This document shows, piece by piece, positions 1 to 64,000 of a stretch of 64,000 nucleotides of DNA. Position numbers and translations under genes: made by a program. Within the stretch, counting starts at the first letter, position 1; every line of letters begins with the position of its first letter. Source of the stretch: a virus. Under the pieces are notes generated by a model. It had not been told where the DNA came from. It made no database searches and saw only the letters and a list, made by a program, of their open reading frames with translations. Location: positions 29,680-93,679 of IMG/VR virus record IMGVR_UViG_3300018080_000142, one strand, 5' to 3'.

Positions 1-203
1 TCACCTTTTTCCTCGTTGAAAACAGCCTTGAACTTCGGAAGCTCCCAGGTCAGGAAAATTCGGTGTACATGACCTTGCAGCTGACCTTGATAGATGTTCG
101 GAACAGTTCCAATATCGATGAGAGAGTAACATCTTGCAACAGTCGTACTTGGTTCAGGCAGTTTTACGGCTTTAAAGTTTCCAGATGATGTTGCTTTTAC
201 CAT
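1..203 (-). CDS. 5' part of a phage replication/SSB-like protein (NGO0469-like family), running off the window edge
   Basis: Manual translation from ATG at 203: MVKATSSGNFKAVKLPEPSTTVARCYSLIDIGTVPNIYQG...IFLTWELP; the ARC..IDxGT...WELP motif is typical of this family; open to position 1. Confidence 0.6.
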   Translation of the reverse strand, partial: MVKATSSGNFKAVKLPEPSTTVARCYSLIDIGTVPNIYQGQLQGHVHRIFLTWELPKFKAVFNEEKG

Positions 204-288
204 GATTAAAAATGTTTAAAAATTAATAATAGAGATTTATAAAAAATATAATTTCTGAATGACCGTAAAGTTAATGAAAAATCACGAC

Positions 289-654
289 TTAACCTTGAGA
301 TTCAATACGTTTACGCCATTCTTCATATCGTTTTGCCTCACGAATTTTCCGCAGTTCCTTCCTTCTTCGCCTTTTCCTGAAATTGTGACGCTTCTTAATA
401 ACTATGCGGTGGTTATAAGCTTTTTTTCGGACCTTGAGTGGAAGTCTGAAATAACCCACGCCTTTTACATAACAATTTATTCCTATCCTGAAGTACCAGC
501 CTATGCCATAGCTGGAAAAAAACAGCCTCACGACCTTTTCAATATGGTCGTGAGACATGCGGATATTCTGCTCGTTGAGATCCTTGCGGATCTGAGCGAT
601 AATCCCGTGGTGCGTTTTGGGACCTTTGTAGTCTTTTATCTTACCTGCTGACAT
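289..654 (-). CDS. Divergent HU/IHF-like basic DNA-binding protein
   Basis: Two helices followed by GINCYVKGVGYFRL (HU-like GxGxF strand) and a K/R-rich tail; start moved to ATG 654. Confidence 0.45.
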   Translation of the reverse strand: MSAGKIKDYKGPKTHHGIIAQIRKDLNEQNIRMSHDHIEKVVRLFFSSYGIGWYFRIGINCYVKGVGYFRLPLKVRKKAYNHRIVIKKRHNFRKRRRRKELRKIREAKRYEEWRKRIESQG

Positions 655-1711
655 AGGAATCCTCGTAGAAAACATTCATGCCATCGATGATGACTTCTCC
701 ATCTTCCAGCTTCTGCTTAACTATTTCATCATTGGCTTTTATCCATTCCCTTACCGCTGTTTCATCAAGCGTCAGGAACTTTCGCGGAACTTTCGCGAAA
801 TCATACACATCGAACTTGATATTCTTCCTGATGCCTTTCCTAGCTTCCTTGATTTCTTTCTCACTACCCTTAATTTCCTTTTCAGTCTCAGCATCAATCT
901 TTTTCTTCATTTCCTCGCTTGTCTTGGCTGAATCTGATTCGGCTTTTGTTCTGGCAGTCATTATACCGGCCATTGCATCTTCACGGGATTCTTCAGACTC
1001 GCTCTCAGTAAGTAGAAGATTGGCTTTATGTTCGGCCAGGAGATTCTTTACATCCTGTACCATCTGCTCATAGGATTCTCTGTAATGAATGAACTCGTCA
1101 GGCTTTGGAATATTTTTGTCTATGATTGTGCTGAGAATTTCACAATCAGCTGATTTAAGGCATCCACGGGATGTTTTGGCCTGACCTGTCTTGTCATTCC
1201 AATTCCCACCATATATCCTGGCCGTAAGCTGACTGCGGATCCTGATTATCCTATCGGATTCTTCATTTTTTTCCTTGGCCTTCTTCTCTGCTTCTTTTGC
1301 CACCTTCTCAGCCTCGATCTTTGCGGCGGCAGCCTGGATCTTCTTGTAATTGGTGATGGCTGATCCGATAGCTGATTTCACTTCCTCGAGAGGTTTACTC
1401 AGAGTTTTTGCAAACTCATCGATCATCTTACTGGCTTTGTAATACGGATCTTTACGTAGCTTCCTGACCTTCTCAATGTTTCTCAGGATTTCGTTCAGCT
1501 CAGAGATATTATTCTCGGCTATAACGAGGGAATCATCGGTTTCAACAGCGATTTTGGCTGCATACTGTTCGAAATGTTTGATCTTGGTATCGATCTCAAT
1601 GAACAGTTTCTTTACCTGGATCGGTTTGAGCAATGACTCTCCTTCTTCCAGGATTTCTTGAGTTTGAACATCCTTTACGTCAGGATCCTCAGTTTTGTTA
1701 TTTGCTTTCAT
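641..1711 (-). CDS. Coiled-coil phage protein with Gp157-like C-terminus
   Basis: 356 aa, E/K/A-rich heptads; C-terminal KFDVYDFAKVPRKFLTLDETAVREWIK...IDGMNV motif. Confidence 0.5.
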   Translation of the reverse strand: MKANNKTEDPDVKDVQTQEILEEGESLLKPIQVKKLFIEIDTKIKHFEQYAAKIAVETDDSLVIAENNISELNEILRNIEKVRKLRKDPYYKASKMIDEFAKTLSKPLEEVKSAIGSAITNYKKIQAAAAKIEAEKVAKEAEKKAKEKNEESDRIIRIRSQLTARIYGGNWNDKTGQAKTSRGCLKSADCEILSTIIDKNIPKPDEFIHYRESYEQMVQDVKNLLAEHKANLLLTESESEESREDAMAGIMTARTKAESDSAKTSEEMKKKIDAETEKEIKGSEKEIKEARKGIRKNIKFDVYDFAKVPRKFLTLDETAVREWIKANDEIVKQKLEDGEVIIDGMNVFYEDSYVSR

Positions 1712-1948
1712 TCAGTCCTCCACTATTTTAGAATTATCAAGTAATATTTTCATAACCCTGCGCCTGGCTGCCTTACTTGGATAAGTCAGCGTGGCAGAGT
1801 ATTTGTGCCACTCAGGTTGAACTCTTGTCTTGGCCCAGATTTCATAACCTGTCTTTTTATCTGCTCCGGACCCTATCGGATGCAGGTCACGCTCCCGGAT
1901 TATTACCCATCCGGCATCGGTAAGCTTTTTTTGATCAGTTGCATTCAT
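1712..1948 (-). CDS. Hypothetical protein
   Basis: 78 aa, abuts both neighbours in the operon. Confidence 0.6.
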   Translation of the reverse strand: MNATDQKKLTDAGWVIIRERDLHPIGSGADKKTGYEIWAKTRVQPEWHKYSATLTYPSKAARRRVMKILLDNSKIVED

Positions 1949-2178
1949 GGTGATGTTTTTATTAATCGTTCAAGATAATCTTCTATATCATCAACAGATG
2001 TTGATTTTGTTTTTTCAACATAAACTTCAATATCACCGTCAGCATTTTTATCAAAACGATACCAGTTTATCCTATAATAGAACTGATCCGCCAGTTCTTT
2101 TGCCTTCTCTATGTCCTCAGCTTCAATTACTATGGACATTCTCTGGGTATACTTAACTTCTACGTCAAATGTTTTCAT
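1945..2178 (-). CDS. Hypothetical protein, DpnD/PcfM-like
   Basis: MKTFDVEVKYTQRMSIVIEAEDIEKAKELA pattern; 4-nt overlap with next gene. Confidence 0.45.
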   Translation of the reverse strand: MKTFDVEVKYTQRMSIVIEAEDIEKAKELADQFYYRINWYRFDKNADGDIEVYVEKTKSTSVDDIEDYLERLIKTSP

Positions 2179-2180
2179 AA

Positions 2181-2408
2181 TTAAAATGCATTCAAGTCTT
2201 GTTTTGGTAATTCTTCAAGTTTCTCCATTTCCCAATCCTCCCTTGTGCTATTTAGCTCATTGAGATTCATGTAATACAGGTTAGGACTGATCATCAATCC
2301 ACAATGGGCGCACTCATGACTAACGGTAGAAACCGGTTTGCTGTCGCTATACGAATTCATCGCTTGACCACAGTTCGGGCATTTTTCTGAATAACTATGT
2401 CCACTCAT
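2181..2408 (-). CDS. Zinc-ribbon protein
   Basis: CPNC...CAHC. Confidence 0.6.
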   Translation of the reverse strand: MSGHSYSEKCPNCGQAMNSYSDSKPVSTVSHECAHCGLMISPNLYYMNLNELNSTREDWEMEKLEELPKQDLNAF

Positions 2409-2447
2409 AATAAATAGTTTAATGATTTGGGATGAAAATAATTTCAG

Positions 2448-4349
2448 TTAAAATCCTTCAAATATGGATCCCTGGTTACCGTCCATGTATGATACAAATG
2501 GAAACCTTGTGAACTTGGAATTCTCATCCTTGGGATCCTCACGTTCATAGATCCTCCTGGACAGCCGGTCATACCTGAATATAGGATAATTGGTCTCATT
2601 CGTTGTTTCCCCGCCACGCTGCTTATTACGCATCGCCTGAACATGAAATCCAACCTTGTCAGATAGCCATTCATTGCTTTTCTCCTGGTGAACACACACT
2701 ATAGCATTGGCTTTGGACCACCATCTCTGGCCACCGGTTAGCAGTGCATGTGACGGCGGTTTGTCAAGATCTCCGGAATCCTTTATCGTCTTAGGATGAT
2801 GGCAAATGAGATTTATGAGCTTATACTTCGTGTTGAGCCTCCCTTCAAAATTCAGCTGTTGCTCAATATAATGGTCAACATCGGTAAATCTATGGTTCAG
2901 TGCAGACCAGGGATCTGTCAGGAAACCTGTGATACCATGCTGTTTGATCATCTGTCTTTTAATTTCCCGCAGTTCTTCAGGAGTATACCCTTCTTCACGG
3001 TCAACAAAGAAAAAATACTTGTCAATAAAGCTTCTCCACGTTTCACGCATCTCATCATAAGTGGCTCTCTTGCTGTAACCAGGTTCAACAGGCTTGTTGA
3101 TAAGTATTGAAACCATTATTTCTATCAAATCTGCCGGCGGGTAGTTCTCCGGGCAGTAAATCCCCCATTTCCATTTATATTTTACGGCAGAAATAAGCAT
3201 CAACACCAGGGCAAACGATGTCTTACCCTGTTTTGGAAATCCGTTTATAACGATTGTCCATCCTCTTATCCATTTGAAAAACGGATCCAATGATGCAAAG
3301 CCTGTCTCTACTCCTGATGTTTTACCTTCGTGATAATTTTTATGGATCTCATCCTCATGATCCGAAGCGATAGTAACACCTTCGATCGGGAATACCTTTG
3401 CATTTTCAATGGTTCCTGCCAGCAATGCCTTGCCACGCTTTATCAAAAGTTCATTGGGATCATTTATAGGTTTACCATCATTATCCTTGTAGTCACCGAA
3501 TCTGATATACTTGCATCTTTCGAAGCCTAGCCTCCTGGCAAGTTCCTGCCTAAGTTTTACTCCTGGTGGATCATCATCCGTAGCAATGTAAAACATCTCA
3601 ATATCTTTAAGATCATCCAGAACAGGATCCAGGTAGTCCAGATTGATGCTGCTCATAATCCTTATCTTACCGGTCTCAATGTAATATTTCTTCTCATCAT
3701 CGGTTATGGACGCTCCATTCGGAACAGATATCACCGGTGTTATTCCTGCTTCATGATATGCCAGGACATCGTTCTCACCTTCGGTTATTACTGCCCATTT
3801 CGAACCTTTGATACTGTCGATATTGTACGGGATCAGGCTTGCACCCGGTATCATTTTGAAATTCTTAACAGGATCCCGGAACTTAATGTTCACAAGAACA
3901 TCATCCTTTTTGTACTTATAGTTGATGCATTTCTTGGTTACCCATTTACCTTGCAGGTGTTCTTCACCAGGGGAAATTCTGTTCAGCAGTATTGATTCAC
4001 TGTTCATTGAAATATCGAAATGACGCAATGTACTGACACTGATTTTTCTTTTTTCCCAGAACCACTTCACAACCGGGTCGCTTATCGGCAGGTAGTCATA
4101 ATTCTTCAGGACAGGTTTAATCTTTGCGCGGGACAGATATTCCTCAGTAAGAACATATCCGGATTCCTTACAATGATTACATCTCCACGGCATAGGATCC
4201 TTACCAAGATTTACTGCAAACTTTTTTTCCTTGTGATGTTCCGGCTTCCTGGTTGGAGTACAGATCGGGCAGGTGATATAATGCTCACCATTTCCGGACA
4301 AAGGGATATTAATCTCAAATATCCCCTTGCTGGTCGCTATCTTGCTCAT
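2448..4349 (-). CDS. Bifunctional primase-helicase (Twinkle/T7 gp4 type)
   Basis: N-terminal Zn finger CPIC...CNHC; TOPRIM ITEGENDVLA, ATDDD, DPNELL; SF4 helicase Walker A GFPKQGKT, TDPWS and ICHHPK. Confidence 0.92.
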   Translation of the reverse strand: MSKIATSKGIFEINIPLSGNGEHYITCPICTPTRKPEHHKEKKFAVNLGKDPMPWRCNHCKESGYVLTEEYLSRAKIKPVLKNYDYLPISDPVVKWFWEKRKISVSTLRHFDISMNSESILLNRISPGEEHLQGKWVTKKCINYKYKKDDVLVNIKFRDPVKNFKMIPGASLIPYNIDSIKGSKWAVITEGENDVLAYHEAGITPVISVPNGASITDDEKKYYIETGKIRIMSSINLDYLDPVLDDLKDIEMFYIATDDDPPGVKLRQELARRLGFERCKYIRFGDYKDNDGKPINDPNELLIKRGKALLAGTIENAKVFPIEGVTIASDHEDEIHKNYHEGKTSGVETGFASLDPFFKWIRGWTIVINGFPKQGKTSFALVLMLISAVKYKWKWGIYCPENYPPADLIEIMVSILINKPVEPGYSKRATYDEMRETWRSFIDKYFFFVDREEGYTPEELREIKRQMIKQHGITGFLTDPWSALNHRFTDVDHYIEQQLNFEGRLNTKYKLINLICHHPKTIKDSGDLDKPPSHALLTGGQRWWSKANAIVCVHQEKSNEWLSDKVGFHVQAMRNKQRGGETTNETNYPIFRYDRLSRRIYEREDPKDENSKFTRFPFVSYMDGNQGSIFEGF

Positions 4350-5010
4350 ATTGCTTTTTCCGCTGTTCTTCAGTTATGGTTTCCTTTTTGGCTTTCTCAG
4401 CTGATTTAAACCCGGCTAAAAGCTTATTCGCCTCGGACCTCCAATCAATTTCATAATACGCATTCATTGGATTCAGCCATTTATCTGCCATCATGATCCT
4501 GCGATTGAATCCTCCCTTTCGTTCCAGCTCGAGATATTCGAGGTAAGCATTTCTTTGGCTTGTCAGGAATTCGCGGGAATATCCTTTTCTGACCTTGATA
4601 TAATTGCTTAATGCTCTTTTCTTGGATCCAGGCCAGATTACCTTCCTTTGCCCATCAATCAGCTTTGTCCAGAAAGCATTCTCAAATTCAACTTCGATAT
4701 CTGCAAATGCACTCTCCCACATAGTAGTGATCTTAGGTATCGGAGTATTTTCCGGGTATATGAAACCTTTATCGACCAGGTCATGCAATAATGCTTCTTG
4801 CTGATCCGGGGTGAAGCCGGTTTTCCGGTAGGTTTCGATAACATCGACCTCCTTTTTGTTTTGAACGCAACGATAGATATAATCCATCAGAACGTATGCA
4901 CTGCAGTTCAATCCCATATTGACCCTTGCAGAATGGTTGATGGTGGTAGAACCAACTATTGTCGGTTTGCCTACCTTGAATTCATTTACTTTTTTTGCCA
5001 TTTTCTTCAT
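4315..5010 (-). CDS. Putative replication initiator / helicase-loader-like protein (winged-helix N-terminus)
   Basis: HTH-like segment LLHDLVDKGFIY and C-terminal FENAFW...SKKRA...ADKWLN motif; directly upstream of the primase-helicase; start at 5010 or 5001. Confidence 0.5.
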   Translation of the reverse strand: MKKMAKKVNEFKVGKPTIVGSTTINHSARVNMGLNCSAYVLMDYIYRCVQNKKEVDVIETYRKTGFTPDQQEALLHDLVDKGFIYPENTPIPKITTMWESAFADIEVEFENAFWTKLIDGQRKVIWPGSKKRALSNYIKVRKGYSREFLTSQRNAYLEYLELERKGGFNRRIMMADKWLNPMNAYYEIDWRSEANKLLAGFKSAEKAKKETITEEQRKKQYEQDSDQQGDI

Positions 5011-5359
5011 TGTTGATTTCAGAAGAAGGTAATTTCCAGTTAACCATGTCAACAGTCTTTGTACTCTTACGGAATATCTCAACGTTGGTATTGACATCAA
5101 CGGCTATTATCCAGTTTTCGGAGTGATCGCCGTGATACTCATAGAATGGAAGAAATATTTCATCCTTCCTTGGTTCGACAAAATATAACTTATCACCAGC
5201 AATTGATGTGAATGAAGCTATTTCATTGCGCTGGTCAACATGGTTATGCCATGTCTTTAGTTCAATCTTCTCACCTTTTTTCAGGTGTTCATCGACACGT
5301 TTTCTTGCTGCTTGATTCTCAAGCTTCGCAACTTTCGGGTTCATTTTTCTAGTTGTCAT
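4982..5359 (-). CDS. Hypothetical protein
   Basis: 125 aa, overlaps both neighbours. Confidence 0.55.
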   Translation of the reverse strand: MTTRKMNPKVAKLENQAARKRVDEHLKKGEKIELKTWHNHVDQRNEIASFTSIAGDKLYFVEPRKDEIFLPFYEYHGDHSENWIIAVDVNTNVEIFRKSTKTVDMVNWKLPSSEINNEENGKKSK

Positions 5360-6860
5360 CGCTTAACAGATTATTTTTGGTTTTATCGTCCATTGCATAT
5401 TTTTCACGGTTCTCAATAAGCCATTTGACTTTCTGGAACTGACCAAGCGTTACTTTACCGCTTACATCGTATTTCCTCTCAGCCAGCCAGCGGATCTGCC
5501 ATTCTCTTGCCGGCTGTGCAGATATCAGTTCAGAAGCCATAGCTTTCGTATATTCAATGCCTTCCTGGTACACTCCCATATCGATGATCCACTTAAGCTG
5601 TTTCTCGGTGGCCGGCTCAAGCATTTTCTCAGAATTCCACGGTCTCACTTCCGGAAGTTTCAGAAGGTTGATCTTCTTATCGGAACCGTAGCGGATCCTC
5701 ATACGCCTCTCACGCTTTTCGCGTTCCTCGAGTAATTTCTGCCGGTGTTTCTCCGGAATGAAAAGTCTTTCCTCGATCGGTTTATCTCTTTCCAGCTCCC
5801 AGGCATTTACCAGGGATAGATTACCAGAATTATCCACGAAATCAAGAACTATACAGTCCGAACTGCCTACCCTTTCCTGAAACATATCTGATTTCAGCCT
5901 TGTTCCCCGGCCGATACTCTGGATATATAGTGTCTCAGACTGCGTAGGACGCGCCATAATGATACATCCGACATCATCATGATCGAAACCCTCAGTGAGT
6001 ATGTTAACGTTTGTCAGGACGCTTATTTCACCTTTTCTAAAGCTTTCGACAATTTGTGTCCTGTTTGGGCAGCGAGTAGTATCACTAACGACAGTATCAG
6101 CATTAATCCCATTATCACGGAGAACACGACCCAGATTATACGCATGATCAATGTCCACACAGTAAGCAATAGTTTGTCTATTGTCCGCATATTCCTTGTA
6201 TTTTGCAGCGATTAAAGTATTTCTTAACTCGGAATCCACCTTCTCAGAAAGCTGTTTAAGATTAAAGTCACCACCGGTTCGTTTAACCCGGCTGATATCT
6301 GCCGGTGTGCGGATCTGGTATGCTGTCAGCGGTGCTAACCAACCGTCCCGGATCCCATCCTCGATAAGATATTGAAATGTTATCTCCTGAGCAATATTTG
6401 TCAGGCTGAGACCGTCAAGCCTTTTTGGTGTAGCTGTCCAGCCGGTAGTCAGTTTCGGTTCAAAATGCCTTACTGATTTCAGGTAAGATGGAGAGACATA
6501 ATGATGTGCCTCGTCTATGATGAGCAATTCAAATTCTCTCGGATCTATCTTGTCCAGCCGGTTATAAATGGTCTGAACAGATGCCACGACAATTTTCTTT
6601 TCGACTTCGAATACCGGTCCTTTTATTATGCCCACATTCATAGGCCAGTACTGCTCAATCTCATGGTAAGCCTGCATGATAAGTTCTTCCCGGTGTGCCA
6701 GGAACATAGTTCTCTTGAAATGCTTTGCGAGGTCAACGGCTTGCATGCGCTTACCGGTCCCGGTAGCCTGCACGATCAGCTGCTTATTGATCCCGTTATC
6801 GTATTTTTCCTTTATTGCCTGCTTGCATGCAATCTGGTAAGGTCGCCAGCGTATATTCAT
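5349..6860 (-). CDS. SF2 DEAH helicase (ResIII/Irc3-like)
   Basis: RPYQ, ATGTGK, DEAHH, TATPKRLD, LTEGFD, QSIGRGTR motifs. Confidence 0.92.
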   Translation of the reverse strand: MNIRWRPYQIACKQAIKEKYDNGINKQLIVQATGTGKRMQAVDLAKHFKRTMFLAHREELIMQAYHEIEQYWPMNVGIIKGPVFEVEKKIVVASVQTIYNRLDKIDPREFELLIIDEAHHYVSPSYLKSVRHFEPKLTTGWTATPKRLDGLSLTNIAQEITFQYLIEDGIRDGWLAPLTAYQIRTPADISRVKRTGGDFNLKQLSEKVDSELRNTLIAAKYKEYADNRQTIAYCVDIDHAYNLGRVLRDNGINADTVVSDTTRCPNRTQIVESFRKGEISVLTNVNILTEGFDHDDVGCIIMARPTQSETLYIQSIGRGTRLKSDMFQERVGSSDCIVLDFVDNSGNLSLVNAWELERDKPIEERLFIPEKHRQKLLEEREKRERRMRIRYGSDKKINLLKLPEVRPWNSEKMLEPATEKQLKWIIDMGVYQEGIEYTKAMASELISAQPAREWQIRWLAERKYDVSGKVTLGQFQKVKWLIENREKYAMDDKTKNNLLSDDN

Positions 6861-6863
6861 AGA

Positions 6864-7451
6864 TCAGAAATTTGTAGGTAATTTTTCGCTTACCTGTTCG
6901 GCAGGTACTTCTTCGTATTCAGCATCGTCAGCCCTCATCTTATTAAACTCACTTTTTAGCATAAAGCGCGTATGAGCCTCACATTTATTGCACCAATTAT
7001 CATCAGAATCGCCTGTTTCGTAAAGTTCGATAACATTGTTGCTATTAGGATCCACCCATGCCTTAGTTTGGATGTTAATGCCTCCGCATTGCTCACAAAC
7101 CAAAAGAGTATCATCTATGTTTGTGATATAATTTTCCAGGGCAAGTTTCATTTCAAAGATATGCCCGCGAAACTTCCTGTCTACATCTATGTAACCTTGG
7201 GTTACCTTGTCTGCATGAAGAACGGTTGCATGATCTTTCATGCCGAAGGTCTCGCCGATCTTGGATGTACTGCAGTTCGTCATTAACCTTGCAAAGTACA
7301 TACATATCTGTCTTGCTTGTACAACTTCACGCCTTCTGGTTTTTATCATGATCATCCCTTCGGATACGCCAGTGAATTTACTCACTGTCTTAAGAATTCT
7401 GTCCAGAAATTCCGGACCTTGTAAGTCATTTCTCAAAATTACTTGTGCCAT
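6864..7451 (-). CDS. DnaA C-terminal (domain IV) HTH protein fused to a Zn ribbon
   Basis: RRREVVQARQICMYFAR...IGETFGMKDHATVLHA is the DnaA_C signature; CEQC...CNKC at the C-terminus. Confidence 0.85.
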   Translation of the reverse strand: MAQVILRNDLQGPEFLDRILKTVSKFTGVSEGMIMIKTRRREVVQARQICMYFARLMTNCSTSKIGETFGMKDHATVLHADKVTQGYIDVDRKFRGHIFEMKLALENYITNIDDTLLVCEQCGGINIQTKAWVDPNSNNVIELYETGDSDDNWCNKCEAHTRFMLKSEFNKMRADDAEYEEVPAEQVSEKLPTNF

Positions 7452-7533
7452 AATTCTCTTTTATTTGGTTTAAGAAGAAAATAATTAAAGGGCAGGCATA
7501 TCAACGATCAAACAGTCCTCGGCTATTTTTTCA

Positions 7534-8154
7534 TTAATTATCTATGCCTGCCCTCGTTAAAAGATATTCGTCAAGTGATTTGTACTTATAGCGAATCTTG
7601 CGTGGACCGCCACTTTTATCAGTTGTCTTGAATCTCTCTGGAAGGAATGTCGTTGGAAACAGTGCATTTGCAGGGATTATCTGCCCTTTCTTGTTAACCT
7701 GCGGATGCGTGATTATTTTTTGCACATAAATGTGGTGGATCTGGAATACCCACTTCTGATCGATGGCAAATCTTCGCCATGCATCGTTCTGATTGTAATT
7801 TCCCTTTACATCGATAACTGAATAATACAGATCACGCTCACTTGAGTAATTAGCTATTATTGGATAGCTTTTTACACTCTGGGTAAGTATATCGTTGTAA
7901 CCCACATATAGCTTCTTATGCAGTTCTTTCGACCAGTAGATCAGGAAATCTGCCTTGTATTCATGGCCGACCAGTAATTTAACGGTACGCTCCTTTGTTT
8001 TGGTCTTAAGCTGTTCTATAAAGCCTATTGTGGCTCCATCGAACAATTTAAATGATTTGGGCTGATATTTCAGGAGAGTTATGTAACCATGCTTTTTCAG
8101 TTCATCCAGCCACCAGGAAAAGTACATTTCCTCATTGCTTTCAAATTCATTCAT
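7534..8154 (-). CDS. PD-(D/E)XK endonuclease, DUF1064-like
   Basis: FESNEE...YQPKSFKL...YKADF...IDVKG motifs. Confidence 0.7.
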   Translation of the reverse strand: MNEFESNEEMYFSWWLDELKKHGYITLLKYQPKSFKLFDGATIGFIEQLKTKTKERTVKLLVGHEYKADFLIYWSKELHKKLYVGYNDILTQSVKSYPIIANYSSERDLYYSVIDVKGNYNQNDAWRRFAIDQKWVFQIHHIYVQKIITHPQVNKKGQIIPANALFPTTFLPERFKTTDKSGGPRKIRYKYKSLDEYLLTRAGIDN

Positions 8155-8437
8155 TCCCTAAAAGTTCATTGATTCGTTCATCCATATAATTCCTTGGTTT
8201 GATAGTAAACCTGCTCTGGAAACGCCTGGGAAAGCTATCCGGGAACCAGAGATCCTTGTTCGGTGATAGTTGATATATATGAATAAGTTCTGCCTGCTTC
8301 GTCATTGAGAAAGATTCCCAGTTCGGATACAAGCTTTTCCACTTCTTCTGAGCTTCCGCTACTGGACTGACCCCAACGGGAGCCGCGCAGTATAAACTCA
8401 TAGTAAGAAATGTAAGTAAAACCATCCATTTTCTCAT
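8147..8437 (-). CDS. Small exported hypothetical protein
   Basis: N-terminal MRKWMVLLTFLTMSLYCAA signal-like segment. Confidence 0.5.
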   Translation of the reverse strand: MRKWMVLLTFLTMSLYCAAPVGVSPVAEAQKKWKSLYPNWESFSMTKQAELIHIYQLSPNKDLWFPDSFPRRFQSRFTIKPRNYMDERINELLGNE

Positions 8438-8483
8438 AGATTTTTTTTAGTTAGACATTACGATCCGGGAGTTTCCGGGAAAG

Positions 8484-8513
8484 ATAAAAAAAGAGCATTA
8501 CGCTCCCTTTTAT
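8484..8513 (-). terminator. Intrinsic terminator
   Basis: Minus strand GGGAGC-gtaat-GCTCTT followed by T run. Confidence 0.5.
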
Positions 8514-8535
8514 ACACTGCTAAGGTACAGAATTC

Positions 8536-8679
8536 CTACATATTATCATTGAGTTTCCCCTCTTTTTTTGCCCACTCCCAGAATTCCTGTTCATTTAGCT
8601 CGGCTTCTTTTGCCAGTTGTTCCAGAACTTCTGGATGATCTGACAAATATTCCAGGTAAAGTTCCTTAATTTTCCCCAT
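8536..8679 (-). CDS. Small hypothetical protein (47 aa)
   Basis: Manual translation MGKIKELYLEYLSDHPEVLEQLAKEAEL...; fills the gap after the J-domain gene. Confidence 0.55.
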   Translation of the reverse strand: MGKIKELYLEYLSDHPEVLEQLAKEAELNEQEFWEWAKKEGKLNDNM

Positions 8680-8683
8680 GATA

Positions 8684-8980
8684 TTAACCTATTAATGAAT
8701 ATGCTGCATTTATTTTTTTCATCATCTTTTCACACCTTGCAATATCGTCCGGATTCCTGTCAGGATGCCATCTCATAGCAAGTTTGTAGTAAGCTTTCCT
8801 GATCTCATCTGTGGTTGCCTCTGTGGTAACCCCAAGTACAGTATACGGATCCTGTTCATGCAATACCTCCCAGGCTTCGTCAGGACTCATCCTCTTAAAG
8901 AAAGCCCTGTTCCATTGCTGTTGATCCCCGTAACCTTCCTTCTCGGGATTGTAAGTTTTATAGCCGTCTAGGAATCCCAT
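8684..8980 (-). CDS. J-domain (DnaJ-like) co-chaperone
   Basis: DPYTVLGV...IRKAYYKLAMRWHPDRN...INAAY. Confidence 0.9.
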   Translation of the reverse strand: MGFLDGYKTYNPEKEGYGDQQQWNRAFFKRMSPDEAWEVLHEQDPYTVLGVTTEATTDEIRKAYYKLAMRWHPDRNPDDIARCEKMMKKINAAYSLIG

Positions 8981-9459
8981 AATGTATAATGACCATCAAC
9001 TATGCCTGGCTTCTCGGTACTGGCAGATTTTGTAGTCTCAGCTTCCTTCATCCTTTGTTTCAATATCTTTCTTCGCTTTTCATAGATGTGCTTACGCAAC
9101 GGTCCTAGCAGATAATTGATACTGTAATCATCCAGATCTTTCGGAGCCTTTATATCATCCCAATGATTCTCACCGAAATACTGCTCCAATACTTTGCAGG
9201 TTATATGAAAGTAAATATCTGCCCATTCACTGCTCATAGGTGCTTCAAGAGATCGTGTATAAATGAAAATAGCCACTTCAACATCTGTAGCAGTTTCTTT
9301 CTTTTGGACCATATTTGCAAGTCTTGCTACCGTTACCTGGGCAAGCAATCTCTGCGGTATGGTATCCGCCCACGCCTGAGAGTGAGTCAGAATCGGTGAT
9401 TCCAATGCATCCATCAGGTCAAACCAATGACTGTCAAATGTTTTCGATCTGGACTTCAT
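8968..9459 (-). CDS. Hypothetical protein
   Basis: About 163 aa helical ORF in operon; start uncertain. Confidence 0.55.
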   Translation of the reverse strand: MKSRSKTFDSHWFDLMDALESPILTHSQAWADTIPQRLLAQVTVARLANMVQKKETATDVEVAIFIYTRSLEAPMSSEWADIYFHITCKVLEQYFGENHWDDIKAPKDLDDYSINYLLGPLRKHIYEKRRKILKQRMKEAETTKSASTEKPGIVDGHYTLWDS

Positions 9460-9679
9460 GTGGTGTTTCGTTAGTTGGCAGACCAAGGGATCTCAGGTGT
9501 TTGCAGTATCGCCTTGTACGGTAAGCCGGGCAACTGCATCCCCAGTGTCGGTTCTTCTTATTCTGAGCAATTATATAAATGCGGTTGCTCGTTTCAGATC
9601 TGATTTCAAATCTGTTGGTCCATTGATCATTGTCAGGCAATGCAATGGATGGATCAATATACAATGTCGGTTTATCCAT
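9434..9679 (-). CDS. SWIM zinc-finger protein
   Basis: WGCSCPAYRTRRYCKHL. Confidence 0.75.
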   Translation of the reverse strand: MDKPTLYIDPSIALPDNDQWTNRFEIRSETSNRIYIIAQNKKNRHWGCSCPAYRTRRYCKHLRSLGLPTNETPHEVQIENI

Positions 9680-9680
9680 G

Positions 9681-10136
9681 TTAAAATAGTGTTAATTGTT
9701 CCTGTTGTTTTTCTTCTCTTGGCATGAATATCAGCTCATCACACATAACATACTCTTGCTTACCCTTTTTAACCCTCATACCGTTATAAGTGAACCCGTG
9801 ATGATATTCACCATCATCTTTCAAATAATTCAATTTCGAGGCTTCCTGGTGTGTATGAGACTTCCCTTTGTAATATTCGATCGGAACCAACCGGTATGTG
9901 GTGACATTCGTTCTTACGCCACCATAACTACCTGTAAATTTCATTCCCGTTGATATTCTCAGACCGTCTTTCCACTTAAAAGGCTTTCTGAAAGTACTTT
10001 TCTGGCCTATCATATCTGCGCTGTAAGATTCTGCTATATCGCCTCCTGGGATAGATCTGCCTTTATCAGCATCCCAGGAACTACTCTTAAATCTTGCAGG
10101 ATCAGCATAGACTATGTTCTCAACATTTTCTTTCAT
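9681..10136 (-). CDS. Hypothetical protein; C-terminal QLTLF resembles a beta-clamp-binding motif
   Basis: 151 aa; ends EQLTLF. Confidence 0.5.
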   Translation of the reverse strand: MKENVENIVYADPARFKSSSWDADKGRSIPGGDIAESYSADMIGQKSTFRKPFKWKDGLRISTGMKFTGSYGGVRTNVTTYRLVPIEYYKGKSHTHQEASKLNYLKDDGEYHHGFTYNGMRVKKGKQEYVMCDELIFMPREEKQQEQLTLF

Positions 10137-10591
10137 AACATATTGGCATCGGCAAAACTGAAGTGTGATTCATTAGTTATGATAATATGATCGAGTACCT
10201 GAATAGACAATAATTTCCCGGCATCAATAATCATATCAGTCATATTTTTGTCTGAACCGCTAGGCTCAACATTGCCTGACGGATGGTTATGTGCTACAAT
10301 CAATGATGTTGCTTGAGCTTTCAGAGCCGTAGCAAACATGATTCGATTATCAACAGTAGTGCCTGCCATGCCTCCATTCGACAAATTCAGTACGCCGAGT
10401 ACTCGATTTGAATTATTCAGCAAGATTACTTTAAATGACTCCTGGATCCTGATACTGTCCGGATCCCATACCCTGCGTAGAATTTCTACGGCTGCATCTG
10501 AATTCTGTATCTGCGGACGATCCGAAGCTTTTATCTCTGGATTGTACTTCAGCTGGATCTCACATACCTTGGTTAACTGCTCATTATCCAT
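10133..10591 (-). CDS. radC: RadC-like JAB-domain protein
   Basis: ESFKVILLNNSNRVLG...AHNHPSGNVEPSGSD...VLDHIII. Confidence 0.92.
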   Translation of the reverse strand: MDNEQLTKVCEIQLKYNPEIKASDRPQIQNSDAAVEILRRVWDPDSIRIQESFKVILLNNSNRVLGVLNLSNGGMAGTTVDNRIMFATALKAQATSLIVAHNHPSGNVEPSGSDKNMTDMIIDAGKLLSIQVLDHIIITNESHFSFADANML

Positions 10592-10603
10592 GTTCGATAT
10601 TTT

Positions 10604-10867
10604 TTAATCCCAACCTTCGCAACCGCAGTAATAATCGTCATGCTCACCATCCTTGTTGTGACCAAAGAATGCCAGTTCAATATCTGAATCAACCTCGTTA
10701 CTGCATGAACGGTAATATAAACATCTGGCTCTCCGGCCAGTTAGATCAGGAGCTTCTGTAACTGTTTCTGCTCCCTCTTTTAGACCAATACAGATTGCAC
10801 AGGTAGGTTTGCCTGTCCTGGCATCCGTAGCATTAGCGGTATGACCGCATTTCATCATTACTGTCAT
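10604..10867 (-). CDS. Cys-rich metal-binding protein
   Basis: MKCGH...CAIC...C...C...YYCGCEGWD. Confidence 0.65.
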   Translation of the reverse strand: MTVMMKCGHTANATDARTGKPTCAICIGLKEGAETVTEAPDLTGRRARCLYYRSCSNEVDSDIELAFFGHNKDGEHDDYYCGCEGWD

Positions 10868-11105
10868 CGTATTTCAGTGTTTTTTGGATTGATTTAAGTC
10901 TCTTAATTACTCTTTTCAGGTCTTTACCGGGTATGACAATAGTACATCTGCCAAACTTATTCTTCGATGTAATAGGTTCTATAATAATTCTTTCTCTGTC
11001 AACACTTCTCCATATAACTACTCCAATACATTTGAATGTACCATTTCTACCAAGGAAAATCGTTTTTCTATTTTTCCTCCATTTAATCCATGATTCATGC
11101 ACCAT
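10833..11105 (-). CDS. Hypothetical protein
   Basis: 90 aa basic ORF in operon. Confidence 0.5.
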   Translation of the reverse strand: MVHESWIKWRKNRKTIFLGRNGTFKCIGVVIWRSVDRERIIIEPITSKNKFGRCTIVIPGKDLKRVIKRLKSIQKTLKYDDSNDEMRSYR

Positions 11106-11322
11106 AATCTGGTCCTCCTTTCATTGCATCCGGATCCGGACCATCATCCCATTTCTCGCCGCAATCGTTACATCCATTCTCGAACCAGTCTATTTTGTTT
11201 ACCACGTAATGTTCACTACTAACAGAGTGTGAACCGCAATTTGGACAGGTTAGACCATCTGGATACCTGGTATTCCAGGGCGCTCTTGGATCATTGTCTG
11301 ATCCTGCAGGTAAGTTGCTCAT
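11095..11322 (-). CDS. Zn-ribbon protein with DPRAPWN motif
   Basis: MSNLPAGSDNDPRAPWN; CPNC...CNDC. Confidence 0.6.
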   Translation of the reverse strand: MSNLPAGSDNDPRAPWNTRYPDGLTCPNCGSHSVSSEHYVVNKIDWFENGCNDCGEKWDDGPDPDAMKGGPDYGA

Positions 11323-11663
11323 TTTTTCTTCTTTTTGGGTTTTGTATAATAACCAATTCCGGTATGCTGACGCGGATTCTTGAAAATCTTATTCAGCTGT
11401 TTCGGATCAACAGCTTTGCGATACAACTGACCGCGACCTTTCTTGGGATGCTTGATATATGTGGTCACACTCATGGTAGTCAAATAAACATTTATCCTGC
11501 ATTCGAAACCTTGAATCTTCTTGAAAAATGATATCATCCCAATATTATCCTGTTCTATCATTTCATTCCAATCATGCTTTTCTGCAATACCGATTACACG
11601 AGCTTTTCTAACCTTTGTTAGAAATGAATAGCCTTTAACGAACTTAGTTTTTAATCCTTCCAT
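11319..11663 (-). CDS. Hypothetical protein
   Basis: 114 aa; RINVY.TT...HPKKG..QL...NPRQHTGIGY conserved-looking motif. Confidence 0.6.
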   Translation of the reverse strand: MEGLKTKFVKGYSFLTKVRKARVIGIAEKHDWNEMIEQDNIGMISFFKKIQGFECRINVYLTTMSVTTYIKHPKKGRGQLYRKAVDPKQLNKIFKNPRQHTGIGYYTKPKKKKK

Positions 11664-11697
11664 GTTGTTAAGAATATTTTAGAAGAAAATAATTGCT

Positions 11698-11907
11698 TTA
11701 TTCTTTCCCGGTATCAGGAATTTCAGGCGGATTTGGCTTTTCTGCATCCTCACCACCGCGAATTTTCCGCTTACGGGAAAATTCAAGACGGTCATGAAAT
11801 CGCTGGATAGCGACCTGGTCAGGTATATTTACATCAACCTCGATCCAGGTCTTACTATCCACTTGGACCCGTTTTTTCTTGGTCTGGGTCTTTTCTGATT
11901 TCTTCAT
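11698..11907 (-). CDS. Hypothetical protein
   Basis: 69 aa in operon. Confidence 0.5.
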   Translation of the reverse strand: MKKSEKTQTKKKRVQVDSKTWIEVDVNIPDQVAIQRFHDRLEFSRKRKIRGGEDAEKPNPPEIPDTGKE

Positions 11908-11910
11908 TGA

Positions 11911-12846
11911 TCAGACATTTATCTCCTGAACATCCAGCTTGAACTTGTCGATGAGATGGTCAGCCCAAAGATTGCTGTTATTTGCGATTTCACCGATATC
12001 CATAGTTCCCGGACGCATGATACTGGTTCCCCAGTTGTACAGATCCCAGACAGTGCCAAGCTGATCCTGGTCACGCTTTTCCTTGACAATCTTCTGGGTG
12101 AACTCACTCAGCTCATGGGTATTGAACGGCGTAACAGATCCTTTGTAATATGCAGACTTGATCGCATCGATGTAAAGACCACCGACAACCTCTTGGATGA
12201 TTTTCTTTTCAGATGGCAGTTCATGGTCTTTCATCGTTTTCATGATGTCATTCTGCACTTTCCAGATCTGTCCGAGGTTCTTGATCCAATGCCTCAGTTT
12301 GAATTCCATATGCTCCCAGGGCATGCCGCGTTCCTCAGCATATGAGTATGTCCTCAGCAAAGTACCACCATAAACATTGAAATTAATACATTGCTTGACG
12401 TTCATGCCAAAAGCAACACTTATGCCATGATCATTCAGTGTAATACCGATCGCTGCATTTCTTGCATCAGCAGTACCTTCATCGTCACCTTCATAAACAC
12501 CCGGCAGCTGAATAAGGTTTATCACCTTATCAAACTTCCACTTCTCGATCGGTGCAAGGGTTCTGTTGTACCCTTTTTCGGTATCTGCATCACTCAGGAA
12601 GGTGTGGGAAGATTTCTTCTGTACACTGATCTTTTCCTGCACATAATTGAAATCTTCTTCCTCAAGCATACTCATGATTGATGTCATAAGCATCCAGATC
12701 TGGACAGGTTTTGTCTCAAGCACCCGGCCGTAACGACCTTCCTGCCTGATACTTTTACTCAGCATATCCATAGATATGTTCTGAACTTTGTCCTCAACGA
12801 ATTCATAAGTTTTTTCCATTTCTCTAAGATTTATTTGATTCGACAA
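11911..12846 (-). CDS. DUF932/DUF3871-like protein
   Basis: 311 aa; AFGMNVKQCINF and GTVWDLYNWGT motifs. Confidence 0.5.
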   Translation of the reverse strand: MSNQINLREMEKTYEFVEDKVQNISMDMLSKSIRQEGRYGRVLETKPVQIWMLMTSIMSMLEEEDFNYVQEKISVQKKSSHTFLSDADTEKGYNRTLAPIEKWKFDKVINLIQLPGVYEGDDEGTADARNAAIGITLNDHGISVAFGMNVKQCINFNVYGGTLLRTYSYAEERGMPWEHMEFKLRHWIKNLGQIWKVQNDIMKTMKDHELPSEKKIIQEVVGGLYIDAIKSAYYKGSVTPFNTHELSEFTQKIVKEKRDQDQLGTVWDLYNWGTSIMRPGTMDIGEIANNSNLWADHLIDKFKLDVQEINV

Positions 12847-13120
12847 CTTCTTTCAATATTTTGCCTTGCTGGTTATACTTCTCGAGCTTTTTCTCAGCAT
12901 CAACATACCGGAATGCCTGCGGGAATTCCTTCTTACGTTCTTCTGTCAGTACTGCTCTGTAGAAATCCCGGTTGCTCCGATGCTTCTCGAGCAACAGTTC
13001 TGCTGTTTCAGCATCAAGCGATGATGCCCAGTTTCGAAACGAATCTTTGCTCATTACGAGTAGATCCTTGCCCAGTACCAGCATCGCTGACCGGAGCTTA
13101 TCTTCTGTTGATTCACTCAT
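12824..13120 (-). CDS. Hypothetical protein
   Basis: 98 aa helical ORF. Confidence 0.55.
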   Translation of the reverse strand: MSESTEDKLRSAMLVLGKDLLVMSKDSFRNWASSLDAETAELLLEKHRSNRDFYRAVLTEERKKEFPQAFRYVDAEKKLEKYNQQGKILKEVVESNKS

Positions 13121-13173
13121 TTCGTATCGTTATTAAGATTTTAAAGGAAAATAATTGCTTGGTTCCAAGCAAC

Positions 13174-13213
13174 AAAAAAGGGAAATAAGCTACTATACTT
13201 CACTTATTTCCCC
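13174..13213 (-). terminator. Intrinsic terminator of the tmRNA gene
   Basis: Minus strand GGGAAATAAGT...GCTTATTTCCC followed by T6. Confidence 0.75.
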
Positions 13214-13671
13214 CGAACACAGATAGCTGTCAAGCAGCTAACCGATGCTCTTGATCGAAACGACTTTCGCCGATTAAACCTGATTGCTACAATATTCCAG
13301 GCCGATTATACGCTGTCAAAACATTCAGCCCCAGGCATGAGGACTTCCGGATAAACGGTGTTAAAGCATCGCCCTCAAATGCGTCACCATGTAGCTGACA
13401 TCAGGTGTTGATGTCTGTAATACGACCGGCCAGTATTACGCTACACTCCGGCATTTTCTGAACAACTGGCAAATTACAAAGAGCGCCGATGGCGGGAGCG
13501 ACCGCTTTACCGGGGAGATCTCGAGTGTCGTGAGACACCCGTACCATCCGGCTATTCCCTATCCAATCATCACGACAACACCGCAATAATGGAAAACAGG
13601 AGCCATCTATTTGTGGAGCTGGGCGGTAACGAGCCGCCGTCCAAACGTACCGTTCCTGGTACAGCAATCAG
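13174..13671 (-). ncRNA. ssrA: Circularly permuted (two-piece) tmRNA: acceptor piece about 13671-13614, intervening segment 13613-13333, coding piece 13332 to about 13180; tag (A)GESRFDQEHRLAA*
   Basis: GGGGCTG (13332) pairs with CAGCTCC-A (13621-13614), giving G3.U70; T-arm GGCGG-CTCGTTA-CCGCC; TTTTGAC D-loop motif; tag ORF 13271-13230 ends LAA-TGA with the stop in the loop of TAGCTG/CAGCTA; inter-piece helices CTGATTGCT/AGCAATCAG and CCAGG/CCTGG. Confidence 0.9.
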
Positions 13672-13673
13672 TA

Positions 13674-13681
13674 CAAAGTTA
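13674..13681 (-). promoter_or_regulatory. Bacteroidota primary-sigma -7 promoter element for the tmRNA gene
   Basis: TAACTTTG matches TAnnTTTG, a few nt upstream of the acceptor piece. Confidence 0.7.
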
Positions 13682-13718
13682 GTTAAAAGTTTAAAAAGGA
13701 AATAATTTCAAGACTTCA

Positions 13719-14648
13719 TCAGGATCTCGGATATCTTTCGTGATACAATACCCATAGATAATCCTTATCAAGCCTGTTAGCAGTACTTTCATTGTATTCA
13801 AAGTCCCGGTCGTTCATAATGGTAAAGGATCCGCTCCAACGGCCACCACGCTGAGACCGGTACTGTTCAACCTGTTCTTTTGTCACTTTCGCACCAAGCA
13901 AAAGACGCATTACATGATTCTGCCTGGGAGTTTCCAACAGAAGTAATTTCTTCATCAGGAACCGTCCAAACGATCTTGGCATACAGTCAAGCTGTTCTGC
14001 CCGGCCATACAAACCATATACCGGTGGAATGAGTTTTAACCACTTTTGCTTACGCCTGTTAACAGCAAGGAATTCATGCTTACGATTCATATATTCTTCC
14101 TGGGTAACTTCACGTCTGACTCCGAGGATCAGCTTCCATAGCTTAGACCAGAGAATTGTTACAATCATTTCAGGTATTGACCAGAGATAATAAAGGATTT
14201 CTGCCCATACCTTGCCACACAATGACAATGCCCATAGATGGAAATCAATAGTTTTCTTCCCTGCTCTTTTGCTGAAGGAAAACCTCCAAGGTATTTGATG
14301 ATAGAACAACCACACTGAGAATGTTGGTCTGGTCTTGCTGATCATTTGCAATGTTGTTGACAGGTGGTCACGACTCATATCCATTCTGTCATAATAGTGT
14401 GGATATCTCCAACCGAACAGGAAATGACCATGTGGACCACCTTCTTTTCTTTCCCAGCATGAACGGATCCCTTTTTCGAATCTTGGATCCTTATAGGTTC
14501 TCCTGGCCCTCTCAGTACGTGATATCGCATCGCCTCTGCCTTCATCACCATAGCGGTCATAATGGAGATTCTTGCAGAGCATCATATTGTCCTGAACAAA
14601 GAACATATGTTCCTGACTGTCCGGATCGTAAATCACTTCATAACTCAT
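13719..14648 (-). CDS. Hypothetical protein (309 aa)
   Basis: Long ORF with GDAISRT...WRYP...DMSRDHL; function not recognised. Confidence 0.6.
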   Translation of the reverse strand: MSYEVIYDPDSQEHMFFVQDNMMLCKNLHYDRYGDEGRGDAISRTERARRTYKDPRFEKGIRSCWERKEGGPHGHFLFGWRYPHYYDRMDMSRDHLSTTLQMISKTRPTFSVWLFYHQIPWRFSFSKRAGKKTIDFHLWALSLCGKVWAEILYYLWSIPEMIVTILWSKLWKLILGVRREVTQEEYMNRKHEFLAVNRRKQKWLKLIPPVYGLYGRAEQLDCMPRSFGRFLMKKLLLLETPRQNHVMRLLLGAKVTKEQVEQYRSQRGGRWSGSFTIMNDRDFEYNESTANRLDKDYLWVLYHERYPRS

Positions 14649-14806
14649 GATTCGCCTTCTTTACCTAAATATAAAGTATCTAATGTTCTAGCAATTTTTA
14701 AAACTATCTCTTGAAGTCTTTTGATCCTTTCGTGATCAAGAAGTTCATGATTGCCAGATAGCGGTTCTGACAATATTTTCGCTACTTCAGATTCCATTCT
14801 TTTCAT
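14645..14806 (-). CDS. Small hypothetical protein (53 aa)
   Basis: Manual translation MKRMESEVAKILSEPLSG...; ATGA overlap with next gene. Confidence 0.5.
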   Translation of the reverse strand: MKRMESEVAKILSEPLSGNHELLDHERIKRLQEIVLKIARTLDTLYLGKEGES

Positions 14807-14816
14807 TCTTGTTTAT

Positions 14817-14963
14817 TTAATATACTGCATATCTACTCGTTACCTCTTTTTGTCCGTTCTCAAATTCAATAAGGATACTATTCATTTTGCCACGTGCGAT
14901 TATTATACATTCCCTGCCCTTCATGGTTGCACGTTTTGAATTGTTTCCCCAACGGTATTTCAT
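14817..14963 (-). CDS. Small hypothetical protein (48 aa)
   Basis: MKYRWGNNSKRATMKGRECIIIARGKMNSILIEFENGQKEVTSRYAVY. Confidence 0.6.
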   Translation of the reverse strand: MKYRWGNNSKRATMKGRECIIIARGKMNSILIEFENGQKEVTSRYAVY

Positions 14964-15265
14964 TCTTGTTTATTTAATCTATTTAATCTATCAATTTCAG
15001 CAGCTATTAAGGCACCTGCAACTTTAAGTCTGTGAATCTTATTTTTATCACCTGATAATTTTTGTTCTAAGCCCCACACATCATCTCCTGATTCAAATTC
15101 TCCATCAAAAGATTTTACATAGGCATCAGTTCCATTTGCAGCCAATATTGCAGCTACCTTAATTAATGCTCCATCTGTATGCTGATCATCATGTTCTGAT
15201 GTCCATCCATGCTTTTCAATTTGTTCTGCCCTTTCTTCGGCAATTAATTCAATTCCTGTTTTCAT
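14960..15265 (-). CDS. Conserved phage protein (ER.EQ...GW..EHDD.H family, possibly MazG-like all-alpha fold)
   Basis: IAEERAEQIEKHGWTSEHDDQH...LKVAGALIAAEIDRL. Confidence 0.7.
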   Translation of the reverse strand: MKTGIELIAEERAEQIEKHGWTSEHDDQHTDGALIKVAAILAANGTDAYVKSFDGEFESGDDVWGLEQKLSGDKNKIHRLKVAGALIAAEIDRLNRLNKQE

Positions 15266-15525
15266 GATTCTTGTTTATTTAATGAGTTCCAATAATCCTC
15301 AAAAAATTTAAATGCAATTGATTTGCTTCTTTTTCGTTGAGTTTGGATAATTGCATCTTCAGCCACTTCTTTAAAGGCTTGGAGAATAACATCAATACGC
15401 TCTTTTTTTAATTCCTTCGCTCGTAAAAAATCAGATGATTTAGTTGATGTACCTAAACGCCATGCGATTTCCTCAGATAATTTTTCTATCTTCTTTAATA
15501 ATTGCTCTGCCTTATCTTGTATCAT
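15262..15525 (-). CDS. Hypothetical protein
   Basis: 87 aa; ATGA overlap. Confidence 0.55.
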   Translation of the reverse strand: MIQDKAEQLLKKIEKLSEEIAWRLGTSTKSSDFLRAKELKKERIDVILQAFKEVAEDAIIQTQRKRSKSIAFKFFEDYWNSLNKQES

Positions 15526-15528
15526 TAC

Positions 15529-15720
15529 TTAATCTTTTATATCATAATGCCATGCCCATGATTTAGCAGTATCCCTAAATATTGTTTGTGCATCTGTTGT
15601 CCACCAGCCTTTACACCCAAGCCATTCTAACCAAATGTAATTAACGTGCCTCTGCAATAAGTAAACATCCTGACCAATTCCATCATGCCAAACCGTTTTG
15701 ATTCTTCTTTTATCTCTCAT
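15529..15720 (-). CDS. Hypothetical Trp-rich protein
   Basis: 63 aa in operon. Confidence 0.5.
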   Translation of the reverse strand: MRDKRRIKTVWHDGIGQDVYLLQRHVNYIWLEWLGCKGWWTTDAQTIFRDTAKSWAWHYDIKD

Positions 15721-15878
15721 TACTTTGGGGTTTGGTTAAATTTTTTAATTTCCTTTATGGTTGCCATACATACAGGTTCGGATTTTCCTTGCTTTGCTTC
15801 GCATTTAATACCAGAATAACAGACATAAGCATAACAACATCCATCAATACATAAATCACATTTTTCGTATTTCATCAT
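15720..15878 (-). CDS. Small Cys-rich protein (52 aa)
   Basis: MMKYEKCDLCIDGCCYAYVCYSGIKCEAK...; TAATG overlap. Confidence 0.5.
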   Translation of the reverse strand: MMKYEKCDLCIDGCCYAYVCYSGIKCEAKQGKSEPVCMATIKEIKKFNQTPK

Positions 15879-15891
15879 TCTCTATTTTAAA

Positions 15892-16071
15892 AGAACAGCA
15901 CACGACCCAGATTGAAGAAGGCTTTTATGGCGGGTAATTCCTGTCTCTTTATAATCGGGCAACACCCAAGATCACCAAAGGGACCTCCATTGCCGTCTTT
16001 TTCAACGGGTATTCAATGCGCCTTCATAACCTATGGTATTTCATTACTGTATTCTCCCGGTGTGCTGTTCT
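15892..16071 (-). ncRNA. Candidate structured intergenic RNA (about 180 nt)
   Basis: 12-bp terminal inverted repeat AGAACAGCACAC/GTGTGCTGTTCT plus internal helices GAAGGC/GCCTTC and AATACCC/GGGTGTT; fills the whole intergenic gap. Confidence 0.45.
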
Positions 16072-16534
16072 ATAAGTTAAGGTATATCAATGTTAACAAC
16101 GTAAGCCAGAATAACCTCCAAACAAGCATTAGAAACCCTGACTGAAGGAATACAGCTCCGAAATATTGGCTGATCGGATCTGAACTGATATGTAGGGGTT
16201 TCTTAAGAATGAACCAGCCGGTAGTAAGATCATGAACTGTCCACCATAACAGCCACATTATCGGATACCACATGAACATATATGTCCATCTGCCAAGAAC
16301 TACCTGCACTGAGATGATTGCGAAAATGACGAATAACGCATAGATATTCCCCCAGGTTTTCCATGCATATGATGGTTTGATGGGATTCATAATAACAGTT
16401 TCATTTCTGAACCTGTATTTTTTTATTTCATCAGTTATGCATTTATCCTGCCATGAAGCTATAACAGTACCAAGAGTTACAGCTATGACTGTTAGTGTAA
16501 ACATTAAAATTTCAGTTTCCATAATATTAATCAT
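16070..16534 (-). CDS. Multi-pass membrane protein
   Basis: About four hydrophobic segments; start moved to ATG 16534. Confidence 0.65.
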   Translation of the reverse strand: MINIMETEILMFTLTVIAVTLGTVIASWQDKCITDEIKKYRFRNETVIMNPIKPSYAWKTWGNIYALFVIFAIISVQVVLGRWTYMFMWYPIMWLLWWTVHDLTTGWFILKKPLHISSDPISQYFGAVFLQSGFLMLVWRLFWLTLLTLIYLNL

Positions 16535-16958
16535 TATAAGTCCAACTTGCTGTAGCAAAAACCGGGTAGAAATATCCATCAACATGGATCCGGTTATAAG
16601 ATTTTCTGTATCTACTCTCCGGGACTGTATCCCACCATACAGGAACACCTTTCTTTATATAATCATTCCAGCCACAAATAAATACTTCATAAAGGAATAC
16701 TTGCTCAGTATGAGGTCCAAATGGTTTTGTAATCCGAATCTTCGACCATTTCTCATTAGAGCATTTTCCTTCGGCCACTACATAGGAGCCTACTTCACCG
16801 GCCAGGAAATATTCAATGTCCTCGATGTAACCTATGAATTTTTCATTGCCCTGCAGTTTTCCTGCCTTTGGTGCGACAGTTCCGCAGCAGGTCACCAGGA
16901 TGACAGCAACAACTATCATCACAAACAGTATGAACAATCTCTTAGTTTCTTTTTTCAT
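16527..16958 (-). CDS. Putative lipoprotein
   Basis: MKKETKRLFILFVMIVVAVILVTCC lipoprotein-type signal. Confidence 0.55.
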   Translation of the reverse strand: MKKETKRLFILFVMIVVAVILVTCCGTVAPKAGKLQGNEKFIGYIEDIEYFLAGEVGSYVVAEGKCSNEKWSKIRITKPFGPHTEQVFLYEVFICGWNDYIKKGVPVWWDTVPESRYRKSYNRIHVDGYFYPVFATASWTYND

Positions 16959-16959
16959 T

Positions 16960-17394
16960 TTATTCAAAATTGATGTATTTAATCCATGAAAACGGCCGGC
17001 GTATCTTCCAATAGGCATAGATATTTGCATACTGATTGGCTTCGCGCTTGAAGCAAATACTCCTGTTGGCTCGCCGCCAGTAGTAACCGTTGATAATATT
17101 CATGACAAAGAACAATCCATACAGGATCCAGTAAAGGAACAGGGCTGGCAGGGCAATGAACCAATTAATCAAAAAACCCAGTATGATGAATAGAAGCAAA
17201 CCTGCCAGCCCACATTCCAATTGCTGTTGAATATGTATTGTCTCACGATTATAATTCATCTGATGCTGCATTGCCCACTTGTGACGATAGAATGAAAAAG
17301 GAAAGATTGTTACGGTATATATACCGAAAACACCTATCAGCGGGAATACCAGGTGTATTCCCTCGAAGTTGAAGTTAAAACGGGGCAGTTTCAT
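16960..17394 (-). CDS. Membrane zincin-like protein with degenerate HExxH motif
   Basis: NRETIHIQQQLE...SICFKREA...RRPFSWIKY versus the usual NHExIHxxQQxE...SFEREA pattern. Confidence 0.6.
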   Translation of the reverse strand: MKLPRFNFNFEGIHLVFPLIGVFGIYTVTIFPFSFYRHKWAMQHQMNYNRETIHIQQQLECGLAGLLLFIILGFLINWFIALPALFLYWILYGLFFVMNIINGYYWRRANRSICFKREANQYANIYAYWKIRRPFSWIKYINFE

Positions 17395-17902
17395 TCGACC
17401 AGGATTGTTGTATATATTCATTCCATTTAATTTCTTCATCAGCATCATTGGACACGCCAGGGATCATGCTCACAACGGCATCTCTTAATGACTTGATAAA
17501 ATTGATATTCATTTCATAGCTGACCTCACGGCTGACTATAGCATGACGCAGATCCTTTGCCAGATCTTTCTTGGTATGTGCTTCCGGGTAGACCAAGGGT
17601 ATTTCCGAGTAGTCTAATTTACGAATTTCTTTAATTACATCAATAGCACCATATGGATACCTGATGCATACATCCTCGTACAAGTATAAATAATCCTCTG
17701 TAGTGAACAATATTTCATCGGCAGACCAATTAGATATATCTGGTGTCGGATGTCCCAGGAACATCCATATCGCCTGACACTGGGCCTCGAACGGACCATT
17801 TCTGAATGATCTCTCGTCAACGGCATATGTTTCTATCATCCATCCGAGGAAATGCCTTTTACTGACCGGATATGTGTTCAGGACCTGGATCACTTCTCTC
17901 AC
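17375..17902 (-). CDS. Hypothetical protein
   Basis: 175 aa, GTG start overlapping upstream stop. Confidence 0.55.
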   Translation of the reverse strand: MREVIQVLNTYPVSKRHFLGWMIETYAVDERSFRNGPFEAQCQAIWMFLGHPTPDISNWSADEILFTTEDYLYLYEDVCIRYPYGAIDVIKEIRKLDYSEIPLVYPEAHTKKDLAKDLRHAIVSREVSYEMNINFIKSLRDAVVSMIPGVSNDADEEIKWNEYIQQSWSNETAPF

Positions 17903-18294
17903 CTATGGCCTTGGTTGTACCTTTGCATTGACTTTTTGGAAAACCTTATGCTGTCCCTCACACGCCTTGCTTTGCCTTTTGCACGCAATCGTTTTCTCCG
18001 GATATCTGAAATAATCTTATCGGATATCAGGCCACGCTTGCCAATGTCAGTAAATTCCTTTATAAACTGGTAGTATTTTTCTTCATCAATGCCAGGCTTT
18101 TCAATCCGAGCATCTTCATCTATCTTAAGATATTTAAGCAGATCATCGCAGAAACTTACCATAGAACAGTTAAAGTATACCCATATCAGATAGCTCGGAC
18201 CGGCTTGAACTTTCAATACCTCACCAACCTTCATTTCAGCATATTTACCGAAACCAAGTACGCTTTTTTCAGTAAGTGTTCTTAAATATTTCAT
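17899..18294 (-). CDS. ExoX C-terminal/DUF3820-like domain protein
   Basis: LGFGKYAEMKVGEV...PSYLIWV. Confidence 0.55.
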   Translation of the reverse strand: MKYLRTLTEKSVLGFGKYAEMKVGEVLKVQAGPSYLIWVYFNCSMVSFCDDLLKYLKIDEDARIEKPGIDEEKYYQFIKEFTDIGKRGLISDKIISDIRRKRLRAKGKARRVRDSIRFSKKSMQRYNQGHR

Positions 18295-18446
18295 AATATA
18301 TGCCTAAGTATCAGTATTGAAACCGTAACAAGTATAACCATGACGATACCCAGGAAAATATACAGACACCATCCAGTAGGATTCTTGTGGCCGTAATGAG
18401 AATTTATATCGTCCTCAAAATTATCCAGATGTGATTGCTCTGTCAT
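18291..18446 (-). CDS. Small membrane protein (51 aa)
   Basis: Manual translation MTEQSHLDNFEDD...LYIFLGIVMVILVTVSILILRHIL. Confidence 0.5.
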   Translation of the reverse strand: MTEQSHLDNFEDDINSHYGHKNPTGWCLYIFLGIVMVILVTVSILILRHIL

Positions 18447-18780
18447 GTTTATCCTCAATTTTTAGATTTTTACGCAGATAGATCTCGTAACCGATGAAAT
18501 GTACATGATAGCGGCATTGCCTGATCACCTGCTCAACAACGCGGGTAATCATTGTATGCTCGCTTATCTCCCTGGCATACTGAACTGTCCTCATAAGCAT
18601 TCTATAAGTGTTCAGCAAATGGTTGTCATGAAATTCATGGATCGGTACAATCCTGTTGTCTCTGGTCACCCATTTATATTCTTCGAAACCGGAAGGTTTC
18701 TCCATACAGAAGTTCGGCAACTTAATGTTTTCGAAAATATTACTGACATTGAAATCACTGACTTTATTGGTTGCTTTCAT
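18421..18780 (-). CDS. Conserved phage hypothetical protein
   Basis: WVTRDNRIVPIHEFHDNHLLNTYRML motif. Confidence 0.55.
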   Translation of the reverse strand: MKATNKVSDFNVSNIFENIKLPNFCMEKPSGFEEYKWVTRDNRIVPIHEFHDNHLLNTYRMLMRTVQYAREISEHTMITRVVEQVIRQCRYHVHFIGYEIYLRKNLKIEDKHDRAITSG

Positions 18781-19871
18781 AATTTTGCCTTGTTTATTAT
18801 GGTTACAAGAAAGTCAATAACTGCTAGACCATTCGCCCTGCTATGTATAATTTCAACAGCAGAACCGGTTGGAGTATGTAGAATAACAGACATCTCGCCA
18901 TCGCCTTTATAATGAACAGTAAATGCATATTCCCTGCCATCAACTTTCAGAGAATATGTCTCTGTAAAAACAGACGACACGGTTTTAAGCTTGAATTTAA
19001 GTTTCAGCATTTTGGCTTGCTTGAGTAAGTTATCTGCAGCTTCCTCGATTACATCATCAAGTTTTTCAAGGGTATCTCCGTACTTATCTTTGGCCTCGTC
19101 ATAGATATTATCGATATCTTCCCGTAGATTCTTTTCAGCTCGTTCCATAGTTTCTTCTTCTTTTGTCGATTCGACTTTTTCGGGTTTAATATCCTCTGCA
19201 TTAACAGCACCATCAAGAATTTCAAGCTCACTCTCATCTGGTTCTGGCTCATCATCTGAATCCGGGATTTCATGGTCTGCATCAGCAGGATCTGCACCAG
19301 CAAGATCTACATCAGCAGGAATGGTTTCTTCTGAGGAATTTTCAGTCGGATCCTCCAAAACTTCTTCAACATTCTCGGCAGGTTTTTCAGCAGGTGTCTG
19401 TTCAACAGCATCCCTTAGTGTAGTTGTATGGCAGGGATCAGGTTCAGGTACGGGTGGATCCTCTGGAAGCTCAAGCTTTTTCTGAATAGCCTTGGGTGGA
19501 TCCAGTTTCTTACTCTCGAGCCCAGGTTTTTTCTTCCTACCACGCTTGGCCTGGCTTTCAACCTTTTTCTCAAAATCCTTAATCCTGCGCTCCCAACCCT
19601 GACGCAATGACTCATAGCGTTTCGGAGTCATGTCAGTAAAGATATTGTCGGTTTCGATACGCAGAATTGTCAGCAAAAGTTCCAAATGTACACGCGGGAT
19701 CTTTGTGGCTATGTAAACCGGATTCCTGGCCGCAGAGACATAGTTCGGTATGATACCTGCTTCACCAGCTATCACACCCGGTCTTTTACCTGACTTGGTG
19801 ATTTCTTCATCGATGATACCTGAAAGTATACCAAGCTGTTCATCATTCAGCTTATGGACAATTTCATTCAT
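18777..19871 (-). CDS. Protein with HTH-like N-terminus and long acidic/Pro-rich disordered linker
   Basis: 364 aa; D/E/P-rich centre. Confidence 0.6.
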   Translation of the reverse strand: MNEIVHKLNDEQLGILSGIIDEEITKSGKRPGVIAGEAGIIPNYVSAARNPVYIATKIPRVHLELLLTILRIETDNIFTDMTPKRYESLRQGWERRIKDFEKKVESQAKRGRKKKPGLESKKLDPPKAIQKKLELPEDPPVPEPDPCHTTTLRDAVEQTPAEKPAENVEEVLEDPTENSSEETIPADVDLAGADPADADHEIPDSDDEPEPDESELEILDGAVNAEDIKPEKVESTKEEETMERAEKNLREDIDNIYDEAKDKYGDTLEKLDDVIEEAADNLLKQAKMLKLKFKLKTVSSVFTETYSLKVDGREYAFTVHYKGDGEMSVILHTPTGSAVEIIHSRANGLAVIDFLVTIINKAKL

Positions 19872-20097
19872 AATCTATATTTTTCAACAACAGGATTTCA
19901 CCGTTTGGGAATTCAATAGGTTGTGGAGCAATTGAGCATTCCCTGCGAATCTTTGATGTTATGCTGTCAGAATACTCCTGCCAGGCATCATAGATCTCGA
20001 TCTTACCATTGGCGTAACCAATAGTGTAAGAAATAATACATACCGCTATCAAAATAGCCGTTGAAATTGCTATGAGTAGAATCACCATCGTTCTCAT
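19864..20097 (-). CDS. Small membrane-anchored protein
   Basis: N-terminal hydrophobic helix. Confidence 0.5.
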   Translation of the reverse strand: MRTMVILLIAISTAILIAVCIISYTIGYANGKIEIYDAWQEYSDSITSKIRRECSIAPQPIEFPNGEILLLKNIDYE

Positions 20098-20300
20098 AAC
20101 TCAACAAGTCTTAAAGCGTCATACTTGTCAGCAATAGCAAGAACCTGGTTACCATTACCGACATAATGACCGGCCGGATAATGACCAACAACCTTCAGTC
20201 GTTCGTCAGCACCAATAGCATTGTTTATACCAAGCGACTTCATAGCCTGTTGTGACAACCTTACGTTGACAATCGCGTTAACCGGAATTTTGTTTTCCAT
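20094..20300 (-). CDS. Hypothetical protein
   Basis: 68 aa, ATGA-type overlap. Confidence 0.5.
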   Translation of the reverse strand: MENKIPVNAIVNVRLSQQAMKSLGINNAIGADERLKVVGHYPAGHYVGNGNQVLAIADKYDALRLVEL

Positions 20301-20336
20301 CTTTTCTGAGTTTTAAATGAATAAATAGTCTTTGCA

Positions 20337-20720
20337 TTAACGAGGTTCCTCCCAACGTCCGAAACTCCACACTTTTAATATCTTGGGCGGTTCACCACCA
20401 CCAACACGAAGTAGAAATTCACCATCAGATGCAACAGTATCAAGAGCCTCAGACATGGTATCAAAAGGACCATTCGTCATACCAAACCAATCCTTGAACT
20501 TAACACCTATGGCAAATGCAATTCTACCTCTACTATCCTGAGTTTCATCCCAAAATGCTTTAGGTGCATTTTGAAGATTTATGGCTTCATTTTCGAGTTC
20601 AAGCTTGTCAAACTCTGCAGCCAGGAGAAGAATACATTTCTCAATATTACTGTTCACACCAGTATATGAATAATCACCTGTAGTCAGGATCTTTTTAATC
20701 TTTGGAAGTATTGCCATCAT
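20337..20720 (-). CDS. Hypothetical protein
   Basis: 127 aa. Confidence 0.55.
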   Translation of the reverse strand: MMAILPKIKKILTTGDYSYTGVNSNIEKCILLLAAEFDKLELENEAINLQNAPKAFWDETQDSRGRIAFAIGVKFKDWFGMTNGPFDTMSEALDTVASDGEFLLRVGGGEPPKILKVWSFGRWEEPR

Positions 20721-20771
20721 TACCAGGTTTTAAATGAATAAAAGAGAATTTGAAGGGAAAATAATTGCTTG

Positions 20772-21326
20772 CTACCGACCATCACCAAGCTGCAAATTAC
20801 CCGCCTTACGAACATAGTCATTAACCACCCTGATCCGATCACCGTTGAAAATATACAACGGATTGATGAAAAATAACCACTGATACTTCGTCCGGGCAAT
20901 GATCTCCGCATCCAGCAACTCAGCCAACGCACGGTAAATCGTTGCTCGAGAATACTCAGTCTTAACCTCACATTCATCTATGTCAAACAATATCTGTAAC
21001 TCATCCTTACCCAACATCGGAGCAATATAAACCATCAACACATTAATAGCCTTGTCACTCACATTAACAGTCTCCTTGATAGAATCATGAAATACCTTCG
21101 TGAACTGATCATCATCAACAACCTTCCTGGTAGCTACAAATAACGACTCACCCTCAACAACATCACCAGTCTCCTTGTCAACCAACTGACCAGTCTGAGT
21201 AATAACCTTATTAATCTTACTCTTACCCTTCTCAGCAATATGTACCGCCAACATCTTCTCAAAAGGATTCTCAAGATAAACCTTGTGATCCCTCATAGGT
21301 GTTAATTCCTTCTTGTTCTTCCCCAT
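20772..21326 (-). CDS. RepL/RepA-like plasmid-type replication/maintenance protein (winged helix)
   Basis: VDKETGDV, VDDDQFTKVF, SRATIYRALAELLDAEIIAR, FFINPLYIFNGDR motifs. Confidence 0.75.
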   Translation of the reverse strand: MGKNKKELTPMRDHKVYLENPFEKMLAVHIAEKGKSKINKVITQTGQLVDKETGDVVEGESLFVATRKVVDDDQFTKVFHDSIKETVNVSDKAINVLMVYIAPMLGKDELQILFDIDECEVKTEYSRATIYRALAELLDAEIIARTKYQWLFFINPLYIFNGDRIRVVNDYVRKAGNLQLGDGR

Positions 21327-21340
21327 CCCAATATGTAGTT

Positions 21341-21481
21341 TATCTCACAAATTTATAAATATTGAGACAAATATTCTCAGAATCCTAGACAATCTGTCTC
21401 AAACTTATCAACAATTTGAGACGCAAAGTTGCACCAGTGAGAAACTGCGTATCGATCCTGAGAATGACCCCCCATGAGTAT
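21341..21481. repeat. Iteron-like array of TGAGA/TCTCA sites, including inverted pairs
   Basis: TCTCAcaa...ttGAGAca, GTCTCAAA...TTTGAGAC and further gTGAGAa, cTGAGAa, aTGAGta copies immediately upstream of the RepL-like gene. Confidence 0.6.
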
Positions 21482-21961
21482 CAGCAACTTAACCAGTTCC
21501 CCTTCTTATTCTTCAGGATCGCAGATCCAAAAATCTGCTCCTGAAAAAAAGATCCAATGCCATCATAAAAAAATCAACAGCTTTTCAACAACTGCCATCC
21601 ACCAAATCCGGCAACAGATACACTCATAACAACCATTCAATACACTTAAACAACCTATCACAAGACTTCAATACACTTGCATCCCTATACATCCCTTAAC
21701 AAAATTCACAAAATCCACCAACAAACCACACCACCACATATACCCCATATCCCCACAACCAACATTGAATTGCCTATGTCCAGGCACGTACAGAGTTGTA
21801 GGGGATGGAAAGATTTTGTAGGTTTGTAATGGCTTTTACAAGTTCATTCAGTTCATTCCCCATTACCCAGAGCTTTGTGGAAAGGATGGTAGGGTCATTG
21901 GTCCGATCACCTTCCACAAGGCTTTTGTAATTTTTTGTGGAAAGTATGGCGGGGCCTTTTC

Positions 21962-21990
21962 AAAAAAAAGCCAGGCTTTTTGCCTGGCTA
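21962..21990 (-). terminator. Intrinsic terminator
   Basis: Minus strand AGCCAGGC-aaaaa-GCCTGGCT followed by T run. Confidence 0.7.
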
Positions 21991-22077
21991 CAATGAGACT
22001 ATCGCTGGTTACAACTTAATGTGTCCCTCCACCAGCATCACAAACATCTCATCAATCATAACAATAACTTTCTTAAC

Positions 22078-22113
22078 AAAAAAAAGCCGTCAGGCTTTTA
22101 CACCCAACGGCTA
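22078..22113 (-). terminator. Intrinsic terminator after the SSB-like gene
   Basis: Minus strand AGCCGTTGGG...CCTGACGGCT followed by T run. Confidence 0.7.
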
Positions 22114-22122
22114 ATTTACTCA

Positions 22123-22722
22123 TCAATCCTCGAAGTCTGCTTCGGCAGGAACCTGAGCGATCTGACGAAAGCGTGACAGTCTCAGCTGGTCACGACCGTC
22201 ATATGGCTCATTGACAACGGTGACACGGAATGTCACCTGCTCATCGCGAGCCATATCCAGGCCTTCGATCAGGTTTGTCCCTTCCGGGATACCGAGCGCC
22301 ATTGCAAACTGGTTTGCAATATTGGCGCAGGTCTTCGTCTTTTCCTCATCAACTGCCCGAACCAGATCATCACCTTTCTTGGTACAAGCGTAGCCCTCTA
22401 CGTTCTCATACTTTCCAGACTTGATCTGTGCCTCGGAGAGTTCTTCGTACTTGACATAACCCTCGAAGTTCAGCCTGTGAGTCAGACCGCCTGACTTCCC
22501 TTCCTCGGCATTGAGAACAGTTATCGCTAACTGTGGACAAGCGTTGGACCATGCAGGAAGCTCAGCTTTCGGCTCATGGCTGTACTGAGTAAATGAATCC
22601 AAAATTTCATAGCGAGACAAGCGAACAATGTGTTCGCCCTCACTCAGCAGATTGAATTCAGGTCTGCTGGTTTCGAATGATTGAATAATGTCATTCATGG
22701 CATAAAAGTTTAAGTTAGACAT
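22123..22722 (-). CDS. Putative single-stranded DNA-binding protein (OB-fold-like)
   Basis: LLSEGEHIVRL N-terminus, beta-rich core, acidic tail AEADFED; true start may be the second Met. Confidence 0.5.
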   Translation of the reverse strand: MSNLNFYAMNDIIQSFETSRPEFNLLSEGEHIVRLSRYEILDSFTQYSHEPKAELPAWSNACPQLAITVLNAEEGKSGGLTHRLNFEGYVKYEELSEAQIKSGKYENVEGYACTKKGDDLVRAVDEEKTKTCANIANQFAMALGIPEGTNLIEGLDMARDEQVTFRVTVVNEPYDGRDQLRLSRFRQIAQVPAEADFED

Positions 22723-22807
22723 CTACCGGACATGACCATGCCAAGATCATTATCCGGCGTTAACAGGAAAATAAATAACTTTTGTTGTTAAAAATAACAG
22801 CACTCGA

Positions 22808-23017
22808 CTACTCGAGTACTGTTATTAATCTCATTCCTTCTTGCCTGTCTTTCTTCCAAACAGCTTTCGAATTATTAAGACAAGCAAGGATGATAGCAAC
22901 CTGGTCTGTTATACCAAGCCTCTCCTTAGCACGTTTGTACCCATGCTTTGTGAGCCTATAATTGATACCATCCACTGTCATGACCATCCAAGTATGTGTT
23001 GATGCAACATAGCACAT
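22808..23017 (-). CDS. Hypothetical protein
   Basis: LTKHGYKRAKERLG motif; start uncertain. Confidence 0.45.
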   Translation of the reverse strand: MCYVASTHTWMVMTVDGINYRLTKHGYKRAKERLGITDQVAIILACLNNSKAVWKKDRQEGMRLITVLE

Positions 23018-23178
23018 AGCTGTCTACCATGATGTGTCTTACATATGTCCTTGTCACCCATGCGTAGCTCATTTAAAATGATCTTCACATTGACCACGTC
23101 ATTGACAGCCTGCACACTCATGTGTGCATCAAACTGATTGCTGATAATCTTTTCCATCATCATTGAGTATTGGTTCAT
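22978..23178 (-). CDS. Hypothetical protein
   Basis: First ORF of the leftward arm, AT-rich leader. Confidence 0.4.
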   Translation of the reverse strand: MNQYSMMMEKIISNQFDAHMSVQAVNDVVNVKIILNELRMGDKDICKTHHGRQLCAMLHQHILGWS

Positions 23179-23310
23179 AATAAAAAATAACTTTTTTCTT
23201 TTTGGGCCCCATTATCATATATATCAATGCCCCCCTACCCCAATTCCATTCTCGTTTTTGGAAATCCGGGCATATTACCTCGTCCACACATATTCACTAT
23301 GTTGATAAGT

Positions 23311-23356
23311 TGATATCACTTTTGGGGGGTATAGCAAAAGTGATATCATATCTTTG
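23311..23356 (+). promoter_or_regulatory. 14-bp inverted-repeat operator adjoining a TAnnTTTG promoter
   Basis: TGATATCACTTTTG (23311-23324), N10, CAAAAGTGATATCA (23335-23348); TATCTTTG at 23349-23356; ATG at 23361. Confidence 0.7.
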
Positions 23357-23360
23357 TAAG

Positions 23361-23609
23361 ATGAGTACGAAGAAGGTCAGTTTAGGTGGGGTCAGGATAA
23401 GTCCTGACATATATGAGAAGTTAAAGGAGAGGCACAGGAAGGTAGCGAGGGTTCGGTTGCGTACTGGTAACAAGATTACATTTTCGAGTTGGGTTGAGGA
23501 ATTGTTTGGGGCTTATTTGCGAGGTCAGGATTCGAGGGATGCGTTATTTAAGAATGCTGGTCAGTTACGTGGGAAGGAATTGGATGATATTATTAAATTT
23601 GAAGATTAA
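23361..23609 (+). CDS. Ribbon-helix-helix-like regulator, probably leaderless
   Basis: MSTKKVSLGGVRISPDIYEKLKERH...TFSSWVEELF strand-helix-helix pattern. Confidence 0.55.
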   Translation: MSTKKVSLGGVRISPDIYEKLKERHRKVARVRLRTGNKITFSSWVEELFGAYLRGQDSRDALFKNAGQLRGKELDDIIKFED

Positions 23610-23655
23610 CTGAATAAAAGTTATCATCTTATTTAATCTATAATAAGGTGTAAAA

Positions 23656-23811
23656 ATGGAAGATAACTCAAAAGATAGAGAAATTTTCTTTGATCCCAGT
23701 TTAACTATGGGAGAGCGAATTATGAATCATAAGTTTGCCAGGATGGATATTTGGGAGTTTTTGGGTTGGCGTCCTGGGAAGAAACCTAAGAAGAAAAAAA
23801 AGGATAAATAA
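23656..23811 (+). CDS. Small basic protein (51 aa)
   Basis: Manual translation MEDNSKDREIFFDPSLTMGERIMNHKF...GKKPKKKKKDK; TAATG overlap. Confidence 0.5.
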   Translation: MEDNSKDREIFFDPSLTMGERIMNHKFARMDIWEFLGWRPGKKPKKKKKDK

Positions 23812-24143
23812 TGGTTACAGGTCGGGAATACAGGACAATTATGGCGCGTGGGTATATGTTCAGCAAGCGTGAGATGCACAAGTATCGTATCCGGGCTGTT
23901 TACAATGCTGTAGGTGATATTGCGGTGATGGGTGATGCATATGTAAATGATTTTGCCAGGAGGTGTACTCGGGTTGAGAATGGTGAGGTAGGTGTTATTG
24001 AGATGAATATGCGTGGTGATGGTTTGACCAAGGTTGTGAGTGTTATTGTTTTTGGTGATTTGGCAAGTTGGCATATGTTTGCGTTGCGGAACATGGATAT
24101 ATATGGTGGTAACAAGAAGGATCTGGCGAGTTTGTTAAACTGA
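23811..24143 (+). CDS. Hypothetical protein
   Basis: 110 aa. Confidence 0.55.
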   Translation: MVTGREYRTIMARGYMFSKREMHKYRIRAVYNAVGDIAVMGDAYVNDFARRCTRVENGEVGVIEMNMRGDGLTKVVSVIVFGDLASWHMFALRNMDIYGGNKKDLASLLN

Positions 24144-24166
24144 CAAGTTTATTAAATTGATATATT

Positions 24167-24526
24167 ATGTGGATAAGTGGATCTGAACACGACAAGGCGT
24201 TGGATAATAATTTGTATCCGATTACTAAGAGGTTTCAAGATGAGGCTAACCGGATGAAGGCTGTAGGTATTGAACCGGCGCTTGTGATGTGTGATCCTGA
24301 GCATTTTTACATGCTGAAGAAAGAATTGTACCAGTTTACGAGCGCTAGTGTTGTTTCCCGGCGGATGGGTGTTCCCAGGCAGAGTTTTTACCTGCTTGTG
24401 ATATTTGGGATTTCCTTACTTGTTCATGAGATGGCTGAGTACCGTGGTATAGATATTTTCGGTCGCATTCCGGATAAGGATTTTGACGGGAAGTTACCAA
24501 CCAGAATTAAGGAACATGAGTTATAA
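24167..24526 (+). CDS. Hypothetical protein
   Basis: 119 aa. Confidence 0.55.
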   Translation: MWISGSEHDKALDNNLYPITKRFQDEANRMKAVGIEPALVMCDPEHFYMLKKELYQFTSASVVSRRMGVPRQSFYLLVIFGISLLVHEMAEYRGIDIFGRIPDKDFDGKLPTRIKEHEL

Positions 24527-24719
24527 GAAAGAGAGGATAGGTTACAAGACCCGGCGTGAGATTGAGATTGAGAGGGTGATAAATTACCTGAGATTAAAGA
24601 ATCTGAATCCGCTCGAGGCGCTTGAATTCATCTGCAGTTTACCTGATTTGTTTGATGTTTCTGCTCCGGTTCAGGAAGGAGATAAGTTTATTTATACTGT
24701 AACAGTAAAGAAGTCATGA
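24516..24719 (+). CDS. Hypothetical protein
   Basis: Start moved to MSYKKER. Confidence 0.5.
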   Translation: MSYKKERIGYKTRREIEIERVINYLRLKNLNPLEALEFICSLPDLFDVSAPVQEGDKFIYTVTVKKS

Positions 24720-25102
24720 AATACAAGGTTGGTGACAGGGTAGAGATAGTTGGATATAGTGCAGCCTTCTGGTGCTATGAAGGGAAGAAACGGGGTCGGT
24801 CGAGTGGTTTTGTAATGCATGATATGGAGCCGAAGCTTGTTGGTAAGAAGGCTACAATTATTGATTGTACTGAACCGCAACCGGGACATGAAAGTTACGC
24901 TTTGGATATTGACGGTTACGGTTACAGGGCATGGTTTGGTTTGAAACAATTAAAGAAACTGTCTATGGCAGGTTTAGTTAGACTAGCTCTTAAGAGGTTC
25001 TTCCGGACGATGGCAGACCGTCTGGAAGACCTTTTGGGAGTGATCATTATTGTACGAGGTCATAAGATGTTTGTTAAAACTGAAAAGTCCAGCAAGAGAT
25101 GA
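24716..25102 (+). CDS. SH3/KOW-like hypothetical protein
   Basis: MKYKVGDRVEIV N-terminus. Confidence 0.55.
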   Translation: MKYKVGDRVEIVGYSAAFWCYEGKKRGRSSGFVMHDMEPKLVGKKATIIDCTEPQPGHESYALDIDGYGYRAWFGLKQLKKLSMAGLVRLALKRFFRTMADRLEDLLGVIIIVRGHKMFVKTEKSSKR

Positions 25103-25287
25103 AAGCAATAATTGTATTATCGATCATTCTGCTGGTAGCAATTGTGATCATCTTTATACTGGTGAGGGAACTTATACAGATGACCAAAAGGATTGATAAG
25201 ATAACTGATATTGCTCAGAATGCAATCAAGAGGTATTATGATGAACTTGACAAAAAACTTGAGGAAAATAGAAAAAAACCTGTTTAA
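25099..25287 (+). CDS. Small membrane-anchored coiled-coil protein
   Basis: N-terminal TM helix. Confidence 0.5.
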   Translation: MKAIIVLSIILLVAIVIIFILVRELIQMTKRIDKITDIAQNAIKRYYDELDKKLEENRKKPV

Positions 25288-25561
25288 GAAGCTACCGCCG
25301 TCAGTGACCAGATCATACTGGTGGAGGGAACAGACTCCGTGGTGGTACAAATTGATATACCGGTTCCTTCCGGGGCTTTATGTGAGGATTGAGATGTGGA
25401 GGATCTGTAGAAGCAGAAAATATTTTACAAGGAAATACCTGAGCGGCATGTGCGGAGATATTGATGGAGCCAAAAGGCATATTATTAAAGATAGGGAAGC
25501 TGGCAAGAATGACTTTGAAAATATGTCCTACGAATTTAAAATAATTGATTTCAGTAGATAA
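25238..25561 (+). CDS. Hypothetical protein
   Basis: About 107 aa; start uncertain. Confidence 0.4.
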   Translation: MMNLTKNLRKIEKNLFKKLPPSVTRSYWWREQTPWWYKLIYRFLPGLYVRIEMWRICRSRKYFTRKYLSGMCGDIDGAKRHIIKDREAGKNDFENMSYEFKIIDFSR

Positions 25562-25584
25562 TTTTATACTTAATACTTATTATT

Positions 25585-26070
25585 ATGAAGAATCCACAGA
25601 GAGTTATTCAGTACATCGGCACGAAGATTATCGCTGCCATTCCAATGAACCGGGGGGAATACAACAAGTATCGCGGTTGGCAAATGCCGGAAGGTGAGGA
25701 TCCTGATGATGCAGGTTATCATGTGATGTATCTTGACGGTTACGAGTCCTGGTCACCAGCCGGGGTTTTTGAGGAAGCGTACCGGCCGACAAGCAATATG
25801 AACTTCGGTCTTGCCATCGAAGCCATGAAAAAGGGTAAGAAGGTTGCCCGGCATGGTTGGAACGGCGTGGATATGTTTTTGTTCCTTGTAACCTATAAGG
25901 AAGGAACTGTCCAGTTATTGCCAGGAACCTCACCAAAACCAGGTACTGCTGTAAAGACGGCTCCGTTACTGCCTCACATTAACATGAAAACAGCTGATGG
26001 GAGTGTTGCAGTAGGTTGGCTTGCTTCTCAGACTGACATGCTTAGTGATGACTGGTTTATAGTTGAGTGA
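25585..26070 (+). CDS. tad2: DUF2829/Tad2-family anti-defence sponge with extra N-terminal YIGTK domain
   Basis: MNFGLAIEAMKKGKKVARHGWNG...GWLASQTDMLSDDW; N-terminal YIGTK...GY.V.Y.DGYESWSP..VFEEAY. Confidence 0.75.
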   Translation: MKNPQRVIQYIGTKIIAAIPMNRGEYNKYRGWQMPEGEDPDDAGYHVMYLDGYESWSPAGVFEEAYRPTSNMNFGLAIEAMKKGKKVARHGWNGVDMFLFLVTYKEGTVQLLPGTSPKPGTAVKTAPLLPHINMKTADGSVAVGWLASQTDMLSDDWFIVE

Positions 26071-26738
26071 TGGAAAAAGAAAAAAAGCCAACATATAAAG
26101 ATCTCTACCTTGAGGCATGGGATGCTTTCGAAAAATACTGGGAGGATGCGGGCATACCATGTTCAGTCAGTTGGGAATTAAATCGACCGGATAGCGGTTC
26201 ATTACTGAAAGTTTATGTAAGAATACGGATAAGCATCAACCAGTATGGACCACGACTTCTGGTCCATAGTATTCAGATAATTGATCCGCTAAAAGAGGAT
26301 ATCTGGCTTATTGCCTTGAGAGCAATGTTGAAGGCCGGTGCTTCAAAGATCTATGAATCCATCGTACTCATGCACCGGGAAGGAGACAGCGTAATTTCCG
26401 ATAGGGTATACGATAAATATCCTCTAACTCCTGATGAATGTTTTGAGAAGGAAGAACGACCGGAATTGACTGAAAGTGAAAAACCAGTTCTTCTTGAATT
26501 CTTCTCCGGTGATAAATCACTTGGCAGATATCCATGTCCTAGCAGATCATCCCATGAGGAAAGAATTCATATAGCAAATCTGCATAATGTCGGTCATTTC
26601 GACAGTTACACTTTGGACGGTGATCGGGTTAAAGTATGGAAAGTTGATAATTTGTATGTGGATGCTGAAGGCAATGTATGGAAACACAAGACGAAAAATG
26701 GAAGAAAAGGGAAAAAGGCTAAGGGATCTGGCAAGTGA
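26067..26738 (+). CDS. Hypothetical protein
   Basis: 223 aa. Confidence 0.55.
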   Translation: MMEKEKKPTYKDLYLEAWDAFEKYWEDAGIPCSVSWELNRPDSGSLLKVYVRIRISINQYGPRLLVHSIQIIDPLKEDIWLIALRAMLKAGASKIYESIVLMHREGDSVISDRVYDKYPLTPDECFEKEERPELTESEKPVLLEFFSGDKSLGRYPCPSRSSHEERIHIANLHNVGHFDSYTLDGDRVKVWKVDNLYVDAEGNVWKHKTKNGRKGKKAKGSGK

Positions 26739-27048
26739 ACCGAAACCGGAGTTCGCTTATTCCAAGGGTGATCTGGTCAAGTACAACGGACAGTCCTATG
26801 TCGTTTACTCACAGTTCAGGAAGGTCAGGGTCGGTCTGGGCAACTGGGAATGCGAATACCAGCTCTGCCAGCTTAATAAGGAAGGAAAACCTGACAGGCG
26901 TATTTGGGGAGCAGGATGGAGCAGGAAAAGAATAAGAGTTGTCGAGAGTCAGCTGGAACTGATAAAAGAGAAATACTACCTTGAGGAGAACCTGGGTTAT
27001 CCCAGTGATGATCTACAGAAATTTCTTCCTAGAGAAAAATTTTTGTAA
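26698..27048 (+). CDS. Hypothetical protein (SH3-like)
   Basis: Start moved to MEEKGKR; YSKGDLVKY motif. Confidence 0.5.
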   Translation: MEEKGKRLRDLASEPKPEFAYSKGDLVKYNGQSYVVYSQFRKVRVGLGNWECEYQLCQLNKEGKPDRRIWGAGWSRKRIRVVESQLELIKEKYYLEENLGYPSDDLQKFLPREKFL

Positions 27049-27092
27049 ATTAGCCGTGTTGATCAACAATTTATAAATTAAAACTAGATGTC

Positions 27093-27314
27093 ATGACACC
27101 AGAACCAGCAGGAAATGCACCAAAGGCAGTGCCGGTAACCGAATCTCCGGAATATCAGGCTCTACTGCAGAAGAACAAGAAGCAATCGGAAACGATTGAA
27201 AAACTTCAGCAGAAGATCGAAAATCTCAAGAACAACCAGCAAGGACTTTACACGCAGATAAAGAACTTGAAGGAGAAAGCTGGCAAACCAGCACATCCGC
27301 ACATCCAGCATTGA
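27093..27314 (+). CDS. Small coiled-coil protein
   Basis: Heptad pattern; followed by a terminator. Confidence 0.6.
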   Translation: MTPEPAGNAPKAVPVTESPEYQALLQKNKKQSETIEKLQQKIENLKNNQQGLYTQIKNLKEKAGKPAHPHIQH

Positions 27315-27318
27315 TTTC

Positions 27319-27358
27319 ATCCCGGTAGGTTTTTAACAGGATCTACCGGGATTTTTTT
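27319..27358 (+). terminator. Intrinsic terminator
   Basis: ATCCCGGTAG...CTACCGGGAT followed by T run. Confidence 0.8.
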
Positions 27359-27385
27359 ATTTGTTATATATAAAAATTTATTGTT

Positions 27386-28306
27386 ATGAGAATTAAGCAG
27401 TTTAAGCTCCTGTCAAGGGGTGAAGAAGGTATTCAGGTCCATGCAAAGGAATTCATTGCCGGAGAGAAATACCAGGTGATCGATGATGTGCAGAGAACGA
27501 GGAAACTCAGCGTTGATAAGCCATTGGTCGAAGAAGTTCAGAAGTTGAAATATTTCTTTCTTAATCTGACCGGACACTGGATCGAGCCTTACAGCAACCA
27601 CTACGACTCCGTAGAGAAAAAAGTACTTTACGTAAAAGGCGAAGCAAAATCCAGCCACGTCATTCTGAAGGATCTCTGGAACAGAACATTCGTTACCGGT
27701 GCAACAGCCGGTGATAATGGAAGCTTTGTCATCACCGGAGAAATCGAAATCACACCGGAAAAAAAGATCGGTCTTGCCACTCCGCTTATCCATCAGGAAG
27801 ATGATTTCGGTTTTCACGCGGATTGTTTGAAAACTCTCAATGATATATCCGTAAAGATATCTGAGTACTTCGCATCGGGTACGGCACTGGTTGAAAGAAA
27901 AATCAAGGAGCTTCCGAGCAAACCTGGTATGACTGAAGAAGAAGTTGCTGATGAAGAACTCAGCAGGATGGTGCGAAATAATATTATCGCTCCTATGGAG
28001 GGAATCTCTGCCGATGAAGGTGACGAACAATCAGATACCGGGCAACCAGCACTGAATGAAAGCACCAAGAACATTGATGGTAAGCATCTCAAGGAAGCAG
28101 GTATTGAGGAACCGGATTTCGAGCCGAAGAAACCGGATCCATACGGTCCGCCTGCAGCGACCATACCGGCAGATACCACCGGGGAAGTTCCTACACCGGC
28201 AGAACAGAAAGCAACTGATCCAGGAGATCTGAGCAGTATGGAACATTCCGAAAGCATGGGAATATCGGAACAGGATGAAAAGGAAGGTGACGAGGAAGAA
28301 TGGTAA
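27386..28306 (+). CDS. Hypothetical protein with acidic disordered C-terminus
   Basis: 306 aa. Confidence 0.65.
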   Translation: MRIKQFKLLSRGEEGIQVHAKEFIAGEKYQVIDDVQRTRKLSVDKPLVEEVQKLKYFFLNLTGHWIEPYSNHYDSVEKKVLYVKGEAKSSHVILKDLWNRTFVTGATAGDNGSFVITGEIEITPEKKIGLATPLIHQEDDFGFHADCLKTLNDISVKISEYFASGTALVERKIKELPSKPGMTEEEVADEELSRMVRNNIIAPMEGISADEGDEQSDTGQPALNESTKNIDGKHLKEAGIEEPDFEPKKPDPYGPPAATIPADTTGEVPTPAEQKATDPGDLSSMEHSESMGISEQDEKEGDEEEW

Positions 28307-29082
28307 GCATCCTGTTTAACAAAGACCGTAGGGTAGAATTCTCAAAGGATACACACACCTACACCATTGCGGGAAATCCTCTGCAGAGCGTAACCAGGTT
28401 ACTCAGCTCGGTAATGATTCCGTTTGAAAGCCAGAAGATTTCCTATGCAATGGCAAAAGGTGATCCGGGCAGGCAGAAAGAGATCCTGGAACAGTGGGAA
28501 GAAAAGCGTGTCAGCGCTGAGAACAGGGGCAACTGGATCCACGACAACATTGAATCGTTCGTTAAGTTCGGCAATTATGATGAGAAGCTGCAATCTGTGG
28601 TTAGCCAGATGAAACCAGTTCTCAAAGAAGGCTACCGGTTCTATTCCGAAGCAATGGTATACTCAACGGAGCATATGGTTGCCGGGCAGACAGACCTGGT
28701 CGTACAGAGGCAGAAATCGCTTAATTCGGTATTCGATTTCTATGATCTCAAGACTAACGAAGCGAAAGGGATCCAGTTCGACAGTATCTACCGGAAGAAG
28801 GATCCGCACCGGCACTACAATAAGTTCCTGCTTCCACCGCTTGACCACCTGGAAGATTGCAACTACAATATATATTCCCTGCAGCTCAGTATGTATGCAC
28901 ATCTGGCTCAGGAAACCTGGGGGATCAAGATAGGAAAGCTTGCAATACTTTTCATTGATAACGACCTGCAGCTGCATCAGTATCCCGTACCATACATGAA
29001 AATGGAGGTAAAGAAACTTCTCGACAGCAGGAAAAATCTCAAGAGCATTCCAGCAACCACTGATGATGATGATTGGGTATGA
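28300..29082 (+). CDS. PD-(D/E)XK exonuclease
   Basis: HTY...SVTRLL, RGNWIH, AGQTDL, YDLKT, YSLQLSMY motifs. Confidence 0.8.
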   Translation: MVSILFNKDRRVEFSKDTHTYTIAGNPLQSVTRLLSSVMIPFESQKISYAMAKGDPGRQKEILEQWEEKRVSAENRGNWIHDNIESFVKFGNYDEKLQSVVSQMKPVLKEGYRFYSEAMVYSTEHMVAGQTDLVVQRQKSLNSVFDFYDLKTNEAKGIQFDSIYRKKDPHRHYNKFLLPPLDHLEDCNYNIYSLQLSMYAHLAQETWGIKIGKLAILFIDNDLQLHQYPVPYMKMEVKKLLDSRKNLKSIPATTDDDDWV

Positions 29083-29609
29083 GCGTTTTTAAAGTAGATA
29101 GGAACTTCCAGATAATTCTTAACAAAGATGCCGTTAAGCTTGTCCCGGAACTGTCAACACTCAGCCAGGAAGAACTGAGGTATGTCATCCTGGTCGTTGA
29201 TTATGTTGACGGTCCCTTCCGTAAGAAACCTCTCGAGGAAAGGAAACTCATGGCAAGAAGGCAGATCTATAAGAACTCAGCCAGGGATCCGGAAAGTGAG
29301 AAGGTGAGAATTGCAATGGAAGCTTATAAAGGACTTGTCTTTGATATTCGCAGGGAAACCGTAGATGTTTTCAGCACAAAAATCACAGCACTACAGAAAG
29401 AGGCATTGGAGCCGAACATTACCTATACACGTATGATCGAGATCGACAAGACAATATCTTTCATGCAGGACCGGATCACATCGATCAACCACGAACTTGA
29501 TGTGGAGGAAGGGGAGGAAGTAGAATTGAAAGGACAGAAGAAACTTTCTTACATCGAGATATGGCAGGGCAGGCAGCGTAAATTCGCCGAGTATCAGAAA
29601 AATATGTAA
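29079..29609 (+). CDS. Putative terminase small subunit / conserved pre-terminase protein
   Basis: Helical protein translationally coupled (TAATG) to the large terminase. Confidence 0.45.
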   Translation: MSVFKVDRNFQIILNKDAVKLVPELSTLSQEELRYVILVVDYVDGPFRKKPLEERKLMARRQIYKNSARDPESEKVRIAMEAYKGLVFDIRRETVDVFSTKITALQKEALEPNITYTRMIEIDKTISFMQDRITSINHELDVEEGEEVELKGQKKLSYIEIWQGRQRKFAEYQKNM

Positions 29610-31759
29610 TGGGTTGGCAGAAACCATATGTCCCGATAACAAAAAGAAAGAATTTCAATCCCTACCCGGTTGCAGGGAATATACCCTTATTCGCTGATGG
29701 CAAGACAAATCCGAAGGTAATCGGTACAAAGCCGTATGAAGAATTTTGGGATGAGCAGTTTGATCGCTGTATAAACGGATACAGCACCGGCGGTATCGAT
29801 ATCCCAGGAAGATATTACTTCTACCTGAATTTCCATATCCTTACCGGTCTTAAAGGTCCGATGTACCCGATGTTTGTTGACCTGGACCTTGAGTACTACC
29901 GTCTTGTGGATTATGTTAAGAAACACCAGAAACCCGGTATAGTATCTCCCAAGGCCCGTAGAAAGGGACTGAGTGAAAAAGCGCAGAACATACTGAGCCA
30001 CGGCATAAGGTTCATCCAGGACTACCGTGGAGCCATCGCTGCCGGTCTGGATACTTACCAGGTCGGGCTCAGGAAAAAGTTCGATGCTGCGCAGTCAAAG
30101 TATCACGATGAATTGCGACTGAATGTCCTAAAGGATAATGAGAAAATGTTCCATGTGGGATATGAACGCAAGGATCCCATCGGTGGTTTCGTAGTTGACG
30201 GTCATGGTGGCCGTCTTTCTTTTGAAACAATGTATGACGATGCCAAGAAACTTGAGGGTGAGTATTTCCATGATGTAGTCTTTGAGGAATCCGGTCAGTT
30301 TAAACTACTTGGTGAGGCATTCGAATCAATAAAGCCTGCCCTGGAATTCGGATCGCTGATGGCCGGAACATTCTATATCTACGGGACCGGTGGCAATATC
30401 CTGTCAACATCCAAGGACTTCAAGGAATTTTGGGATGCTGCAGAGACCTATGGACTGGAAAGATTTTGGGTTCCCGGAACACGGATGTATTATCCATTTT
30501 TCGGTAACAAACTCAGTGAGTATCACACAGATCCGGACAACGGAAAGAAAATTGACGCAATTCCGAACTTGAGGCATATGAAACCATATCAAAGACTTGG
30601 TTGTGAGGACATTGAAGCAGCCAGGGAATATATCCTCAAGAAAAGGGTAGAATATGCCAAACTGCCTAACAAGAAAAAACTGAAGGAACACAACCAGAAC
30701 TATCCTCTGACCATTGAAGAAGCATTTACATCAGGTGGATCCAATAACTTCAATGATGAGTTGATCTACTCGAGATTGTTTGATATAGAAGGCGATACCG
30801 GGATTTACAAGCCTATTGTACTCGAGTGGCTGTATGAGGTCAATGAGGATGGCGTGAAAAAGCGAAAGCTTCCTCTCGAGGTGAGGTGGAGGCCGGCAAA
30901 GAAAAATGACAAGGAAGGGTTGATCGTATGGGTATATCAGTTTCCGAGAAAGGATCTCATAGATCTCGATGTCGGAGGTATTGACGGCTACAACCAGGAC
31001 CAGACTCAGACAGGATCCTCTCTGGGTGCAATGACCGTTGTGAGGCAGGGAAATAAGGTGAACCTCGAGAAAGAAGGAATTCACCGGGCAGAATATCCGG
31101 TCTGCCTGTATTACCAGCGCCCTGCCAGGAAAGAGATCTTTTACGAGATCTGCCTGATGATATCTGTAATGTACGGACTCAGAAGGAATACTATGGCGAA
31201 TGCGGAGCAGGACTTTGTCATAGACTACTACGTAAAAAACGATGGCAGGATATATCTCTCACCGCGTCCGAAATCGTTCGAATCGCAGAAGTCGCAACAA
31301 CTTCACAAGTATGGTGCGAAAATGACCGGTTATTCAAAACCGATGATCCTGGGACTTGTCCAGAGCATGATCGAGGATTTCATCCAGTTCTATAATTTCC
31401 CACCTATGTTGCGTGACATGCTTGCTTATGATGAAGAATACATAGGTACTGACTGGGATTCTGTTGACGCGCTGGCCTATGCCAAGATGCGCATCGAGGA
31501 TATGAAAACCAGACCGCGCCAGGCTCCGGATGAATCGGATGATACTTATGACGAACCTGAATGGAAATATGACAAGGATGGGAATGCTATTTTAGTTGAG
31601 AGAGAACCGGCCGACAGAGGCTCCAAACCAAAGAAGGGAACACCGCTGGAAGGCCCCGGAGGATGGAGACACGGATTCAGTTATGATGAAATTGACAAGG
31701 AAGAAAAAAAGCACCGGGAGGATCTTGACAGCGAGACTGATTGGCAAAAAATACTCTAA
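29609..31759 (+). CDS. terL: Terminase large subunit, crAss-like
   Basis: GRYYFYLNF, Walker A KARRKGLS, Walker B VVFEESG, GTGG, YPLTIEEAF, nuclease GGIDGY and WDSVDAL. Confidence 0.92.
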   Translation: MGWQKPYVPITKRKNFNPYPVAGNIPLFADGKTNPKVIGTKPYEEFWDEQFDRCINGYSTGGIDIPGRYYFYLNFHILTGLKGPMYPMFVDLDLEYYRLVDYVKKHQKPGIVSPKARRKGLSEKAQNILSHGIRFIQDYRGAIAAGLDTYQVGLRKKFDAAQSKYHDELRLNVLKDNEKMFHVGYERKDPIGGFVVDGHGGRLSFETMYDDAKKLEGEYFHDVVFEESGQFKLLGEAFESIKPALEFGSLMAGTFYIYGTGGNILSTSKDFKEFWDAAETYGLERFWVPGTRMYYPFFGNKLSEYHTDPDNGKKIDAIPNLRHMKPYQRLGCEDIEAAREYILKKRVEYAKLPNKKKLKEHNQNYPLTIEEAFTSGGSNNFNDELIYSRLFDIEGDTGIYKPIVLEWLYEVNEDGVKKRKLPLEVRWRPAKKNDKEGLIVWVYQFPRKDLIDLDVGGIDGYNQDQTQTGSSLGAMTVVRQGNKVNLEKEGIHRAEYPVCLYYQRPARKEIFYEICLMISVMYGLRRNTMANAEQDFVIDYYVKNDGRIYLSPRPKSFESQKSQQLHKYGAKMTGYSKPMILGLVQSMIEDFIQFYNFPPMLRDMLAYDEEYIGTDWDSVDALAYAKMRIEDMKTRPRQAPDESDDTYDEPEWKYDKDGNAILVEREPADRGSKPKKGTPLEGPGGWRHGFSYDEIDKEEKKHREDLDSETDWQKIL

Positions 31760-31786
31760 TAATTTATTATTCTCACGATTTTTTTA

Positions 31787-31794
31787 TATTTTTG
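31787..31794 (+). promoter_or_regulatory. Possible TAnnTTTG promoter for the portal gene
   Basis: TATTTTTG 10 nt upstream of the ATG in a short intergenic gap. Confidence 0.4.
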
Positions 31795-31804
31795 GATTGG
31801 TGTA

Positions 31805-34021
31805 ATGTCAATTTTCCCTGATATAACTGATAAGGACTTCTCTTTACGCGGGAAAGAAAACCCCGATGTAAAGCAGATGCTTGATTATGCTGTCCTGCAA
31901 TGGGAGGCCCGCCACGACCGGCGGGAGAGAGTTGAAAAGCTCTACAATTCCTTCAACGGTATAGTTGACGAAGCCGAAATAAATTCCATAATCAAGACCA
32001 CAGGGAAGAAATCCAAAACAAAATATGTCAAATACCGGTTAGGCAGATCCAAGCTTAAGCAGCTCCACGGCGAATTTCTTGAGATACCCATCCAGCCAAT
32101 TGTCCGAAGTACCAATCGTGACGCTCAGAATGAAAGGATGCAGAAATACAAGAAAGCACTGGCATTGTCAGTAGCAAAACCTTTCATCGAACAGGCAAGA
32201 GCAATGGGATACGATGTCTATTCCGGTGTTGAAATACCCGACAAGAACGATAAAAGCTTCTGGAACATCAACAATTTTAAGCTTGCCAATGAGATCATAA
32301 TGAATCATATCATTGAGGACAAGCTCACAAACGAGAGGCTTAAATCAGAATTCCACGCTAACTTTGTTGATCTCACCATTGCGGCCGAGGTTCACGGCAA
32401 AAACGAACGTGATGCCGATGGAAAGGATACCTACCGATTTATTCCGGCAAAATTTGCCCTGTACGAAGAAACAGTATTCGATCCATTCCTTGACAGAACA
32501 CCATACAAGGGTGAGGTAAGATTCATGTATTATCATGAACTCCTATCAAACCCTGAATTTAATCTCGACCAGGATCAGCTTGGAAGGCTGAAAGAGATCA
32601 GGCAAGAATTCAATACCGAAGATAGGCAGGGTAACATTGAAATTATCAATGGTTATCCCGCCTTCCCGGTTTATACGATCCAATGGAAAGGACTGGAAAC
32701 GGTCTACGTAAAGATATCCCCGGCGAAAGATTCCGATGAACCTTACAAAAGGATCCTCAGCAGGGAATATTTCAATGCCAACAAAGGCAAACTCCGCAGG
32801 GATGTCCAGAACGGAAAGTATAAGATCATAAGGAAATACCGGGAAGTGATCTGGACAGCCTCACGCATTACAAAAGACATTTATACCCCGGCCAAAAAGG
32901 AAGAATACATAATCCAGAGACTCAATGAAAATGGCCGGCTTACCGCTGACTTTGACTATACCGGAATGCTTTTCTCAACAGTCAACGGAACCAGGGTATC
33001 GATCCAGGAGATCATATATGAACTCGAGAGGATCTATGATGATATCCGGTTCATGATCAATAAGGAGATCCGTAAGATCAGGGGCGACACGCTTGCCTAT
33101 GACGATGCATTCCTGCCGAAAGGTAAGCGGTTCATTGATATACTTCACAGTATAAGCGAGGACGGTGTTGTTCGATTCAACTCATCGGCTGAAGGTAATC
33201 TCAGCGCATCCGATGTTGATAGCAACAAAGTGGGAATACAATCCCTTAACTTGGGACAGAGCCAGACACTGCTCGTATTGATGAATCAGGCAATGGATAT
33301 CGAAAGGGTCATGGACCGGATTACCGGGATGAATGAATCGCGCCAGGGACTTGAAAAGGCAACTACCACGGCTACGACCAATATAAACAATGTCGAGGCT
33401 TCCAGATCAATGACATACGATATGTTCTATTTCATGTCGGATTACATCGAGAGGGTTCTTGAGAAACTTTGTGAAAAAACAAAACTGAACAAGACATATC
33501 ATGGACTCGATTCACGTCAGTTCATTTTCTCGGACGAGGAAATAAAATACCTGATATCAACGAAAAATCTTATCTACCACAACTACGCGGTTTCAATAGT
33601 TGATGGTAAAAAGGAAAGAGATACCATTCGGAAGATTGAACTTCTGTTCCCGCAGGAGATCAATGCAGGTATGCTCCGAACGAAAGACGTAGCCAAATTC
33701 TATATGGAGAGCAATTTTGCCAAGGCCATCAAGATACTTGACCAGGCTCATGAAGAACTTGCTACGATCCGTAAACAGGAAATCAAAGCTTCCCAGGAAG
33801 CGAAACAGCAGGAGGTTGAGGCCAAGCTTAAAATAGCTACCGATGACCGCGAGGACAACCAGCAGCATGACAAGGAAATGGAACTGCTTCGTACCGAGGG
33901 CAAGAAAGAAGTGGAGGTTCTCAAAGGTGCTATGAAGGCCACCCAGGATTTTCAAAATGATCTTGGGAAAGCCAACATCGAAAAACAGAAATCATCCCCT
34001 GAAAATCCATTCGAGACTTAA
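31805..34021 (+). CDS. Portal protein
   Basis: 738 aa after terL; ITGMNESRQG...TATTN motif; coiled-coil C-terminus. Confidence 0.85.
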   Translation: MSIFPDITDKDFSLRGKENPDVKQMLDYAVLQWEARHDRRERVEKLYNSFNGIVDEAEINSIIKTTGKKSKTKYVKYRLGRSKLKQLHGEFLEIPIQPIVRSTNRDAQNERMQKYKKALALSVAKPFIEQARAMGYDVYSGVEIPDKNDKSFWNINNFKLANEIIMNHIIEDKLTNERLKSEFHANFVDLTIAAEVHGKNERDADGKDTYRFIPAKFALYEETVFDPFLDRTPYKGEVRFMYYHELLSNPEFNLDQDQLGRLKEIRQEFNTEDRQGNIEIINGYPAFPVYTIQWKGLETVYVKISPAKDSDEPYKRILSREYFNANKGKLRRDVQNGKYKIIRKYREVIWTASRITKDIYTPAKKEEYIIQRLNENGRLTADFDYTGMLFSTVNGTRVSIQEIIYELERIYDDIRFMINKEIRKIRGDTLAYDDAFLPKGKRFIDILHSISEDGVVRFNSSAEGNLSASDVDSNKVGIQSLNLGQSQTLLVLMNQAMDIERVMDRITGMNESRQGLEKATTTATTNINNVEASRSMTYDMFYFMSDYIERVLEKLCEKTKLNKTYHGLDSRQFIFSDEEIKYLISTKNLIYHNYAVSIVDGKKERDTIRKIELLFPQEINAGMLRTKDVAKFYMESNFAKAIKILDQAHEELATIRKQEIKASQEAKQQEVEAKLKIATDDREDNQQHDKEMELLRTEGKKEVEVLKGAMKATQDFQNDLGKANIEKQKSSPENPFET

Positions 34022-34046
34022 TTTTTTTATTTAATACATTATTATT

Positions 34047-35318
34047 ATGACTGATGACACACAAACAAAAACAGGATTCCAGGAAGTCGATGAAGAAGAT
34101 GACTTCGAATTCGGGGGTACTGGGAAAGGAGAAGGTGGATCTGATGAAGGATCTGAAGGAGGATCCGCTGCTTCCAGAAGTTCCGGGGGCGATGATAGTG
34201 ACGATAGCGGGTCGAAAGGTGATGATGGGGCAGAGAGCAAGAAAGGATCTGAGTCAGGCGCTGCAGGAGATGGCAGCGGAGATATGGCTGGCTCGGCAGA
34301 AGAAACTGGCGATGATACCGGGGAGGGCGGTGATGAAGAAGGAGAAGGAAAAGGAGAAGAAGGATCGGCAGGCGAAGGTGGCGAAGGAGAGGATGATTTC
34401 TTCGGTTCAGTCGAGGAAGAAGGCGGAGAGGAAGGTAAAACTGAAGGTTTCGACTTCAAAGCATTCGCACCGGAATTCGGCATTGAACTCGAGGAAGGTA
34501 CTCAGCAGGAGTTCCGTGAGAAGATAACTGAAAAGATCGAAGCGGCAAAGCAGGATTTCAAGCTTGACGACTATTCCCCGGATGCTCAGATGATCATAAA
34601 GCATCTGAATCAAAATGAAGGTAAAGTTGAGGATTTCTTCAACAACGAAAATATTAACTCCCTGCAGGCCGTTATGGGTCTGGATCCCGAGCAGAAATTT
34701 CTGTATGTTCGTACAGGCGAACTTTCCAGGGCAGGTCTCGATGCTGAAAAAGCTTCCGAGCAGGCTGCCCAGGAAATAGAGCAGATGAGTGCAAGGGAGG
34801 TCAAGAACGTTGCCGATTCGATTGACGATGACGCAAGGAAATTGATCACTGAGGAAGTGAACAAGATAGTCACTGGCAGGGAGGAAGTTATTTCACAGCA
34901 AACTGAAAAACGGAAGTTAAGAGTTCAGCAAGAAATAGAGTCGTTGAAAGCTCATGTAAATTCCCAGGACGAGTTCATGGGAATCAAACTTACCCCAAAG
35001 GCCAAGCAAAACATTGTTTCGCAGATTGAGTCTGGTGAGTTTGACAAAGTGACAAATGCAACGCCTGCTGCATCAAAATTTGCAGCTTACATGCTTGCAA
35101 AGTATGGAACTAAGATTGCCAAGAACTATGCTGATAAAGCATCGATACAGAATCGAAAAGGTCACAACGCCGCTCTTGATGGTCAGTTAGGTGCATTGCA
35201 CAACATTCCTGACGAGGCCAAGGGCAAGAAAACAGGTCATCAACAGACAGCTCAAGGAGAGAAAGGTAAGTTTGATGACTTCAGCGATGACATTTTCGAG
35301 GACGAAGGCGAGGCTTAA
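34047..35318 (+). CDS. Scaffolding-like protein with acidic G/E/D/S low-complexity N-terminus
   Basis: Between portal and capsid genes, as in the crAss-like gene order. Confidence 0.65.
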   Translation: MTDDTQTKTGFQEVDEEDDFEFGGTGKGEGGSDEGSEGGSAASRSSGGDDSDDSGSKGDDGAESKKGSESGAAGDGSGDMAGSAEETGDDTGEGGDEEGEGKGEEGSAGEGGEGEDDFFGSVEEEGGEEGKTEGFDFKAFAPEFGIELEEGTQQEFREKITEKIEAAKQDFKLDDYSPDAQMIIKHLNQNEGKVEDFFNNENINSLQAVMGLDPEQKFLYVRTGELSRAGLDAEKASEQAAQEIEQMSAREVKNVADSIDDDARKLITEEVNKIVTGREEVISQQTEKRKLRVQQEIESLKAHVNSQDEFMGIKLTPKAKQNIVSQIESGEFDKVTNATPAASKFAAYMLAKYGTKIAKNYADKASIQNRKGHNAALDGQLGALHNIPDEAKGKKTGHQQTAQGEKGKFDDFSDDIFEDEGEA

Positions 35319-35375
35319 CAGGGGATTGGCTGAGTGACGCAGAAAATTACTATCAATTTCTAAATCATTCAGACA

Positions 35376-36884
35376 ATGAAAATTAAAATTGTTCATGGTA
35401 GTGTGAGCGAAGGTGATGCTCAAGAATTTCACTTGGTACAGAATCACCTTCTGGATCCTACCAAAAATATTGACAGGGTCATTATGTATGCCGAGCAAAG
35501 GCATCTCATGACTCTTTTGACATCCGGGGCCAGGGACGCACGTTACACGGCTCCCGGTGTAACTCCTAAAGGGGGCGATACTGTTACGACAAAGATCCAG
35601 CCGATACCGCAAGGTGAGATGGTATCTTCAAACGCATGGTCTTACAAGATCATGGGTCGTATTCAGAAAGCTTCTGAAGTCGTTGGAACTGCCGCCGTCG
35701 GGACAGTTACAACAGGAACTACCACAAAAGGCGGAACTTTTGCATTATACCTGAAGGATTCCTATATGACCATTGGCATGAACTGTGTGTTCCCGAATGG
35801 AGAGCATGCAAGAGTTATGTCACGCCCAACCGGTCATGACGGGAAATTCCTTTATCGTTTCGAATGTTTCCCCGGCAAAACCTTTTCCTGGGCAACGTGG
35901 ATAGGTACGCAGATCGGTCGTAAGACTGTATTCGGCGGATATACCACGTATGGCGAAAGGTCAAGACGGGGTTACGGCCATTTCCACTATCCGGATCGTT
36001 ACATTCAGCACACAACAAAGCAGAGAAAGTCAATCTCTCTGTCAGGTGATGTTAACGCAAATGAGGTTATCTGGTACTCAGTAAACGAATCGAGAGGTTT
36101 TGTTTATGAGGCAGAAGCTCAGATGCGGGCGCAATTCCTGCTGGAAGATGAGTACAGACTCTGGTGGGCTGAATCAACGATGAGGGATCAATACGGTAAC
36201 CTGCTTCCCCGTCCTTCCATGCAGGACGAGTACGGCCAGGACATTGTAGCTGGTGACGGTTGGGTGAAGCAGATCGAAGGTGCAAACGACCTCGAGGCCA
36301 GTGGCATCGATGGCTCTGCAACCTACGATGACTTTGCCGACATGATCCGGACCCTGAAGAAGAAGAAAAACCGGATTTCAGGGAATACCTGGATTGTTGT
36401 TACCGGTGCTGACGGTATGCAGAACGCACATGACGTTGCTGCCGGAAGATTCAACGCTGGTAACCCGCTTGTACAGCAAGTCAACCAAACGAGTGCAGCT
36501 GGTGGGGCAGAGCCCTACGTTGGCTACAACTTCAAGAGGCTGAACATCGCTGGCGAGCAGTTGATCTTTGTTGAGAACCCAATGCATGATGACGAGGAAA
36601 AGTTCCCGGCAAAACTCACCAACGGCAAGCCGAGGATGAGCATGACATATTACTTCATGGACCTGGACGTTGACTTCAAGGGAAGGAAGAACGTGGAGAT
36701 CCGCTCGCGCGGGCGTGCAGGCGTGAACAGGAATATTGTATATTACTGGGAAAATGGTATGACAGGTGAGGGTACGCCCATGAGTCCTGTCGATGCCAAG
36801 GCGTTCCATATGCTTAAAGAGACTCTGCTTGCAGTGTTCAACACCAAGTCATGTGGAATCATCACACCGTCACTGACAGCATAA
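35376..36884 (+). CDS. Major capsid protein, crAss-like
   Basis: 502 aa; GERSRRG, TTKQRKSISLSGD, IVAGDGWVKQI, VTGADG, VGYNF motifs; followed by a strong terminator. Confidence 0.88.
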   Translation: MKIKIVHGSVSEGDAQEFHLVQNHLLDPTKNIDRVIMYAEQRHLMTLLTSGARDARYTAPGVTPKGGDTVTTKIQPIPQGEMVSSNAWSYKIMGRIQKASEVVGTAAVGTVTTGTTTKGGTFALYLKDSYMTIGMNCVFPNGEHARVMSRPTGHDGKFLYRFECFPGKTFSWATWIGTQIGRKTVFGGYTTYGERSRRGYGHFHYPDRYIQHTTKQRKSISLSGDVNANEVIWYSVNESRGFVYEAEAQMRAQFLLEDEYRLWWAESTMRDQYGNLLPRPSMQDEYGQDIVAGDGWVKQIEGANDLEASGIDGSATYDDFADMIRTLKKKKNRISGNTWIVVTGADGMQNAHDVAAGRFNAGNPLVQQVNQTSAAGGAEPYVGYNFKRLNIAGEQLIFVENPMHDDEEKFPAKLTNGKPRMSMTYYFMDLDVDFKGRKNVEIRSRGRAGVNRNIVYYWENGMTGEGTPMSPVDAKAFHMLKETLLAVFNTKSCGIITPSLTA

Positions 36885-36922
36885 AGGTCGGGGGATAACT
36901 TCCCCTTACCTTCTTTTTTTTT
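36884..36922 (+). terminator. Intrinsic terminator after the capsid gene
   Basis: AAGGT.GGGG-ataactt-CCCC..ACCTT followed by a long T run. Confidence 0.75.
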
Positions 36923-36959
36923 ATATTTTTTTTTTAACATTTTTTTTATTTTATCAATT

Positions 36960-37865
36960 ATGGCAAGAGAATTAGTAACATATCATGAACGGTTATGGAT
37001 CAGAGATAATGCAGTTATCCAGATGGGATCCAAGATTAAGTATGATGTCATGGACGTTGACAAGGTGGCTGAACGGATCAGTAAGGAAAGAAAGAGCGAA
37101 GGGATGACACCTTGGGTTGAAATTCAGCCTATCAGCGAGGACATGCATAAATCTCCCAACAGGGTTGCTACCTTTCAGAAAGATCCAAAAACCGGTGTCC
37201 TGTATGGAATCGCAATCGACCAGGATGAATTCGGAAATATCAGATGGCAGAAAATCCAGCTGCATGATCATCTATCACTTAATCTGGACAAAAGGGATGA
37301 TTCGCGTATCTGGGCAGCTATCCGGTTCCATCCTGATATCCAGGGATCCCCCTGGCAGAAACAGGCTCCTTACTACAAGATCTATGATCCTGTCGAGGAA
37401 GCCAGGAAAGAAATTTCTGAAGTAGAACAGGTCCGTACAGCTTTTCTCAGGGTAGAAAAGCTCCTGGACAATCCCAAAAGTATGGTCCACTTTGCAAGGT
37501 TCCTCGGTGAAGACCTTATGGAAAATGCAAATCACAGGATCGTCAAGGGAAGACTTCTGGCTGCAGCAAGGAATCATCCATTTGATTTCAACCAGAAATG
37601 GGAAAGCAAGGCTAGAAGTCATGCCGAACACTACTTTTCTGCAAAGTCTCTGGGTATTATTGAAAGCTATGCTGATCGCGGACTTATCTTCAGGGGAATA
37701 GCACTTGGGTTCAGCGATCAGGAAGCAATAAAATTTCTCAGCAATGACAGTTCTGTAATGAACTCGGTTGTCAGCGAACTCGAGGAAAAAGACGTTGTTG
37801 TACAGTCGGTGGCAAAAACTGTCGGAGATGTTGAGAAAGTTGAAGCAGACGAAGAATTCAGTTAA
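36960..37865 (+). CDS. Conserved post-capsid protein (crAss-like block)
   Basis: 301 aa; position directly after the capsid gene. Confidence 0.55.
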   Translation: MARELVTYHERLWIRDNAVIQMGSKIKYDVMDVDKVAERISKERKSEGMTPWVEIQPISEDMHKSPNRVATFQKDPKTGVLYGIAIDQDEFGNIRWQKIQLHDHLSLNLDKRDDSRIWAAIRFHPDIQGSPWQKQAPYYKIYDPVEEARKEISEVEQVRTAFLRVEKLLDNPKSMVHFARFLGEDLMENANHRIVKGRLLAAARNHPFDFNQKWESKARSHAEHYFSAKSLGIIESYADRGLIFRGIALGFSDQEAIKFLSNDSSVMNSVVSELEEKDVVVQSVAKTVGDVEKVEADEEFS

Positions 37866-37870
37866 TAGTT

Positions 37871-38674
37871 ATGAACGTAGTACAGCTTCATGAAAGGGTT
37901 CGATTCTGGGTGGACATAGTCTCGTCCACCCGGTTCGAGTCTGAAGATATCGACAATGCTTTAAATGTCGCATCTGACAATAAGGTTCGTGAATCCTATG
38001 ACAAAGGGAGGTTTATGAACAAATCAGATGCTTTCCAGAAAGTTCAGAGGATCCGTGATGAACTGGGTCCGATCGTCAAGAAGCTTACAGAAGGTAGCGG
38101 TCTGGCAATAAGTTCCGATCTGATAACCATCGATAGCGATATCAGTTACAGATACATGCTCTCCATAAGGGCCAAATTCGGCCTTAGCGGTTGGCATCCA
38201 TGCTTTCCGCTGACCTACAACAGAAAGAATGTTGTTGAAAGAAACCCGTACCGCAGGGTCAGAACAACGCCTGTTTCAAAGGTCTACTACAATGAAGATA
38301 CCAACGGAATCAACATAAGCCATAATATACCTACTGCACTTGATGATGCAGAGATATATTACCTGGCGGATCCGGCAATAATAAATTATGGAATTGAATA
38401 TTCATCATCCAAGACTTTTACTGACGGTGACGTTGTCTATGCTGTCGAGGAAACAGTCTATGGTGGAGTTACATATAAGATCGGTGATGCAATAACTATT
38501 TCAGCACCGACACTTTCAATTACATCAGGGTTAGTCGTGTTTGACTATGTGGATTGTGATATACGTGCGTCCACGCATGAAGAAATCTCACGAAGGGGAG
38601 CATACAGTTGTCTTATAACAGCAGGGGAGATAGACAAGGCTAACCAGTTAATGCAAGAAATTATGGCCTCATAA
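37871..38674 (+). CDS. Head-tail ring/connector protein
   Basis: MNVVQLHERV...EDIDNALN...YYLADP...THEEI pattern of crAss-like ring proteins. Confidence 0.65.
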   Translation: MNVVQLHERVRFWVDIVSSTRFESEDIDNALNVASDNKVRESYDKGRFMNKSDAFQKVQRIRDELGPIVKKLTEGSGLAISSDLITIDSDISYRYMLSIRAKFGLSGWHPCFPLTYNRKNVVERNPYRRVRTTPVSKVYYNEDTNGINISHNIPTALDDAEIYYLADPAIINYGIEYSSSKTFTDGDVVYAVEETVYGGVTYKIGDAITISAPTLSITSGLVVFDYVDCDIRASTHEEISRRGAYSCLITAGEIDKANQLMQEIMAS

Positions 38675-38719
38675 GGCTTATTTATAACCAGGTGTCATAT
38701 CACCGCAAACTTTTTTAAA

Positions 38720-39838
38720 ATGAAAAAAAGACCATTAGTCGCAGTCCTCAACACAATTGAGGCTTCCGGCGCACAAGTAATCTCTGACACTAATGAGTGG
38801 GGGATCGTGAAAACTTCTGCCGGTAACGAACTTCTCTTGGGAATGTTCAGGACCGGTCACATCGTCCGGTCAGAATCTTTCGACCCGGTCGCTGAGACAA
38901 GTCAGATCGTGGTAATTGACGCAGTAGCCGTTCCGGAGGTTATTACGGCAAGTACCAGGTATCGGATCGAAATTGGTAATCCGGACGATAAGTATGAGAC
39001 ACACCGGAGGTTTCCAAGTGTCCATGCTTACACGACAGCTGCAAATCTGAGCGGTACAGCTTCGACCGACAGGGCGAATGTCTATAACGCTCTCGCCGAC
39101 AAGATCAACGGTTATGCAACGAATAATGCTACGGCTTATCCGCTGACAGTCGTTGACTTCACACTCGGTACATCAACAGGTGATGCTTTCACCAACTTTA
39201 TTGTAGGTGAAACCGTAACCCAGGAAACATCCAGTGAGACCGCGCGTGTAGCACGCTGCACCATCACTTCAGGGTCGATGGCAACCGATGACGCTGCCGG
39301 GAAGATCTGGCTGTTTGACCGCAGTGCTGATGCTCCGACCTGGCTTGAAACTCTCAAGACCCTTTCAGCTGGCGGTGGAACAGGAGAAAGTAACTGCGTA
39401 GTAAGTCAGACCAATGCAACCACGGTCTATGACCAGGGACTTGCTATTGAGGACTCAGCCGGATATTTCATCAGCACAATCGGCCGTGCCGGTGCAAACT
39501 GGGTAGGCGCCACTCAGGGATTCCAGACTGCAGTTGCAGAAGTTTCCCTGGCTCCCGTTTATTCAATGGGTATCGGTTCTGTCATGGCGCAGCTCGTCCC
39601 AAGGTATGACCATAGCATGCAGGACGTTGTTTCAGGCTTCCTGGAATACGAACTGCAGGATGGTGATGCCTTTGACGTTGCCAAAACATATCGCAAGTAT
39701 GTCATCACCGTCAGGGACGGCGATGAGGATGCGATGGCCGGAGAACCGCAAGCTGCCGACACCCAGGTAATTCTCTATGTGGATTACGCTGACGGCGATC
39801 TTGCAGACTTTAATACCGCAATCGGGAACTTGACTTAA
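38720..39838 (+). CDS. Structural protein (auxiliary capsid-like)
   Basis: 372 aa, A/T/G-rich beta protein with its own terminator; position matches the crAss-like block. Confidence 0.55.
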   Translation: MKKRPLVAVLNTIEASGAQVISDTNEWGIVKTSAGNELLLGMFRTGHIVRSESFDPVAETSQIVVIDAVAVPEVITASTRYRIEIGNPDDKYETHRRFPSVHAYTTAANLSGTASTDRANVYNALADKINGYATNNATAYPLTVVDFTLGTSTGDAFTNFIVGETVTQETSSETARVARCTITSGSMATDDAAGKIWLFDRSADAPTWLETLKTLSAGGGTGESNCVVSQTNATTVYDQGLAIEDSAGYFISTIGRAGANWVGATQGFQTAVAEVSLAPVYSMGIGSVMAQLVPRYDHSMQDVVSGFLEYELQDGDAFDVAKTYRKYVITVRDGDEDAMAGEPQAADTQVILYVDYADGDLADFNTAIGNLT

Positions 39839-39848
39839 TAGATGATTG

Positions 39849-39878
39849 AGAGGGGGTAATTCCCCTCTCTTATCTTTT
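39849..39878 (+). terminator. Intrinsic terminator
   Basis: GAGAGGGG-gtaatt-CCCCTCTC followed by T-rich tract. Confidence 0.75.
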
Positions 39879-39890
39879 ACTTATTAAGTT

Positions 39891-40157
39891 ATGGATCCGA
39901 AGGACTACAGCGGTAGACCCATTCACTATTCCGGTAAGTGGGGCCAGGTAGCCTGGACAGATGGTAAATACGATCCGGGTCAGGTATTTCGTTTATACCT
40001 GGCTACACCAAAAGTTCTCGTCCTCAAGGGAACCAAAATGAATAACGGTGATGCCTTCGCCGTAACTCTTAATGAAGGATACCATAACTTTATGTGTGAC
40101 ATGATTATTGAAACAGGCTCGGATGCTGATGTATCCGATGTAATTGCATTATTCTGA
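39891..40157 (+). CDS. Small putative virion protein
   Basis: 88 aa ending SDVIALF. Confidence 0.55.
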   Translation: MDPKDYSGRPIHYSGKWGQVAWTDGKYDPGQVFRLYLATPKVLVLKGTKMNNGDAFAVTLNEGYHNFMCDMIIETGSDADVSDVIALF

Positions 40158-40708
40158 TGAGCAGGACCAGAGGCATAGGAATTGGAATACCGTTTTATAG
40201 CAGGACCGGGATACCATATCAGCAACATTTGTTGAGATTCCTGCGCCCTCGAGATGTTGACAGGATATATGATATTATAGGAGCTTATGACGGTGAGGAA
40301 ACAAGTGAAAATGTCTATGACATGAATCCTGACGATGATTCGGACTCAGGATTTATACTCCAATGCATGAATAAAAGCGATGTTACCATTTGGAGTGAAA
40401 CAGATAAGGATGGCAATACCATCAGAGATCTACCAGGATATAATCCGTTAGATCCTTACGAGTGGCTTGACGCTGAACTTGATGTTGATATCTTCAATAC
40501 TTACATAGCTGATTCTTATACAGCGAGACTGTTTACGAACTTCTTCGGCGAGAAAACCGACCTGGGAGTTTATGACAGGCAAATGACCTGCGAAGAAAGC
40601 AGGCTCATCCACGGCAGACTGAAAACCGGTGGATGGTGGATTTTCAACCGTGGTGTACTTAATGGCTGCGGTGTAGTAAAAACAGATGGAATAATCTGGG
40701 GATCATAA
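40157..40708 (+). CDS. Putative virion protein
   Basis: N-terminal GIGIGIPF motif; C-terminal GVLNGCGVVKTDGIIW. Confidence 0.55.
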   Translation: MSRTRGIGIGIPFYSRTGIPYQQHLLRFLRPRDVDRIYDIIGAYDGEETSENVYDMNPDDDSDSGFILQCMNKSDVTIWSETDKDGNTIRDLPGYNPLDPYEWLDAELDVDIFNTYIADSYTARLFTNFFGEKTDLGVYDRQMTCEESRLIHGRLKTGGWWIFNRGVLNGCGVVKTDGIIWGS

Positions 40709-41076
40709 TGGCACAGCAAACAGTACAGATAGGAGATACTGGTCAACAGATGGTTGACAAACTTGACAATAACTTTGACGAGCTTTATGCAAGAACACTT
40801 GTTGAAAATAAACAACTGATCGAGTGGGCAGGCGGGAAAGATGTTGAATTGACAGACAGAACACTTGATGCTGATGGCAGGGTAACAAGTTCTGACCTAG
40901 TATGGCCTGACGGATCGATAGGGACTTTTACAGCAACAGATTGGAATGCAACGCATGAGGTTTACGATGGATGGACCAAATCGCATACTGATTCAGGAAA
41001 GACAGTTACACAGGCAGCCGTCACCAGGAGAGCTGATGGAGCAATAACAAACAAACCCGCTTTAACCGTAGCATGA
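40708..41076 (+). CDS. Putative fibre-associated virion protein
   Basis: GDTG...KLDNNFDELY fibre N-terminal motif; VWPDGSIG...TQAAVTR. Confidence 0.6.
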   Translation: MAQQTVQIGDTGQQMVDKLDNNFDELYARTLVENKQLIEWAGGKDVELTDRTLDADGRVTSSDLVWPDGSIGTFTATDWNATHEVYDGWTKSHTDSGKTVTQAAVTRRADGAITNKPALTVA

Positions 41077-41184
41077 TAAGATTGATCAGATACCTACTGA
41101 GGTTAAGACGGGTCAGAACATATAAGGTTAATAATGACCACATAAGAATTTTCAAGCATAGAAAAAAAGCGGTAGTTTACAGGA

Positions 41185-41520
41185 ATGGAAGAAAAATTTT
41201 CGACAATATCAAAACCAGCGACAATTACAAAGAGTGGTGGCGAACAACCGGCAAAAAATTATGCGGCAAGACCAAAACAGCGGTATAAGAGGCAAGGATC
41301 ATGTAAACATTGTGGTGCTTGTTGCCTGGCTGAAGATCCGGCCTGCAAGTATCTGTTGATGGAGAATGGAAAGTCTCACTGCATTGTATTTGGCAAGCCG
41401 GAGAGATATAAGAGATGCCTGCTGTTCCCTGAGAATCCGCCCATACCTTTTGAGGGTTGTGGATTTTTCTTCGTAGACAGGTGGGAAGGAAACAGAAAAG
41501 TAGAACCTAAAAAAACCTGA
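41185..41520 (+). CDS. YkgJ-like CxxCxxCC cysteine-cluster protein
   Basis: CKHCGACC...CKYL...CIVF...RYKRCLLFP...CGF. Confidence 0.65.
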   Translation: MEEKFSTISKPATITKSGGEQPAKNYAARPKQRYKRQGSCKHCGACCLAEDPACKYLLMENGKSHCIVFGKPERYKRCLLFPENPPIPFEGCGFFFVDRWEGNRKVEPKKT

Positions 41521-41521
41521 A

Positions 41522-43603
41522 ATGGCTGTAACGGTATCAGGTAAGAATTTCACGCAATTTAGTACATGCGACTCAGGTAGTGCAGGAGGAACTTGGAGTG
41601 GATCTCCTACGCAGGATACTGATAATTACAAGGAAGGTTCTGCTTCTATATCTGATATCTTGAAAGGAAGTGGTAATAATGACTGGACTTTTACACCTAC
41701 ATCCTCTATAGATCTGTCAGGTACAAAACATCTGCGCCTTTGGGTTTTGCTTACGCAGGGTTCCTTGATCAATACCAAAGCATCCGGAGGAATTCAAATC
41801 GGCCTCACTGATGGTACAAATACAGGGTATTACTATGTCGATGGCCGGGATACTTATCCAGGTGGATGGCATTGTCTTGTCTTGGATGTATCAAGAGCTG
41901 TTGATGCAGGGACAAAACCGACCAGCATGAATGCAATTACTGTTGTTACCTTGAGGATAAATCTCACAGCAGGGGGTAAAAACGTAGATAATACATGGGT
42001 TGATAATTTGAGTGTTTCGGATGGTCTTGTAGCTTATGGCGATGACAGCGGATCGTATTTCGATCTTGAGGATATCTTCTCCGTAGAAGATACCCCTACT
42101 TCCGGTGGTTGGGGAGTTATGACAAAATATAAAGGTCAGTATTTCATGACGGGCGATCTTGACATAGGATTTGCCACTTCAGCAACAAAGTTCAATGCAA
42201 AAAATTCTGTTCTTATCTTCGAGGACAGAGGCACGAATATTAATTCAAATCTTCTCACTATCACAGCTATTGACAGTGGTAATGCTTCGTATACTACGGA
42301 ATTTATTCTTGGTGCAAAATCAGGTACTTCCGGAGTAGAGGGTTGTGCTATAAGGTCGGAATCTCTGACTCAAAACTCACTATTCAAACTTGACTTCTCT
42401 GATACTGACCTGGATAATGTAAAACTTTACGGAACATCTTTTTTCGGTAGCGGAACGGTAACATTGCCTGCGTATGCATCAGCAGCTAACGAAGTTCTTA
42501 ACTGCGAGTTCAATACTTGTGGTGTAGTAACAGTATCATCCTGCACTGTTACGAATTGTAATTTCATCAAACCAACTTCTTACGGAATTGTCCTGTCAAG
42601 TACCACGCACTATGTTACGAAATGCAACTTTATCAGTCCTACTAATGCAAGTATTGACATAACTGCTACGGGCTCATTTGCGATGAACCAGGTTGTATCA
42701 TCAGGAACAGATGGATCCGCGAACTATGATGTTAGGAATACAAATGCTTCATCGAATGAGGATTCGAATGCAAACGGAGGATCCACATATAATCTGAACA
42801 ATACAAATACCGGTTTCGGGCAATCATTTACAGGTGGCGGGAATGTATTGACAAATGTTGTTCTCAACCTGAAAAAATCAAATTCACCTACCGGAACTGC
42901 TTATGTAAAAATATACGCTCACAGTGGAACATTCGGTACATCATCAGTACCGACCGGTGCAGCTCTGGCCACGTCCGAGGGACTTGATGTTAGTACGCTT
43001 ACGGGATCTTTTGTCGCTACCAAGTTTGACTTCCTTGGAGCTGCAAACCAGATTACACTGACCAATGCAGTCAAATATGTTGTAACGATTGAATATTCAA
43101 ATGGTGATGCAACCAATACCGTAGATGTCGAATACGATGCCAGCAATAATCACGGTGGGAATTCATGTACTTACACAGGATCCTGGACGGCAAACTCCGG
43201 AACAGATCTTGAATTTTATGTCAGGGTAGGTGGTCTGGTAATCCTGAATCTGACAAACGGTGCTTCAATGAATTATGAGAATAATACGGGATCCCCGGCC
43301 GGTGTAACCGATTTTGTTGCTTCGGTAAATGTTACCATAACAAATGCCGTTACATCACCATCGACAAAAATATATATGTGGGCGACTGCAGCACCTCTAG
43401 GAAATGGGGTAGCTATCATTGGACCTGAACAGATAACTGCGGATCCCTATGTAAAATCAGTTCCATATACATCCAATCAGCCTTTTACAATGAATCTGAC
43501 AAATGCGAGCAGCACTCCAAAATATACTCCACTTCAGATCTCAGGGACAATTACGGGAGATGGTTATTCAAGGAGAGTATCACAAGTACAGGAAGGAACT
43601 TAA
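41522..43603 (+). CDS. Large beta-rich virion/fibre protein (jelly-roll, short beta-helix, choice-of-anchor-R-like domain)
   Basis: 693 aa, T/S/G/N-rich; NCEF/NCNF/KCNF repeats; no signal peptide. Confidence 0.6.
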   Translation: MAVTVSGKNFTQFSTCDSGSAGGTWSGSPTQDTDNYKEGSASISDILKGSGNNDWTFTPTSSIDLSGTKHLRLWVLLTQGSLINTKASGGIQIGLTDGTNTGYYYVDGRDTYPGGWHCLVLDVSRAVDAGTKPTSMNAITVVTLRINLTAGGKNVDNTWVDNLSVSDGLVAYGDDSGSYFDLEDIFSVEDTPTSGGWGVMTKYKGQYFMTGDLDIGFATSATKFNAKNSVLIFEDRGTNINSNLLTITAIDSGNASYTTEFILGAKSGTSGVEGCAIRSESLTQNSLFKLDFSDTDLDNVKLYGTSFFGSGTVTLPAYASAANEVLNCEFNTCGVVTVSSCTVTNCNFIKPTSYGIVLSSTTHYVTKCNFISPTNASIDITATGSFAMNQVVSSGTDGSANYDVRNTNASSNEDSNANGGSTYNLNNTNTGFGQSFTGGGNVLTNVVLNLKKSNSPTGTAYVKIYAHSGTFGTSSVPTGAALATSEGLDVSTLTGSFVATKFDFLGAANQITLTNAVKYVVTIEYSNGDATNTVDVEYDASNNHGGNSCTYTGSWTANSGTDLEFYVRVGGLVILNLTNGASMNYENNTGSPAGVTDFVASVNVTITNAVTSPSTKIYMWATAAPLGNGVAIIGPEQITADPYVKSVPYTSNQPFTMNLTNASSTPKYTPLQISGTITGDGYSRRVSQVQEGT

Positions 43604-43614
43604 ATTATATAGTT

Positions 43615-43782
43615 ATGGCACTCAGAAGAAAACCAAAACCGACAGGTGGCAAGCCGAAGGAAATTCTTCCTTCTGAAAAAACAATTGACAGGGAACTTGC
43701 AAAAGCTCAGGAGGAATTTGCTGAAGCGAAGAAGAACCTTGTCAAATGGCAGAAATACAAGAATAAATCAACTAAATCATAA
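43615..43782 (+). CDS. Small basic protein (55 aa)
   Basis: Manual translation MALRRKPKPTGGKPKEILPSEKTIDRELAK... Confidence 0.55.
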   Translation: MALRRKPKPTGGKPKEILPSEKTIDRELAKAQEEFAEAKKNLVKWQKYKNKSTKS

Positions 43783-43785
43783 GCT

Positions 43786-46134
43786 ATGGCAGCGATAACA
43801 AAGGCAGACTTTTCGGTTGCAGCTAACGGTGATATCCGGCATGTAACCGGCACAAGTACTCATACGGTCCTCGAGGGGCATCGATGGCTGATGGATCTGC
43901 TTGATGATGATACAGCGACAGGTGATGACTATATCGATGTAACGAATGAAATTATTCCTTCTGCAAGATCAACAGATGAGATCATCACATTGAATGCTCC
44001 ATATAATATGGATGATCGATGCATCCAGAGGTTCTTCGGCGGTTCCATCACACAAGCTGGTGGTGATACAATTTACGGAGGACTCAGAATCATTGCTACA
44101 TTCAATGCAGGAACGACAATACCTGTTCTTATCCAGGATGACAAACTTCTGCCTAATTTCTGGGGTACATCCCTTAACCCGCTTGCAACAGAAGGTGTAA
44201 CACACAGATTCCTTGTAAAGATCAGAGATGGAGGTTCAGACATCGATGGTCGCAGGGTTCGCGGTCAGGTACGTGAATGGGGTGATACATGGGCTGAGTT
44301 TACTTCACTCATGGGAGAAGGAGAAGCTGTAATGTCATTTGGTAATACTCTGCAGGATGACTTTAACCAGACAGCCGTTGGTACTGTAGCCGGGTACACT
44401 GATGTTGTAAACAACCTGGAAGGATTCCAGCAGATTGACCTTGGAAACGGCAACGGAGATCGTAACTACCATTCTGAATGGGATAGGGCAAGCCGCACTC
44501 TTAATGGACTGTTCGAACGTGCGAAATGGCTGGCAATGCGATCCGGAGCTGAGGATACGAATAATGACACCGATGATGACTTTGTTGTGGATAATGCTAC
44601 GATTACAGGCGCGGCACAATCATTTGCTGTTGGAAGTAACGCCAAAATCGTGACAAGGGTAAGACTGCGACTGAAGAAAACAGGCTCACCAACAGGCAAT
44701 GTTACTGTTGCGATTTACTCGCATTCAGGAACCTATGGAACTTCATCCGTACCAAATGCCCTGGTTGCTACATCAGATGCAATAGATGCTACCCAGATAG
44801 ATTCAGCATACCGTGAAGTAGAATTTGTCTTTACCGGTGATGAACTCGTTGAATTAACAGCATCGACAAATTATTGTATTGTTATTGAACATCCCAACGG
44901 TGATGCTTCCAATTATGTACAGGTCAATGGCGATATCGGTGCTGGATCACACGGAGGTAACAGATCGCATAATACGGCAGGCTGGACGGCCGTAGCAGCA
45001 GATGATTTATGGTTTGAGGTTTACACTTCTTCCAAATTGTACGGATCAGCCGGGATCCTGTATCGTGGTATCACACACGACTGCGATTATGACGCAGAAG
45101 GTGGATCCGGTGTATCCCAGAATGAAATTCTTGATTGGACTACAGGTACGGGACGATTGCTTGCACTCGATGATCAGGGAACTTCCGGAACAGTTTGGTT
45201 ACAACTACTGACAGGTGTTGCTCCGGTGGAGGATGATGTACTTACGGGAGGATCCGGTAGCGTAACCGTCACTGCTGCCATCACTACAAGAAACCTTTCA
45301 CCAAATAATGTATTCCTGGGAACATTTACCGGGAACCTGACAGGCGCATATGGTGTAGGTGTAGAAGCAACGGATCTTACAAATCTTGACAAACTCAGGG
45401 ATCTCGAGAACGTTGTCCAGACACCCCCGAACAATGTTGATGTTATATACAATGCGGTAGCCGTAGGCGATATTCTCTTTGCTGCCCAAACATGGGAGGA
45501 TGCTCACACAGTTTCCGGATCCTACTCGATCGGTGATACTGCAATCACGCTGAATTCGGCAATTGATACCGATATGCCTCAGCCCGGCAGGATAAATATT
45601 AACGACACTGAATATAATTATATCAGTTATTCAGGTTCAGTAGTTACACTCTGCGCACCAGGTCTCGTTGAATCATTATCTGGTGGTGAGGATGCCGATC
45701 TATTTGCATTCAGGACAAATCAGTATACAAGTACCACAAATACCAGCGGTCAGGCTTACATCGAAGTAAATGAAGCAATCGAAACTTTTGACCGGACTGC
45801 AGGGTATATACGGATATGGAATGATGTCAACCTGGTTTGGGACAGATATCAGTATGATTCATACGATACTGCCACGAAGCGGTATACGTTGAATACTACT
45901 GCACATCCAACAGGTCTTGATCAGGGCTACACGGACAATGATCCTATTTTTGTACCTTTACTTGACGAGACTGTAACGACTTCGCCTGAGACAAGATCAC
46001 ATATCCATACAAGCGATGTCGATGCAAGATTGAGAGTATATGACAGCGCAGAGCCGATCGTACCGTTTGAAGTAACATATACAGTGACTACCAATGGAGC
46101 CACTGTTCAAGCAATACGTAATCCAGATGCCTAG
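43786..46134 (+). CDS. Large beta-rich virion/fibre protein with inserted choice-of-anchor-R-like domain
   Basis: 782 aa; shares a domain of about 135 aa with the 41522 protein; no signal peptide. Confidence 0.6.
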   Translation: MAAITKADFSVAANGDIRHVTGTSTHTVLEGHRWLMDLLDDDTATGDDYIDVTNEIIPSARSTDEIITLNAPYNMDDRCIQRFFGGSITQAGGDTIYGGLRIIATFNAGTTIPVLIQDDKLLPNFWGTSLNPLATEGVTHRFLVKIRDGGSDIDGRRVRGQVREWGDTWAEFTSLMGEGEAVMSFGNTLQDDFNQTAVGTVAGYTDVVNNLEGFQQIDLGNGNGDRNYHSEWDRASRTLNGLFERAKWLAMRSGAEDTNNDTDDDFVVDNATITGAAQSFAVGSNAKIVTRVRLRLKKTGSPTGNVTVAIYSHSGTYGTSSVPNALVATSDAIDATQIDSAYREVEFVFTGDELVELTASTNYCIVIEHPNGDASNYVQVNGDIGAGSHGGNRSHNTAGWTAVAADDLWFEVYTSSKLYGSAGILYRGITHDCDYDAEGGSGVSQNEILDWTTGTGRLLALDDQGTSGTVWLQLLTGVAPVEDDVLTGGSGSVTVTAAITTRNLSPNNVFLGTFTGNLTGAYGVGVEATDLTNLDKLRDLENVVQTPPNNVDVIYNAVAVGDILFAAQTWEDAHTVSGSYSIGDTAITLNSAIDTDMPQPGRININDTEYNYISYSGSVVTLCAPGLVESLSGGEDADLFAFRTNQYTSTTNTSGQAYIEVNEAIETFDRTAGYIRIWNDVNLVWDRYQYDSYDTATKRYTLNTTAHPTGLDQGYTDNDPIFVPLLDETVTTSPETRSHIHTSDVDARLRVYDSAEPIVPFEVTYTVTTNGATVQAIRNPDA

Positions 46135-46408
46135 AATTGAACCGTTACCGGCCGATGTTAAGCAGCATGTAGATAAGTACATGGAGATCCGGTTTTCCCA
46201 TAAGACACCGACTGAGAAAGCTACGATCTACCAGGGACTTGTAAAACAGCTGAGAGCGGAACCTCATAGACAGCAGGAGTTTATGGAGAAAGTGCAAAAT
46301 CTCTATGAAACGAACAAAGATTTGGTTCAAGCATCGGAAAAGGCAAAGGAGAATTCTGAATATCGGGAACGATTAAAGGAAACAATGTCACGGAACAGAA
46401 CAAAATGA
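46127..46408 (+). CDS. Hypothetical helical protein
   Basis: Start moved to MPRIEPL. Confidence 0.5.
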   Translation: MPRIEPLPADVKQHVDKYMEIRFSHKTPTEKATIYQGLVKQLRAEPHRQQEFMEKVQNLYETNKDLVQASEKAKENSEYRERLKETMSRNRTK

Positions 46409-46902
46409 GTGTAACAATAAATAACGTCAAGGTGGACTTTCACCTGGATCCCCCGGAGATCACATTCTTACAGGGATGCAATATGGCAATTGAAGGGCTC
46501 AGAGATACTTTCCGGCAGATTGAACAGTCTGTAGAGGGAAGAATGTTTGAGTCGTTTACGAGAGGGAGAGGAATGATAGTCAGGGCAGACGGTAACTACC
46601 CGTTCGGTGAGGAAACAGCGGCAATGGATATAACGGTCTTACCGCCCTTTGTGATGAAATTCCAGGCCGGAGCAACGGCATTTCAAACATCACTTGGAAG
46701 TTTACTTGGCACTTTTATAGAATCATCAGGAGCGATCGTACAAATTAATAATGCAAAGGGCGCTTTAAAGGTTGAAGGTGGATCCGGGGCATCTGCACAG
46801 GAAGTTTGGGAATATCTCATTACCGGAGGTGGTGGTCTTGAAGCCCAGGAGATATTACTTGATGCGATGAAAAAAGCTAAATTAGCAGCATTTAACGTAT
46901 AA
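46405..46902 (+). CDS. Putative virion protein
   Basis: 165 aa; SAQEVWEY motif. Confidence 0.55.
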   Translation: MSVTINNVKVDFHLDPPEITFLQGCNMAIEGLRDTFRQIEQSVEGRMFESFTRGRGMIVRADGNYPFGEETAAMDITVLPPFVMKFQAGATAFQTSLGSLLGTFIESSGAIVQINNAKGALKVEGGSGASAQEVWEYLITGGGGLEAQEILLDAMKKAKLAAFNV

Positions 46903-46906
46903 AGTC

Positions 46907-47215
46907 ATGGCTGAACCTACACAAAAAGAGATGCTTGCAACCTTGGTTAAGGATGTCAAGTATATTATGGCAAAGCAGGGTGAGATGAAGCAGAAACAGG
47001 ATAATATGGATCTTAAGATCAATAATATCGAGATTGAACTTAGTGGTACGAGCATGGAACCAGGCAGAGGTGTTGTACATAGATTGATAAAAGCTGAAGA
47101 ATGTATTTCTAGTATCAAAAAAAAGCAGTACAAGATATTCACCTGGGGAGTGGTTATCATAACATTGTTGAACATCATTTTCTTGAGCGTTAAAACGTTT
47201 ATCAAAGGACAGTGA
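46907..47215 (+). CDS. Holin-like protein (coiled coil plus C-terminal TM)
   Basis: C-terminal IFTWGVVIITLLNIIFLSV; immediately upstream of the endolysin. Confidence 0.5.
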   Translation: MAEPTQKEMLATLVKDVKYIMAKQGEMKQKQDNMDLKINNIEIELSGTSMEPGRGVVHRLIKAEECISSIKKKQYKIFTWGVVIITLLNIIFLSVKTFIKGQ

Positions 47216-47219
47216 ATAA

Positions 47220-47885
47220 ATGGACCTTAAGTATCTCATAAATCCAACGTTAGCATTATCAATCGAGAATGCTTTCAAGAAATGGGTCGTTATCATCGAT
47301 GATGGGCATGGTTGGCTTACTTCCGGGAAAAGGAGCCTTGATGAATCCCTGCGCGAGAACGAGTTCAATTCATCGGTTGAGGATAAATTGACATTTTTGC
47401 TTGATAAATGCAGTGTTGAGTATTATTCACTCGCATCAGGATGGGCAGACGAAAAACTGGAAGTAAGGTCTGGTATTGAGAATAGTCTACATGAGGATGC
47501 TGTCAACAGGGGAAAGAAGGTTTTGGGAGTTTCCATCCATGCAGATGCCTATCCGCCAGATACGTCTGCACATGGATTTTGCGTTTATTATTATGAAAAG
47601 GGACCGAATTACTCACAGGAAGGAAAGATTCTGGCAAGGTATATTGCTGAGTCAATCATCGAAAGCGACAAAAGGAATAATCATGTCATTTCACCAAGGC
47701 ATGATCTGGGAATTTCCGGTGAGAATTTTCATATGCTGAGGGAAACTGATGGCATCTGGTGTCTCATTGAAAATGCCTTTATGACCAATGACAGGGATCT
47801 TATGTATCTGAAACGAGATAAATTCAGGAACAACCGCACACTTGCTATCCTATCAGGATTGTATGAATATGTGCTTAAGGAATAA
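47220..47885 (+). CDS. Endolysin, N-acetylmuramoyl-L-alanine amidase (Amidase_3)
   Basis: IDDGHG, LRENEFN, VSIHAD, LIENAFMTN. Confidence 0.9.
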   Translation: MDLKYLINPTLALSIENAFKKWVVIIDDGHGWLTSGKRSLDESLRENEFNSSVEDKLTFLLDKCSVEYYSLASGWADEKLEVRSGIENSLHEDAVNRGKKVLGVSIHADAYPPDTSAHGFCVYYYEKGPNYSQEGKILARYIAESIIESDKRNNHVISPRHDLGISGENFHMLRETDGIWCLIENAFMTNDRDLMYLKRDKFRNNRTLAILSGLYEYVLKE

Positions 47886-47907
47886 CAATAATTCAAAAAT
47901 GAGAATC

Positions 47908-48735
47908 ATGAAAAAGTTAATCATCTTATTCTTAGTACTTACAGGTCTGGTCATCACATCACAGGTAAACGCACAACCGAAACGGGTTATCCCGGTAGAT
48001 GAACAGGGAAATATAATTGGTACTTCGGGTGTAGCTACAACCGGTGGTGGCGGAGCATTGACCGGAGTATCAACATACTCGAACGTTTCAGGAAACTTCG
48101 AGGTCGAGGCAATCGATTATACGAATACCATCTGGATCATGAACGCACCCTTTACGGTTGGTGCTGAAAACCTTGCTGCAGGATCCGGGAAGGTATGGGA
48201 TACATCAACCGGCGAAATAACTGATCTGGATATGACGAAAATTGGTGCGATATCGGGTGATACGGTAACTCTGCCAAATCAAACCAATTTCACTCCGGAT
48301 GACTCTGTATTTCTGTTCCTGATCGCTCCGACAAAAGGGTTTGACATCGGTCAAAATGCCAGTAGGTCTACCTTACTGAATCCAGATTATGCACATTATA
48401 CTGATATCGATCATATCGTAAACTTCACGAACCTTGACACTGACTCGGTTTACGCTGTTTTTACTATGGAAAGCTATCAGTACATCAACCTGCATATAAA
48501 TGTTTCAGGAGGTGTCACAGTACGGGTTTACGTGACTAACAATTCTGCTGCAGCTGATGATAATCACTTGTCTGACTGGCTGAACTATGGAACTGAGATA
48601 CTTGGAGCAGGAAGTATAACTGATACGGAGGTATTTGAACCATACGGTCCCTTCCAGCCATTAAAGGTGATGATAAACGTTGAAACATCTGATGCTACAA
48701 ATGCTGCCGATGTTTGGCTTAGACGATGGTACTGA
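47908..48735 (+). CDS. Exported beta-rich protein
   Basis: Signal MKKLIILFLVLTGLVITSQVNA|Q; alternative start 47899. Confidence 0.7.
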   Translation: MKKLIILFLVLTGLVITSQVNAQPKRVIPVDEQGNIIGTSGVATTGGGGALTGVSTYSNVSGNFEVEAIDYTNTIWIMNAPFTVGAENLAAGSGKVWDTSTGEITDLDMTKIGAISGDTVTLPNQTNFTPDDSVFLFLIAPTKGFDIGQNASRSTLLNPDYAHYTDIDHIVNFTNLDTDSVYAVFTMESYQYINLHINVSGGVTVRVYVTNNSAAADDNHLSDWLNYGTEILGAGSITDTEVFEPYGPFQPLKVMINVETSDATNAADVWLRRWY

Positions 48736-48757
48736 CATAATTTAAATACATAGAAAA

Positions 48758-49216
48758 ATGAAAAAGACAATAGGATTAATCATTCTGATGCTTGCCATTT
48801 CATTGATTGGTAAGTCACAATTCACCTATTTTGGTGCAACTGTCGGACAGATCATAGCTGATCTCACGAACCCTCAGAAAATCGGAGCTTTGAACAGTTA
48901 TGCCGAGGGTAAATCAATAACATATATTAAGCATGTATATCTGATCCCTACATCTCAAGGCGAGGAATTATATTCCTTATTTGACGATGTAAATATGTCA
49001 ACTGACACAACTCTTTACAATAATCAGTCTGTAACAAGCTACTCGAGAACACTGGACTCACTTGAATCCTGGTTCGCTGATGATGATATCTTAAGGGTAT
49101 GGCTTGATAGTATTCTGCACAAGAAAGTTGAATATTGTACACATCCGGATACGTTGTCCGGATTAAATGATGCTGAAAAATGGTCAAAATACCTCGAGTT
49201 ATTGCGTTCACAATAG
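48758..49216 (+). CDS. Exported protein
   Basis: Signal MKKTIGLIILMLAISLIGKS|Q. Confidence 0.65.
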   Translation: MKKTIGLIILMLAISLIGKSQFTYFGATVGQIIADLTNPQKIGALNSYAEGKSITYIKHVYLIPTSQGEELYSLFDDVNMSTDTTLYNNQSVTSYSRTLDSLESWFADDDILRVWLDSILHKKVEYCTHPDTLSGLNDAEKWSKYLELLRSQ

Positions 49217-50811
49217 GTTTGTTCTTATGCCTTGTTCTTTCAGGGCAGTCCGCTGAAAATAACAAACTTATCTTTCAGGAGACATTTGATAATGAATTCT
49301 CGGTCCGAAGGAATGGTGGTACACCATATGTAACAACGTTTGTTAATGGTGTGGCCGTAATGAACGGTTCATCATCAGGTATTCAGACAAATAAAATTTT
49401 TAAGGGGAGTGGTTCAATTAGGGCTGTTTTTAAATCATTAAATATAACATCAGGTGATTATATTGTTGATTTCAGAACAAATGGAGGTACTGGATATTTA
49501 TATTTTAATTCGACCACAACTGTTTCGGGATCTGGTGGAGGAACAATGTATGTTGATGGAGTTCAAACCAATACAGTTTCAAATAATACAAAAGAAATAA
49601 TCTATACAGGGATATCCGTGGATAATAACTCTGGCTGGATTGGGCGCTGGAATGGTGGCGGTGGATATCTTGAGGCTGAATTTGATTTACTTGAATTATA
49701 TAATTACACCCTCTCAGCAGAGGAAGTTTTTAATCTATACAGCAATAGAAGATTTCAACCTGCAAGCACTCATGAGGAACAATTAGGTTATGAGCTTGGC
49801 TTGGATCCGGGTATGTCAGATTTGTCTGAATGGACAGAAACATCAACTGCGACTACCAAGCTTGTTACTGAGGGATTGCCCCCAGGATATTCTTCGGCCA
49901 TACAGATAAATATAACTGCCGGTGGTGGTATCACTATGGCTAACCCGCCGACAATGATTGTAGGTCAGAGATATAAACACAGTCTGCTTTACAGGGTTTT
50001 TAATGCTGCATGGAGGGTAAGAGGTTACCAGGGTAAAATCACTGGTGATTTCAGTACTGACAATCTTACAAATATAACCGGCAAGTGGAGCTGGTTACAT
50101 TCATATGGTGTCGGTTCTGGTGGTGGAGGCGCAGAGGGTCTACTGCTTGATAGAACAGGTGCGGATTCGATACAGGTAGCTTACTGGGCTTTTGTACCGA
50201 TCTATGCTGACAAAACTTCGAAGATTTTTGAATTGTCAGCACAATCAAAGGTTATTGAAGATAAACTTGGAAGTTCATTAACTATTTCCAATGTAACTAT
50301 ATCAAAACAAGGTGATGCCAATACAATGCTCTTTGTTGACGGTACGGATCCACGCATAGATTGTGGTGACCTTGGTGACTTTATTGGTGATCAAACGGTG
50401 ATATGGTGGATGAAACCATTTTCTGATGGGCAATCTGATGCCGGACGAGTTATGTCCAACGGTGAATTTGACGTGAGAATGGGCAGTTCGTTCAGGATCT
50501 ACTATACAAATGATCAGACAGATTGGAGATATTCACCAACAAATGCCTGGAATTACAATACATGGATTCATTATACAATTACAAGACAAAGAGATGGAAC
50601 TACGATGTTATATCTTAACGGAGAATTACAAGCATCAACCGGTACGGACGGTGAGCCTGATGCATCGTTAACAAATATGTACATCGGTAATAACAGTGGA
50701 AACGGCGTTGACTTTGATGGCTTGTTCGGCGATGTAAAGATCTATGAAGGAATATTATCAGCTGAAGAAGTGTCTCAATCATATACATCTGAAAAACACT
50801 TGTACAAATGA
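49180..50811 (+). CDS. Exported LamG/concanavalin-like lectin-domain protein
   Basis: Signal ...LCLVLSG|Q; MYVDGV...LYNYTLSAEEV and LYLNGEL...FDGLFGDVKIYEGILSAEEV. Confidence 0.75.
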   Translation: MVKIPRVIAFTIGLFLCLVLSGQSAENNKLIFQETFDNEFSVRRNGGTPYVTTFVNGVAVMNGSSSGIQTNKIFKGSGSIRAVFKSLNITSGDYIVDFRTNGGTGYLYFNSTTTVSGSGGGTMYVDGVQTNTVSNNTKEIIYTGISVDNNSGWIGRWNGGGGYLEAEFDLLELYNYTLSAEEVFNLYSNRRFQPASTHEEQLGYELGLDPGMSDLSEWTETSTATTKLVTEGLPPGYSSAIQINITAGGGITMANPPTMIVGQRYKHSLLYRVFNAAWRVRGYQGKITGDFSTDNLTNITGKWSWLHSYGVGSGGGGAEGLLLDRTGADSIQVAYWAFVPIYADKTSKIFELSAQSKVIEDKLGSSLTISNVTISKQGDANTMLFVDGTDPRIDCGDLGDFIGDQTVIWWMKPFSDGQSDAGRVMSNGEFDVRMGSSFRIYYTNDQTDWRYSPTNAWNYNTWIHYTITRQRDGTTMLYLNGELQASTGTDGEPDASLTNMYIGNNSGNGVDFDGLFGDVKIYEGILSAEEVSQSYTSEKHLYK

Positions 50812-52760
50812 AATATTTACTGACAATATCAATACTGTTTCTTTCGTTATGCTCGAGTTCTCAGATATTTGAGACTCAGTTTGACAAGGGCAGTTACATA
50901 GATAAGCATACTCAGTCAGTTCATTCTACGGAGTCAAACAATACATTTGTCCGAAGTGAAAAAGGAATTGCTCTTTACTGTGGGAAAACAGGTTATATAT
51001 CATATAATAACACTACCGATGTTTTTGACAAGCTAGATGATGTAATGACTCTCGGATCTGCTTTCAGCGGCGAGGTTTGGTTTAAGATTGATGAAGAAGA
51101 TGTTGTTCAGCACATAATTGGATTTACCAACAGAGGTGGTGACAGGTATGTATTGGGGATTCACTCCAATGACAATCTAAGATTTTCTGAGCTTGGCGGG
51201 GATGCGGTATCAGGTTTTTCTTTGAAAGGTGATACATGGTATCATATAGTTTTTGCACAGTCTGCCAGTAATGTTCTCAGTCTTTACCTTAATAATGTTG
51301 AGCTTACTGATAACAATGCAAATACCCTTCACTATGCAAATGAGTTCCTGTCAATATGCTCCGGCACATCCGGCGGATCTCCCTTGCAGGGAATTATTGC
51401 GAAAGTTGCTATCTATGATTATGTTCTCACCTCAACAGATCGAAGCAGACTATACGAATCGTTTGTAGGCGCACAATTGCCAGCTGCAGAAAAGTATCCC
51501 AGGTATGGTAATTGGAGTAAACCGACTTTAATAAATGAAGATGGCCTGGTAGCTGCATATAATATGATTCCCAGTCCTGATGGATATTTGGTAGATATTT
51601 CAGGCAATGGACACACTAATGCAATCGCCTTTACCGGATCCGGAATCTCGGGGAATCAAAGTGGAATGTATTTCGTAAATGGAACCGGACTTGCGCTTCA
51701 GGGAATAAATTTTGGGGCGAATTGGGTGGATGATATTGATACGATCTATACAATTTGTATCAGAGCCAAGACAACTGAAGATGATGTTATTATCGGTGAT
51801 GGGTCAAGTTCTGATTATGTATATCCGGCAAGTGTTTCTTCAATGCGACATCGTTATGGTGGTGGCACGTTAGTAACTTATACGCTGCCTGTAAATACAA
51901 TTAATTTCAGCGAATTTTTCGATGTTGTTATTTCTCGAAATGGTACGACAAGTTACGCATGGGTTAACGGTATAGCTGCAACAGATAATCCGAAAATAAC
52001 TGCAGGAAGTGAATCATTTGTATTTAGCTGGATAGGCGGATATGGTGGACTTCCCTTGATTGGAGTGATAGATGATATAAAAATCTATGATTATCCATTT
52101 ACAGAACAGCAAGCAATTAATTATCACAACGAGTTTGCCAAACGTCCAGTACTTGTAGAGACTTTCGAGTATGATCCCGTTGGTGACAATGTTCCGCAGG
52201 GATGGCAGGAAGGGACAGGAACTTATATAATAAAAGAACTGACTTCAGATGATGCTGTACTTTCTGATCTAACGACAGGTACAAAATACCTTGAATGCAC
52301 TTCTGCTGGAACAATAGGATTTCCGATACAAAGGACAGTTTACGGAACAGTTGAATTCTATTGGAACAAATCAGAGGATGGACTTCCTTTGACTCATTTC
52401 TACAATACCAGAGTTGATGGATCTGGTGATGGAATCTTATTTCGTGCAAATAATAGTGAAATACTCGGCCTTTACTATGTTGATGATGGATCATTAACTG
52501 CAAAATTCTACTCCGGTTCTTTTTATGCAGATACCGAAACATGGCATAAAATCAAAATAACCAGTACGGCAGATGGAGAAAGATATGCTTACATAAAAGG
52601 CGGCTCCTTTGGTAATAGTTATGTCTTGATGGATGATAGCGGTAGTGGATCAAATCCTTTTACTGACAACACAAATGCAACAGGAGGGTATTTTGTGCTT
52701 GATTACGATATAGGTGATAAAATTGGTCCGATAGTAACAACTGAAGGTGTAAAACAATAA
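50808..52760 (+). CDS. Exported multi-LamG lectin-domain protein
   Basis: Signal ...LSLCSSS|Q; WYHIVF...LYLNN...VAIYDYVLT, DISGNG, IDDIKIYD. Confidence 0.75.
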   Translation: MKYLLTISILFLSLCSSSQIFETQFDKGSYIDKHTQSVHSTESNNTFVRSEKGIALYCGKTGYISYNNTTDVFDKLDDVMTLGSAFSGEVWFKIDEEDVVQHIIGFTNRGGDRYVLGIHSNDNLRFSELGGDAVSGFSLKGDTWYHIVFAQSASNVLSLYLNNVELTDNNANTLHYANEFLSICSGTSGGSPLQGIIAKVAIYDYVLTSTDRSRLYESFVGAQLPAAEKYPRYGNWSKPTLINEDGLVAAYNMIPSPDGYLVDISGNGHTNAIAFTGSGISGNQSGMYFVNGTGLALQGINFGANWVDDIDTIYTICIRAKTTEDDVIIGDGSSSDYVYPASVSSMRHRYGGGTLVTYTLPVNTINFSEFFDVVISRNGTTSYAWVNGIAATDNPKITAGSESFVFSWIGGYGGLPLIGVIDDIKIYDYPFTEQQAINYHNEFAKRPVLVETFEYDPVGDNVPQGWQEGTGTYIIKELTSDDAVLSDLTTGTKYLECTSAGTIGFPIQRTVYGTVEFYWNKSEDGLPLTHFYNTRVDGSGDGILFRANNSEILGLYYVDDGSLTAKFYSGSFYADTETWHKIKITSTADGERYAYIKGGSFGNSYVLMDDSGSGSNPFTDNTNATGGYFVLDYDIGDKIGPIVTTEGVKQ

Positions 52761-52763
52761 ATC

Positions 52764-53039
52764 ATGGAAAAACCATTTTTCGGATCCACGCTGATCCAGT
52801 CATACATAGAGTTTGATACCGAACGTGGGTTTATGCGGTTTGGTGTTGAGAATGAAAGGTTCTACATCGAAATCGATGAAGTAAGGACATTTCTTACCGA
52901 TGGTGGTGCAAATTGGGTTATAAGCAAGGGAGATATATTCTACAGGTTTAATATAGAAGAATCTACCGGTGATTTTCTTGTTGAACAATACGTAAGTGGA
53001 TCCTGGGTAGAAGCATTCAGGGTTGGTAATCAAGCATAA
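52764..53039 (+). CDS. Hypothetical protein without signal peptide
   Basis: 91 aa; ends EQYVSGSWVEAF. Confidence 0.55.
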   Translation: MEKPFFGSTLIQSYIEFDTERGFMRFGVENERFYIEIDEVRTFLTDGGANWVISKGDIFYRFNIEESTGDFLVEQYVSGSWVEAFRVGNQA

Positions 53040-53043
53040 AGCC

Positions 53044-55890
53044 ATGAAAAAAATTATCGTAATAACAATTCTACTGGTAACAGCATTAACTGTCAAGGCG
53101 CAGTTCTGGGCTGCAACCGGTTTCGGAGGAATGAACCGAACAAGTCCGACAGCACTTTTTGTTGATTCCATAGGAAGGGCAGGTGCTGATACCGTTATAT
53201 ATATAGGTGGGAAAGCTGTATTCCGGTCAACTGTTGGTGGTGGCGCACACGGATCCACTCACGTATCAGGTCAGTCAGACCCCGTCCCAGTATTTACTTC
53301 TACCGTGACAGGGCTTGTACCCTCAAGTGGTGGAGGATCTGTAAACTATCTTAGAGCTGATGGTACGTGGGATGCACCCCCTGGTGGTGCAAGTGCCTTT
53401 CTTGATCTGACAGATGTACCTGCTTCATATGCAGGTGCAGCGGGTTACATGACGATGGTGAACGGGACTCCGGATGGCCTTGTATTCACAGATCCATCTG
53501 GTTATGACCTTTCTAACTTCAATGATAATCTCAGTTATGAAAATCCGTTAACTTTCAGCAATGGTCTGACCAGGACAGTAGATGCAATAGCTTGGGGTGG
53601 ATCCTTGTCGAGTGCTACAACAATAACGGGTGACCAGGCGAACACATGGAAACTTAGAGGGGCGCAGTCATCAACAATGTCCTCACAGATATTTCTAAAT
53701 ACAAATGCAGGTCTAGGGTTTGAATCTTATACAGGTGACACATACTCAGGAACTACCTTCTCAGAGTTCCTTATGGAAGAAGATAGTATTATATTACAGG
53801 CATCTACGGCAAATCTAACCAGAGGACTTGCAATCGGAGTGTGGACAGACATGACCATATTTGATAATGCAAATTCAACAGGTCTTGTTTATGCTCTTGA
53901 TTACAGTTCCCTCGGGACAGGAGATCCAAGATGGCTTCCTGATTGGGAGGCGGTGTCAAATCATATTGCAGGAGTTGACGTATATACAGGCACAGGTGGT
54001 CCTAAAAGTCCAAGCGCACCACAGGACGGTTATGTTATTGCCTGGGATAATCCGAATAATAGATACGATCTTGTGGCTGATCAAACAGGAGCAACTGTTT
54101 TTACGGACCTGACAGATGTACCTTCTTCTTATGCAGGTTCAGCTGATTACTTCCTTATGGTGAATTCCACGCCTAACGCAGTCATATTTGCGGATCCATC
54201 AAGTTATAATCTGAGCAACTTCAATGATAACCTGTCAGGGAATAAGCATCTGGACCATTCAACGGTATCGATATCTACACAGTATAGTTTGACGGGTGGT
54301 GGTGATATATCATCTACAAGGACACTTAATCTGGTGAATGATGCTGCGAGCCCTGGAAATAATAAACTATATGGCACAGATGGGGGAGGTGTAAAAGGTT
54401 GGTTTGATATTCCTGCAGGTCTGGGTACTCATGATATCCTGAGCGCTGATCATGGAGATGCCGAAACTCATACTGTACTCAGAGGTGATCTTATGACCGG
54501 GCAGACAGCTACACCGGAATGGAGAGCTTTGCCGATATCAGCTACAACCACTCACTTGCTGAGAACAGATGGAACGGATATCTATTGGGGAGCATTTAAC
54601 TTCGCTGACCTGGGGACGACACCAACTACTTTCTCCGGTTACGGGTTATCAGATACCGAAGCAAATTTTGATAATGCTATCAGCGATGGTAATGTAGCCT
54701 GGGACGGTGGCAATCATCATGATCTTTTCGGTGATTTTGTCGCAGACGAGCATGTGGATCACACATCTGTTTCAATAGCAACCGCTGCCACGTCCGGATT
54801 GTCCGGAGGCGGTGATCTGACAGCTACCAGGAACTTGGCACTTGATTTCACTGCACTGACCGGAGTTACAACACTTGCCGATAATGACACGCTTTCGGCC
54901 TTCATTACCGGGACCGGTCAAAGGGCAATACCATACTCGAGCTTCCTGACTGAACTGGAAACGGATCTCAGCCTCGAAGATCCACTTACCTTTGATAATG
55001 GATTGACTAGGACGGTAAATGAAGTAGATCTCGGTGGAACGCTTTCCGAATCATTCGCAATTGAAGGTGTTTATACGAACCGATGGGAATTTAAGAATTA
55101 CAGAGGATCGCCATCCGCTTCCGGTAGGATCTATGGTGATGTAGATGGAGGGATTAGTATGGTTGGTTATGACGGAGCTACTTATAATGGTGATTCATCA
55201 ACGGTGAAAGTTGATCAGACCGGTGCTTATTTCCAATCGTGGGCTTCTGGAACAATAATTAAAGAGCTTGCTATCCATCCGGATTATATCAGGTTTACAG
55301 ATAACCAGGATACGAAAGGTGCTATTTACGGTGCTGATTATTCCCTTCTCGGCCGTAAGGACGATCGCTGGATTCCAGACTGGGAGGCCGCAGGCGATAC
55401 CGCAGGGAATCAGCTTGGAGGCCAGGGAGTAGATGCAACAATAACAAGCCCTGGGGCAGCTCAGGACGGTGATGTAATAACATGGAACCAAACGAACAGT
55501 GAGTATGAGATGACTGATGTTGTCGATCCTGGTGAAGCTTCAGGGATAGTATATTGCGACATTGATACGATCTTGTATACCAATACATCGCAGACAACTA
55601 CCGTGACACTACCGACAGGATCCGTTATCCATGAAATCGATGTATATGTAGCTACCGCATTTACAGGTACGGGAACGGATCTGATTGATATCGGTATATC
55701 AACGTCAGGCAACAGGTATGAGGATGATCTCGATGTTTCCACAGGCACGGGTAGCTTTGCCACATTGACCTTGACAAATGTAAAAGATCGGATGGCAACA
55801 TCGACAAGCGTTGTATTTCAATATTTTGACCAGAACTCTGACGCAGGAGCTGGTGAGGCTTATGTTTATGTACAATACTCAAGACCATAA
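53044..55890 (+). CDS. Exported tail-fibre-like protein with internal duplicated modules
   Basis: Signal MKKIIVITILLVTALTVKA|Q; fibre motifs YLRADGTWDAP, LTDVPxSY x2, GGGD(I/L)xxxRxL x2, PLTFxNGLTR x2. Confidence 0.75.
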   Translation: MKKIIVITILLVTALTVKAQFWAATGFGGMNRTSPTALFVDSIGRAGADTVIYIGGKAVFRSTVGGGAHGSTHVSGQSDPVPVFTSTVTGLVPSSGGGSVNYLRADGTWDAPPGGASAFLDLTDVPASYAGAAGYMTMVNGTPDGLVFTDPSGYDLSNFNDNLSYENPLTFSNGLTRTVDAIAWGGSLSSATTITGDQANTWKLRGAQSSTMSSQIFLNTNAGLGFESYTGDTYSGTTFSEFLMEEDSIILQASTANLTRGLAIGVWTDMTIFDNANSTGLVYALDYSSLGTGDPRWLPDWEAVSNHIAGVDVYTGTGGPKSPSAPQDGYVIAWDNPNNRYDLVADQTGATVFTDLTDVPSSYAGSADYFLMVNSTPNAVIFADPSSYNLSNFNDNLSGNKHLDHSTVSISTQYSLTGGGDISSTRTLNLVNDAASPGNNKLYGTDGGGVKGWFDIPAGLGTHDILSADHGDAETHTVLRGDLMTGQTATPEWRALPISATTTHLLRTDGTDIYWGAFNFADLGTTPTTFSGYGLSDTEANFDNAISDGNVAWDGGNHHDLFGDFVADEHVDHTSVSIATAATSGLSGGGDLTATRNLALDFTALTGVTTLADNDTLSAFITGTGQRAIPYSSFLTELETDLSLEDPLTFDNGLTRTVNEVDLGGTLSESFAIEGVYTNRWEFKNYRGSPSASGRIYGDVDGGISMVGYDGATYNGDSSTVKVDQTGAYFQSWASGTIIKELAIHPDYIRFTDNQDTKGAIYGADYSLLGRKDDRWIPDWEAAGDTAGNQLGGQGVDATITSPGAAQDGDVITWNQTNSEYEMTDVVDPGEASGIVYCDIDTILYTNTSQTTTVTLPTGSVIHEIDVYVATAFTGTGTDLIDIGISTSGNRYEDDLDVSTGTGSFATLTLTNVKDRMATSTSVVFQYFDQNSDAGAGEAYVYVQYSRP

Positions 55891-58800
55891 TGAACGGTAG
55901 GAAATTAATATTAACATTATCTGCCATATTCATTCTTGGTAGCTTATTTTCGCAAAGATATGCTGTCAAGGATTCTCAAGGAAGGATTCTTCGTGGTCCA
56001 TCAGGCTTTATCTTAGCAGATACCTCTGCCATAGGTATTGGTGAAGGTCCGCCAATTTTGCTCTCAGCAGAAATAGGTTTATTGGATGATTCCATTATAG
56101 TTGCATTGTTCAATGAATTACTCGATGAGACTTCAGTTCCACCAGCATCAGCTTTTTATGTAACAGAAGAAACTGGTGGTTCGCCAACAATCGTTGGAGA
56201 TGACTTTTCAACATCATACAATCCCTTACATAATGATCCTGATTGGAATCAAAGCAGCGGTAGTGGAACTTTTGCATCTACAAGTGGCTATGCATATTGT
56301 ATTACCAGCAATGGAGATAATTACGTATATCACTCAGGTACTTTTGATGATGATCAATATGCATGGGTAATATTGAATGATGTTACTAACTATTTTGGAC
56401 CGGCGGTAAGAGCCGATGCTGACTCAGCAATACTATTTTACGCAAACGCAGCCGGCTGGTATGTTGGAAGGGTGATGAGCGGTAGTTGGGAAACTATAGG
56501 TAGTGGAAGCAGATCATTTAGTGATGATGATACTTTATATACTGCAGCAAGTAATGATTCAATTAGGTGTATACATAACAGTACGCAAATCTTTTATGAT
56601 GAAATGGGCTCATATTATGTTGGTAATGGATCACCGGCAATGGGATCTTATCTTGCAGTTGATGGTGCAAAGGAATTTGAAGGTGGTGAACTGGGTGCAT
56701 CCGGTTCAATATCTGAAATAGGGACCAATGCTATCAGCATTAATGATGACAGTTTATTTGTAGCACTTGATTCAACCGCAGAAATTGGGGCCAATTATCT
56801 CATTGATTTTACAAATACATCAAATCCGAAACTTAAAGATCTTGCAGGTTATGAAGTAGCTGATTTCGTTGATACCATTGTAGCAAATAATATCGGAATA
56901 TCTCCCCCGCCTGATACTGCATATCAGTTTGATATCTCTGGTCAATTAAGAGATTCTATAGATGCAACACAGATTCTTGGTTTTGACCCGACAACAACAG
57001 CTGTCATGCTACGCGGATCATATACGACCTTTCCAACAACCACTTCGGAAGGCACTTTGATACATCTCGGAGATACATCATCTGTAAAAGCCAAGCATAA
57101 ATTCAGTGCAGCGGATGATAATTCTTTAGCCTATCTATCCATGTTCGTGTCAAATGGTACTTACAACACAGAATACAACAGGGATACAACATTTGTCGAT
57201 AGTGTAGGACAACAGGAAATGATTCCGGAAGGTGACTGGTGGGTGGATTCCGAGGATGGTAGTAACAGCAATGATGGTACTACACCTGCAACTTCGGTCA
57301 GGGATCTACAAAAAGTATTTTCACTGAACATACAACCAAATGATACTGTTCGTATAAAACGTGGAAGTGTAGTTTCAGGTCAGATAACTCTTGCAGATGC
57401 AGGACTATTCATTGATGGTGAAGAATGGGGATTGCCAGCCGATCCAAAAGCAATATGGATAGGTGGCGATACTATGTCAGGCACATGGAATGAATCGCAT
57501 GCTGATATTTGGGGAATACCATTTGATGATGCAACCAGGGCAATGTCATTCGTGGTTGATGGAATAAGTAAGCCTGTCGCAACAGGTCCGTGGCGCGATA
57601 TTACAGGTGGTGCTTCCACAACGCAGTTTCAAGATAATACCATAGGTGAGTCTAGTGGCTACTGGGATGGAGCCTGGGTGCAGTCTCAGATGAGTTCAGA
57701 ATGGGCGTTTCAATCAAGAGAAGTAACTGACCAGACAACAATAACAATCACGACAGGTACAGTTGCTTATGGATATTCAGCCTCGAGACAATATAGATTC
57801 ATGCATCACAATGACACAAATGTAATGTATGGTAATAAAGGTCTTGCTCATTTCAATGATTCAGTATTTATGTACTCACTATCAAATCCCTCGAGTAGAG
57901 TTGTAATTGCATCACAAGATGACCACGCTATTATTATGAATAGTATGAATGGTACTGTTGTTCAGGGAATAGATTTTCTTGGTTTCATTGAAGAAGTGTT
58001 TGACATAAATACGTCTGACAATGTGAAGATCCTTAACTGCGGTGGTGGTGGTGCAAGAATGTTTTTCAATGCTTATCAAAGTGATAATCTTGAGGTGGAT
58101 GGAGGAAATGATACAGCAGAATTCAGAAATATGTATGAAGATGCATTCATATACGATGGTTCTGATGGTGGTCTGATTGAGAATATGATATTCAGTAATG
58201 TGGGATATCCTTACGGTTTTGTCGGTATGACTACTGACTTAAGTGAGCATGGTGGTGCACAGTTCGATAACCAAATCGATGGTGTGACACTTCAATATTG
58301 TACATTTGATTCTGTAGCTGGAAGGGCGATGAATACTGATGAACAAAATGATCAGCAAAAAAATATAAGATGGTACAAAAACTATGTTCATATTGCCTGT
58401 CAATTAACCAGTGATTGCGGTTGTATTTATGCAGTCTATGACAAGGATAATTCACCGTCAACAAGAAATGAAATCATAGGTAATATCATCGTTAATGACG
58501 GTACTGACAATGGAATATATCTGGATAATGGAACGGATTATTGGTTGCTGGATAGTAATTTCGCATATAATCTTAAAATACCATTCTACGTACACACATA
58601 TGATAATACTAACGATATAATTTTGAGAAGAAACTCAGGAATAAGAAATCTTCAAACAACGAACTCGGAAAACTATGTTATGTTGATAGGAACATACATT
58701 GGTTCAGGCCATGTTGGAGATAGTATCGAAGTCAAGCAAAATGAGCTTGTATCGACATATCTAGGATCACCCGGTTTAAGAAGTTTTGCATTAACAATAA

Positions 58801-59201
58801 ATGATGATGGAGGCAATCAAACGTTTACTAACTGGGATTCTGACTCAAATCACCTGTTCGTTCCACATGGAAATGGAGGTGGACCAAGTTACGATGATGC
58901 AGTCAATGATGATGATAATACTCCAACTTACAGAACTGTTGCAGAATATACTTCTGTCGGTAATGGAGGTTCAAACGAGGTTGCTACTATGGACTTCTTT
59001 ACCACAACCGGTAAGGCATGGATAAGTGAAGCACCCTGGAATGATTCAGAGGATGATTTTATAGTTGTATATAATCCAACTGGCGGGTCAATGAGTGTTT
59101 CATTTACCGGTAATTTCAAAGACAAGAATGGAAATGCCGAATCATCACCATTTACTGTAAAACCTTGGAGCCATAGAATATTATATAAGGATCCACCATA
59201 A
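55890..59201 (+). CDS. Exported multidomain protein: SwmB-like domain plus right-handed beta-helix (pectin-lyase-like, possible depolymerase)
   Basis: Signal ...GSLFS|Q; FNELLDETSVPPASAF...LKDLAGYEVADF; WVDSEDGSNSNDGTTP...NDTVRIKRGS; GIYLDNG. Confidence 0.75.
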   Translation: MNGRKLILTLSAIFILGSLFSQRYAVKDSQGRILRGPSGFILADTSAIGIGEGPPILLSAEIGLLDDSIIVALFNELLDETSVPPASAFYVTEETGGSPTIVGDDFSTSYNPLHNDPDWNQSSGSGTFASTSGYAYCITSNGDNYVYHSGTFDDDQYAWVILNDVTNYFGPAVRADADSAILFYANAAGWYVGRVMSGSWETIGSGSRSFSDDDTLYTAASNDSIRCIHNSTQIFYDEMGSYYVGNGSPAMGSYLAVDGAKEFEGGELGASGSISEIGTNAISINDDSLFVALDSTAEIGANYLIDFTNTSNPKLKDLAGYEVADFVDTIVANNIGISPPPDTAYQFDISGQLRDSIDATQILGFDPTTTAVMLRGSYTTFPTTTSEGTLIHLGDTSSVKAKHKFSAADDNSLAYLSMFVSNGTYNTEYNRDTTFVDSVGQQEMIPEGDWWVDSEDGSNSNDGTTPATSVRDLQKVFSLNIQPNDTVRIKRGSVVSGQITLADAGLFIDGEEWGLPADPKAIWIGGDTMSGTWNESHADIWGIPFDDATRAMSFVVDGISKPVATGPWRDITGGASTTQFQDNTIGESSGYWDGAWVQSQMSSEWAFQSREVTDQTTITITTGTVAYGYSASRQYRFMHHNDTNVMYGNKGLAHFNDSVFMYSLSNPSSRVVIASQDDHAIIMNSMNGTVVQGIDFLGFIEEVFDINTSDNVKILNCGGGGARMFFNAYQSDNLEVDGGNDTAEFRNMYEDAFIYDGSDGGLIENMIFSNVGYPYGFVGMTTDLSEHGGAQFDNQIDGVTLQYCTFDSVAGRAMNTDEQNDQQKNIRWYKNYVHIACQLTSDCGCIYAVYDKDNSPSTRNEIIGNIIVNDGTDNGIYLDNGTDYWLLDSNFAYNLKIPFYVHTYDNTNDIILRRNSGIRNLQTTNSENYVMLIGTYIGSGHVGDSIEVKQNELVSTYLGSPGLRSFALTINDDGGNQTFTNWDSDSNHLFVPHGNGGGPSYDDAVNDDDNTPTYRTVAEYTSVGNGGSNEVATMDFFTTTGKAWISEAPWNDSEDDFIVVYNPTGGSMSVSFTGNFKDKNGNAESSPFTVKPWSHRILYKDPP

Positions 59202-59213
59202 AAACATATAGTT

Positions 59214-59516
59214 ATGGAATTTTTAATGTATTTTGGGTTAGCGATTGCTGGTGTGATACTTCACATAGGCATGAAATTTCGTGATGAGATCACGAAGAAC
59301 CCTGATAAGTCTTTCATTGAAATCAAAGAACTGTTCCAATGGAGGAAACATTTGTTCAGAGCTGCCGTAAGTGTTGTTATAGCAGGAATATTAGTTGGTA
59401 TACGTGATGAGATAGCTGATATTTATCCAATCACAAAGATAACAGCTGTTTTTCTCGGCTATGCTGCTGACAGCGTGTTCAAGAATATCGTGCCTGAAAA
59501 TCTGAGGGATGCCTGA
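59214..59516 (+). CDS. Holin-like membrane protein
   Basis: Three hydrophobic segments, FLGYAADSV motif. Confidence 0.6.
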   Translation: MEFLMYFGLAIAGVILHIGMKFRDEITKNPDKSFIEIKELFQWRKHLFRAAVSVVIAGILVGIRDEIADIYPITKITAVFLGYAADSVFKNIVPENLRDA

Positions 59517-59772
59517 ACAAACTTTCATAGAGAAGGTCAAATCTTATGCAACTCTGGTAGTTGCTTTCATAGCAATTATTGGATGGATTTCCACCTTTGT
59601 AGCTAACAGGGTAGGTCTCAGAAAGGATGTCGAGAATATACAGACTGATGTAACAGAGTTGAAGGAGGATGTTGAGTCATTAAATGCCACTCAGATTCAA
59701 GGTGGCAATGAGGATATTAGAATGCAGACTTTCATCGAACAACATATGAAATTGCATGAGCAGATGGATTAA
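59509..59772 (+). CDS. Membrane-anchored coiled-coil protein (lysis region)
   Basis: TM helix followed by heptads. Confidence 0.55.
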   Translation: MPEQTFIEKVKSYATLVVAFIAIIGWISTFVANRVGLRKDVENIQTDVTELKEDVESLNATQIQGGNEDIRMQTFIEQHMKLHEQMD

Positions 59773-59986
59773 ATATGTATTAATAGCAATAATTACGGCA
59801 ATTATTGTTGATATATCTTTGGGCGATGATCCCCCAAGAGATACTATTAAGGCTGAGGCTGAGATCGAAGTTCCGAGCAGGTCGTTGCAGATCGAGCAGA
59901 AAGTCCTGAACGATCAGATAAAAGAACGTCTGACTAAGTGGGATTCATTGATTATGAAACAGGATTCATTAATAAAGAAAGAATGA
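59756..59986 (+). CDS. Small membrane/exported protein (lysis region)
   Basis: N-terminal hydrophobic helix. Confidence 0.5.
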   Translation: MSRWIKYVLIAIITAIIVDISLGDDPPRDTIKAEAEIEVPSRSLQIEQKVLNDQIKERLTKWDSLIMKQDSLIKKE

Positions 59987-60501
59987 GATATTCACTGATT
60001 ATACTGATTTTACTGCTGTCAGGATGTTCTGCCCAAAAAAGAATTGCCAGAGGCCACAAGCTGATCGAAAAGTACCCGGTAATACTTGATAGTTACATTA
60101 CTGTTAAGGATTCTGTCAGCTACAAAGACACTACGATCTATCGTGATACAACCATTTATGATACACTTCCGGGAGAATATATCATCAAATCCGTTCAGAT
60201 ACCATGTCCGGATATCAAAATCGATCCGATAGAGAGCATTATAAGGGGCGTGAAGGTCCGATCTTGGATTGACAATGGTAGACTATACCAAGAGGTAGAT
60301 ATCCCGGATATGGTCTACAGATGGCGTTTAGATTCGGCAATTGTTGAGAAGAACAGATATGAAAAAAGGCTTGTCTCTGAAATAATGCGGCCACCGCCAG
60401 ATATTGTGATACCAAAATTGTTTCATTTCTATAGATCAGGATTCTTTATTTTGGCTGTACTATTTATTATTACCATATTCATGTTAATACTGAGAAAATG
60501 A
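59983..60501 (+). CDS. Lipoprotein with C-terminal TM helix (unimolecular spanin-like)
   Basis: MRYSLIILILLLSG|C lipobox and C-terminal GFFILAVLFIITIFMLIL. Confidence 0.6.
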   Translation: MRYSLIILILLLSGCSAQKRIARGHKLIEKYPVILDSYITVKDSVSYKDTTIYRDTTIYDTLPGEYIIKSVQIPCPDIKIDPIESIIRGVKVRSWIDNGRLYQEVDIPDMVYRWRLDSAIVEKNRYEKRLVSEIMRPPPDIVIPKLFHFYRSGFFILAVLFIITIFMLILRK

Positions 60502-61208
60502 AAATCGAGGATCTTGTATATGACGTTTTCGAGATAAAGGGAGCTACTGAGGATGACTCGGATCTTGACGAACTGTGGGTGCTTCACAAGATCAACAACT
60601 ATCGTTCGGCACTCATTAAAAGAGATTTTGATCTTTCAAATGAGATTAACCCGACCTGGCTGCAGAGAGTCCATAAGTTCAGCTGGGAAAAAACCAATGC
60701 CGCCGATGATCCTGCAATCACGTATAACAGCGTCAGATTAGGTAAGTACACCCTCCCGGCAGTAATATCCCTTCCGGATGATATGGGTACTTATAGAGTG
60801 ACTGGATCCTCGGCAATTCTTCAGCTCGAGGTGATTGACTTTGCCTTGCTGATGATGAAAGCCGAGATCGGTGAGCAGATCCCAGGAGAGTACGGATATT
60901 ACTCCAAGGTAGGGAATGTCATCTATTGCTATCCTTACATTATGGAAGGTTCGGCTATGATCGTAGCTGATAATCCTCTCGATGTACAGATCCACGATCC
61001 ATCGACCGGCGCTTTGAGAGATATGGTATTCACCGATGAATACCCGCTTGACAGAACTCTCGCCCAGGAAGCATTGCTCATGTTCCTTAAAAATGACATG
61101 GCCATTGCTGAAGGAGCAATAACAGATATTATCAACGATGCACAAGATCAGCTTAAAATATTAAAGGATGTTCGGACAACGCAACAAATACCGAGAAATA
61201 CGCAATAG
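60498..61208 (+). CDS. Tail ring protein (crAss-like)
   Basis: LVYDVFE...DDSDLDE...INNYRSALI...DEYPL...DIINDA pattern. Confidence 0.65.
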   Translation: MKIEDLVYDVFEIKGATEDDSDLDELWVLHKINNYRSALIKRDFDLSNEINPTWLQRVHKFSWEKTNAADDPAITYNSVRLGKYTLPAVISLPDDMGTYRVTGSSAILQLEVIDFALLMMKAEIGEQIPGEYGYYSKVGNVIYCYPYIMEGSAMIVADNPLDVQIHDPSTGALRDMVFTDEYPLDRTLAQEALLMFLKNDMAIAEGAITDIINDAQDQLKILKDVRTTQQIPRNTQ

Positions 61209-61557
61209 GATTATTAAGAAAATTTACAGAGGGCATAATACGAATGGATCATTGCGGGTAACTACAATTATAAAGAAATACCTACAGTATGCCATACCTG
61301 CCCTGGCACATGGGCATCCGATGAAGATAGTCCGGACGGTGCGAATAGAACTGGTTGATGAAAAACCTGCTGAATATGACAAAGACGACCATCTACGCTG
61401 TTTCCAAAGTGACAAATTATATGGGCATATGTTCTCAATTAAATTTACGTTTGCCAAATTCCATCATGAACATAAGTTCTATCCTGATGAAGAATTTCGG
61501 GAGATCTTACGTGCATCGATAGAATCTGACAATGTTTTTGAACTGGCAAAATCATGA
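61168..61557 (+). CDS. Hypothetical protein, possibly IHF-like
   Basis: Position between ring genes, where crAss-like phages carry IHF-like genes; weak motif support. Confidence 0.35.
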   Translation: MFGQRNKYREIRNRIIKKIYRGHNTNGSLRVTTIIKKYLQYAIPALAHGHPMKIVRTVRIELVDEKPAEYDKDDHLRCFQSDKLYGHMFSIKFTFAKFHHEHKFYPDEEFREILRASIESDNVFELAKS

Positions 61558-62237
61558 AAAGAGTAACCATAAGACAGGCGATGATTGATGCGGTAGAAGA
61601 AACTGATGCAAATCTTGCAAGGTATCCGAATCAAGCATTGAAATGGGCAAAGTATATTGAAAGAGAGATCGGTTCATATCTTGGTTACAAGGTAAAAGCC
61701 AAGACAATAACATTGAACGGTTGCTACCTAGACCTACCAACCGACTGTTACAGAGTTGAAGGTGTAGTCCTGGGAGATTACGAGGATGAATGCAACATCC
61801 AGTACCGGGATATCACATATCCAATAATCCGGGAAGAAACGATCGAGGGCGCAGATGTATATGACAGGGATCTGACTAAGCTATGGATCCCCGCCGAGAC
61901 AACATGGGTGAGCAGGTTATTCTGGGAAGAAATTGGCGATCAACTGCACATGATCAATGAATATGAGGATCAGGATGTCACTTTAATCTATAATTACACT
62001 GAAACCGATGATAAAGGATACTGGCTGGTAAATGAATCGCACATCGATGCCATCAAAAAGTACATCAAGTATAAGTACTCAGAGAAATACCGATGGAAAA
62101 TGCTGAAAAGCGATAAGTTGCTGCGCCAGGGACATCTTGTCGTGATTGAGGATCTGAAAAGAGATTACAACCTTGCCGTGAGGAATGCTAGGGCAGAGGA
62201 TGGCCGTGAATCACCATTTGAAACAGAACAATATTAA
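61554..62237 (+). CDS. Tail tubular/ring protein
   Basis: LPTDCY, VTLIYN..TDDKGYWLV...IDAIKKYI; precedes the stabilisation gene. Confidence 0.7.
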   Translation: MKRVTIRQAMIDAVEETDANLARYPNQALKWAKYIEREIGSYLGYKVKAKTITLNGCYLDLPTDCYRVEGVVLGDYEDECNIQYRDITYPIIREETIEGADVYDRDLTKLWIPAETTWVSRLFWEEIGDQLHMINEYEDQDVTLIYNYTETDDKGYWLVNESHIDAIKKYIKYKYSEKYRWKMLKSDKLLRQGHLVVIEDLKRDYNLAVRNARAEDGRESPFETEQY

Positions 62238-64000
62238 TGGATCCTATCGTAAATAGAATACATGACGGCATGCATCTTGATCATAACGAGTATGATCAGC
62301 CTGAAAATACCATGCGTAATAACCGGAATGGATTCATCATGGATCTTGAAAACGGCAATTTCCAATGGACAAATATCAAAGGCACGACCTATACCTTCAG
62401 GTTGAGTGCATATGACAAGGTCATGGCATGGACCTGGATCCGGGAGAGATTCTTCATACTTACCCTTAATGACAATGAGGATTTTGTCAGAATATCCGAG
62501 CTTTACTTTGATGAGCAGGGAGAGATCACCGATTACAGTGTTCGATGGCAGGGATCCAATACGGAGCTTAACTTAAGCCACGATCATCCTATCAGATCTA
62601 TCTGGGGATTCTATGAGAATGACGATATTCAAAGAATATACTGGAATGATTTTAATAATCAGCCGAGAACTCTTAACCTGCGCGGAACCGGAGTTCTGGA
62701 TCTCGAGGAAAAGTTTGCAAATTTCTTTCCAATCATTGAGGGCAGTTATGGAACATTCAGGCTCGGAGGGATTGTTTCAGGTGGTTCATGCCTGGCCGGT
62801 ACTTACTTCTTCGCATGGAGATTCTTCAAGGAAGGTTACTATACCGACTGGTCATATCTTACAACACCTGTCCATGTCACCGGAACACCGCTCGTAGATA
62901 CTTATGACGGCTACCAGGATAACCAGGGACAGGCTCCTGATGAAAATACCAATAAGAGGATCCGCATTACCTTGCAGGATCTTGACGTTGACTATGATTC
63001 CATCCAGATATGCTCCTTTTATTCCAATGACTATAATTCAGCTCAACCCGGTGTAATATTCTATGATGGTGACATCACCGGTGCTAACATGACCGTTGAC
63101 TTCATCGGTAGTGAAAACCTGGGAACAGTAACGATTGACGAACTTATTGAGACTTCCATCCTTATAGAACGCTGTAAGGATATGCGTCACATTAAGAAAT
63201 GGAATGTGATGTCGAATATCGAAGAAAGGGAGGAATTGGATGTGAGTACAATCCATCCGGAGGACAAGAATAACCAGATGAACGTCAATATAGAACCGTT
63301 CATCTACAGCATACCGCTTGATACAACAGCTTATCCGAGCGGAGGTTCGTGGACTCCCGGAAACAAAGCCTTGTACGGCATAAGATCCGGCTATACTGAG
63401 GCCGGCAATAAGATCATGCATAACGTATGGTACAGAGCATACGGTGGTGGAGTTCAATGGACAGATGATAACGGTATCCAGACTGTTGCCGATGGTGAAC
63501 TTTTCAAGCCAGTTGCAATTACCGGAACAGCAACGCTTGACTCAGGAACGGTCTACCAGGCAATCGTACTGCGGAAATACAAGAAAGCTACTGCAGGACC
63601 GGTCCCGGATATCAATGACGACTACGAAACGACTGTCTACGATATCTACAATGATTATTATAATTACAAGCATCCGGCCGTAAATGCCTTCTTAAAAGGA
63701 TATCCATCCAATGAACTTGTACGACTCGGAGTGTTGTTTTTCGACTTGACCGGCCGGCCATTTTTTGTTAGGTGGCTTAACAACCAGGATGCCACTTATG
63801 GCCAGCCTGACAACGGTGATACCAGGATCCCCAGACGTACTCAGGGTGGAAACTGGGACCTGGTTTTCTATGGCGATGATCAGGGATCAAGCGTCTGGGG
63901 TAGAGTCTCGGGAGGTATAATCGGACTTCGTGTGAGTAGTCTCGACATAACTCCGATCAAAGACAGGATAGGTGGTTTCATGATCGTAAGAGCGCCGATA
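62237..64000 (+). CDS. Tail stabilisation (muzzle) protein, truncated by the window end
   Basis: ATG at 62237 (TAATG overlap): MDPIVNRIHDGMHLDHNEYDQPENTMRNNRNG...RIYWND..NQPRTLN...; appears open to the end. Confidence 0.75.
   Translation, partial: MDPIVNRIHDGMHLDHNEYDQPENTMRNNRNGFIMDLENGNFQWTNIKGTTYTFRLSAYDKVMAWTWIRERFFILTLNDNEDFVRISELYFDEQGEITDYSVRWQGSNTELNLSHDHPIRSIWGFYENDDIQRIYWNDFNNQPRTLNLRGTGVLDLEEKFANFFPIIEGSYGTFRLGGIVSGGSCLAGTYFFAWRFFKEGYYTDWSYLTTPVHVTGTPLVDTYDGYQDNQGQAPDENTNKRIRITLQDLDVDYDSIQICSFYSNDYNSAQPGVIFYDGDITGANMTVDFIGSENLGTVTIDELIETSILIERCKDMRHIKKWNVMSNIEEREELDVSTIHPEDKNNQMNVNIEPFIYSIPLDTTAYPSGGSWTPGNKALYGIRSGYTEAGNKIMHNVWYRAYGGGVQWTDDNGIQTVADGELFKPVAITGTATLDSGTVYQAIVLRKYKKATAGPVPDINDDYETTVYDIYNDYYNYKHPAVNAFLKGYPSNELVRLGVLFFDLTGRPFFVRWLNNQDATYGQPDNGDTRIPRRTQGGNWDLVFYGDDQGSSVWGRVSGGIIGLRVSSLDITPIKDRIGGFMIVRAPI

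Follow-up and report, generated by a model that had tools for sequence, protein, structure and literature searches.

The virus described here is an uncultured, crAss-like phage of Bacteroidota with a complete genome of 93.7 kb, and the window is the 64,000-nucleotide stretch of it that was analysed. Within seven consecutive late genes at 47908-59201 lie six whose products begin with a secretory leader, designated SP1–SP6 (Table 1), placed between an amidase endolysin on one side and a holin/u-spanin set on the other. The proposal of the first-pass annotation that a fibre-type block is embedded among the lysis genes of a crAss-like phage is borne out by these flanks, with their Amidase_3 match, transmembrane (TM) segments and u-spanin. 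The endolysin itself carries neither a leader nor a SAR segment, and the gene directly 5′ of it encodes a holin-like or lysis-associated product. At the opposite end, the product of 59983-60501 is considered u-spanin-like because it combines a lipobox with a C-terminal TM segment, the layout of u-spanins, and the gene for tail ring protein 2 (60498) is the first conserved tail gene 3′ of the variable slot. Two beta-rich proteins encoded upstream, at 41522 and 43786, match nothing in Pfam, PHROG or NCBIfam, are not found in the sibling phages G001–G003, and represent candidate fibres of the same variable slot that would assemble in the cytoplasm.

Table 1. Genes, products and predicted leaders in and around the block (window coordinates; ↓, predicted cleavage)
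Feature	Coordinates	Strand	Basis or remarks
Beta-rich protein without leader, 693 aa	41522-43603	+	Leader inspection
Beta-rich protein without leader, 782 aa	43786-46134	+	Leader inspection
102-aa protein, one C-terminal TM (residues 77-95)	46907-47215	+	Hydropathy scan
Endolysin, N-acetylmuramoyl-L-alanine amidase	47220-47885	+	Pfam Amidase_3 E 1.8e-22; PHROG 435 endolysin E 7e-19
SP1, 275 aa	47908-48735	+	Leader, then two beta-sandwich domains with a linker between
SP1 leader	47908-47973	+	VNA↓Q; ITS↓Q alternative
SP2, 152 aa, small helical protein	48758-49216	+	Orthologue of the module's ~150-aa second gene
SP2 leader	48758-48817	+	GKS↓Q
SP3, 543 aa, two LamG (concanavalin-A-like lectin) domains	49180-50811	+	Pfam Laminin_G_3 E 2e-26, two stretches
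SP3 leader	49180-49245	+	LSG↓Q
SP4, 650 aa, LamG protein, SP3 paralogue	50808-52760	+	Pfam Laminin_G_3 E 1e-20
SP4 leader	50808-50861	+	SSS↓Q
g52764, 91 aa, leaderless	52764-53039	+	tblastn and jackhmmer matches in siblings only
SP5, 948 aa	53044-55890	+	Tail-fibre module mosaic, exchangeable C-terminal domain
SP5 leader	53044-53100	+	VKA↓Q
SP6, 1103 aa	55890-59201	+	Modular: Ig-like segments and right-handed beta-helix ~447-920; phmmer matches
SP6 leader	55890-55952	+	LFS↓Q
Holin-like membrane protein, 100 aa, 2-3 TM segments	59214-59516	+	Hydropathy scan; lysis-cassette position
Small membrane protein, one TM	59509-59772	+	Hydropathy scan
Small membrane protein (g59756), N-terminal TM	59756-59986	+	Hydropathy scan
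u-spanin-like protein	59983-60501	+	Lipobox LSG↓C; C-terminal TM, residues 152-170
crAss tail ring protein 2	60498-61208	+	Pfam CrAss_Ring_2 E 1.8e-10; conserved in G001-G003
crAss muzzle protein, truncated by window end	62237-64000	+	Pfam crAss_MUZ E 9.6e-32; conserved in siblings

Leaders and predicted destination

Leader calls combined two in-house heuristics with reading of the sequences. They confirm that six of the seven consecutive ORFs open with a Sec/SPase I leader and have Gln directly after it, with every N-terminus located as in Table 1; the seventh, g52764, has no leader. All six leaders possess a basic n-region, an uncharged hydrophobic core, a small or aliphatic residue at position −3, a small residue at −1 and Gln at +1. 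This n-/h-/c-region anatomy, together with the Gln at +1, supports the view that the signals are genuine and obey the Bacteroidota Q-rule for Sec/SPase I substrates (Bochtler et al., 2018, PMC5837995; PMC10653852). Inspection of their N-termini also upheld the earlier description of the upstream beta-rich proteins (40708, 41522 and 43786) as leaderless.

Leaders of this type occur in seven of the 102 predicted genes of the 93.7-kb genome, six of them contiguous. In the fetched loci of related phages, 1 of 372 proteins of at least 250 aa bears such a leader, and the six-gene cluster is therefore far from chance. Nor are the six copies of one leader, since their DNA sequences differ. The six proteins have neither a T9SS sorting domain nor a lipobox, which makes the periplasm the predicted destination, in agreement with the first-pass annotation. 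The in silico evidence gives good support to export of SP1–SP6.

Bacteroidota O-glycosylation sequons are over-represented in SP6 (17 instances, 6.4 expected), in SP2 (four, versus one in 11 orthologues) and in the u-spanin-like protein, which is certainly periplasmic (five, 0.5 expected); g59756 has three (0.3 expected). The enrichment is patchy, with none in SP3, SP4, SP5 or the Cellulophaga leader proteins discussed below.

Composition and relatives of the block

SP1–SP4 constitute a conserved, mobile four-gene phage module that is present in many phage contigs and is located, in one phage, between terminase and portal. All 166 complete orthologues fetched, one of them from a sibling phage, are leaderless (29/29 for SP1, 11/11 for SP2, and 126/126 for SP4 together with SP3-like proteins). 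In SP2, SP3 and SP4 of the present phage, the leader stands exactly ahead of the conserved N-terminus, and the predicted cut restores the orthologue start: GKS↓QFTYF against M..GFTYY in SP2, where the leader directly precedes the conserved GFT.Y start (alignment A4); LSG↓Q...LIFQETF against M.ES...LIFRETF, the start of the leaderless orthologues, in SP3; and SSS↓QIFETQF against MSKIFETQF in SP4, whose mature start QIFETQF corresponds to the M(S/G)KIFETQF of its leaderless orthologues. The first-pass annotation had named orthologues without the N-terminal extension as a reason to reject its reading; the absence of leaders from all fetched orthologues of SP1–SP4 leads us instead to regard the leader as a precise, lineage-specific addition. 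Leaders recur in three SP4 matches from the protein database (P0050, P0053 and P0058), and the SP4 family has seen a minimum of two or three independent gains.

The protein types assigned earlier to the block (fibre, lectin and beta-helix) are supported, with Laminin_G_3 confirming LamG domains in SP3 and SP4, SP5 composed of fibre modules, and the SP6 beta-helix identified by remote homology only. The AF2 model of SP1 has a pLDDT of 78, and the best matches to its C-terminal domain among 48,161 chains are XepA (Z 9.8) and YomS (Z 9.4), with unrelated rows at ~8; neither Pfam XepA nor a profile search of PDB sequences links SP1 to XepA by sequence. SP2 is modelled as helical (pLDDT 66). The N-terminal ~50 aa of g52764 match the conserved start of sibling-phage proteins of variable length, 143-462 aa (alignment A5), and this conserved N-terminus followed by a variable C-terminus makes it a candidate virion-attachment (adaptor) domain. 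SP5 has 40 homologues, 36 of which lack a hydrophobic N-terminus and several of which have classic fibre N-termini; three (P0001, P0026 and P0028) bear Q-rule leaders. Its C-terminal domain is shared with long leaderless fibres and is therefore of receptor-binding type. SP6 is a candidate polysaccharide lyase or hydrolase. Its beta-helix homologues (Pfam Beta_helix/NosD) mostly have signal peptides of their own, one with a T9SS tail, and about half of its remote relatives are secreted bacterial beta-helix proteins.

The siblings G001–G003 share the head/tail core and lack the whole block, while another sibling, L017, has a different cassette whose three leader genes encode a fibre, a 177-aa protein and a beta-helix protein. 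The three genomes without the block, and the mostly bacterial relatives of SP6, would suit an assembly chimera or passively carried host DNA with no working phage part. We regard this as barely credible: one 12.8-kb contig holds the block together with leaderless phage genes, a single contig covers 44000-55242 and further contigs tile the remainder, and the same sequence recurs at ≥99% identity in other sediment and seawater metagenomes. Moreover, the block matches the flanking phage genes in strand, gene packing and base composition, every reading frame is intact, and SP1–SP4 are orthologous to a module of many phage contigs. We infer that SP1–SP6 are genuine late genes of the phage and encode Sec/SPase I substrates of its Bacteroidota host.

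Comparison with known phage systems

Runs of three to five consecutive leader proteins are encoded by the cultured Cellulophaga baltica phages phi18:3 (gp085-gp087; NC_021794) and phi10:1 (gp091-gp095; NC_021802). These proteins are of fibre, tail or pectate-lyase type, have Bacteroidota Q-rule leaders as here, and are encoded directly 5′ of holin-like and endolysin genes; database records call phi18:3 gp085-087 and phi10:1 gp091-094 structural, from particle MS/MS. They have no detectable sequence similarity to SP1–SP6, and their phages belong to the Pachyviridae and Assiduviridae, whereas the present phage is crAss-like and known from sequence alone. Our literature search found no paper commenting on the phi18:3 and phi10:1 leaders, and none describing Q-rule leaders on consecutive phage fibre-type proteins. 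Phage use of the host rule was noted earlier in Porphyromonas gingivalis prophages (PMC10367356), whose Q-rule proteins have the same leader anatomy, with Gln at +1, as SP1–SP6. Those proteins are small and are discussed as host-modifying factors, whereas here the leader-bearing proteins are encoded in the host-recognition slot and are large, of fibre, lectin and beta-helix type.

The cultured crAss-like phage phi14:2 (NC_021806, g080-g088) has the same layout, a variable fibre/enzyme slot amid conserved genes, and in both phages the order runs from capsid-proximal genes through this slot to the lysis genes, ring protein and muzzle. The fibre and pectate-lyase proteins of the phi14:2 slot carry an MS/MS-based annotation as virion components and, unlike SP1–SP6, are all leaderless; sequence similarity between the two phages is confined to the muzzle and ring proteins. 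[quoted passage not shown] It comprises two beta-sandwich domains and a linker, as does the SP1 model. The likeness of XepA and YomS to SP1 is one of fold only; their hosts are Gram-positive, and the SP1 orthologues of other phages are leaderless.

Possible fates of the leader-bearing proteins

The best explanation, which we hold tentatively, is that SP1–SP6 mature in the periplasm and join particles at lysis. In its favour are the run of six adjacent Q-rule leaders, where the background rate is 1/372, the lack of both T9SS domain and lipobox, the presence of the block on one contig with leaderless phage genes and its recurrence in metagenomes, and predicted cleavages that would regenerate the N-terminus conserved in leaderless orthologues. 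The whole SP1–SP4 module is tagged, which would follow from a need for its members to be in one compartment. The independent leaders in the SP4 family, those in the SP5 family and the L017 cassette, the receptor-binding-type C-terminus of SP5, and the sequons of SP6, SP2 and the u-spanin point the same way. By analogy, joining at lysis gains support from the MS-annotated leader proteins of phi18:3 and phi10:1, and from the MS-confirmed virion proteins in the phi14:2 slot; proteins detected by MS in preparations of particles might have co-purified with them. Against it stand the phage's own leaderless fibre candidates (41522 and 43786), the three core-sharing siblings without the block, the patchiness of the sequons, the mobility of SP1–SP4, for which a terminase–portal location would be unusual if they were tail parts, and the modelled resemblance of SP1 to XepA, which is absent from PBSX particles.

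That resemblance instead supports a role of the exported proteins outside the virion. It is quite possible, if less probable, that SP1–SP6 are exported and never enter the particle, forming a late periplasmic set that aids lysis and release: a XepA-like membrane- or wall-active SP1, the lectins SP3 and SP4 and a beta-helix depolymerase, SP6, would act from inside to loosen or remove capsule, LPS or matrix and, after lysis, would act as free soluble factors hardened by pyroglutamate caps and partial glycosylation. The nesting of the block in the lysis cassette fits this, as do the two best structural matches of SP1, both to prophage lysis-cassette proteins, one of which is reported to be exported yet missing from mature particles (PMC6834076). 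So do the mobility of a module untied to tail genes, the siblings that manage without the block, and the secreted bacterial proteins that make up about half of SP6's remote relatives. Leaderless and leader-bearing forms of the module would both be outside the cell after lysis, which would account for a switchable export route. However, the analogous leader proteins of two cultured phages are MS/MS-annotated virion components, SP5 consists of true fibre modules and would, if free, compete with progeny for receptors, and the XepA match (Z 9.8 versus ~8 for unrelated chains) is of fold without sequence support.

The phage-encoded envelope proteins Llp of T5 and Cor are well known to mask receptors, and proteins of receptor- or glycan-binding type directed to the envelope could likewise mask or destroy the phage receptor, excluding superinfecting phages or keeping progeny off debris. 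We consider this improbable, and the adhesin, decoy and exclusion roles suggested earlier found no specific support: co-expression with lysis genes, in a late structural/lysis array with almost no intergenic space, comes late for exclusion; proteins that lack T9SS and lipoprotein sorting would not reach the outer face with its surface receptors; devoting ~11 kb of coding sequence to exclusion would be costly; and binders freed at lysis would block receptors of neighbouring cells too. Beta-structures that are large and fold fast are sometimes handled poorly by Sec, the orthologues function without a leader, and export is predicted here from sequence, so the hydrophobic N-termini might be uncleaved inner-membrane anchors, or export might be leaky with a cytoplasmic fraction assembling. 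This too is decidedly improbable, as all six leaders combine short h-regions, helix-breaking or small c-regions, the −3/−1 rule and Gln at +1, a combination that marks Bacteroidota proteins cut by SPase I and not anchors (PMC5837995). Furthermore, in SP3, SP4 and SP6 no Met from which a leaderless isoform could arise lies between the leader and the conserved start, and no slippery site able to fuse g52764 to SP5 was found.

Under the favoured explanation, export followed by attachment, SP1–SP6 would be synthesised along with the proteins of lysis and cross the inner membrane through SecYEG, and signal peptidase I would cleave them to leave Gln as the new N-terminus, which the host could cyclise to pyroglutamate. 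They would fold and build up in the periplasm, some perhaps glycosylated, and would stay there because they have neither T9SS sorting domain nor lipobox. As holin action breaches the inner membrane and lysis is completed by the amidase and the u-spanin, the periplasm-matured proteins would meet the cytoplasm-built particles, and the SP5 fibre and SP6 beta-helix enzyme, possibly with the SP1–SP4 lectin module, would attach as outer host-recognition gear. Tailed-phage particles are built in the cytoplasm; SP1–SP6 of this phage probably mature not there but in the periplasm.

The phage and its leader-bearing gene block

The window is the final 64 kb of a record (93,679 bp, rated complete by CheckV) that encodes a major capsid protein, ring protein 2 and muzzle recognized by Pfam, together with a terminase and portal of crAss type matched by PHROG. 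Its TerL is just 22-25% identical to those of named crAss phages, which on sequence grounds places it as a distant member of the Crassvirales-like phages. The window sequence, including the block at 47908-59201 considered here, is present on contigs of a sediment metagenome that may be the origin of the record; a single one of these (12.8 kb) covers 44000-55242, and other sediment and seawater metagenomes hold fragments at at least 99% identity. The block therefore belongs to a circulating phage, and that it is an artefact of assembly is, given these contigs and fragments, extremely improbable. A megablast search of the block against GenBank phages gave no match. A scan of genome contigs for related loci returned just two, one of them from a Bacteroidota MAG, so that no firm host assignment can be drawn from it.

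Features of the phage discussed in the text (a slash marks a predicted cleavage site)
Feature	Position	Strand	Cleavage site or layout	Location or basis
96-aa ORF	8147-8437	-	MRKWMVLLTFLTMSLYC/A	replication arm
Major capsid protein	35376-36884			Pfam Crass_capsid
Cysteine-rich protein, 111 aa	41185-41520	+		between fibre-type genes
Fibre-slot protein A	41522-43603		leaderless
Fibre-slot protein B	43786-46134		leaderless
Tail-anchored protein	46907		one TM	upstream of block
Amidase_3 endolysin	47220		leaderless	upstream of block
SP1	47908	+	VNA/Q	block
SP2	48758	+	GKS/Q	block
SP3	49180	+	LSG/Q	block
SP4	50808	+	SSS/Q	block
SP5	53044	+	VKA/Q	block
SP6	55890	+	LFS/Q	block
Holin-like protein	59214		2-3 TM	downstream of block
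Two further proteins			one TM each	between 59214 and 59983
u-spanin-like protein	59983		lipobox and C-terminal TM	followed by ring protein 2 and muzzle
Ring protein 2	60498-61208			Pfam CrAss_Ring_2
Muzzle	62237-window end			Pfam crAss_MUZ
149-aa protein	26535-26984 of the whole genome (G000)	+	...LLFS/QDVF	3.1 kb before window start

As the first-pass annotation had noticed, six of seven consecutive plus-strand genes (SP1-SP6) begin with a Sec/SPase I signal peptide, hereafter the leader, comprising a short basic start, an uncharged hydrophobic core of about 10-15 residues and a polar c-region of small residues, followed by Gln. Leader calls are our own heuristics combined with reading of the sequences by eye, and all six pass two heuristic scans as well as inspection. 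In 6/6 predicted sites Gln stands at +1, which is the Bacteroidetes Q-rule (PMC5837995, PMC10653852), with position -1 taken by a small residue and position -3 by a small or an aliphatic one. This signature occurs in 7 of the 102 predicted genes of the whole genome, six of them contiguous, and in one of 372 proteins of at least 250 residues from all related phage loci fetched. The beta-rich proteins at 40708, 41522 and 43786 lack a leader, as had been claimed, and so does the 91-aa g52764, the seventh ORF of the series. At DNA level the six leaders have no sequence in common.

The seventh gene with the signature lies far from the block and encodes a 149-aa protein, and a 96-aa ORF has a signal-peptide-like N-terminus that may be a lipoprotein-type site. 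About 35 nt of SP1 leader coding sequence (47898-47940) is matched by short contigs from three other metagenomes, which then run into unrelated sequence; this may represent an AT-rich chance match or a leader common to other genes.

A lipobox with Cys at +1 is found in none of the six, the u-spanin-like protein alone having one (LSG/C), and a T9SS C-terminal sorting domain (Por_Secre_tail, PF18962/TIGR04183/TIGR04131) is absent from all six in searches up to E 0.1 with Pfam and E 1 with NCBIfam; on these grounds the proteins are predicted to stop in the periplasm. Of the steps in the argument, export has good support and is in our judgment highly probable, and leaders that go unused for export are very improbable. 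Cysteine shows no enrichment in the proteins predicted to be exported, which makes disulfide formation look an unlikely motive for export.

Matches to Pfam and PHROG, along with the layout of TM segments and lipobox, bear out the proposed position of the block between amidase/one-TM genes and holin-like/u-spanin-like genes. Intergenic gaps are 0-22 nt or give way to overlaps. Promoter-like and terminator-like sites are as frequent as expected by chance, and so is the Bacteroidota -7 motif TANNTTTG; we therefore infer co-transcription from gene packing only. No RNA run is listed in which the block is present. A frameshift fusion of g52764 and SP5 was set aside, no slippery sequence having been found. 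The endolysin type differs between siblings: Amidase_3 is used here, an amidase homologue is found by tblastn in 0/3 of the complete sibling phages G001-G003, and the endolysins of G001 and G002 are M15-peptidase-like as judged by eye from their N-termini. The lysis cassette is thus exchangeable like the fibre genes. The cysteine-rich protein upstream (8 Cys, 7%, with a CxxCxxCC-type cluster) has no family match, and the two fibre-slot proteins beside it have in common an internal segment, KK(S/T)xSPTG…(I/V)Y(A/S)HSGT(F/Y)GTSSVP, which suggests a duplicated domain within the variable region ahead of ring protein 2 (the slot).

The leader as an addition to leaderless gene families

SP1-SP4 constitute a conserved syntenic four-gene module, in the order beta-sandwich protein, ~150-aa protein, LamG protein and second LamG protein, that many phage contigs carry, with lengths of ~40 kb up to 233 kb and other crAss-like genomes among them. 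Its position varies across phages; in one related locus (L042) it lies between terminase and portal, which marks it as mobile. Among non-redundant orthologues with complete N-termini, the leader is missing from 29/29 SP1-like, 11/11 SP2-like and 126/126 SP3/SP4-like proteins. The leader stands exactly ahead of the conserved start, as seen in SP4 (SSS/QIFETQF versus M(S/G)KIFETQF in orthologues), SP3 (LSG/Q...LIFQETF versus M.ES...LIFRETF) and SP2 (GKS/QFTYF versus M..GFTYY), so that cleavage would yield nearly the same mature protein. The first-pass annotation had held that orthologues without the N-terminal extension would speak against its proposal of export, and for SP1-SP4 such orthologues are literally what is found; given the exact placement of the leader, we read it as an add-on and not as a refutation. 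The leader would thus be a switchable element, applied to all four module partners at once.

A large protein database holds three further SP4 hits with Q-rule leaders (P0050, P0053 and P0058). In a tree including P0050 and P0053, leaderless proteins are the neighbours of both, and of SP4 as well, from which it appears that the leader was gained at least two or three times in the SP4 family. No match was obtained with SP4 against GenBank phages (tblastn) or with P0050 against metagenome contigs, and a viral-contig search with P0001, a leader-bearing homologue of SP5, gave just two weak partial matches. In several loci with the leaderless module (L064, L075, L085, L103/L104 and L107), Q-rule leader proteins of 130-205 aa lie directly downstream of the LamG genes, near lysis genes; their leaders imply that these hosts too are probably Bacteroidota, and the small proteins themselves may be periplasmic factors associated with lysis.

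SP5 is a mosaic of tail-fibre modules. No hydrophobic N-terminus is present in 36/40 of its homologues, several of which start with classic fibre N-termini, and three carry Q-rule leaders; long fibres without a leader end in the same C-terminal domain as SP5. These features, together with the equivalence of the slot to that of the cultured crAss-like phage phi14:2, sustain the earlier assignment to the fibre type. Matches of SP5 to GenBank phages are short fragments only. SP6 has no close relative, the homologue search having returned SP6 alone. It contains Ig-like segments, and in a full HMMER scan (Pfam Beta_helix/NosD) ~residues 447-920 resemble bacterial right-handed beta-helix proteins, about half of which start with signal peptides and one of which has a T9SS tail.

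Sibling phages, cultured precedents and the structure of SP1

Three complete siblings, with major capsid proteins 76-87% identical, have in common with this phage the region from terminase to g38720 and that from ring protein 2 onward; between these they carry 2.5-8 kb with other lysis genes and a fibre-like gene, as opposed to the 20.6-kb stretch at 39838-60498 here. The sole block gene with relatives in them is the leaderless g52764, whose first ~50 residues correspond to the conserved N-terminus of sibling proteins of 143, 228 and 462 aa. Virion-attachment domains are usually recognised by a conserved N-terminus joined to a variable C-terminus, and these ~50 residues are a candidate for one. 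Another sibling (L017, 15452-20105, major capsid protein 80% identical) has its slot filled by three leader-bearing genes in a row, unrelated in sequence to the present ones, for a fibre of 619 aa, a protein of 177 aa and a beta-helix protein; in sibling L004, the slot holds SP1- and SP2-like genes that are leaderless.

Bacteroidota O-glycosylation sequons, D(S/T)(A/I/L/V/M/T), number 17 in SP6 versus 6.4 expected, and 4 in SP2 versus 1 across all 11 leaderless orthologues. Enrichment extends to the u-spanin and g59756 and, strongly, to the 619-aa fibre of L017, which has 20 versus 4.5 expected, mostly in a repeated D-T-A-(A/S)-M-L unit; SP3, SP4, SP5 and the Cellulophaga proteins are not enriched. 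The pattern is patchy, fitting periplasmic residence for some proteins and not a general trait.

Cultured Cellulophaga phages offer precedents. In phi18:3, gp085-gp087 all have Q-rule leaders, stand directly upstream of lysis genes and are noted in the record as structural, "based on experimental MS/MS proteomics analysis". In phi10:1, gp091-gp094 are likewise leader-bearing and annotated as structural by MS/MS, with gp095 added by eye; a pectate lyase and a tail fibre are among these proteins, and their genes adjoin holin-like genes and an endolysin. By contrast, the equivalent slot of phi14:2 encodes MS-confirmed virion proteins, again including a pectate lyase, that are all leaderless. This virion evidence consists of notes in GenBank records, and the MS/MS annotations of the three phages argue by analogy that the window's proteins may be present in particles. 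In the literature searched, no discussion of leaders on phage fibres was found, the nearest remark concerning small Q-rule proteins of P. gingivalis prophages (PMC10367356). Each component belongs to a known kind, be it Sec leader, fibre, lectin or lysis cassette; their combination is undescribed in that literature.

A different precedent is suggested by SP1, for which the predicted model (pLDDT 78) has two beta-sandwiches (~residues 30-120 and 140-253) joined by a low-confidence linker. XepA, the "exported protein" of PBSX encoded beside a holin and an amidase, consists of two beta-sandwiches with a 30-residue linker; according to the published account, it leaves the cell interior during development and is missing from particles (PMC6834076). 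With an exhaustive aligner, the modelled SP1 C-terminal domain ranked XepA first (Z 9.8) and YomS second (Z 9.4) of 48,161 chains, with unrelated rows reaching 8.5. Foldseek searches with the SP1 model gave no PDB match at E <=0.001 and only unnamed phage proteins in BFVD; an Atlas search gave weak leads only, with a feature match of 0.77. Neither SP1 nor any of 24 family members matched the Pfam XepA/YomS family (PF27453), and a profile search of PDB sequences did not find 6i56 or 6i5o, so that at sequence level nothing backs the likeness and it stays a lead drawn from a model. The SP2 model is helical and of low confidence (pLDDT 66), and none of SP1-SP6 matched PHROG.

Possible fates after the predicted export, and their implications

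In the textbook view, tailed-phage assembly is entirely cytoplasmic. The first-pass annotation had proposed that the exported proteins either join virions at lysis or act in the envelope as adhesins, decoys or exclusion factors. We favour the former, at a little short of an even chance, given that two cultured phages have such proteins annotated from MS/MS, that the slots are equivalent and that SP5 is of fibre nature. The same proteins could instead be helpers that never enter the virion and act free, in a role linked to lysis. To this point the XepA-like SP1, the mobility of the SP1-SP4 module, the phage's own fibre candidates without leaders and the existence of siblings lacking the block, and we regard it as possible, if on the doubtful side. 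It is also quite possible that the outcome is mixed, SP5 and SP6 being carried by the particle while SP1-SP4 stay free. Receptor masking or exclusion is very unlikely.

Attachment after export can be framed as a tentative proposal, to which we give somewhat less than an even chance: Bacteroidota tailed phages may split particle construction between compartments. Heads and tails would be built in the cytoplasm, and fibres, lectins and depolymerase would be sent through Sec; this recognition gear would be pyroglutamate-capped and partly O-glycosylated by host periplasmic enzymes, and would snap onto the particle only once the inner membrane has been opened by the holin. The two forms of the module found among sibling phages, one leader-bearing and one not, would then amount to a natural switch between two routes. 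What this window newly contributes is a comparison of one module in both forms, evidence that leaders were gained repeatedly and independently, and the lead to XepA.

If the proteins are exported yet end up on the particle, assembly gains a post-lysis, extracytoplasmic last step, and host enzymes could modify receptor-binding gear through pyroglutamate formation and O-glycosylation, with consequences for host range, antigenicity and stability among the phages of a phylum that is major in the gut and the sea. As free exported factors they would instead form a large unrecognised class of phage-encoded lectins and enzymes that act in the periplasm in connection with lysis, a counterpart to XepA for Gram-negative hosts. 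In both cases, the "tail fibre" labels of annotation pipelines miss a predicted change of compartment. The same four-gene module, with leaders here and without them in a sibling phage, provides a clean comparison, and the cultured Cellulophaga phages make the fate of the exported proteins testable at the bench.
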